Assembly (NCBI GenBank): GCA_013115145.1
Contig: JAAPAO010000310.1
Location: 1-40,691 of the forward strand
DNA from: Perkinsus chesapeaki ATCC PRA-425
Lineage: Eukaryota; Protista; Perkinsozoa
Length of the DNA: 40,691 nt
Direction of reading: 5' to 3'
The first letter of the stretch is position 1, and each line of letters starts with the position of its first letter. The notes under the pieces were generated by a model. The model worked only from the letters and a program-made list of their open reading frames with translations, was not told where the DNA came from and did not search any database. This document shows positions 1-40,691 of the stretch, one piece after another. The position numbers and the translations under genes were made by a program.

Positions 1-28
1 TTTCCAAGCTGGTTCTGCGCATGAAACG

Positions 29-107
29 GTTTTCATTAGCTTAGTACGTTAAACCCATGGGCTTTCACTCGAGTGACCAAGGTTCGAATCCCACATCAAA
101 CATTTTT
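29..107 (+). pseudogene. Degenerate tRNA-like (Pol III type) element upstream of the first GALNT exon, presumably intronic
   Basis: A-box-like TAGCTTAGTACG (37-48), loop CT-TTC-AC (Glu-like anticodon), B-box GGTTCGAATCC (81-91), tRNA-length spacing to discriminator A102, then T5. Acceptor and T stems pair only partly, so not a functional tRNA. Confidence 0.55.
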
Positions 108-356
108 CGTTTTTTCTTTGAAGCCTTCAATGAGGCAGTCTCTATCAATATACAGTACAACACAAGCGAGCTCCGCCCCTTCGCACCGAAGATCTAGTTT
201 TTTAATGTTATTTCTTATTATTAATATTTTGCGATAGATAACGATTCATGGGGAGTCCAATAGATTTCGCGTACTGTAACATAATAATATTAATAAATTT
301 TATTAGTTATTTAAGCAGCTAAGTACTTTATGTTAAATATTTTTTCAAAAGAAAAA

Positions 357-386
357 TGGTGCTGGTGGGATTCGAACCCATGGCAG
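357..386 (-). pseudogene. tRNA 3' fragment (Leu/Ser-like T-arm plus acceptor strand) abutting a GALNT splice acceptor
   Basis: Minus strand CTGCC-ATGGG-TTCGAAT-CCCAC-CAGCACC-A followed by TTTTT: canonical T-arm, 7-nt acceptor strand, discriminator, terminator. No 5' half, because the GALNT exon begins at 387. Confidence 0.65.
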
Positions 387-3300
387 ATACGTCCCTATCA
401 TGTCCGGAGGTCTATTGGCAATGTCACGTCAATGGTGGAATGAGACAGGAGGATACGATACGAGAATGATTGGATGGGGAGGAGAGAATATTGATCAGAG
501 TCTTAGGATATGGCTGTGTGGTGGAGAAATTGTAATAATTTGGGGCGCAGTGACGGAGTGCTCGTAGGGGGGCACCGATTACGATCGACTGTGATGTGAA
601 AATAATATATAAATGGGATGAGGAAGAAGCGGAATAAACATTGAAATTTTTCCTTTGTGGGTATATTAAATACATATATTAGAACATTTATTTATAATAT
701 TATATTTTATATATTATTACCTATTAATTGAATAGTAACCATATATTAAATATACTCTATTTTTAGTTAACGGTGTGCACGCATGCACAAGGCAATATGA
801 TTCCTTTTTTAGGTGAATGCTCCCGATTCCTATGTAGCCCATATGTGGCGAGTTGCCAGCAATCCCAAGACGCGTCCAAAATATACAGTGCCGGGCGGGG
901 CTGTTGTTAATAATAGGTAGAAAGTCACTTGGTGGGGGAATTCAGTGGACTATTAAAATGAGCTTCCGTGAAGGGTGACCTTAGTGGCGCCCGCCGAATT
1001 TTTCAACCAATCCGCGCGTCAACCTAAGATTCCCCTACAGTCTCCTCTTCCTATATAGCTGTATTATCATTCAAAGCATGGAAGTTCACGGAAAGTCCAT
1101 AAGGAGAATTCGAGAAGTAAAAAAACTGTAGCGCAGTCACGGAGAAATATTTTCTTTTTTTTGCCCAAAAAATAAATTGAATATTTGTCAATGAAAATTT
1201 TGATTTCATTGTGATTTGTATCATATTCGGATTTCGCGGTAGTTTCTAGAAAATGTTACTGAGATAGCGAGACTCGATTATCTAGGCGAGCGCTTAATTT
1301 CGTGGCGAATCGTACAGATACCGAGCTGCTTCGGCGTGGTTTGATGATTGGATACAGAAGTTGGAGACTTTCCCGGCGTTCTCGGGTTATGGCACGGGCA
1401 AGAAACAGAAACCGGATATTAGTAGGTTTGAATATGGGATAGTAGGGCACAACATTGACTTGATTTGGGCTGACCTGCTGGTGTTGGGGACTTCAAACTA
1501 GCTCCTTTCCTAAATTCGAGTCGCTCAGTAGACGTTCGGGCCTAAGCAGCGCCAAGTAGGCACAATGACAGCCGTGACTGGGTTGAGTGTACTCTCTTTA
1601 ATAAGTTTTGTCATTACCGCAATAGCTCCGATTTTAGATCTGTTGTTGGTATTGAAATCAAATTATTGTATATAGTTGGTGAAAGACAGTGAACGCTGCG
1701 GGGATTGAATATGTTTTTGTCAGGCAATATTTTAGAAGTGAAAGAGCGACTGAAATGTAAACCGTTTGCATGGTTTTTGTACAGGTAATTTTTTGGAAAA
1801 TTTCGGAAAATTTAGAAAAGTTTTCCGCTTCAGATTCAGAGCCCTTTACTTTGATGCTGGTCTGGTCCCAAGTGAAGTTTTCCATTTACGTGATGAGAAC
1901 TCTGGTATGTGCTTGGAAGCGCGAGGTAAGAAAACTGGTAGGGAGAAAATCAGCAATGAAAATTTGGATCAACATTATTGCGGCAGTGGCATGCGCAACG
2001 GGGACGATGTTGCGCAGCAGCTGCTGCTGCTGGAGGGCCTATCTATGCTGTAGCTATTGGACCCGGAGTCCGGGTCCCGGACCAATGATAGAAAAGCTGG
2101 TTCACAATATCTTCGCCCTTGAGACCATAGTGAGCTTTACGATCGCCTCAAATGTTATTGGTCAACACCCGCTCGATAGAGCTCCAGCCAAAAGCGAAAA
2201 ACCAAGCAGACTTTGCATCATTCGTATGTTTCAGTGGTGTTACAGGGAGAAATTTTGGTATTAAGTGGAAAAATTTGAGGATAATTTCATAGAATTCTTG
2301 TCGATTTTATACCTGCCAACAAGGTGTCACGGTCACTCGGTGGGGAAGTTTTTTCGGGCTGTTTGAGGGCATTGTGGAAATGTTCCGACTTCCCAGCACA
2401 GCGTCGAGTCGATTGAGTAATAATGCTTACCAGCCTATTAGTGGCGGAGCGAAATAATGGCAAGATAAATAACTGATGTGTCGAGTTATTGAACTCCGGT
2501 GCACACTGTCAACTAACACTACTGTTTGGTCGTATTGGCAGAGGTAATGAGAGCATTGCTCCAAGGAACGGGGTTTACTCAACTTGAATCAACTCGAGAC
2601 ATACAAAACATATAAGGATTACTGTTATAAGCTTATATTAGATCAACTCGGTCAGACTGGGATAGTTGTTCTAAATGGTAGAAGGGCAGATTGTGCTAAT
2701 GTCCCTGTTAAGCAGAAGCTCTGTCGGAGAACCATCTGAAGCTAATGATCCCAAGACTGCTTGCGTGTAATCAGAAGGAGAGGATAAAAAGCCTATAATC
2801 GTCGACTAGCAACACATGACTCAGGAATATTGTTAGCAAATATTATGTCAACCGGCTAGCCTAAGTTTCATTTTGCTTATGGAGTATGAAATCTTGACCC
2901 GAGATCTCTGTGTCCAGAGTACCCGCGTCGCTCTCAGCTACGAACTGTCCTAGATCCCCCGGGCCAAGTGGGGTTCGGGCGTAAGCTGGGCATATCTTAG
3001 GAAACTTTTCCAGCATATCCTTGTACTCGTCCGAGTCCAGAGGCAGAGATAGAATAGCTTCCGGCTCATCTGGATCGATTACTGTAAATCCATGTGGTCA
3101 AATGGTTTGATGCTGCCGCCACAGGTGAACGTTATCTGCATACTCTTGGTGGGGGAGTCGACAACAACCCTGATGTTTATGAATGGCTTGTTCACGGTGT
3201 AATTGTATGTACCATCGTACGGTGGAGGTGGATTAACTTGTAGACTCCTTGATCCGTACTCCTTGAAGGTATAACCAGAAGCATGGTCCAATCCGATCGC

Positions 3301-6300
3301 AATGAAAATGGCCGATAAATTCATTTGAAAGGTTGAAAGCTGAACACCATGTAAATAACAAGTTAGAATCAAAGATAGAACTCAGATAATCAACTGCTTA
3401 GCTTTAGCGAATCTCGCCAAAGCTGCATCCTTTCGACGGCTCCGCGGGAGGCAGCTGATGTCTCCAATTTCTGGTCGTTTCCGAAAGCGGTTCTGCAAGG
3501 TTTCCGAAGTAGGCAGTTTCTTGAGTCGAGTATTTCGAATACCACATGAGTTACGTAGGCTAGCAGCGCTGGTTGTCTGCCCCATGTTTTGCCAAACGCA
3601 AGAACATGCAGTTAGGGGGCGGGACAAGGAGACCACTGGAGCCTCTCGCCATGGCGGGAGGAAGGCTCCCACTCGATCGGACCGACCGTGGGGCATGTGC
3701 CCACGCCATGGGGTGACGGAGAACTACCGCTAAATTCCTGCCATATTCTGTACAGTCATAGCTGTCGTAGATGAACCTTGTTCTATCGAGTTCAATCCCG
3801 AGACTAATCATACGAGACTAACAACGAGTTTTCGGTGACAGTTTTTTGCGCCAGGGTTAGAATTCACGTGACAGCATGTGCAGCACCGTTATTCGCAGAC
3901 TGACTTGCCCAACACTATAGGAGGACTGTGAAAGCATCTTAGCTTGGAAGGGAGGGGTATATGCATAGTCGAGTATTGCCAACACGAACGTTGTATTCGG
4001 TTGTTCCTATTGCTTACATCGTGGGTTCCTGGAGCCCGGCTCCACGGCATGATCTCGCCGCGCCGGTGTCACCGGTAGAGTTTTCATACGAGGTGCTATC
4101 AGAGTTTGGAGCCAGCACTGAATATAAGTATTTTGCAGTATACTCTTTACGTTTCTAACTTGTGCTGATATTTAGGGAACACAATTAGACCCAATGAATA
4201 ATTTAAACCCAATTAGGGCAACACAAACAAAATAGAATACCAAGTTTGGATGATCAGAATCTCATGCGACTCGTGTCACGAGCTGTATCGTACTGGAAGA
4301 ACGCCAAACGGTTTGGTTCAAATCTCGTCTGACAATTTGTAAGCTACACAAGGACTTATTATCCAATGATTGATCATCATTCAATTCATCGACCAGGTCG
4401 ATGACACAAGTGGCCGAACGAGTGGTGAATGCAGGTCGATTCGACCTCACGACTCGTCTTTAACGAGGGATATGCCCCGCGGTCATTTCACTTGTCTTCA
4501 GTCGACTGATTCAACTCAATACGCAACACAAATTGTGTTGTGTACTGAGTTAATTTGTATTGCGTTAGACAGTACTTTGGAACAGCCTTTTAAAAGTCAG
4601 AGAAATAGCTGCTATTAACGGTAACGAAGATCCCGTACAAAGAATAAGTGGTGTTCCAAGATCAGGGATCATTTCCCTGTTGGCCTGAGTTAGACTGTTC
4701 CAGATGGGGCAGGGTCATATTATGAAATTCAAATACGCCCTCGTTAGACCATCTAGTTTTATTGAAGTGGATTTAAATACTACAAATATAATGAAAGTTC
4801 TCCAATAACCGGTTTGCGTAAGGCTCTGAGCGAGCCCCGTGGAGCTAATGTCGATCAGCAGGAACCTCGACCAGAATCGTATTGAGAAGTAGAATGTCTC
4901 ACTCGTTGCTTCGTACTTTGACAAAACCTCCAGATCAGGTCAGACCAGGCCGCAAGGCTCCCGCGCGCGCGAGGGAGGACTGCCGCCGAAGGCCCCCAAA
5001 CGAGCTTGCCTGCATCGTGCGTGCAGGAAATCTTCGAGAAAGAGGGTAAAATATCGCGACACTTTTCAGAACAGTCACGATTCAGTACTAGTACTTGCCA
5101 GTCTATTATTGACCGCGAACGTCGAAACGGAATAATGGCAGCGCCATCATGGCAAGGTAGAGAAGTGATATGTGTCGAGTTATTTCACTCCGGATCCCAC
5201 TGTTAACTAACACTACTCGGAAATGCTGTCTGGACTCAAGTGGAGAACTACTAAGTCTCATGATCTCTTATATAAATCCTCATTCAGTCAAGTTAAGGCG
5301 TCGTAAAAACGGGTCATTGGGCCAGTATGCGTGCACCAGCACACACGCGCAACAAAAGGGAGCAGCTCTACAATAGAGCTGACGAATAATACTCGCCACC
5401 CAACATTGTAACTTGCTGTAACCGACCATTCTTTATTCTATCATGGGAAAAGATAACAAAGGAAAGAGTTGGACAGAACCATTGCACTTCAATGCTGCAA
5501 TTTTCACGAACTTAATGAGCGACATTTCGTGAACCATTTGACATGACTACTCTATAACTACCATATGCAGCAGGTGCAACTTCAAATAGGATGTCATGCT
5601 CTCGACTCCTTCTTTAGATCGACTGGAGCGTAGCCGAGGTTTGTAGACAGAATATGGTCGGCCATGTTAGCTACGAATTCCCCCAGATCACCCTTGTTCA
5701 GCGGTAGATCAGGGAAATCTGGGCAGAACCTAGTGAACTTCAGCAGCATATACTTGTACTCTTCAGACTCCAGATCGAGATCTAGACTGGTCTCCAACTG
5801 AGCTGGATTATGTTCCTCGAAATGGAAGGTGTGGTGATATTTTCCACCGTCACACTCGAACTTAATAAGCATAGTCTCATCGGCAGAATTGACAGCAATG
5901 ACAAGGTCCAGGTGAGGGTGCACCTCGCTGTAGGAGTATGTACCATCATAAGGCCGGGTATCTTCAAGTTGTTGAGGATAGCCATACTTCTCATAGGCGT
6001 AACCAGAAGTAAGAATGAACCCCATGAGAAGCATGAGAATAGCCGAGGAATTCATTTGATGGTATGAAAATTGATATGAAGCCCTACAAAGTCATTTGTT
6101 CTCGAAGACTAAAATATAAATCCCCGCTCCCCATAGCCCGGGACGTAGTTTGATAGCTGGGTGCCGCAGCTGTCGAGGAGACGGTCTAATAAAAACAGCT
6201 ATTGTCCCCCTTAACGGTTGTCTCCACTTTCTGGCCGCCACTCCAATGAGACTTGGCACGCGGTTCTCTGCGAAGCCTTCGAAGTAGCCAGCTTGTCAGC

Positions 6301-9300
6301 TACTGCCTAGTTCTCCCACTTGTTGCATGGCTCTCGGCGTAGTCAGAACCTGGAAGCCAGGGCATGAAGCCCTCGCCTTCTAGGGGACAAGAGCTCCTGG
6401 AAGAGCGCGCCGCCGCCGGGAGACAGGGACTCCCTGTCAGGGAGCCTTCGTCCGTTGCACCGTTGGGGATATCAGCTGTCGAATGCGGAACTGAGTGCCC
6501 TGAACTCGCCGTTAACTTCCTCCCGTGGTTTGCACAGTGGTAGGTCATCTATGAATGCTGCGATGTAAACGTTCATCCCAAGATGAACGGTAGGAGATTT
6601 ATTTGAGGGGAAAGGATGAGCGGGACAAATCTTTTAGCAATTGATTCAGCATATCGTTGTCCTCGTCTGATCCCGGAAGCACGCAAAGAAGAGCGCACCA
6701 CTCAGATCGAGTAAGTAGAGTGAAATTGAAGGTGCGGTCATATGGTTTGCCACCCTTGGTACAGCTAAACTTGACAGGTAGTCTCGGTGAGATTTTTGAC
6801 AAAAGCCGTAATGTATGAGTACGGCTTGCACCCGGGTGTGACATACCAGTGAGCTTTATTGTCTACCTTCTCTTGGAGTGAGCTTATGGAGCGCAGCTTG
6901 TGTGAGTGGCTGCTGCTATCCCCATCGCTGCTGCAACTTAGGCAAGACTGACCATCTTAAGTCTATGGCAACTGTAATGCAATACTCCATTTGATATATC
7001 GGTCTCCCGCATCGCCATTCAGCGACTCGCCAGGAGAGCTTGAGGCAAGCCATAGCTATGGACGAGCGACCTGTTCCGGATAAATGACCTCGCGATCTAT
7101 AGTTGTGCTCGTCCGAATATAAAACTGGCTTCTTATTTGAAAAGCTAATTTGATTTGACCCATCCATTAGAGTAGCTTGTCTCACATTTAGGGCAGTGGC
7201 TACTGCGACATGACTATCCCTGAATAAGTGAAGCTTTCCGGTGACCACAGTACGCGCGATCTAAAGTGCGGGTTTTGTGTCACCGGCATAACTTCTCGAC
7301 CAGACTACATGTCGACCTGAGATTTTGCACGGGCACTCTCCTAATATAGTTTTAATGTTAAAATGCTCCCCAGGTTAAGTTTTCTAAAATCGATTCTCGC
7401 TGCAGTTTTTTCCCATGCGCAAATGCCAGTCCAGGGTAAAACGGTTTCAAGTACCCGGATCGGCTCCGTAGTTAACTAGACGAGGGTGGAAAGATAATAA
7501 CCCCACACGTTCATTCTACACCGTTCCTTACACAGCTGACCTTTCATGAGGGCTCAGGAATAGCCTGGGAGTTGGCTTTCGCTCTTCCCCCTCATGTCTC
7601 GAATCCCATTGACATACCTCGGTCTACTGAGTAGAGGGTTAGATGTTTGCATTGAGTTTTAATACTTATCAATAAACTCTGGTGTCAATTCTAAGCCTTC
7701 GTTTTTCTAACCTGCATAGCAAATTTTTGGAACCGGACTTCATCCAGCCCGTCACGGGCTGCCCGTGCACTCAAGGCGCGTGCGGCAGAATCCGGGTACT
7801 ATTCGGTACTCTGCCTGCTGCAACCGAATCAGTTTATATATGTTACTAAACTTTAGATAGCACTAGGGTTAGCGAGTCCATGGTTCCGATTCATCAGATG
7901 CTACTGACGTGGTTCTAACGCAATGCTCGGAGAGCTCCAAGGGACAGCTCTGGCACAGAGGGAATCGCGATGGGAAGAAATGCTGCTCAGGCTTCCGGTA
8001 AGGGAGATATTTGTACCGACAATTTCAATTAAAAAAATCGCTGGAGTTCGGGTTTTGACGGGCTTGCCTCCCCGGACTGTACGCTGTTCATTATTCAGCA
8101 GCTATCCTTTATGGATCGATGAGCAAATATGAGAATTTGATAGACCTGCGTCGTGGTTGTCAGGAACTGGAACACGGATCAGTGCATATCGGCTGGGGGC
8201 CTCGGAGATGGGTTGAAGACTTACACGTGTAGCACCTACGGTGAATTCTGGGATCAATGGATCAAGCTGGATAATAAACAACTGTAAGGAAAAATGAAAA
8301 ACTTAATTATTTCCATGTGACTCTTTGGGGGTCTTCAACTGCATGCGGAAAAGATTTTTTTGGTCGCCTAGATCGACTGGGCAGGATTATTAAATTGTGA
8401 TTTAGATGGTCGTCGGCCCACAGCCAAGGCGAAGTGCATTTTTTTCTGAAAGCTCTTCATGTTTTTTTCAAAAATGCTCGGTGTTAAGTGCGGCTTTTCT
8501 CTGCCGTTTTATAGCGATATTTATCTGCCCTCGCGGAAGGTGCTCCTCAAAGATCAGATATTGCTCTCAGGATTTATTAGAGATTCCTGAACATGTCTCT
8601 AGAGGAGCCAAGAAAGCGTCGAATTTCGTATTCCTTCTGGGAAATTATGTCTCCCTGGTCTCCACATCGTTGATAACCTTTGTTGTTGTTGTTGTTGCTG
8701 TTGTTGAATCCTTTTCGCTTTTTTAGGAAATTATATTCTCAAAATCCTCGTGGTCGGAGTGGCTGCATCGGTGCTGAGCGAGAAAAAGGCGCTGAGGTCA
8801 CGATTGAGGACTGCGGCGTTCCCGGCTACAGACAAAGCTTCAGGGTGGGTATCTTTGCGCACTCGAAAGATTTTACAAGCGGCGTATCTTAGGTTGACCG
8901 GGAAACTGGAGGAATTATTGAAGTTGGCTCCGGTGAATGCCTTACTGCATCTCACGACCATTTTGAGTTGCTGCCCTGCGAGATCGACCCTGAATCGGGC
9001 AAGGTGAGCCCAGTCATGATTAATTTAGCGCGCGCCCGGGTGATCGATTGTACCAGGATACCGGTGTAGTAGTGATCGACGTCATTTTTTGTACACGGTC
9101 GGATATAGTCACGGCAGCGGTTATAGGTCGATGCGTCTCTAATGGCCAACGTCTATAAGATTTTTATATTGCGACTATAGTAAGATTCAGAAGTGAAGCG
9201 AATGTGAAACTGTCATAGGCTCCTAGTGTTTTCTAAGTGATAGACGAAACATGAACAGTGAAACGGCCAGTGATGGAATCGATCACCTGATCGATATGCG

Positions 9301-11101
9301 TTCAGGTTTTCGGTGAACAAGCCATCACCTTCACGGAGTTGAAGAGCAATCGATATCAACTTCGAGCCAGCGAAGTGGGGGAAGTGCCGCTTTGCGCGGA
9401 CAGTTCATCTGGAACGAAATTAGTTCTTTACTCGTGTTACAACCCAAAGGTAGGACTTTGACGTAAAAAGCGCGCGCCCAGTTGATCGATTAGATGAGAA
9501 ACAATAATCAAGAATGGGAGTTCCTGGAAAGGTTTTCTGATTTGGGATCGAATATCAAGTTTGGTGGGACGAAGTGTATGTCGGTTTTAGCTGGTGCGAA
9601 GACAACTCGGAAGGTAGGTATACAATCGATCACGTGATCGATTATGTGTATCAGGTATTCTACGACACTTGTGTGACTAATAATGGACTCCCCAAACCGG
9701 GTCAAAGGTTTGAGAAGGATTATTCAGGTAAATCGATTGCGCGATCGATTTGTATTTTTTTCTAGATTCTAAGTCTGAATTCGCCTTGCGGGACGGTAAC
9801 TGGTGTTTGGATGTAAATGAGGAAGGAGGAGTCCAAGTAGGGAGAATTTTTCCACTGGAAAAATTCATTTCTAAAATTTATACTTTTTTGCAATACTTGT
9901 AACGTATTCTGTTATTTTTTGCCTTTCTTCTATGGTCTGTTTCCTTGCTATTGCGGGAACAATTCCGATCTTTTGAAATTCAAGAATTCAATCCTTACGA
10001 TTTCTTTGCTCCATGGGTGCCAAGTTTCGAGTAATCGATCACGCGATCGATTATCGTATGAGGATGTGTTGATCAGGTTGCCTCTTGTGATGGCTCCAGC
10101 TCACAAAAATGGCGGAGCGAAGCTGATCAAATTTCCGCTCTCGTGAACATCGAAACTTCGATGTGCCTACAGGGAGACAAGGATGGTGATTTATCTATGT
10201 AAGCAGGTTGAATGACCGCGCGCCACGAAATATAAGCATTAGGCGATTGATAAGAGCGTATTGTTTTTTGCAAGATTTTGTGGCGCGCAAGAATGTGCAT
10301 TCAGTGTTTTTTCATGGGAAAAGTTTTGGGAATTTTCATTTTCCAGGTCATCATGCTCGTTTTCGCCTGGAGATTCTCAAAGATGGAATCTGGCTGAAAA
10401 CCTTGTTAGAGGCGGTGAGGAGGATGCGTGTATCGATTACAAACCGGTAAGATTATTAACTATTAATTATTTATGAACTATTAATTATATATCAATTATT
10501 AATTATTTATCAACTATTAATTATATATCAACTATTAATTATATATCAATTATTAATTATTTATCAACTATTAATTATATATTAACTATTAATTATATAT
10601 TAACTATTAATTATTTATCAACTATTAATTATGTTTTGACTATTAATTGTTTATCAACTATTAGTTATATATCAACTATTAATTATTTATTAACTATTAG
10701 TTATTTATTATTTTTCAATTATCAACAATTAGATCCACTTTCTCTTCAGGCATTCCCGTGAGAAACCTCTTAAGAAATGTTAATATTTTTTTGACGTTTA
10801 ATACTAGTTTCATAGTTCTCATCGAGAATTAATTTCGTGGCGCGGTGAAAAAGCATTATTATTGTTAGGTCCGAACGACACCGTTAAGCGTTGTCTCATG
10901 CCCTCGAGCAAGATCAATTAAATGGAGCATATATGAACCATTCGTAATAGCTAATGTTCGATATCGATCACGTGATCGATTTGGTTTTAGGAGCCTTTGG
11001 AGACTAGGTTGTACCGCGAGGCTCGCGGAAAATACCCGAAATTGCTTGCAGGAGAGGTTTCCCATACAGACGCTCCCGAAGGGAATATTATTGAAGTATA
11101 A
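387..11101 (+). CDS. GALNT: Polypeptide N-acetylgalactosaminyltransferase (GT27), 3' part; C-terminal half of catalytic domain plus ~9 ricin-B sub-repeats; 5' exons lie outside the window
   Basis: Exons with GT-AG boundaries and consistent phases: 387-531, 813-916, 1318-1421, 1724-1784, 1834-1925, 7898-7997, 8164-8283, 8727-8844, 8893-9003, 9306-9449, 9494-9613, 9655-9727, 9766-9836, 10077-10198, 10347-10446, 10869-10943, 10991-11101 (TAA). Translation includes YVPIMSGGLLAMSRQWWNETGGYDTRMIGWGGENIDQSLRIWLCGGEIVNAPDSYVAHMWR (Gal/GalNAc-T motif WGGEN...W.CGG...H), NRYRAASAWFD, LKCKPFAWFLYRF, then ricin repeats such as GMCLEARDATDVVLTQCSESSKGQLW and WCLDVNEEGGVQVASCDGSSSQKW. The exact last exon is the least certain part. 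Confidence 0.9.
2400..2525. repeat. Non-coding segment duplicated at ~5070-5220 (3' flank of family A copies 1 and 2)
   Basis: 2476-2523 vs 5170-5217 match at 42/48 nt; weaker similarity extends upstream (e.g. aataatggca in both). Confidence 0.75.
2861..3324 (-). pseudogene. Secreted-protein family A copy 1, frameshifted, nested in GALNT intron
   Basis: MNLSAIFIAIG...PPYDGTYNYTVNKPFINIRVVVDSPTKSMQITFTCGG stops at 3079; another frame continues ...LSLPLDSDEYKDMLEKFPKICPAY...PGDLGQF...LDTEISGQ...ET* (stop 2861-2863), colinear with 26841-27341. Span is 464 nt (not a multiple of 3), break near 3085-3095. Confidence 0.8.
5594..6055 (-). CDS. Secreted-protein family A copy 2 (153 aa, intronless, intact), nested in GALNT intron
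   Basis: Hydrophobic N-terminus MNSSAILMLLMGFILTSGYA; family motifs PYDGTY.Y, F.C.G, L.L..E.YK.ML..F...C, GDLG.F. Confidence 0.85.
   Translation of the reverse strand: MNSSAILMLLMGFILTSGYAYEKYGYPQQLEDTRPYDGTYSYSEVHPHLDLVIAVNSADETMLIKFECDGGKYHHTFHFEEHNPAQLETSLDLDLESEEYKYMLLKFTRFCPDFPDLPLNKGDLGEFVANMADHILSTNLGYAPVDLKKESRA
6570..6925 (-). pseudogene. Secreted-protein family A copy 3, heavily decayed
   Basis: KFSCTKGGKPYDRTFNFTLLTRSEW...GSDEDNDMLNQL aligns with TFTCGQTVRPYDHIFNFRVTGQGEW...DSDDYKDMLKQF of the intact copy; a KPY motif lies in another frame upstream; stops and frameshifts; boundaries approximate. Confidence 0.55.
9624..9643. repeat. Perfect 20-bp palindrome AATCGATCACGTGATCGATT (type copy of a dispersed intronic family)
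   Basis: Identical copy at 14106-14125; near-copies at 9278-9295, 9730-9751, 10032-10053, 10963-10980, 11197-11218; half-sites at 9040-9049, 9483-9491, 11541-11550, 12704-12713. Confidence 0.9.
10453..10710. repeat. AT-rich minisatellite, 18-nt unit AACTATTAATTAT(A/T)TATC, ~14 copies, in GALNT intron 10447-10868
   Basis: Directly visible tandem array. Confidence 0.9.
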
Positions 11102-11437
11102 TAATCCGTCACTGCGCCACAAAATTCCTGTGTTTCTTATTGTTATAACTTACTGTGTGTATAAGAGTTGATAATAGAACAGTGTTGTGTTGAGTCAAAT
11201 AGATCACTCGATCGATTTTGAGAATCTTGTAGATTTATTTTTTTACAAATTTTCATTTTAACCCGAAAAGTGTTGTCTGTCCCAATGACACAATTATTGT
11301 CCCTTCATATGTTTGACTTTATTGTTTCGTATCGCAATATCGGTAACCAGTTGAGTGACTACAGCAATCGAATGAGATTTCTAACCTTTATATTTTGCTA
11401 AGATCCTTAAGTAAGAAAGTCTTACTTTTTGTAAATA

Positions 11438-12883
11438 ATGAAGTTGTTATCTGTCAAAAAAATCGGTGATCCTAATAACCTGTATTTATTTTTGATGTAT
11501 CTTTGGGAATTATAACACCTTCTGAAAGATATGAAACGGTTGATCGATTTGTCGTTTCCCGTGTTAGTAGTATTTCTCAAATATGTTTCAACGTTCGCAA
11601 CCACTTTTCCGTGCGAGAAGAATAAATAAATTAGTTTCTAACATTTACAGGCGGAAGTGGACGAGAGTTTCGCGGTATTTCACAAACAGGGACAGAACAG
11701 CTATTGAACAGAAGAAGATGTGGGCGGTAAGATTCGAGGGAAGAGCGGTATGAAATCCTACAGGATTTAGATGAAAGAGGGGTATGAAATCCTATAGCAT
11801 TTAAGTATCTTCCGGCTTCCGTAGCTCAAATCTGACAGACTTGTTCGCCGAATCGCTATAAGAAATACAGTCTTCAATACTGACTTACGATCGATGGAAT
11901 ACCTGTCGGCGTCCTTCACTGCGCCCTATGGGGTTCTCCAACGAGTTCTCATTAAAAATACAAGTTTTGGTGATGGAAAATGTAAAAAATTACGGAAATT
12001 TCCTAGAAATTTTCTGTAAAAATTAAATGTCTCTTTGCCATCTTTCTCATCAACGTGGATATCGGAAATTATCTGGTGATGATTTTGTTGAAAAATCGTA
12101 GAAATTTCGGAGATGTTTTTGTCTTACTCTTTCCAATAAATTTTGCGACTGGTAATTTGTCCTTATGGGCCGGTCTCATTTTCTCCGTTAACCGAGGGAA
12201 CGGAATCTGTCAGATTCTCATACGGCAACCTTTCGTGTGCACGAGATTTCTCCGGCCGTCTCACTTAACGCCTTATGGCTACTCGAGACTACCTCGCTCG
12301 GAAATAGACGAGAAAAAATACGAGGAGAAATTCTGTGACATGAGCCGGTAAGGACATGCCGCATGCGAGGATCGAACCTGCGACCTTAGGCTCCACAGGC
12401 AAGATGAAGAACGGTTTGGACTGTCTCCGACGATTATGCGGGCGTTGGCGGCGAGCGGGTTGAGGCAGCCGCCGCTGAGGTCACATTGACATGTTTGATT
12501 GAGTTTCAGCGGTTTCAGAGAGAGTCGTGCGAAAACAGTTTTTAAATTAGTATTTTTGGGCTCAATTCGTTGGGATGGTTTTGTTTCAGGTAATAGAAAA
12601 GCTCCAAAGGGGAGGAATGTGGCTTAATGGAGGAAGATTCACGCGCCCAGATATTAATGTTATCAGTTTCATGACAGATATAAATACTTAGTGATGAAAC
12701 GGTTGATCGATTTGTCCTTCGGGTTCTGACTTTGTTCATTCCACTCGACGCTCGGGTTAGCTTGGCCTTTGCCGACCGTGTCTAGATGGCAGTGTCAAAT
12801 TCAATCCTGTCAACACAATCATTTTCGAAAGCAAACGGCAACGAAATCGGAATCTCGTCGGTAGACTTTTGGTAACATGGCGA
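11438..12883 (+). CDS. Multi-exon hypothetical gene, model incomplete
   Basis: Phase-compatible pieces: ...VFLKYVSTFATTFP|RKWTRVSRYFTNRDRTAIEQKKMWA|LKSDRLVRRIAIRNTVFNTDLRSMEYLSASF..., ...EIDEKKYEEKFCDMSR|QDEERFGLSPTIMRALAASGLRQPPL|SGFRESRAKTVFKLVFLGSIRWDGFVS (junctions 12347/12399, 12479/12510). No recognised domain; start, middle exons and stop uncertain. Confidence 0.4.
12357..12398 (-). pseudogene. tRNA 3' half (positions 32-73) filling most of a 51-nt intron
   Basis: Minus strand CTGTGGA-GCCTA-AGGTC-GCAGG-TTCGATC-CTCGC-ATGCGGC-A: 42 nt with exact canonical spacing from anticodon loop to discriminator; T stem has one mismatch and one wobble. Confidence 0.7.
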
Positions 12884-12967
12884 TCGCAGACTTGGTAGGG
12901 CACCAAATCGCACTAGATACTCTCTCCATAGGGGAACGTGTTCCACGTGTTTGAAATTAGACCCTCA

Positions 12968-15900
12968 ATGCCATCCTCGTCATCACCTTCGCCGGTTTCC
13001 AGCCCCGATGAGGAGATGCGAGCATCATCATCATCCACTGAGGCGTCAAGTCCATCGGGATTCTACGTCTCAACGTTACAGCCGGCAACTGCTGTGGTTT
13101 CTGCGAGGTCAATTCTGGATGGGAAGTATCTAGTCGTTGCTAGAATCACAGAGAGGGTAAGGAAAAATAGTTTTATCTTTCGGAAGGGGGTGCTCATCAC
13201 AGCTGAAATTTAAATACATTATTATTATTGATATCGGTTGTCAAGAAATCGTTTTGGAAAAATCACATTTTCTTAATTTCTTGAGTTAATCGCTTTGTTT
13301 GCTTTGTAGCTCAGTAGTCGGTGGATTACCAATGGTGATGGTCTTAAAAGAGCCCCTCCACAGTAGACCGCAAATACGTAATGTATCCGGAGTTGAGATT
13401 TGTAGAACACCGGGGTTGCTCCTTGCAATACATCCCCGGAGCAACGATCGCGATCGTAGGATAGATACGCTGGTCCCGGTGCCTGCGATCTAGTAAATGG
13501 AAGAAATCGAAATCCGCGCTGGTTTTCACATATGCCTTTACGTGGGAGCACCGAGCTGTTAATCTCGGTGGTAAGCTAGCAGTGCTGCTGCACTGCCAGG
13601 CCGATTGGCAAGCAGCTCAGCCCTGGTACTAATCGATATGCTTCTACCCTGGCCGAAAGTATATCGCTCGTGCTTGAGTTGCAAAGATTTCATGTGGTGC
13701 TATTACACGTGCATGCGCTTACACGATCTTCAAACTCTGTCATGTTCAGATACAGATTTTCGGACCTTTTATTGGTGACACAATACTCGACGGTGAGGAG
13801 GAGGAGGAAGAGGTAGGTTATTGTAAGATTCCATCTCGGCCAATCGGTTGAGTTCATCAGACCCGTCGTGTGATGAGGGACGGACCCCTTCTGGAGTTTC
13901 CTGTGATGGCGAGAATCGTTTCGATGGAAGTTGTGCAGGAGTAAGTTTTTTTGTAAAGATTCTTCCGCGAAATATTTTTAGCAATTTGATTTTCTTCACG
14001 ACCGCCAAGAGGCAATTTGGACTTTGGCGGTTCACTGCGGAACCGACAAACCTCGAGGTCATCGGATCTGGGAAGCTGAGCAACTTATATGTAAGCGAAT
14101 CGCTCAATCGATCACGTGATCGATTTTCTCATTTAGCCATATCCAGCGACTGACAGTTCTCTCCGAGCATGTCACATTGTCGCCTACAATGACAAGACTG
14201 GACTCATTGCGGTGAGTATGTTTATCCGACGGAATATTTCACAGTAAATTCACAACTGGGAACAAACGATCGATACAATCCACTGTGTCACGAGTACTTG
14301 CTTGCATTTAATTTTTGTATTTGCATTCCTACTCTTACCATCCGGGCCTGTGGGGCGGGAATGGTTACGGTGAACTTCAGAATCGGTTGGAATGTTTCAA
14401 TCCCTTCTAAATTGCAGTCTCTATGGTAGCAGCTGACCTGAGATATTGTGAGCTCGACTCGAAGGCGCTTGTTCTCTATCTCGGGGAGCAAAAGCTGGAT
14501 GGTTCCAAATGGGAAATTTACATTAATGCGAAGAAGCTGGGAAATGTTGGTCGTGAAATAATATTATAATTCATCGTACTATGCTTTCGCTGTATGAGTA
14601 TGCGTTATAACTTCACATCGTATAGGTACATCTCTTCCGTGGCCAATTGTTTGTTCTCGATCTCAATAGTACTGAGAACTCGGCACCATTAGCAGGTCAA
14701 GCTCTCAGGATGGATACCGTCCCAGAGGTGCGTTGTCTGTGGAGTATTCCGATACCTGCGACCAGGGGCCATAGATGTTTCGTCAGCTGATCCTACGGGG
14801 TGTAAAGATCACGATGATCATGACTGTGATGAGATTTTCGCTCGCCCAGCTAAAATTTCTTCATCGTTTGTCATTTTCCTCATTTACTCTGTTGTTGTAT
14901 TGGGATTGAACATCGTATGCAGATTGTAATGAACCTCATCATTGGAGTCAGAATCGTGAAGTTTGGGGATCATTCTTATACAAGTCGCGAGAAGCGAATT
15001 TTTCGGTTGCTATTTTATTCGCCTTCTCAGGCAATTGACATGTGTTTTCTACCAACTGAAGGGGACGACAGGAGAATCACTTTGGCGGTGAGCATTGGGG
15101 TGTTGTCTCGATATGCGGATGCTGCTCCGGGGGGGATGACGAAATTATAAAGGGTGTCTCATAACTACTTTTCATACGCTTTTGAATGATAGTTTCTCGT
15201 CAACCAGAAGTGTTTGAAAATGAAGGTATAAAGGTGTCTCAGAATTATACTGGCGGAGTTTCACACCAGCACTCGCCCTCTGGCCTCCACACGAGCCCTG
15301 TGCGTGAAAATTTTTCGGGAGGTCAAAAACTCGGAAATTTTGACCCAATTTTTACCTAATTTCCGGAAACCCTTTACATACTGAAAAAGAAATCGCAGGC
15401 AAGCCGCTCTGGCTGCTGAGGTTGTGTTGCTCACTGTAGTTTGGAAGAGCCCGCATCTTTTAACGAGTCGGGACCCGAGACTTACTCGGTTCGAAAACCC
15501 TTATCATCAGAAGGGTATCTTATATTTGTGAGAGCGTTGCGGAGAATGCGGTATGAGAACAATGTTCTCCTCGTAACGCCGGTGCAGAGGCGAATTGAGT
15601 GCTGATTTTTGTTATACTAAGCTTCACTTGGAGCAGTGTGTGTGCTGGGAGATAGTCAGAATATATTAATAAGAATAATAATGGTAGCGTTCGGACAACA
15701 CTAACAGTCCTTATCAGAATACGGAGCTGTGAAGGCGTAATGGAACTGTTCCTGTATGATCTTGTAGCGACCAATTATCACAACAACGCAACACACACAG
15801 CTAAATTAAAGATTCACCGCAATCACGCTACTTGCAGGCTGATTATAATTGTACTAGCTTCAAGCTAAGATACCATCATGAAAGGGGACGAGGGGAAGTC

Positions 15901-18900
15901 ATCACGCTCAGACTTTAGCTTGTAGGTTCTGTACAGCAAGGAGCCGCTAGCCTATGAGCTCGAGGTGGCATTCTTCATTCTTGATATGGATAGGAAAACT
16001 CTGGAGACGGTATGCCCACGTTGGTCTATATTTCACATTGTTTTACTAGGCACCTCTTGACACCCATCCTCGGATCGATGTGACTAACCGAGGCACCCAA
16101 AGGATACTTCCGTTGTCTTATAACGAGCTCATTGCGATCGGTATGTCTGCCATGGTTTCACAGTTTTGATTACTCATCGTGGGTTCTGTGGGCGGTTGGC
16201 TAAGTTAGACTGACACCGATCAACTTCAAGGAGCGTGACCAACCCGATTGTCTCTGAGAGTTATGTGATTTTATGTGACAAAACATCGCACTCATCAATT
16301 GAATATCTTAGGTTGATGCTTGAAACTTGCATTTCATATATCATCCATCTTGTACTGGGCTATACATGACCTAATCGATCGCTACAGCTTTTCATTCCGG
16401 CTAGATCGAGCGCATTTACTCTTTCAGGCCCCAGAACTGTTACTCGGTACATGGTAAATCAACCCATGGATGAAACTGATAGTCCGATTGTCGGCGAGAT
16501 AACGACCAAGAATCTGGGAAAGGTAGGCTTGGTTTCCGTAACAAGTGGGGCAAGCCGGAGAAGTTGGTATTCACCTTTTTCGGTTGGAGCTCAGCCCTTC
16601 CTGGGGATCCAGTTATAATGGTGTATACCAGGCTTCAGTCTACTATTTATGCAATGAGCTTTCTGGTCATTTTAAGTGAGTTCGACTACCAAACTCAAGC
16701 CAGTGATGTGTCTCTTACTGGCAGCGGATCGAAAATGGCAATAAGATAGAAAATTGTGGTTCCGAGAATCTTGCGTCAAACTCCTCCGACTCAGTGCCAG
16801 TCACTGAGACGTCGTAATGAAATGCCCCGCCCTTCTTTGCGTAGGTGACAGTTGGATTATCGAAGGGAGATGACAAATGGTTCGTGGTCGACGAAGAGGG
16901 ATGGCTGCACGTCATTAAAGGGTGAGATAGTATCAGTCGAGGGAAGTTTTCGGAAGAATAATTTTTGTTATTTCCTGACTTCCTCCATATCTCCCTAGAT
17001 TGCCTGTATAGAGGAGATAAGTAAATGCTCTGCAGTTTATGGGTATTAGTCATACTCTTATAATACAAACTTTACATTATAAAGTATGGGCTACCGTCAC
17101 GCGCCACGAAACTATGTGGTGGTCCGGATCCTTGTTAGTATTGATAGCGTATTGGCCCTCAGTAAGTTTCATTTCAACACACGCAGGATTGAGTGTTCGG
17201 CCCTCGCCCGAAAATGGAAGGGGACTATTCGAAGACATTTTAGAAAAATGTCGTGACTGAAATGAGGTCTTACACGAGCCCTACATCAACGCTTATCTTT
17301 CGTCACGCGCCACAAAATTAGGGGCCGTTTAGGGCAGTTCTTATTACTGATATCTTCTTGACCTTCATCGAGTTTCATTCCGAAACACAAAAGTATTGAG
17401 TGATTTCTGAGCGATTAAAGTCACTTACGAAGTCTTGGAACATCCTTTACGGCTTTTATTAGAATAATGTGCGGTGTACAGTGTTATCACCAGCGATGGT
17501 TATTACCCAATTTGGTGTTAATATTAGTAATTGCATTTATACTGTCGAGCACTCCTCCGGCCAGGTTGATGATAGCAAGTATAGGGGTATCGCTGTGGTA
17601 GCGGGTTCAGTCAGTTGTCATAATCTCCTGAGCTTTGGTAAAATTGCCAAATTGTTACCATAAGGTCGAATATTAGGGTTCTCAATTCCTCAACTTTTGG
17701 GAAATGTTTTCAGAAAATGATTCCTCCCTTTCCCAGGTTTCCCCAGAGTGGCTGCATTCGATCTTCCCTGTCAGTCTAGGAGTATATTTTCCGTCAAAAT
17801 CTCCGCTTTAGTGCGGCTTCCTTATCCCCGACTAACATATTTCTGTGTTATATCACTTCCTGTTTTACCTGTAAATTTCAGAGGCTCCTCGGCACCCAAA
17901 GATGACGTAGCTCCCCATTTTTACACAGCTGAGGGGAACGGTGGCCAAAGTGCATCTGGCAAGCGCCGACGGGGATCATCGACCCGAAAGCAAACCCGAG
18001 GGAAGTCAACCAGAACTGTGGAGGCGGAAAATAGGAACCGTTGCGGCCTGGACTTCGACGTGAGTCAACATTAGTAGTTATTTCCGATCCCTGTGTGCCA
18101 GACGCTCGGGCCGGTTTCGAGTGGGGCGAGCTCGGCGCTGGCGGTTCTTTTGGATGGAAGACTTATTTTCGTGGCGAGTGACTGTGGGGATGCGCACCGA
18201 CTTTGCACGGTTTCGGTGGGTTGAAATGTGGATGTGTTGGTCGATTGGTGTTTTCTGTCAGTCGGAGGCGTACACTGATACGGAATCATTTGTGAAAACA
18301 ATGTAAGCTACTTCTACTCGCTGGCATCTTCACATTGGAGATAAATGCGCGGAAGAGAGGGCGTCGACGTTTGTTTTGGAAATGGCATCGAAAACCCGAA
18401 AACCCGATTTAAACCCGAAAACCAAAATCTTCAGAAACCCGAAAACCGATTATTGAGAATGATTGTTTTCAGCTACGCGGAGCTCTCGCTTTCACCGATA
18501 ATAGACTTCCAGTTGCGCAGCGGAAACCAAGATGAGCTGATCATGGTCACTGGCCGGGACGAGTCATCATATGTAAGCTCGGGGAAGTGGCGGCGGGGGC
18601 GGGGGGGAATATACGGTAGACAGTTGCCTTACGGTCCTCTTACGTTTAACAGACATGCTGAAGGGAGATAATCAGAACAAGATTCAGATAGCGCGACATG
18701 AATCGTTTTTGGAACAACAAATTCGCATATGTGGCCCTCAATCAGTGAAGAGCCAGAAAATCTTGATCTGATCTCCGCCGGAGCAGAGAGTTTGAAAAGT
18801 TTGTGTTCGAAGTCATCGACTAGTTCTACTTCTTTGAGAAAGACCCTCTGGCAGTGCGGCTCCTGAAGTTCGTGGGTATTACTATTGAGCTCATTGCTCA

Positions 18901-21900
18901 AAGCGCCTGTGTGGTATATAGTACGTCATGCATAACGCAGATGTAGGAAGTCTTCACGGGGCGTTGATAGTGCATCGATATCCGTAGCAGACTCAGCACC
19001 CTGGAGAATGGCTCTTATTGAAGGCTTCCTTTGCCTTGACGCCCAGTCGACCATTGTTGTTTTCAGATTCGTTCCATGAGACTTGGCTTGTCACTGAGAG
19101 AGCTAGCTCGAGTGCGATGTGATGCCCCTGCGGATGTATGGAGCATTAGTACTCCTGGAAGTCGGCCACTACTGGTAAGGATGTTCCAGAACATACATCC
19201 TGTACTCTATACTCTATTATAGAGTCTCTATACTCTAGTATACTCTATACTCTATACTCTAGTATACTCTAGTATACTCTAGTATACTCTAATATACTCT
19301 AGTATACTCTAGTATACTCTATACTCTAGTATACTCTAGTATACTCTAGTATACTCTAATATACTCTAGTATACTCTAGTATACTAGTATNNNNNNNNNN
19401 NNNNNNNNNNNNNNNNNNNNNNNNNNNNNNNNNNNNNNNNNNNNNNNNNNNNNNNNNNNNNNNNNNNNNNNNNNNNNNNNNNNNNCTAGTATACTCTAGT
19501 ATACTCTAGTATACTCTATACTCTAGTATACTCTAGTATACTCTATACTCTAGTATACTCTAGTATANNNNNNNNNNNNNNNNNNNNNNNNNNNNNNNNN
19601 NNNNNNNNNNNNNNNNNNNNNNNNNNNNNNNNNNNNNNNNNNNNNNNNNNNNNNNNNNNNNNNNACTTATACTCTAGTATACTCTATACTCTAGTATACT
19701 CTAGTATACTCTATACTCTAGTATACTCTAGTATACTCTAGTATACTCTAGTATACTCTATACTCTAGTATACTCTATACTCTAGTATACTCTAGTATAC
19801 TCTAGTATACTCTATACTCTAGTATAATCTAGTATACTCTAGTATACTCTATACTCTAGTATACTCTAGTATACTCTATACTCTAGTATACTCTAGTATA
19901 CTCTATACTCCCCACTGTATTCACAAATGGATGCGGTTGGCAATGGATATTCAGGGATATTCCTATATTATCCATTGTCAATCCATTGTCAAGTCCTATA
20001 ATAGGACCTTTTGGAAATGAGCTCAACACCAGTACTTGTTAAATTATGTACATGCGGAAGTGTCTGTTATTATCCTAAGGTTGTTCATACTGCGCAAAAG
20101 CACTGTGGGTTTGGCAGGTACAGTCATTCGCCACGACCACAGTGGTGTATGGCTTCCTCACCATTGAGGACGATAATCGAACCGAGCTGAGTTAATCTCC
20201 CGGAACTCTGCAGCGTACGAACTCTATCTTCGCTTTTAGTTCCGATTGACTTCACCGGCAAGTTCGTCTCGGCACCGTCGCTTTGGTGCGGCTGCGTTGG
20301 TGGACTAGCAGTCCAAGTTACGGAGCGAACGGTGAGCTGTGCTTCTGTCGTGTGTTGTCCGACTAACATGTGCTCTTTCGGCTCGAGTCTTTGGTCTAGC
20401 GTTCATTACCACCACGTCTCCCTCCTAGCACTGGTACGTCACCCGCCAGGCCGACAATACCTCGTTAAATCTATACGGGCCACGTAGTGATCCGCAGCTG
20501 GAGTGGCGTACGTTTGTATCGTTTACAAGCTGTTGACATTCGAAGCCCAGCTGCTTCATCACCGATAAAACTCTAATCCGTTCCGGAACAGGATCGTCCT
20601 CGGCAACAGTTTTACGGTGGGACCTCCATCTTGAGTTATATTGCGAGATATATCCATGATAAATTATATTATTTAACTTTTATTATACATTTATATATAT
20701 AGAACAGCGAGGCATTGGTTGCTATTCGGTTGTCCCGAACCTCACAGAGACCAGGCTATGATTATATATTATATATATTATTTAAAATATTCGAACTTTC
20801 AAGTGAATGCTTGGTTGTTATCTATATCAGATAAGATTCATCGATGCCAAGTCGACTCCCCCAGTGCTGGTCTCCTCTGTGGATGTAGAGAACGCTGAAG
20901 CCTTCGTGACGGCCGATGGAGATAAAGATATTTTGTTCACTGTTAGCAGGAAAGGTGCCGATCGGTCGTCGAGTACACGCATCATGCCTTTTTCAGGGAA
21001 AGTGTTCTCGCATGAAGTGAACACGAAAACTCGCGCCATTCGATCTGAGGAAGTTCAACTGGACAGGTAAGGTTTCTACGGTCGAGCTCTGGTTACCTCA
21101 GTTCACCTATCAGGCCTGCGCTCGGTGCTTCGTGCATGTCGTATAAGACAAATTCGGGCGTTTTGGCGATTGGCTTGTGGCCATCAATTGGGAAGATAAA
21201 CTCCAAGCGGACGATTGTTGTAAAGCAAATGAAGGGTGGCGCGGAGAGAGAACTGAATGTAGGTTCTTCTGCTACTCTTGTCAGCTTTAGTTAACGTCGG
21301 ATGAATGAAGGACCGCCTGATTTTTGGAGGAGGCTCTTGAACGATGGTGGCGCTGAATAATTGTATTCTTACCGTTTCCTTCTTTGTGAATATGGGATTG
21401 AAGATATCCTATATTCCGACTTGCAGGTTGGATTCAAGGATGACTCTTCATTTTTGAATTTATAATCGGGCAAGCCACTGCCGATGCAATTGTTGTTCCT
21501 TCTATCAGGTCCCTTCCGATTCTTCAAAGTCAGGGACTTTGGTGCCAAGGTCGGTTATCCACTTTGTTGGAGTTATGATATCCTCTCTTATCAGATCGGT
21601 TGTAGTGTGCTCAGCTGGGGAACTGGGCCTCTCCGGCGCGCCGGAATCTGTGCTGATTCTGTGCGGCTTTGATGATGGTCGACTTTTTATTTTCTCACTC
21701 GACGACACCGGCTCTGCTCAGGTGAATTCGGTCGGATTTTGCTAATCGTCATTGAGGCATTTCAGGAGATAAATCTCGGAGGCGTGCGGCCAGTGATGCT
21801 TTCGAGGCTCGCAAGTGTTAACGGAGTGCTCGCTCGAGGTAGGCCACTCCCCCCTGCGGCGGTTGTATCTCATTGGCAGGCACCAATCTTCATTTCGTAA

Positions 21901-24900
21901 CTGCCGATTCTAGCGAGTGCGAAATTGTATGTAAGAATGTGAACCCATTGGAAGGGAACTGTCACGTCGAATGTGCTGTTGAATTCGGCGACAATGAGCT
22001 CGTCGCGTCCGAGGAAGGATCAACAGCGTTGCTTGCTCTAGTCACTTCTGAGGTACGAAAGATATCGGTGTTCAAGTTGTAGTGCTTATCATTTAGCCTT
22101 CTTTGGCGTTTGCCTCGCTTACACCAGACGAACCATGTGAGATTCATACAAGACAGAAGGAGATCGGCAATGGTAAGTATTGCGCTGGACGTGAAACTGT
22201 CGTAAAATATTTTTCAGGTCAAACTGGACTCCATGTCGAGCACGTCACAAAAGATCTCTACGCTGTTTCCACAATAACCATGTCCCCCAGAGCGGCCGGG
22301 GAAAAGGAAAATATGTGAGCAGTTGTGGATCCGGGTAACTTGGCGATTCACGTCTTGATCAGAGCAACCAACGGATCGGTATCGAGCACCTCGTCTGTGG
22401 TAGCCTGGCGAAGCGCTGTTGTGTGTTTTTACTACTCGTGTTCAGCGTCTTGTGATCGGATCAAGTTTGAGGGAAGTTTGTGTAATACCAGCTGACGAAG
22501 TGGATAGTGGAGTTGACGAGGCATCCTCTATTGAGGTAAGATCTACTCATTTTGCACAAGTCGACATTTTCGTAAACTAACGTATAAATACGCTTATGAT
22601 AAGCAATCCAAATCAAGTGAATTGCTTCGGGTAACCCGAATCGAGTTTGAAGTGATCAAGTGCCGTAAGCGTTGCGGATCGCAAAGCTGAATGGCAACGC
22701 GAATCTTATGCTCATATAACTCTCGATACTGTTGGGAGGCAACACCAGCGAATGGACTGTTAATATTAATTTAGTTTTTCACGGGTTTTAACGTTCGCTT
22801 CATATGGGGTCACCTTTCAGGTTTCGTCCTTGGCGACCATTTCCGCCGATGATTCTGAAGACAGCGGCGTGGCGTAGGTCCGATTTTGTATGTTTGGTGA
22901 TTATTTCCGAGCTGATAGGTATCTTTGTGTCGGCTCGTGTGTGGTACCGGGGACGCCTGAACCACCTGAAGTTGATGAGTCGGAGCCATCTAAAGGATTT
23001 GTTAAGATCTACAAAGTTGATGTGAGCCCTCCAGGGAACGTTTAAATGTACCTGGTTTGTTTGTCAGCCAACGGCGATGCTCCGTGGGGAATCGGATGGC
23101 AGATTATGCGAACGTGTTGCCATCGCCGAAGTTGAGGGTGTTCCATATCAGATTGGAATGTTGAAAGACGCCAATGGCCGAAAGTTTCTCTTGTGTGAGT
23201 TGCCTTTATCTACTTCCTCAATCCTGCGTAAGAGGTTCCCTAACCCCACATAGGAATCATTCGACAACATATATGAAAGGTTGATTGTCTTTCCTCAATG
23301 CACTTTGTATAATCACATAGAGCGGTTCCCCAACGTTCGCCAGCTGTGGTAGATAGGGTGGTCTGACGCTTCCACCCATCTGTGGCCCTCAACTCATTGC
23401 TTCCCTAAAATGCTCTCATCGGCTTCTGTTACCAATTCCAGTAACTCGTCAAGCCCCACAGTTAAGCTCTTCTCGAAGCCTTAAAATGCTCCCGATACGC
23501 ATCCTGCGTCTCCACAGTATCGTGAACCAAGTTACCGACACTATTACAACTGTATAGCAGCCAGAATTTGTCTCCAGTGCTGCTCGCAAATAGAGGTTGC
23601 AGTGATACAGTACCATTTGACATGCAATCCGCCAAGTCGAGCTGAATGCGTTGTGGCACTTTCGAATCGAAATTGCCATTCGCCCTACGTCTACTGTGGC
23701 CCAGGGTCTTATGTGGTGAGATCTTGAGATATGTTGCCCTTTTCATGCTTGAGCTGCACTTGTGCGATATATGCCGCGGTCGAGACTCGTGACGTGTCTC
23801 CCGTCTCCCCTGCGTAATTGCCCAGTAGTGCAGCCCCCCCATATGTCTGCTTGGTCTTCATCATCCGCAGCCATCTCCTTCGGAGAAACGACTGACGATA
23901 CTGCTGCTGCTGCTGTTCACACCCTACTGAAATCTCTCGAGTCCATCATTGTCACTGCTGCTATAGCGCTCTCTGACTTGGGAAAAGACTCGAGCAACGA
24001 CCTTTGGCGGAAGCTCGCCGAAGCTTCACCTTCTCAAGGGCACAGCTCTGGTCGTCATAAAATATCGACGAATCCTCCGCTCCACCATCACTCGTGCAGC
24101 GTCTACAGTCTCTTCCGGGGGGGGCTCTACTCCATTCTCTCCCAGCTTTGACTCCTTCTCAGCCGCTGCTCCCTTGTCTAGAAGGAGACTTAGCTTCCTA
24201 CGTAGACCTCTACTTTACTCCACATCAAACTACTGCCTCAACAAATAGGGTGCTCCAGCCCTATCACACGTTGCTGTTGAGTAACTGAGCGCATGCCCTT
24301 TAATAGGAAATATTCGACTGGATATGTTTCTAAAGCGAAAGGGAACATCAAATGAGAGAATGCTAGAGATATTCAACCCTACTGATTGACTCGGATATTT
24401 CTTCTGGATTGTTGTAGAGGTCTTTTATATCGTATAATGCTATTCAGGTACTATTAATAACGTATTGGAGGTTTACGCTGTAGAGCGCGCTGCTGATGGA
24501 GATATGAGGCTTGGCTTAGTCACCAAACGACATCTGCACGTTGCATCCATCTTCATGCAGATTCAGGGGTGAGTGCAGCTTTTAGCAGAGTTAACTTCCA
24601 GAGCAATTCAGGAGCAACGTTGCAGTTGGCGACATGACCCGGGGGGTGTCTTTACTTCATTTTGACTCGAAGGTTTCAGCTATTACCGAACTTGGTAAGC
24701 TGCACTCTCGATCTCTTCTATCTTTTTCTGAATTTGTCTCTGAGTTATCTTATCGATGTGCGTTGGGCATAAGGTGCCGATAAGCTTCCTCTTGCCATCA
24801 TTATAAGGTCCATCCGTTCCAGCGACTGTTTCATTTATTTTCGGGTTTTCGGGTTTCACTTAGTCCATGGTGGCTAACTCCTTAAGCGTATATCCCTTCC

Positions 24901-26200
24901 AACAGGGAATACAGCTACGGTGTACCCTTAATCGAGGGTTTATATTTTCGCGGGTACGCGGATGGGCGATTAACCAGTTTTGTCGTGCACTATCTGCGCA
25001 CAACTGATGTGATCTTTATCAGCTCGATATGAATTCTCAATGTGGCCCACTGCATTACATTTCCTATCAACTGGAGAGATACTGGTGACGGATGATAAGA
25101 TGAATCTTTTTATGCTTGGAAAGTGAGTCACTCGAGCGTTATTGAAATTAGTTTGTTTGCCAGGCAAAAGGACATCGGCAGAAATGGGTCGAAGGAAGCA
25201 TTCTCTCTCCAGGTTTGTCTTTCGTGCATGAAATTCTTTATACGTTCTGTGTGTCAGACTATGAGTCAATTCCATCTTGGACTCACAGTCAACTCTATCA
25301 AATCTGGTAGCATAAAGCCTTCAATATCGAGCAACAGTGCAATAAATCGAGAGCAGGTGGGTTGGTATTGAAATAATCGTATATGCTCGTGCGCACACGC
25401 ACTTCGAGATGGGTACCGAAAAATCTTGTCCGTAATGTAATGCTTGTCCCCGTGTTGGGATATATTAAATGCGGTTGCGCACATATGTTAGCAAAGATAA
25501 TAGGAAAGGAAAGATAAATCTTGTTAGGAAAGATAGATTTACAGAATTCCGGTAGAATCGTGCATTTTTCAACGGCATCGATTTGTCATTTCGATTTGGT
25601 GAGTAATTTCCCATGCCCAACAGAGGTGGGACTCCCCCCGTGGGAGATAGTTTTGCACTGGGGCCTTTCTGGCAGGGTAGTTTATATTGACGAGAGGCAC
25701 CACAAGCGCTGGTGACTGAAAACAGGCAAGCCCACAAATCCTCGACTGTTTTCAGTACCTAATTTGTTCTACTGAGGGTGCACTGGTCATGCTAACTTGC
25801 CTGGACACGTCTCTTGACATGGCACGTCTATTGCAGATTCAACATGCCATTGAGATTAACATTAACAAACAAAGTAAGAGAGCGCTGGTGCGCGGAGGAC
25901 TCTTGGGTTAGGCCAAGTAGGTCCTCAGTCCGACGCTCGACTCGACTGGAGGGCTTATCGCTCGATCGACTCGAACCTGATCAGAAGCACTGTGGAACCC
26001 TCTGGGTTTATCGACGGTGATTTACTGCAGCTTTTCTTAGTAACAGAAGATGATGATGATGATATTGCTGTAAGTTATCTTGGTTGTGATATGGTTGTGT
26101 AGTTTTGACGCAGGTGAGGGCGGCTAATACCCTTAATGACGGTACGACCGGCGATGCACTAAAGAAGGAAGTTGAAGAAGTTGTTGAGGCATTCGCATAA
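12968..26200 (+). CDS. DDB1: DNA damage-binding protein 1 homologue (DDB1/CPSF160/SF3B3 triple beta-propeller family), about 30 or more exons
   Basis: Exons include 12968-13156, 13750-13812, 13861-13940, 13982-14090, 14137-14211, 14626-14727, 15031-15087, 15926-16009, 16050-16140, 18102-18215, 18473-18572, 19067-19174, 25929-26069, 26114-26200. Motifs occur in DDB1 order: FYVSTLQPATAV...YLVVARITER|IQIF, VHLFRGQLFVL, AIDMCFL, LDGRLIFVASDCGD, LSPIIDF, LAIGLW, VPRSV...ILCGFDDGRLFIF, YLCVGS...EPSKGFVKIY, VAVGDMTRGVSLL, FHLGLTVNSIKSGS, WRAYRS...PSGFIDGDLLQLFL. Some exons at 16600-18060 and 24750-25900 are unresolved. Confidence 0.88.
18629..19054 (-). CDS. Putative antisense nested ORF in DDB1 intron 18573-19066 (one in-frame TGA, or a 30-nt intron)
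   Basis: ATG at 19054, 142 codons to TAA at 18629, single internal TGA at 18928-18926 that lies inside a possible in-frame GT...AG intron (gttatgcatgacgtactatataccacacag). No recognised homology. Confidence 0.35.
19201..19909. repeat. Satellite of CTCTAGTATA (10 nt) mixed with CTCTATA (7 nt), in DDB1 intron 19175-20117; contains two assembly gaps
   Basis: Directly visible; N runs at 19391-19485 and 19568-19664, so true length unknown. Confidence 0.95.
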
Positions 26201-26840
26201 ACATTGACTTTCTCAAAATATTTGTTTCATATTGTGATTTGGTTGATTCTCAGTCGGACAATAAATAACAAACTGATATGACTTATCTTTACTTGTCTGT
26301 AGTGGAGCCTTTCCTTATAAGTTTCCTGGCTCTACTATTGTTTAACCTACTGGGTGCTGCTCGTATTTTGCTCTTTTGGTTTTTCACTCGCCACGCCTAA
26401 CCTGAAGTCTCAGATCGGTCTGGAATGTAGTACTCTGATCGATCACCCAACATCGGTGCTCCGGCTAAGCTAGGTTACCACGGTGATTTAGAAACCGAGC
26501 AATTGTGACAATTAAATTGTCATTGATAGCTCTCCCCTGGCTCTTAATAGTTCAAAACTCTGGAGCTCCAAGTTGATGTGTGATATTATTTCGACCGACA
26601 AATGTCTGCATTACTCCGATAGGTCTCGTTTTATTTTCATCTACAGTCGATATGCGGCTAACTCAATCAACTCAACATGCTCTCATTACCATTATAAGCC
26701 GACAATTGACTGAGATAATATAGGACGGCTCTGAAGTGAGCGTCACGACAGATAGTCGAATAACGCAGAACTGACCATCTGACCTCCTACGACGACAGCA
26801 TAGTATGCCTACTGACTCATACCCTTGCGTGATACTGATA

Positions 26841-27341
26841 TCAGCAAATGCACGCATGATATGTGCATTGTAGGAGGCTAAGGCCCTCTTGCTTGTCCAT
26901 TATGATTTGTTTGTCTCCGATCTCTGTGTCCAGAGTAAGCGAGCCTATGTCAGCGGTGAATTTCCCTAGATCCCCCGGATGGAGCGGTCTGCTCGCATAG
27001 GCGGGAAATACCCTAACGAACTGCTTCAACATATCCTTGTAGTCGTCTGAGTCTAGAGCAAGAGATAATTTAGTTTCCCATTCACCTTGACCAGTCACCC
27101 TAAAATTGAAGATGTGGTCATATGGTCTAACGGTTTGGCCGCAGGTGAACGTAATATGCATAGTCTCACCCGGAGAGCTGATAACAACTCTGATGTTTAT
27201 GTAAGGCTTGCTCACGGTGTAGACGTATGTCCCATCATAAGGCTGAGGAGGAGCAAGTTGTCTAGCGGATTTATATTCGTTAAAGGCATAAGCAGGAGCA
27301 AGAATGGAACCCATAACCATGAAGATGGCGAATAGAGTCAT
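26841..27341 (-). CDS. Secreted-protein family A copy 4 (166 aa from ATG 27341, intronless, intact)
   Basis: MTLFAIFMVMGSILAPAYA signal-like start; PYDGTYVY, TFTCG, LDSDDYKDML, GDLGKF motifs shared with copies at 2861 and 5594. Confidence 0.85.
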   Translation of the reverse strand: MTLFAIFMVMGSILAPAYAFNEYKSARQLAPPQPYDGTYVYTVSKPYINIRVVISSPGETMHITFTCGQTVRPYDHIFNFRVTGQGEWETKLSLALDSDDYKDMLKQFVRVFPAYASRPLHPGDLGKFTADIGSLTLDTEIGDKQIIMDKQEGLSLLQCTYHACIC

Positions 27342-28018
27342 TCGAGTGTACGAAAGTTGAGAACCTGGCAAATAACTAGCCAAAAGTACGATTCCCCATC
27401 TGCCCAGCTGCAGTCAATCCGAATAGAAGCTCACTCTATTTGAAGTACTGATAAAGAACCATTTCTGATGTTGGAGTCCTGGCGGCCCCATGATTTTCCT
27501 GAGCCTCTGCTTCGCCTTGTGCACGCGTGTGAGGCCTGAGTCGTGTTGTGAGCCGTGTTGCCCATCAGAAGTTCCATGCGATGGCACTGGAACAAGCGGA
27601 ATAAGCGTAAGAGAGCAATTATGTTTATCCCTCCTTGTGCTTTATACCACTTCAGTGCAAAGTTCCCGCGCTCTATCCATTACGAGAATGCATTCACTCT
27701 AAGACAGCCACGGTCACGAGCGGTGTCTCTCAAGTACATTGGTCACCACGGTAAACTACAATGTGTTAGTATTTGCTGGGAAAGTGGGTAAGAGGATACC
27801 TCGCGTCTACATGGCCAAACTAGAGTGAAACCTCGACAACTGTAGCTATTGGAGAACGGGAATCGATTGGTGTAACTTGTGTAGTCCGTGAGCCCATCGC
27901 GATGGGTGTCACATGGGCTCCCGAAAGGCTGCAGCGCTCCATTCGCTGGTACTGCGGCACTTTGGCGGTGTCAATTGATGAACTAAGACAGCCAACATCA
28001 CAATGAACTCTGAAGAAT

Positions 28019-28344
28019 AACACAACAAAGGAGCTTGAGCCAGAATACCAATACTACGACCCTGGGACAATAGATATAAGCGCACTACCTGCACTTACGT
28101 TTTTGCACCAATCTATGTGTACGCAAACACAGTTTCTCATGGGACATAACAGGTTGTGCGAGAATCAGTAGCATAGAAAGATAGTAATCAATCTGGACCC
28201 TCAACGCTATATAACCCTTTTGGTCGGTTATTGCTATACGTGAGACAGTTGTAGTTTCTATATAATTCACTTTCTCCAGGAGAAAGTTAAACTTGTCCCA
28301 GGGTCGTAGTATTGGTATTCAGGGTCAAGCTCCTTTGTTGTGTT
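28019..28344. mobile_element. MITE-like or foldback element: 52-bp inverted repeats around a 222-nt spacer
   Basis: 28019-28070 vs reverse complement of 28293-28344 match at 50/52 nt; no target-site duplication recognised. Confidence 0.5.
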
Positions 28345-28684
28345 TTCTTTAATCTTGAAATGCTTGACTTGTTAGTATCCGTTCCGGGCCTTGGAGTTTC
28401 CTATAAATGGAACCCTTCGACTTCGTTCCATTGTGGAGGATCAGGACTACGTCATCTCTTAATGTGAGTAACATGGAAGGCTCGAGCCCAGGAACACAAT
28501 CCAGTCTCCGGACTTGGGTAGAACACATGTCGCACATGTGAACACATTAACACACTGCCCCCCGAAAGGCAATTTCAATGTGAATCGAAAATCAGTCTTT
28601 GGGAATATGCGTGAGAACTTCTCGCTGAGAAGGATTGAAGAGCTTTGAATTTCATAAAGGCTTCCGCGCCAATATTTTTCCCAG

Positions 28685-29500
28685 ATGATGGGGAGGATTG
28701 AAAAGGCGCGAGTAGACTCATACAAACAAGATCGTATTCTTGTGTCGATTGAAGAGGAAGTTAAGAAACTACGGAAGACGGTAAGGAATCGGCTTTAAGC
28801 TGTTCGTCGAGGCTAGGGTGTGTCTCCTTCCTCGGTGTGTCCCCTCCTTTTTCGTCTTGGGGATGCTTGCCGATATTCTTGATCTTGAAGATGTTTCTCG
28901 ATCTTTTAGGATTAGGCTTTAATCAATGCCTGATCTTTAGTTTCCAGATCCATGGTTGAGGTAACCTCTTATGACTGAGATGAGAGCCTATCCTACATGC
29001 CACCGTTTCACCGCCTTGGGAGCCATTGCCCGACAGAGCTTCGTGCAGTCGCGTCTTCGGGTTTTAGGTAGGTACGTGAAAGGCTCGTACCGATAGCGCC
29101 TATCACTCCGTAAACTGCAAAAGTCCATCGATCAATCGGAAACTTCGAAACTTTATTAATCTACACTAGCTCGTCGGAGGCTACAAATGTATGACTCAGT
29201 GATTGAATGTTATAGGTAAATATTCTCGAAGAGCTGGCGGCTACCTCAGTGGACGTCCTCAGAGAGGGCATAGCAGAGTCGGTGGTAGGTTTGCAGCCAT
29301 CACCGCTGCGGATATTTGATTAGGAGTCCGTCTCAGTGAGATATTCCCAAGCCGAAGCACATCTGATGAGTGAGCCTCTCTCATGGATCGGGGGAGGAAG
29401 GCTAGATCGCGAGCTTCTCCTCGTGGCTGAGAAGATACAAGACCTGAACCGTCGCCTAGGGAAGATCGAGTCCATCCTTTCCGAGCATTTGCACTAGCTA
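28685..29500 (+). CDS. Probable exons of a hypothetical, possibly coiled-coil, multi-exon gene
   Basis: Exon 28685-28780 (cag|MMGRIEKARVDSYKQDRILVSIEEEVKKLRKT|gtaag); later pieces VNILEELAATSVDVLREGIAESV and DRELLLVAEKIQDLNRRLGKIESILSEHLH*. Full model not resolved; may extend either way. Confidence 0.35.
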
Positions 29501-30067
29501 TCATTTTCTTGCGTTTAATACAATGACTGACATGGCGTAATGTTGCTGTTGGTAACATCCTAATTGTTGTATAGAATGGATTGCCAGCCATCAACAAGGT
29601 TGACTCTTCTACGTATATTAGCTTTGCAAAAACTGCTCGGTGATGGAGCTATCTGCATGGCTTCGGCGGTCTGGGAGTTCTGTCGGTATCAAATCATTCC
29701 TGATATCATAGTTACTCGCCATACTGATCTGCCAGCTAAAACCACGGGCAGAACCATTGCTGCGGGACACGGCAACGAACTTTTACTCGCGTATATGGAC
29801 ACAGAAGGGTAAGTCGGCGAACGCCGCGTTCAGCTCTGAATAAGACCTCTACTCGCCGCTGTGGGGAAGGATGAACTTACCACTGTTATATAATGTCTAT
29901 CGATAACGTACCTAATTTATATATTTCCAAGCTTAGTTTCAGGGGACAGAACTACACGATAGGTAGCACACATGTTCGACTTCAAGGCCTTATACGGCTC
30001 AGCTCGGCGTAGGTTTTCGTCTAACGTTATATAATCGTACTTCAGCCACTCGTAATAGATCCTATCA

Positions 30068-30847
30068 ATGCTATTCAGATATCATCTGGTGGACACCATC
30101 TGCCTCGAGTCATTAGAACAGAAGTCAGAATTCCGTGGTAGCAACCGATGGGATTGTTGGATGGCAAAGACGATGTGCGCCGTCGGTGATCGAATATGCT
30201 TCTATCGAGAACCCGGCTCTGGCGTTTATTCCTACGTTCGGAAGTCGGGATTCATGGACTTTGTCAACCCTGGTTCATTATTTCCTGTTCGGCATACAAT
30301 GTTAATGAGAGCCTGGAATAATACCGCTTATGCTTATGAGGGCAAACAACATTCACTGTGGCGTATCAATCCGTTCAATCATGACATAAAACTGGCCTAC
30401 AAACTCGCGATGTCTACTCCTCGTCGGAAAGAGCAACATGATCCACATATATTGGATTTTCAGGAGATGTGTGCAGTATGCGACGACGCTATTGTCGCTC
30501 TGGACTTATACGGTCAGCTCTATGAACTCCCTTCAATGGCACGAATCGAGTTGATATGGACAGTAAAATGTCCAGTAACGCAAAGCATGCGTCTGTTGGA
30601 TATATCTTGGTCGTTAACTGCTGAGGCGCTAGTGGGCATAGCACAACCAGAAGAAGTGGTACTCGTCATGAGGCTCGACCTCGACTTGAGAAAAGCATTT
30701 GTCGTTCAAGCGAAGTCTCTGGCTGTCGTTCACGAGCGGCGGAGACCTCAGAAAGCAAACTCGACATTTTCGAACGTCGTGTGTGTGGGTGGCTGTGCGT
30801 ACTTTTGTGGTCGAAGTGCAGATGAAATAATCGAGATAGCTATATAA
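30068..30847 (+). CDS. Intronless hypothetical protein (259 aa), beta-rich and possibly propeller-like; N-terminus uncertain
   Basis: Long open frame with protein-like composition; an in-frame ATG at 29972 is separated from it by three stops, suggesting a decayed or spliced 5' end. Confidence 0.55.
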   Translation: MLFRYHLVDTICLESLEQKSEFRGSNRWDCWMAKTMCAVGDRICFYREPGSGVYSYVRKSGFMDFVNPGSLFPVRHTMLMRAWNNTAYAYEGKQHSLWRINPFNHDIKLAYKLAMSTPRRKEQHDPHILDFQEMCAVCDDAIVALDLYGQLYELPSMARIELIWTVKCPVTQSMRLLDISWSLTAEALVGIAQPEEVVLVMRLDLDLRKAFVVQAKSLAVVHERRRPQKANSTFSNVVCVGGCAYFCGRSADEIIEIAI

Positions 30848-31251
30848 CCCGTATCATTCAAGAATGCCTTCTATCATTACAACTCAAGTCGATATTACTT
30901 ACGACTCACCGTTTACTGTGAATAACACGAGAGTATTCGTTCTGGTGCAAATAGCCGACCGTGTTTGTTGTGAAGCTTTGCCACAAAAGGCATTGAGCTC
31001 CAATAATAATACGTTCCGGGCGTTTAATAATTAGATCTTGAAATAGTGTATTAATAGACATGTCTGGATACATCGTATATTATTCACGAACCATAAACGT
31101 CACATCGTTGCTCGTCCGCGACCGCCGCGCCGCGGTTCATTCGAACGCATGCGTGCTGAACAGTGTACCGTACGCCGTGAACGCATACACAAGCATGTTG
31201 TGTCTCACAGCACTGGCCTTAGTTGATATTTGTTAGCCTCCCGCAAATTTA

Positions 31252-32304
31252 ATGTTACAACTACCGTCACATGTTCAAGCTCTTCGTTGTATGGGTATTG
31301 GCAGACTCTGGGATGGTGATCATGGTAGAGAGGCGATGCCTCATCTGATGGGATATATTATGGAATATTGTCGCAAACCAACTATAACCCTGGATTGCCC
31401 TAAAGAAGATATACTTCTTGATCACACATTCTGCGAGTCATTCTTCTTCAACGATAATGGTAATCTTTACTCTGTCCTTAAAAGAGGAAGAGAGATCATG
31501 TTGAGGTGTATAAGTGCGTCATCCTGTTGCTCTGTCCCCCCTCCCGTCAACATCCCTCTATGTTTTAATGCTACCGAGGCCCCTTGGACTTGCTTTTATG
31601 AAGATAGGTCCAGGCTTCTCTATATATTGTATAATCGCTCTGTTCTACTCAAGTACGATATGAAAGCTCAGAAGGGTGGGACGTCCATCCACTTTCCGCA
31701 TGTACCTCGTAGTAGCCTTAATAATAACCAGTCTGGTACCGGTAAAAAAGGTCCAACTATTATGGTGGTTGGCAGCTCCTTCTACATTGGAATCGTGAGT
31801 AGACATGAGAGTCTAGGTCATTCAGCAGTTCGATATCATTTTAACATATTCTGTGCGAAGTTGACGAGAACCAGTGAGATGAGACTGATATTCAGCGATA
31901 GCCTAGTGAGCCCGATCCACGTTCATGACCCCAGTTCCTTATTGACATTCCTATATTCTTCTCCACACGGCATCGCTATACGCTATACCTCCGATCATAC
32001 TATGCATACAGTAACACTCGAAATGTTGAGGACAGAGAACCCTGTGCTGTTCAGCGAGAAGAGAGAAGAGACGTTGCAAAGGTGCGCATTCTCGCAGAGA
32101 ACTGGATTACACATCCCTAACGACAGTCCCTATTATACTTTGTATCATCCGCTCACACTTAAAAGGAGGGCAACTCTACATCGCGGTGAAGAGACACTAC
32201 CAGCAGGGTCGATGGTCTCATGTGATCGCTGGACAATTTGGCACACTAAGAACATGAACGCTGGGGGCACGTATCTGAGGCGGTATCATCCGTATGTGTT
32301 GTAG
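31252..32304 (+). CDS. Intronless hypothetical protein (350 aa), short helical N-terminus then beta-rich, possibly propeller-like body
   Basis: Longest ORF in the window, ATG start; N-terminal LMGYIMEYCRKPTITL resembles leader motifs I recall from expanded Perkinsus hypothetical families (not verified). Confidence 0.75.
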   Translation: MLQLPSHVQALRCMGIGRLWDGDHGREAMPHLMGYIMEYCRKPTITLDCPKEDILLDHTFCESFFFNDNGNLYSVLKRGREIMLRCISASSCCSVPPPVNIPLCFNATEAPWTCFYEDRSRLLYILYNRSVLLKYDMKAQKGGTSIHFPHVPRSSLNNNQSGTGKKGPTIMVVGSSFYIGIVSRHESLGHSAVRYHFNIFCAKLTRTSEMRLIFSDSLVSPIHVHDPSSLLTFLYSSPHGIAIRYTSDHTMHTVTLEMLRTENPVLFSEKREETLQRCAFSQRTGLHIPNDSPYYTLYHPLTLKRRATLHRGEETLPAGSMVSCDRWTIWHTKNMNAGGTYLRRYHPYVL

Positions 32305-32567
32305 TGGTCAGCTATCTTTAGTACATTCCTATTAGACTGTAGAAGGAGTGACTTTCTAACACCGTAGTTCCAAAGGCGTTGTGTTTCTACTACCAGTCTA
32401 GTTTGTGGTGGTCCGAATTCATATAGTTCTACTGTGGAACAAAGGGCTGTACGATAATGAAAGCACGGTACCGTCGAACGCGTTCCAAGCAAGCATCAGA
32501 GCCAGGCTGACTCAGTCAGCTCGGAGACTCGGATGTATCTCAAGTTTACGACTGTGGCTTCGCAAAC

Positions 32568-34046
32568 ATGTCTATCGCACCTTCGATTCGAGGCTCTAAA
32601 AGACGGTTGAGTAATTTGCAAAACGACGACAGTTAAAACTTTAACGTCCGGGTGGAGTGTGATACGATAACTTAGGTGCGCTCTTCAGAGAACATGTCAA
32701 CAGCCGGATAATCGAGCTCAAAGGATCAACAGACTTTAATCTCCAGCCAAACGAGATCGTCCAAATAGCTATCCTAGAGTGGCAGACCTACAAGTATGAC
32801 GTGTACGCGTTGTAGGGCGCTTAGCGGTTTTCAGAGCATCCGAGCCGCCTACTAAGCAACGGTGCGTAAAAGAATCGAACCGGAAAGGTACCGAGAAATT
32901 GAGGATATCCCGCCGTAGTTCTTTTCATCAAGGCCGTTCTTCTCTCATCGCCTTCATCGCGGGGAAATATGAGGCATACGAGAGCCAAGGGCTGCTGGAA
33001 GACCTGACGATTACCGATGCGACCCATTGCGCATTGTGGGAATGGCAGATGGCACGAAACTACGTACGAAGCAGCAAGCGTGTCGCAACTCGACCACGGT
33101 GACATTATCGTAGAATGCTGTTGAATCTGAGAAGGTATTTAACACAGTGGACGGGGAGAGCACAGTGTACCAGCTCGATTGAAAATTCTGGATGCCCCAT
33201 ATCTGCGTATCAGCTCGGGGAGCTCGAACATGTCGGACAAGGCTGAGGGTGGGTCATCTCACGAGGGGGGAGCCTCCTCTGATGAGGCTGTACTTGACAT
33301 ACGCCCGATAATAGAGCAGGAAGATGATCAAACGGTAAGATTAGTCAACCGCAGGAAAACATTCATTGAGTTTTCTCGCAAATGCCTACGTTATGGCCCG
33401 TAGGATATGAGGCATAGTTATTGGGGTATGGACAATAAGCTACTGCAATCCATCAATGGCACGGACAAATGTCTCCAGAAAGAATCGGACCAATTAGAAA
33501 AGCATTATCCTCGACCACCATTAGAATATGTCGGAGCAATGCTCCGGGAGCATATCTTCTATGAGACTTCCTATCATACCTTCACAATAATACTGTTTAT
33601 TCGCACTCGAGATCGTCTCTCAAGAGAACTGATGTCTTCTATTGCGTTGTGTTTTCACAGCAAGTTACTTCTCACGCTTCTCATTTACTCCTTGGCTGCA
33701 GGGGCCTCGAGGTTGCTGTCACATGTTTCAGGCCCTCAGCTCCGAGCACCTAGGGGATACATCCTCCAGATGCACCAAGTGGACAGTAGGCATTTATTCA
33801 CCTCCACCAGTCTAATGACTTCCAAGAACTCGAGTCCCGCTAGTATGTGCTCCCGAATTCAGGCCGATGAAGAAAAAGAATTATTAAGGGCGCATGATAT
33901 TTACGGCGAGGATTTCGAGGCCGCGCTAGAGTCTGGTCAGTTCAAGTAGGTCTTCCCATCACCTTCTCACACTTCGTGAATGACCTTCTAGATTCTCGGT
34001 TGGACGAACTGCAGTATCATTGAAGAGGAAATACCGCCGGCTATAA
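32568..34046 (+). CDS. Multi-exon gene with C-terminal Myb/SANT (telobox-like) domain
   Basis: Last two exons 33844-33945 and 33992-34046 join to ADEEKELLRAHDIYGEDFEAALESGQFKFSVGRTAVSLKRKYRRL*, matching the TRF-type pattern EE..L......G......F...RT.V.LK.KW..L. Upstream exons (from ATG 32568) have good splice sites but several junctions are tentative. Confidence 0.55.
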
Positions 34047-34086
34047 ACGAGGCTCGGAGGCTGCTTGAAAGCTCTGGAAAGACGGC

Positions 34087-34330
34087 TCATTGACTGCGAT
34101 TCGCCAATATTCTGTTCTTCGTTCTCATGGCCATAATGCTGAGGGCGTCTCGTACTTTCCGAACCCTCTTTGTCATGTTGAGTTCTGAACAGGGGAACTT
34201 CAAGTTGCCTTTATTCCACTGAGGTTGGCTTATTCGGCCCAGGACGGAATCCAATCCTTTACTATATGTCCCCAAGTTGCCAGCTAAAAAACAATACACA
34301 TGACGGAGCACGAGTCGATAAAGAAAACAC
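34087..34330 (-). CDS. Possible terminal exon(s) of a convergent hypothetical gene
   Basis: Pyrimidine-rich acceptor ttttttag then GNLGTYSKGLDSVLGRISQPQWNKGNLKFPCSELNMTKRVRKVRDALSIMAMRTKNRILANRSQ*; upstream exons not established. Confidence 0.3.
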
Positions 34331-36315
34331 GCGATGCCATTGTCCTATCGACCGACCGCGATGTTCTATACAATCATCATACTCTACTAGAGTAACTCTA
34401 GAATGAGATAATGGTATACTCTCGGTTATAGCTCCTCTTCTACATTCCTTAGATCTATTAATTCTGAAGAAGACTACGCGTTGCTGATATGCGCAGCACA
34501 CTCGCTGACAGTTCAACTTCTCTTCAGTTCAGCGTCCCGCGTATGATTCACACGGTGTCCATTACATGCTGTATTACATGATGTCTCTTAACGCTTGTTG
34601 TGGATCTTCTACGGGTTATTTCGAGCTGATGTTCTGCACTGTGCAGCCCGCACATCTGCCCGCCACTAATGTGAGAATGTCAGCACTATTGTCTTGCTGG
34701 TGTACTATGACCTCCATAAAGGAGATAAACTCCCTAGAGTGGTAGTGATGGCTTAGCCATCATGGCTAGAATGAGATGTTGTTCTAAACGTCGGCGTTTA
34801 CAACATTGATGGTCTGCCGGTTATGAAGTCACGATTAGTTAAAAATAGTCTTGCAGCAGGGTCCCTGCTGCAGGAGTCGGTGGGAGTAGCCGGGTTCGGA
34901 ATGTAAGCAGAGCATGTGCACCCGAGAAAGAGGGCTAAAGGCGGCATTGAGCGACTGTCCTTGACTCCAGGGCAATCAGTAGCAGTCCAAGTTGGACTGT
35001 TCAACCTATACAGTATAATCCCAGTCTGGAATTCCCAGAGCACTGGTGAGTAGCTGTCGCAGCTGGAAATGAGGTTCACTAGGAAGGTGCAGCTTCGTCA
35101 GCCGCTGTTGGCAACCAAGCAAGTCATAGCCGGCAGTAGTGCCCGATTGGTTGTAACTGAATGGAAGTGGAGGAATGCATGGCTGCTATACAACCTGCAT
35201 GATACCAGGCTACTGTCAGTAGCCTACAGATGCGCTGCGGCCCCGTGACTCCGCAGAGTATAAAACGAGATGGTGCTGCCGTCTCATTTTCGTACTACCT
35301 CCATGGTAGGCCAGTGGCTACACATCAGCGGATGCGCCTGTTTCGCCGAAATTAGGATTGGGAAGTCATGTAAACAACCGAATAGTCGCAACTTTGACTC
35401 TAATTCTACACACTTCACTACTGAGTCGGTAATAGCGACACTTGCATTGGGCATCTTGAGGAAAGGTCCTTTGCTTGTAGAGGAGGTAGAACAAACTTTT
35501 CCGATGTTCTACCTCCTTTACATCATAGATCATATACGTGAGAAGTTCTGAAAGGGATTTCAAGCTCGTTCATGGATCTCACGCTCGTAAGCTGTGTACT
35601 AGCCGTTAAGGTTTGCTGAGCGAATTTGAAAGTTCAGCTGGAACTTTTTAACAGCTTGGTAAATATTGTAGATCTAAGAATGAGCCAGACTCTGGCTGCC
35701 AGAGCAGGTAACGTCACAGGTCAACGACTTAATGATGTAAATTCCCTTCTCCTGTTGTTTCATGCACAACCTTCCACTTCAAGATGTCACTCCTGATGTC
35801 ACGGTGGGACAGCCTCCTCTTTTTTAGAGCATATTGCACTTCGCTTCACCCCAATATATGGATTTGGAGGGACGAGCTTTAGTTCTTCATCCTTCCCTGA
35901 TTTCTCTTCTGTCATTGCTGGTAATATGAACAATATAATATGGCATGTGTTTGATATAGTCTTCCAGGGCTCGTATCATTCCATCATGGCCCGTGACGGA
36001 CTCCACCGCCGTGACTCACGGCGGTTTCACTGTGCTCCAATCGGAGTCTCCGACTCCGAGCAAGTGACATCAAACCTTGTTGATCATGCACATTGAATTT
36101 CTCATGCCCAATGGAGCTTAGAATATAAGACCGAGTGAGCCGAGCGTCATCCACTTAAAATCTCCAAGTCAGAGGGACACCACAAATTGTGGTCTACAAT
36201 AAAACAATCGACAAGTATGTTGCTCCAGGAGCCTCTATTCCGCATAGGAATGCGATATTCATGCAAAACTACCCGCAAACTGAGATCAGTGGCAGTGGGT
36301 TACTCACTATAGTCA

Positions 36316-37044
36316 ATGGTATTGCTATCTATTTGGTTGGCAATAGTCGCCCAAGCAACGCTCACTGTTGTCGCCCAGCCCGCAGGCAGATACCTCTACC
36401 GTGATTCTCAGAGAGGCTTTGCTGTCACCTTCTATATCGACACCAATATGGTGAGCGAGTTCACCTTCTCTGCCTTTTCTCCTGGATCTCTCTTCATTGA
36501 TTTCAATTACCCACTTCGCCAGGAAACCGGCGACAGGTATGCAATAGATTTTACTAGTGAGGCAGTCAATAAGTGGTATGCGGCAATTAAGCCTTATGTC
36601 AATTTCAACGAGGGTGACCTGACGGCTATCACTTTCACGAGTGAGGACTCTTTCTATGTCATGTTGGATGGGCGAAGGTTGGACTTGCTAAGGCGAGCCT
36701 ATTCCCCTAGGGTTGGAACGTTCTCCTATTCACCGGCTGGCTTCCCTCTCGTTCGTATGAACTTTACCGTCCAACCCGAAGACCGTCTCACCATGCGACT
36801 CTCGTGTGGTAGTAGGCAAGTGAGCTCTGGACCGTTGAATCTCGTTGAAAACGATCAGTTGCTGAAGTTTAAGTCGTATGATTTGGTCCCTGTCGCCGAG
36901 GTCAGTGCCTTCAGAAGCCGCGTCAGTCGAGCCTGTCGGTTGTTTCAAATGCAACCAGGTGACCTCACTTATGTTGTTTTCTCATCTTGGACAAATGTTT
37001 TCACTCTCCTCGGAGGACAGCGATTCGTCTTGACGAAAAACTAG
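36316..37044 (+). CDS. Secreted-protein family B copy 1 (242 aa, intronless, two-domain internal repeat)
   Basis: Signal-like MVLLSIWLAIVAQATLTVVA|QPAGRY; two halves each end in a GDLT.(I/V).F motif (EGDLTAITFTS, PGDLTYVVFSS). Confidence 0.85.
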   Translation: MVLLSIWLAIVAQATLTVVAQPAGRYLYRDSQRGFAVTFYIDTNMVSEFTFSAFSPGSLFIDFNYPLRQETGDRYAIDFTSEAVNKWYAAIKPYVNFNEGDLTAITFTSEDSFYVMLDGRRLDLLRRAYSPRVGTFSYSPAGFPLVRMNFTVQPEDRLTMRLSCGSRQVSSGPLNLVENDQLLKFKSYDLVPVAEVSAFRSRVSRACRLFQMQPGDLTYVVFSSWTNVFTLLGGQRFVLTKN

Positions 37045-38901
37045 CTACTGTAGTCGATTCATAGGCTGCTCTGGGTCTTCTGTATAGCCCTACAAGCGGC
37101 TGTTCAAAGCAACCCGTCGTCTTCTGTAATGACACTTTTGTATGGCTGTGACAAGTGGTTAGCTTTTTTTTTCTGGTTTTGCTGCCAGTAGCGGACCATC
37201 CCAGTATTCGGACGAGCTGGCATATGACACTATACTTGGACGAGCGTTCAAGCTGATAAGCATACTTCTTTCAGCATCAAAATAGTGTTGTTTTCAGCTC
37301 GCCATACTGCGTGTGCTACTCAGTGAAGTTTACTAAGGAAGGGGCGGTATACCGTTCCTGTTGCACTTTAGGGAACCCAAGGCCTCACTCAACCAGATTC
37401 GTTCACTCTCTGTTATTTGACACTATTTGTTTTACGGAAACTGAGCTAAGTTTCCATCCGACACAACAACAACTTACCCGCCTAATGCAGGCAAAGGTAG
37501 CCTACGGCGTAGGCTAGGCCCTACGCCAGCGTACATGATGTACGCTCACCGATTCAAAAGTGCCACACGCATGGTCGCCTACCTTCTTACCTATGTCGAT
37601 GACAGAAACATGACCGACTACGAAGTTATTCTTCAGAATTTGCGAATTTGGCCCCTCGGCGAGGGGATCTCGCATCGATCGCCATAATTTTCCGAGAACA
37701 ATAATAGGCAAAATGCGCGTGGCTGCACATGAAATCATCGAGAAATGAAGCAGTATTATTACCCTATCATCCGACCACAGTGATTGAACCACTACATTTC
37801 TCACAATCCTCGTGCCCTAGCTTTGCCTAGTGGTATAATCTTTTCCATGATTCTTTCCCACGCTCCTAATTTCTCCTCTACCAATGTTTGGTAACCAAAC
37901 ATTTGTTAAACATATCAATCGGATTGATTCGATCTTGTCAGCATCTCGCTCAAAAGGCTGATCCCCGAGTAGGAGACCGATCGGACGTCGTGATCACAAA
38001 GAGATACATACAACGACCGTGGCTGATGGCTCAATCAGCGTCACAGACCATTTGACATTAATGAAAGGGTGTCATACCTCAAGCTTGATGCCTCCTTCAC
38101 ATCGTTGGAGTTTGAGAGAGTTCCTGGTAGCTCAAGCAGTAAATGTCAAGTTAGCAGTTCAAGCTCCTTTAATAAAGGACCTTTATGAGTCTAACTTCGG
38201 CGAGGGTAATTCGAGGCTCGACGGAGGCCGTCTACCGAGTTCTGAGAAACCGTGGAATTGTGACTGAGAAAATGCAGACAAGGTCTAGCCGTAGACCCAG
38301 TAATATATATTCTCCTTTTCTAGTCACTACAGTGGAAGCAGCTGGATTGTACAACAGTGCAGTCTCATCCACATCTCCCCGCTTCACCGTGTCACTCCTG
38401 TGGTCCTTAGTGGGACGGTCACGTGGTCCTTACAGCAGAGTACACTTTGCTGTACTTCAATATACGGGATTGAATGGACGAGCTCCATATCTCCGAGTCC
38501 CCACTCTCTCATTCATTATGGTCACACTCTGTTGCTGATGGCTATTATACGAACAATACGATATGCTTCGATCCGTGAAGCCCTCCATGGAGCGTGTGAT
38601 ACTATCACTGCCGTGTCCCGCTCTCTGATGGTGTCTGTCAGATAAGTCTAATGCTTGAGTCGGCCGATGTTTTTGAGTAGGTGCCATCACACCCCGCTTT
38701 TCATGCATATCAGCTTTGTGACGCACAGTTCTCACCTGGAACGCAAGACCGCAAGAACCGACCAATACATCCGAGATATGGATTATGTGAGCTTGGGGAG
38801 CCTCAGTTCCTTAAGGGAGTAGAGCATCTTTCATGCATATGACGGTAAACGAAAATTTCGTCACAAGAATCACTCAGACAGTGGCCATTCTATCCTAATC
38901 G

Positions 38902-39644
38902 ATGGTGTTCGCATATATTTGGCTCACAATATTTGCTCAAGTAGTTCGCACTGCTGTCGCTCAGCCAGCAGGCAAGTACGCCTACCGTGATGCTGACGGC
39001 CTTGATCTCTCCTACTATATCACCACCGTGGTGACACCACGGATGAGCTGGAGGTGTTCGTCTTTCTCTCCCGGCACACTATTCTCGTAGAGGAGGATTA
39101 CCCGCTCCGCCAGCTAGACGATGGTCGATATAGCATCGATTTTAACCGCTCTGCTGATGGAGTCAACAAGTGGTATACGGGAATACAGCCCGACGTCAAT
39201 AATATCACTATTAAACCTGGCGACCTAACGACTCTAGCTTTCACAAGTGACGATTCTTTCTATGTTATGTTGGGTGGGAGAAGATTCGACTTGCTCAGAA
39301 AAGCGTTCACCCCAATATGGGGAACGTTCTCGTACGCCTCCTCCTCTCTTCGTATGAATTTCACCGTCGATGATGAAGACAATCTCATTAATATGCAAAT
39401 CTCGTGTGACGGCATACAGGTGCCTCCAGCAACGTTTGAACTCGTTGTGAACATGGAGTCTCTACAGTTTAGGTCGTATGATTTAACTCCTGTCCCCGCG
39501 GTCAATGCGTTCAGAAGCCGCGTCAGTGCTGCTTGCCCGAGTCTTCGCATACAACCAGGTGATCTCACTTATGTTGTCTTCTCGTATTTTACAAGTGCCT
39601 TCGTTGTCCTCGGAGGGCAACGATTCACTTTGGTAAAAAACTAA
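38902..39644 (+). pseudogene. Secreted-protein family B copy 2, frameshifted
   Basis: MVFAYIWLTIFAQVVRTAVAQPAGKY...SFSPGTLF continues as VEEDYPLRQL...GQRFTLVKN* after removing an extra TC at 39085-39086; colinear with 36316-37044. Confidence 0.85.
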
Positions 39645-40691
39645 CTTCTGGGATCCATCTGTTGGCTCCCTCTGGCATCCTGTGAAGCTCTACTAGCGGC
39701 AACCCATCGTCTTCTCAGAGGACTCTTCTGAGGAGACTCTTCTGTATGGTTGTGGCTAATGGTGAGTCTTTCGCTGCCAGTGGCGGATCCATGCAGTATT
39801 CGGACAAGCTGGTATATGAGCCGTATAATATAACCCTATCTTTAACAGGCATTCAAGCTGATCGGAAAACCTTTTCTTGTATCAGAATAGAGTTGTTTTC
39901 AGTGCAATATGCGTGTTATTCATTGTGATTCTCTCTCCAACTTTCCGCTATCCGTGAGTCCAACTTGAAGAACATTTGACACCGCGTCTCATGTGCGCTC
40001 CCTGCCTTTCCCAAATGCCTTTTCGTCGTTTAACTCAATTTCCATGCTCGAGAATACGCAGCGGGATCCTTCAGACAAAGTCAACCACTGCAGCTAATCA
40101 AGACAAAATTCTTAACAGCGCCACTGCAGGGGAATGCTGCAGCGGTGCTCGCCCCTATGATACCACCCTGCTGGCAGGTACCGGGGTTGTGGGGGATGTG
40201 TTTCGCGGACTTTTCTGGGAAGTATGAGGTTGCCCTCGAGGTTGTGCGTCTCAAGACACATTTCCCTGTGAAGGCGAATCACCCATTTCACTCACTAAGT
40301 GAGTCTCACTTGTAATTTGCTAACTTTACACAATTCAATTGGGTAGAGGGCTTTCGAACGTCGCACGTGTCGTCGAAATATTCGCCCTCCTGAGAAAGTT
40401 ATTCAAACCATTTTTTGAGACACCCTGCAGTTAGTTGATACGGAACTAGAAGCTCAGGTGCGCTAACACAGCAGGACTTATGTTACAGGAGGAACCTTGA
40501 GAGATAGTTAGTTCACGTTAGAGATATTAGCGATTACCGAGAACATACCAAGGCCCTTGGTCCAAGGGCAGGCGAATACCCGCCGCGCCGGAGCGAGCGA
40601 CGGCGGACCTAGCTGAGTGCCCTTGGGCTCAAAACCCCCGGACCTAATGACGGTCTGGGAGGGAGAGGTGGGAAGAAAGGAGTCGGGACGT

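Follow-up and report, generated by a model that had tools for sequence, protein, structure and literature searches.

The window analysed here is a whole contig of Perkinsus chesapeaki (40,691 nt), which we compared with the orthologous locus of P. olseni (L001); the comparison covers two species and about 60 kb. Perkinsus are parasites responsible for major oyster and clam losses, and to our knowledge almost nothing is known about gene regulation in this genus. The part of the window considered below carries a GALNT gene, a short middle gene and a DDB1-like gene. All eight GALNT introns are bounded by GT..AG, and their removal yields one open frame with a Ricin_B lectin domain. These eight positions, as read in the initial annotation, are identical in P. 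olseni. The mRNA of the middle gene, known from RNA contigs, is spliced-leader trans-spliced and polyadenylated and encodes a protein of 125 aa that shares 94% identity with P. olseni FOZ60_014324; both the acceptor and the loose end of the spliced leader were read from the same contigs. The RNA contigs at the locus, from small 454 metatranscriptome runs, covered only the middle gene, and therefore the introns of the GALNT and DDB1-like genes rest on frame plus orthology. The exon structure of the DDB1-like gene was solved by tblastx against P. olseni. Its earlier naming as DDB1 holds at the level of the DDB1/CPSF160/SF3B3 family, given CPSF_A and RSE1 beta-propeller matches on the P. olseni neighbour, while a more exact name is unsupported; single exons had no matches in Pfam and PDB. 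The genes and motif copies are as follows, with the strand given where one is assigned:

9027–9049, plus strand: composite motif M1 (AGCGCGCGCC-N3-GTGATCGATT), near the 5' end of GALNT intron A (9004–9305); P. olseni ortholog at L001 6691–6713
9277–9296: palindrome variant with 2 mismatches in intron A, 9 nt upstream of its 3' splice site; 20-mer scan
9469–9491, plus strand: M1 in intron B (44 nt), reaching to 2 nt from the AG; ortholog at L001 7109–7131
9624–9643: perfect 20-mer in the 41-nt intron C (9614–9654); 20-mer scan
9731–9750: variant, 3 mismatches, in the 38-nt intron D; ortholog at L001 8825–8844
10033–10052: variant with 1 mismatch and the centre CACGCG in intron E (240 nt), 24 nt upstream of the 3' splice site; 20-mer scan
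10219–10287: inverted pair of companion motif M3 (AATTTCGTGGCGCG) in intron F; motif scan
10831 (plus), 11113 (minus), 17100 (minus) and 17306 (minus): further M3 copies; motif scan
10962–10981: variant, 1 mismatch, in the 47-nt intron H; ortholog at L001 9575–9594
11198–11217: degenerate copy with 3 mismatches, 96 nt past the GALNT stop codon (11100–11102); 20-mer scan
11530–11549, plus strand: composite motif M4 (TATGAAACGGTTGATCGATT), with its end 18 nt upstream of the spliced-leader acceptor AG (11566–11567) of the middle gene; 20 of 20 letters identical at L001 9953–9972
11568–12511, plus strand: middle gene, exons 11568–11725, 12213–12346 and 12389–12511; RNA joints and loose ends
12694–12712, plus strand: second M4 copy, upstream of the DDB1-like gene; motif scan
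14106–14125: perfect 20-mer in DDB1-like intron 14091–14136 (46 nt), 11 nt upstream of its AG; 20-mer scan

The palindrome AATCGATCACGTGATCGATT and its variants have seven matches with at most three mismatches in the window (9277, 9624, 9731, 10033, 10962, 11198 and 14106), while 0.01 are expected by chance, and none of 100 shuffled sequences reached seven copies. The initial annotation had described one palindrome recurring in tiny introns of unrelated genes, and this is confirmed by the perfect 20-mers starting at 9624 (GALNT) and 14106 (DDB1-like). Its count of six out of eight GALNT introns with the motif in full or half form was correct, and the copy it placed just past the GALNT stop corresponds to the match at 11198. 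A half-site that it reported from introns of the middle gene is there in part, as GATCGAT at 11889; the full half-site is absent. The 9-nt half-site TGATCGATT occurs 11 times (0.60 expected), always within 9041–14125 and never in the remaining 35 kb. The cluster spans about 5 kb in P. chesapeaki and 10 kb in P. olseni, with strong enrichment and clustering in both. Most introns of the window, including both RNA-confirmed ones, are free of the motif, and copies are also found outside introns, in the 3' flank of the GALNT stop and upstream of two genes. RNA contigs from elsewhere contain the same motif words.

Among JGI metagenome contigs the 20-mer had 11 matches, each single, in unrelated contigs of 37–63% GC and without clusters; such single, unclustered matches are at chance level. 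A GALNT exon compared with 1.84 billion representatives retrieved only paralogues, and the five of them that we looked up were intronless, came from very compact environmental contigs and showed no motif enrichment. No third Perkinsus species was retrieved: the middle-gene protein matched its P. olseni ortholog alone, and a 242-aa ORF matched only itself. The 18-mer core of the palindrome appeared in no paper, with shorter words only in primers; none of the papers searched describes the palindrome or connects ATCGAT with perkinsids, dinoflagellates or apicomplexans.

At four-fold degenerate sites, 26 of 84 positions (31%) are identical between the two species, compared with 25% for random sequence, i.e. 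these sites are saturated. Nevertheless, the motif is retained at seven of 11 orthologous places, namely at five sites in GALNT introns, in the DDB1-like intron and ahead of the spliced-leader acceptor, and the 20-mer sequence recurs at seven P. chesapeaki and five P. olseni sites. In intron H and the DDB1-like intron, 18–19 of the 20 motif letters are kept. The latter intron, of phase 0, is 290 nt long in P. olseni; its copy there (L001 12025–12044) is separated from the AG by 13 nt, and the exons on either side are conserved. In introns A, B, F and H and in the spacer, the longest words shared by the species are exactly these motifs, and 0–3 of 200 shuffles reach them. The longest common word is GGTGATCGATT in intron A and CGTGATCGATT in intron H (none of 200 shuffles matched the latter in length), and intron F keeps a 13-nt word in P. 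olseni. An unbiased search for 11-mers common to the two species returned the palindrome family, M3 and M4, as well as a splice-junction word, TATCTTAGGTTGA. Some sites differ. The P. olseni counterpart of the 9277 copy (L001 6906–6928) retains AATCGATCAC, but fused to GGCGCGCGCT; the 20-mer of intron C is absent from the 1452-nt P. olseni intron C, as is the motif of intron E from its 81-nt counterpart; no counterpart of the 11198 copy was found in P. olseni, nor was the second M4 copy found at the corresponding position.

The presence of the motif in the same introns of the sister species, despite scrambled neutral DNA, suggests a selected signal, and the comparison speaks for purifying selection on a cis-element. 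Indeed, a neutral relic could not have stayed 90–95% identical with synonymous sites at 31%, so that selection is required in any case. Phylogenetic footprints in compact genomes are likewise islands of near-identity in unalignable non-coding DNA, with turnover at some sites; unlike them, the Perkinsus element takes up about half of introns of 38–47 nt and forms a recurring family and not a unique element.

The unit of this family is the self-complementary core ATCGAT with flanks (A)AATCGATC or GATCGATT(T). In the palindrome, two ATCGAT dyads are spaced by 12 bp, or about one helical turn. The half-site also occurs in the composites, fused to a GCGCGC dyad in M1 and to GAAACGGT in M4. The companion M3, which is E2F-like, has eight matches with 0.21 expected. 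The asymmetric M1 and M3 are both seen in either orientation within plus-strand genes. Orientation carries little weight as an argument for the palindrome itself, since ATCGAT and GCGCGC are identical on either strand.

Taken together, we favour, with a probability of roughly one in two, a selectively constrained, non-mobile cis-element, a candidate DNA-level site of two ATCGAT dyads 12 bp apart that belongs to a conserved motif vocabulary. A dimeric sequence-specific protein would read the palindrome as double-stranded DNA, with a putative effect on transcription or chromatin, and the palindrome would be part of a small regulatory vocabulary that includes the E2F-like M3. In this compact genome, micro-introns, outrons, 3' flanks and short spacers may be the only places open to such words, and the cluster could form a homotypic regulatory domain that surrounds a highly expressed trans-spliced gene and the genes next to it. 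Half-sites that lack a partner arm do not fold and are conserved all the same, which points to constraint on the sequence rather than on a hairpin. A 20-bp candidate element that is conserved despite saturated silent sites, clustered at few loci and accompanied by two companion motifs might be used to fish out its binding factor and to improve Perkinsus expression vectors.

The same constraint could act on RNA. The palindrome hairpin, or a protein binding AUCGAU beside the splice sites of micro-introns and the trans-splice acceptor, would then tune splicing or intron retention, and pairing of copies would bring the two ends of a long intron together. We regard this as rather unlikely, if well worth weighing. 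The predicted hairpins range from −8 to −16 kcal/mol with z down to −4.5, the extreme being the intron C 20-mer (−16.3 kcal/mol, z −4.5), and in the minimum-energy fold of intron A the 5' copy pairs with the 3' copy in both species (z −4.3 in P. olseni). Intronic copies lie 2–24 nt from the 3' splice site or 15–37 nt from the 5' splice site, all seven copies in long introns are within 37 nt of a splice site, and the acceptor AG downstream of M4 is RNA-verified. Moreover, since every copy except possibly those at 11198 and 12704 is in transcribed pre-mRNA, there is room for a role at this level. On the other hand, intron B and the stretch upstream of the middle gene have conserved half-sites that are unable to fold (z +2.1), and no compensatory changes were seen, because the hairpin arms are invariant. 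Proximity to intron ends is also expected if micro-introns were later expanded by internal insertions (compare 46 and 290 nt in the DDB1-like gene), and M3 is orientation-independent. Of the structural or protein-binding splicing signal that the initial annotation had offered as one option, the signal fits the conservation, whereas a specific tie to splicing is unsupported given the many motif-free introns (the two RNA-confirmed ones among them), the unfoldable half-sites and the extra-intronic copies. Rfam covariance models produced no match in 8500–14500 with E up to 1. A role as branch point was rejected, as in intron B and at L001 6274 and L001 13913 the motif ends only 2–3 nt from the AG.

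The other option considered at the outset was an intron-generating or intron-homing element. Inverted-repeat introners are known from Amoebophrya, where repeats of 8–20 nt at the intron ends are accompanied by direct repeats of 3–5 nt over the boundaries, splice sites are often non-canonical and the introns are strain-specific (PMC7789003). The Perkinsus copies resemble them in that many unrelated introns of an alveolate contain one potentially hairpin-forming sequence. Unlike the Amoebophrya elements, the Perkinsus motif is an internal core in GT-AG introns whose junctions lack repeats, and introns and motif are common to both species. In particular, similarity is limited to the 20-nt core, with unrelated flanks, while introners of the Micromonas, Aureococcus or dinoflagellate type are similar over the whole intron; the junctions of the seven motif introns carry no consistent target-site duplication beyond AG|GT; and the eight GALNT introns and the DDB1-like intron show no recent gain, as there is no intron gain or loss between P. 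chesapeaki and P. olseni. Judged by these features, the copies do not fit an introner family, and the proposal of an intron-generating or intron-homing element is unsupported. Local hopping, suggested as the cause of clustering at 9–14 kb, is not needed, because the cluster itself is conserved between the species. This calls for caution in introner scans, as a sequence recurring across many introns need not imply mobility; where a genome has introns of 40 nt, half of one may consist of conserved regulatory words, which thereby mimic an introner family.

An older origin by transposition is a separate matter. The palindrome could be the fossil core of an ancient introner or MITE that seeded or invaded introns before the species split, leaving only its inverted-repeat core recognisable. 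The identical 20-mers in unrelated introns, the introns C and E with the motif in one species only, a contig rich in palindromes resembling transposon scars and the Amoebophrya precedent (PMC7789003) are in line with this. So is intron A of P. olseni, where inverted repeats of 23 nt lie 16 and 23 nt in from the intron ends; these are 192 nt apart and possibly flanked by an AAAT repeat, their interior is unalignable between the species, and there is no second copy in 60 kb. We nevertheless consider such a fossil improbable: 20 nt alone are shared, with no direct repeats in flanks and junctions, all intron positions are common to both species, splice sites are canonical, copies also lie outside introns, and the contrast of motif and synonymous identity calls for selection anyway. 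A slightly more improbable variant is a domesticated core: an ancient hairpin-type element would have seeded the micro-introns of the Perkinsus ancestor or colonised them, and selection or copy-to-copy correction would have maintained its core since. Intron H and the DDB1-like intron both have copies with the centre CACGTG in P. chesapeaki and with CGCGTG in P. olseni, and this agreement within each species hints at such correction. If this variant were true, an introner family would have been caught after its co-option as a splicing or binding signal.

For the DNA-level cis-element that we favour, one known likeness is the DRE (TATCGATA) of Drosophila, which serves in promoters and insulators and to which DREF and BEAF-32 bind; the protein recognising a motif of this type is a BED-finger protein. 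By sequence only, the two share the palindromic ATCGAT core, copies just upstream of genes, clustering and a co-occurring E2F-like GC-rich motif; M4 copies precede the acceptor or gene start by 18 nt and by at least about 47 nt. Unlike DRE, the Perkinsus element is a double dyad at a fixed 12-bp spacing with a CACGTG or CGCGTG centre, its copies are mostly in micro-introns, and its host is an alveolate. The signals of intron-mediated enhancement in plants (the pentamer CGATT and TTNGATYTG) are short redundant intronic words that raise expression and act within about 1 kb of the transcription start (PMC3141229). Every half-site of the family described here contains CGATT; the plant signals are loose words, unlike the 20-bp palindrome, and a distance of more than 9 kb separates the GALNT copies from the gene start, with only the DDB1-like copies promoter-proximal.

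Finally, repair scars left by excision of hAT-type transposons could produce short palindromes, in which the window is about tenfold richer than shuffled sequence. As scars copy local flanking DNA, each should be unique, and most palindromes of the window are indeed unique, with a 1-nt centre. In the family described here, one even-centred sequence recurs with a fixed 12-bp spacing of its dyads and at orthologous sites of two species. This recurrence and orthology contradict an origin of the motif as scars, which we regard as extremely improbable, and the unique palindromes with a 1-nt centre form a separate class.

The initial annotation described one palindrome recurring in short introns of unrelated genes, and our scan of the window bore this out: the 20-mer, which consists of two ATCGAT dyads, and its variants gave 7 matches vs. 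0.01 expected.

Perfect 20-mer AATCGATCACGTGATCGATT: 9624-9643 and 14106-14125
Five variants with 1-3 mismatches: 9277, 9731, 10033, 10962, 11198

Its 9-nt arm TGATCGATT (the half-site) occurs 11 times vs. 0.60 expected in the window, always within 9041-14125, with zero occurrences in the other 35 kb. The eight introns annotated in the GALNT gene (A, 9004-9305; B, 9450-9493; C, 9614-9654; D, 9728-9765; E, 9837-10076; F, 10199-10346; G, 10447-10868; H, 10944-10990) also hold: all eight have GT..AG boundaries, and their excision yields a single open frame with a ricin-B lectin domain.

The window spans all 40,691 nt of contig JAAPAO010000310.1 (assembly GCA_013115145.1); the assembly prefixes JAAPAO and JABANP belong to P. 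chesapeaki and P. olseni, respectively (PMC11513098). The 125-aa protein encoded between GALNT and the DDB1-like gene (the middle gene, 11568-12511) shares 94% identity with P. olseni FOZ60_014324, and the locus from that contig, L001, has the same gene order as the window: GALNT (872 aa), a 125-aa gene, a 448-aa gene, and a CPSF_A/RSE1-propeller gene (854 aa). Given the latter orthologue, support for the earlier label DDB1 extends to membership of the DDB1/CPSF160/SF3B3 family and not to DDB1 itself. The comparison covers two species and about 60 kb. Nucleotide identity of exons is 64-82%. In a frame-checked model, the C-terminus of P. olseni GALNT is interrupted by eight GT-AG introns, each at the very position seen in P. 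chesapeaki, and amino acid identity is 65%. At four-fold degenerate sites, 26/84 (31%) are identical vs. 25% expected from composition, and therefore neutral sites are saturated.

L001 is enriched as well (10 half-sites and 5 palindromes vs. 0.01 expected). The half-site also forms composites, M1 (half-site and AGCGCGCGCC-N3, found in both orientations) and M4 (half-site joined to ATGAAACGGT). Seven of the 11 window sites are matched in the corresponding L001 intron or spacer.

Motif sites matched between the window and L001
Intron A, 5' part: window 9027, L001 6691, composite M1
Intron A, 3' part: window 9277, L001 6906, palindrome variant vs. reverse M1
Intron B: window 9469, L001 7109, composite M1
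Intron D: window 9731, L001 8825, palindrome variant
Intron H: window 10962, L001 9575, palindrome variant
DDB1-like intron: window 14106, L001 12025, palindrome
Upstream of the trans-splice acceptor: window 11530, L001 9953, composite M4, 20/20 identical

The motif is under purifying selection, because at such divergence neutrality predicts about 30% identity over 20 nt. Counterparts of the window sites 9624 (intron C), 10033 (intron E), 11198, and 12694 are absent in L001, which in turn has its own copies at 3914, 6274, 11188, 13512, and 13913; hence some sites turn over, and a core set is kept. In P. chesapeaki the intron H and DDB1-like intron copies both have CACGTG at the center, and in P. 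olseni both have CGCGTG; in this very small sample, such agreement may hint at a coordinated change.

The longest common word of each orthologous pair was compared with 200 shuffles. Its length was matched by 0-3/200 shuffles for introns A (GGTGATCGATT), B (AAAAGCGC), F (CGCGCCACGAAAT), and H (CGTGATCGATT) and for the spacer (TATGAAACGGTTGATCGATT); the signal was marginal for introns D and G (15/200 and 11/200, respectively) and not above chance for C and E. An unbiased list of 11-mers common to both loci and recurring within them comprised four families: the ATCGAT family, AATTTCGTGGCGCG (the companion motif M3), ATGAAACGGTT (M4), and the splice-junction word TATCTTAGGTTGA.

The twelve palindromes vary only at positions 1, 9-12, and 20; both ATCGAT hexamers, C8, and G13 are nearly invariant, and the hexamer spacing is always 12 bp. 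M3 is E2F-like and non-palindromic, with 8 matches vs. 0.21 expected, located in introns as well as spacers. It occurs in either orientation within plus-strand genes and is kept at orthologous sites; in both species, intron F has an inverted M3 pair, the spacing of which differs between the two.

M3 copies, window: 10219-10232, 10274-10287, 10831-10844, 11113-11126, 17100-17113, 17306-17319
M3 copies, L001: 4408, 4428, 9150, 9746, 10683

Taken together, the palindrome, M1, M4, and M3 look like a vocabulary of dyad-type candidate binding sites. For the palindrome itself, we put the probability of a DNA-level binding site at about one half; this candidate role is favored by dyad symmetry, fixed one-turn spacing, conserved half-sites that do not fold, and companion motifs indifferent to orientation. 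The motif core resembles that of the Drosophila DRE, a resemblance only. The same applies to the plant intron-enhancement pentamer CGATT contained in each half-site (PMC3141229). The 18-mer core was absent from the searched literature, where no paper connected ATCGAT with perkinsids, dinoflagellates, or apicomplexans.

A role at the RNA level is a less likely alternative, one that keeps some probability because nearly every copy is part of a transcript and close to a splice site. Palindromic micro-introns have predicted hairpins of -8 to -16 kcal/mol, and intron B, with a half-site alone, has no predicted fold. The two copies in intron A pair across the intron in both species (z = -4.3 in P. 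olseni, +0.8 in P. chesapeaki). No compensatory changes were seen in the paired arms among copies, and no Rfam family was matched. In micro-introns the motif is about central, with 3-18 nt before and 9-15 nt after it; in long introns, none of the seven copies is more than 37 nt away from an intron end.

Copies close to the 3' end: introns A and E of the window; intron A and the DDB1-like intron of L001
Copies close to the 5' end: intron A of the window; intron A and the 3914 copy of L001

The DDB1-like intron (window 14091-14136) measures 46 nt in P. chesapeaki, where the palindrome stands 11 nt from the AG; in P. olseni the intron is 290 nt long, and this distance is 13 nt. Such placement is as expected if internal insertion later expanded micro-introns, and alone is no proof of a splicing role. 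Intron C, nearly all an extended hairpin of 41 nt in P. chesapeaki, spans 1452 nt in P. olseni (L001 7269-8720), with no palindrome motif there.

The initial annotation had considered either an intron-generating element or a signal. Several observations speak against explaining the present motif by an introner or MITE origin: the introns are common to both species, the copies share no sequence outside the core, junctions lack repeats, splice sites are canonical, and some copies lie outside introns. The window introns likewise lack the hallmarks of Amoebophrya introners (PMC7789003).

Transposon excision scars were ruled out, as the identical palindrome sequence recurs. Short perfect palindromes are about ten times more frequent window-wide than in shuffles; most are unique, with a 1-nt center, often as overlapping doubles (e.g., 2059-2082, 6422-6444, 7745-7767, 33532-33553, 34380-34401, 40290-40311), and are a class separate from the recurrent ATCGAT palindrome.

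At this locus, the RNA contigs of four small runs covered the middle gene alone (depth up to 65 vs. about 0-1 over its neighbors), so that the support for the GALNT and DDB1-like introns is their reading frame and orthology. The contigs carry a loose 5' end, GTCCGTAGCCATTTTGGCTCA, before 11566-11569. They also show GT..AG joints at 11726-12212 and 12347-12388 and polyadenylation near 12511; the transcript codes for the 125-aa protein, which has no Pfam domain. GTCCGTAGCCATTTTGGCTCA is a dinoflagellate-type spliced leader, one or two letters different from those of P. marinus (PMC3101222); since the library was made by RT-PCR, its letters may derive from the primer. Other contigs of the same runs combine 9028-9049 with 10033-10055, and 10213-10230 with 12694-12711, arranged differently from the window. 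Hence the motif words are also present elsewhere, in the P. chesapeaki genome or that of a relative; DNA carry-over in the libraries is possible. An antisense tRNA-like fragment that ends at a splice acceptor recurs at the orthologous P. olseni acceptor (window 352-386 and 12347-12388; L001 about 4205-4237); RNA joints confirm the 42-nt intron 12347-12388.

The closest GALNT paralogues outside Perkinsus are in environmental contigs (L014, L016/L017, L019), very compact, with called genes that are uninterrupted, apparently intronless ORFs 20-100 nt apart; the ATCGAT motif is not enriched there. An AT-rich tandem array occupies 10447-10700 within intron G, and between the two halves of the DDB1-like gene lies a long AGTATACTCTAGTATACT array that is accompanied by a stretch of N (19200-19900). 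The word TATCTTAG followed by GTTGA recurs at window 8885-8897 (exactly on a 3' splice junction), 16304-16316, and 1019-1031 (minus strand) and at L001 11503 and 17535, so that, in both species, one and the same acceptor with the first exon letters serves unrelated exons. A further palindrome family, AATTTTCC-GGAAAATT, is found in introns of both species.

Window: 9844-9866, 11996-12012
L001: 1039-1054, 6825-6839, 12738-12755, 14370-14391
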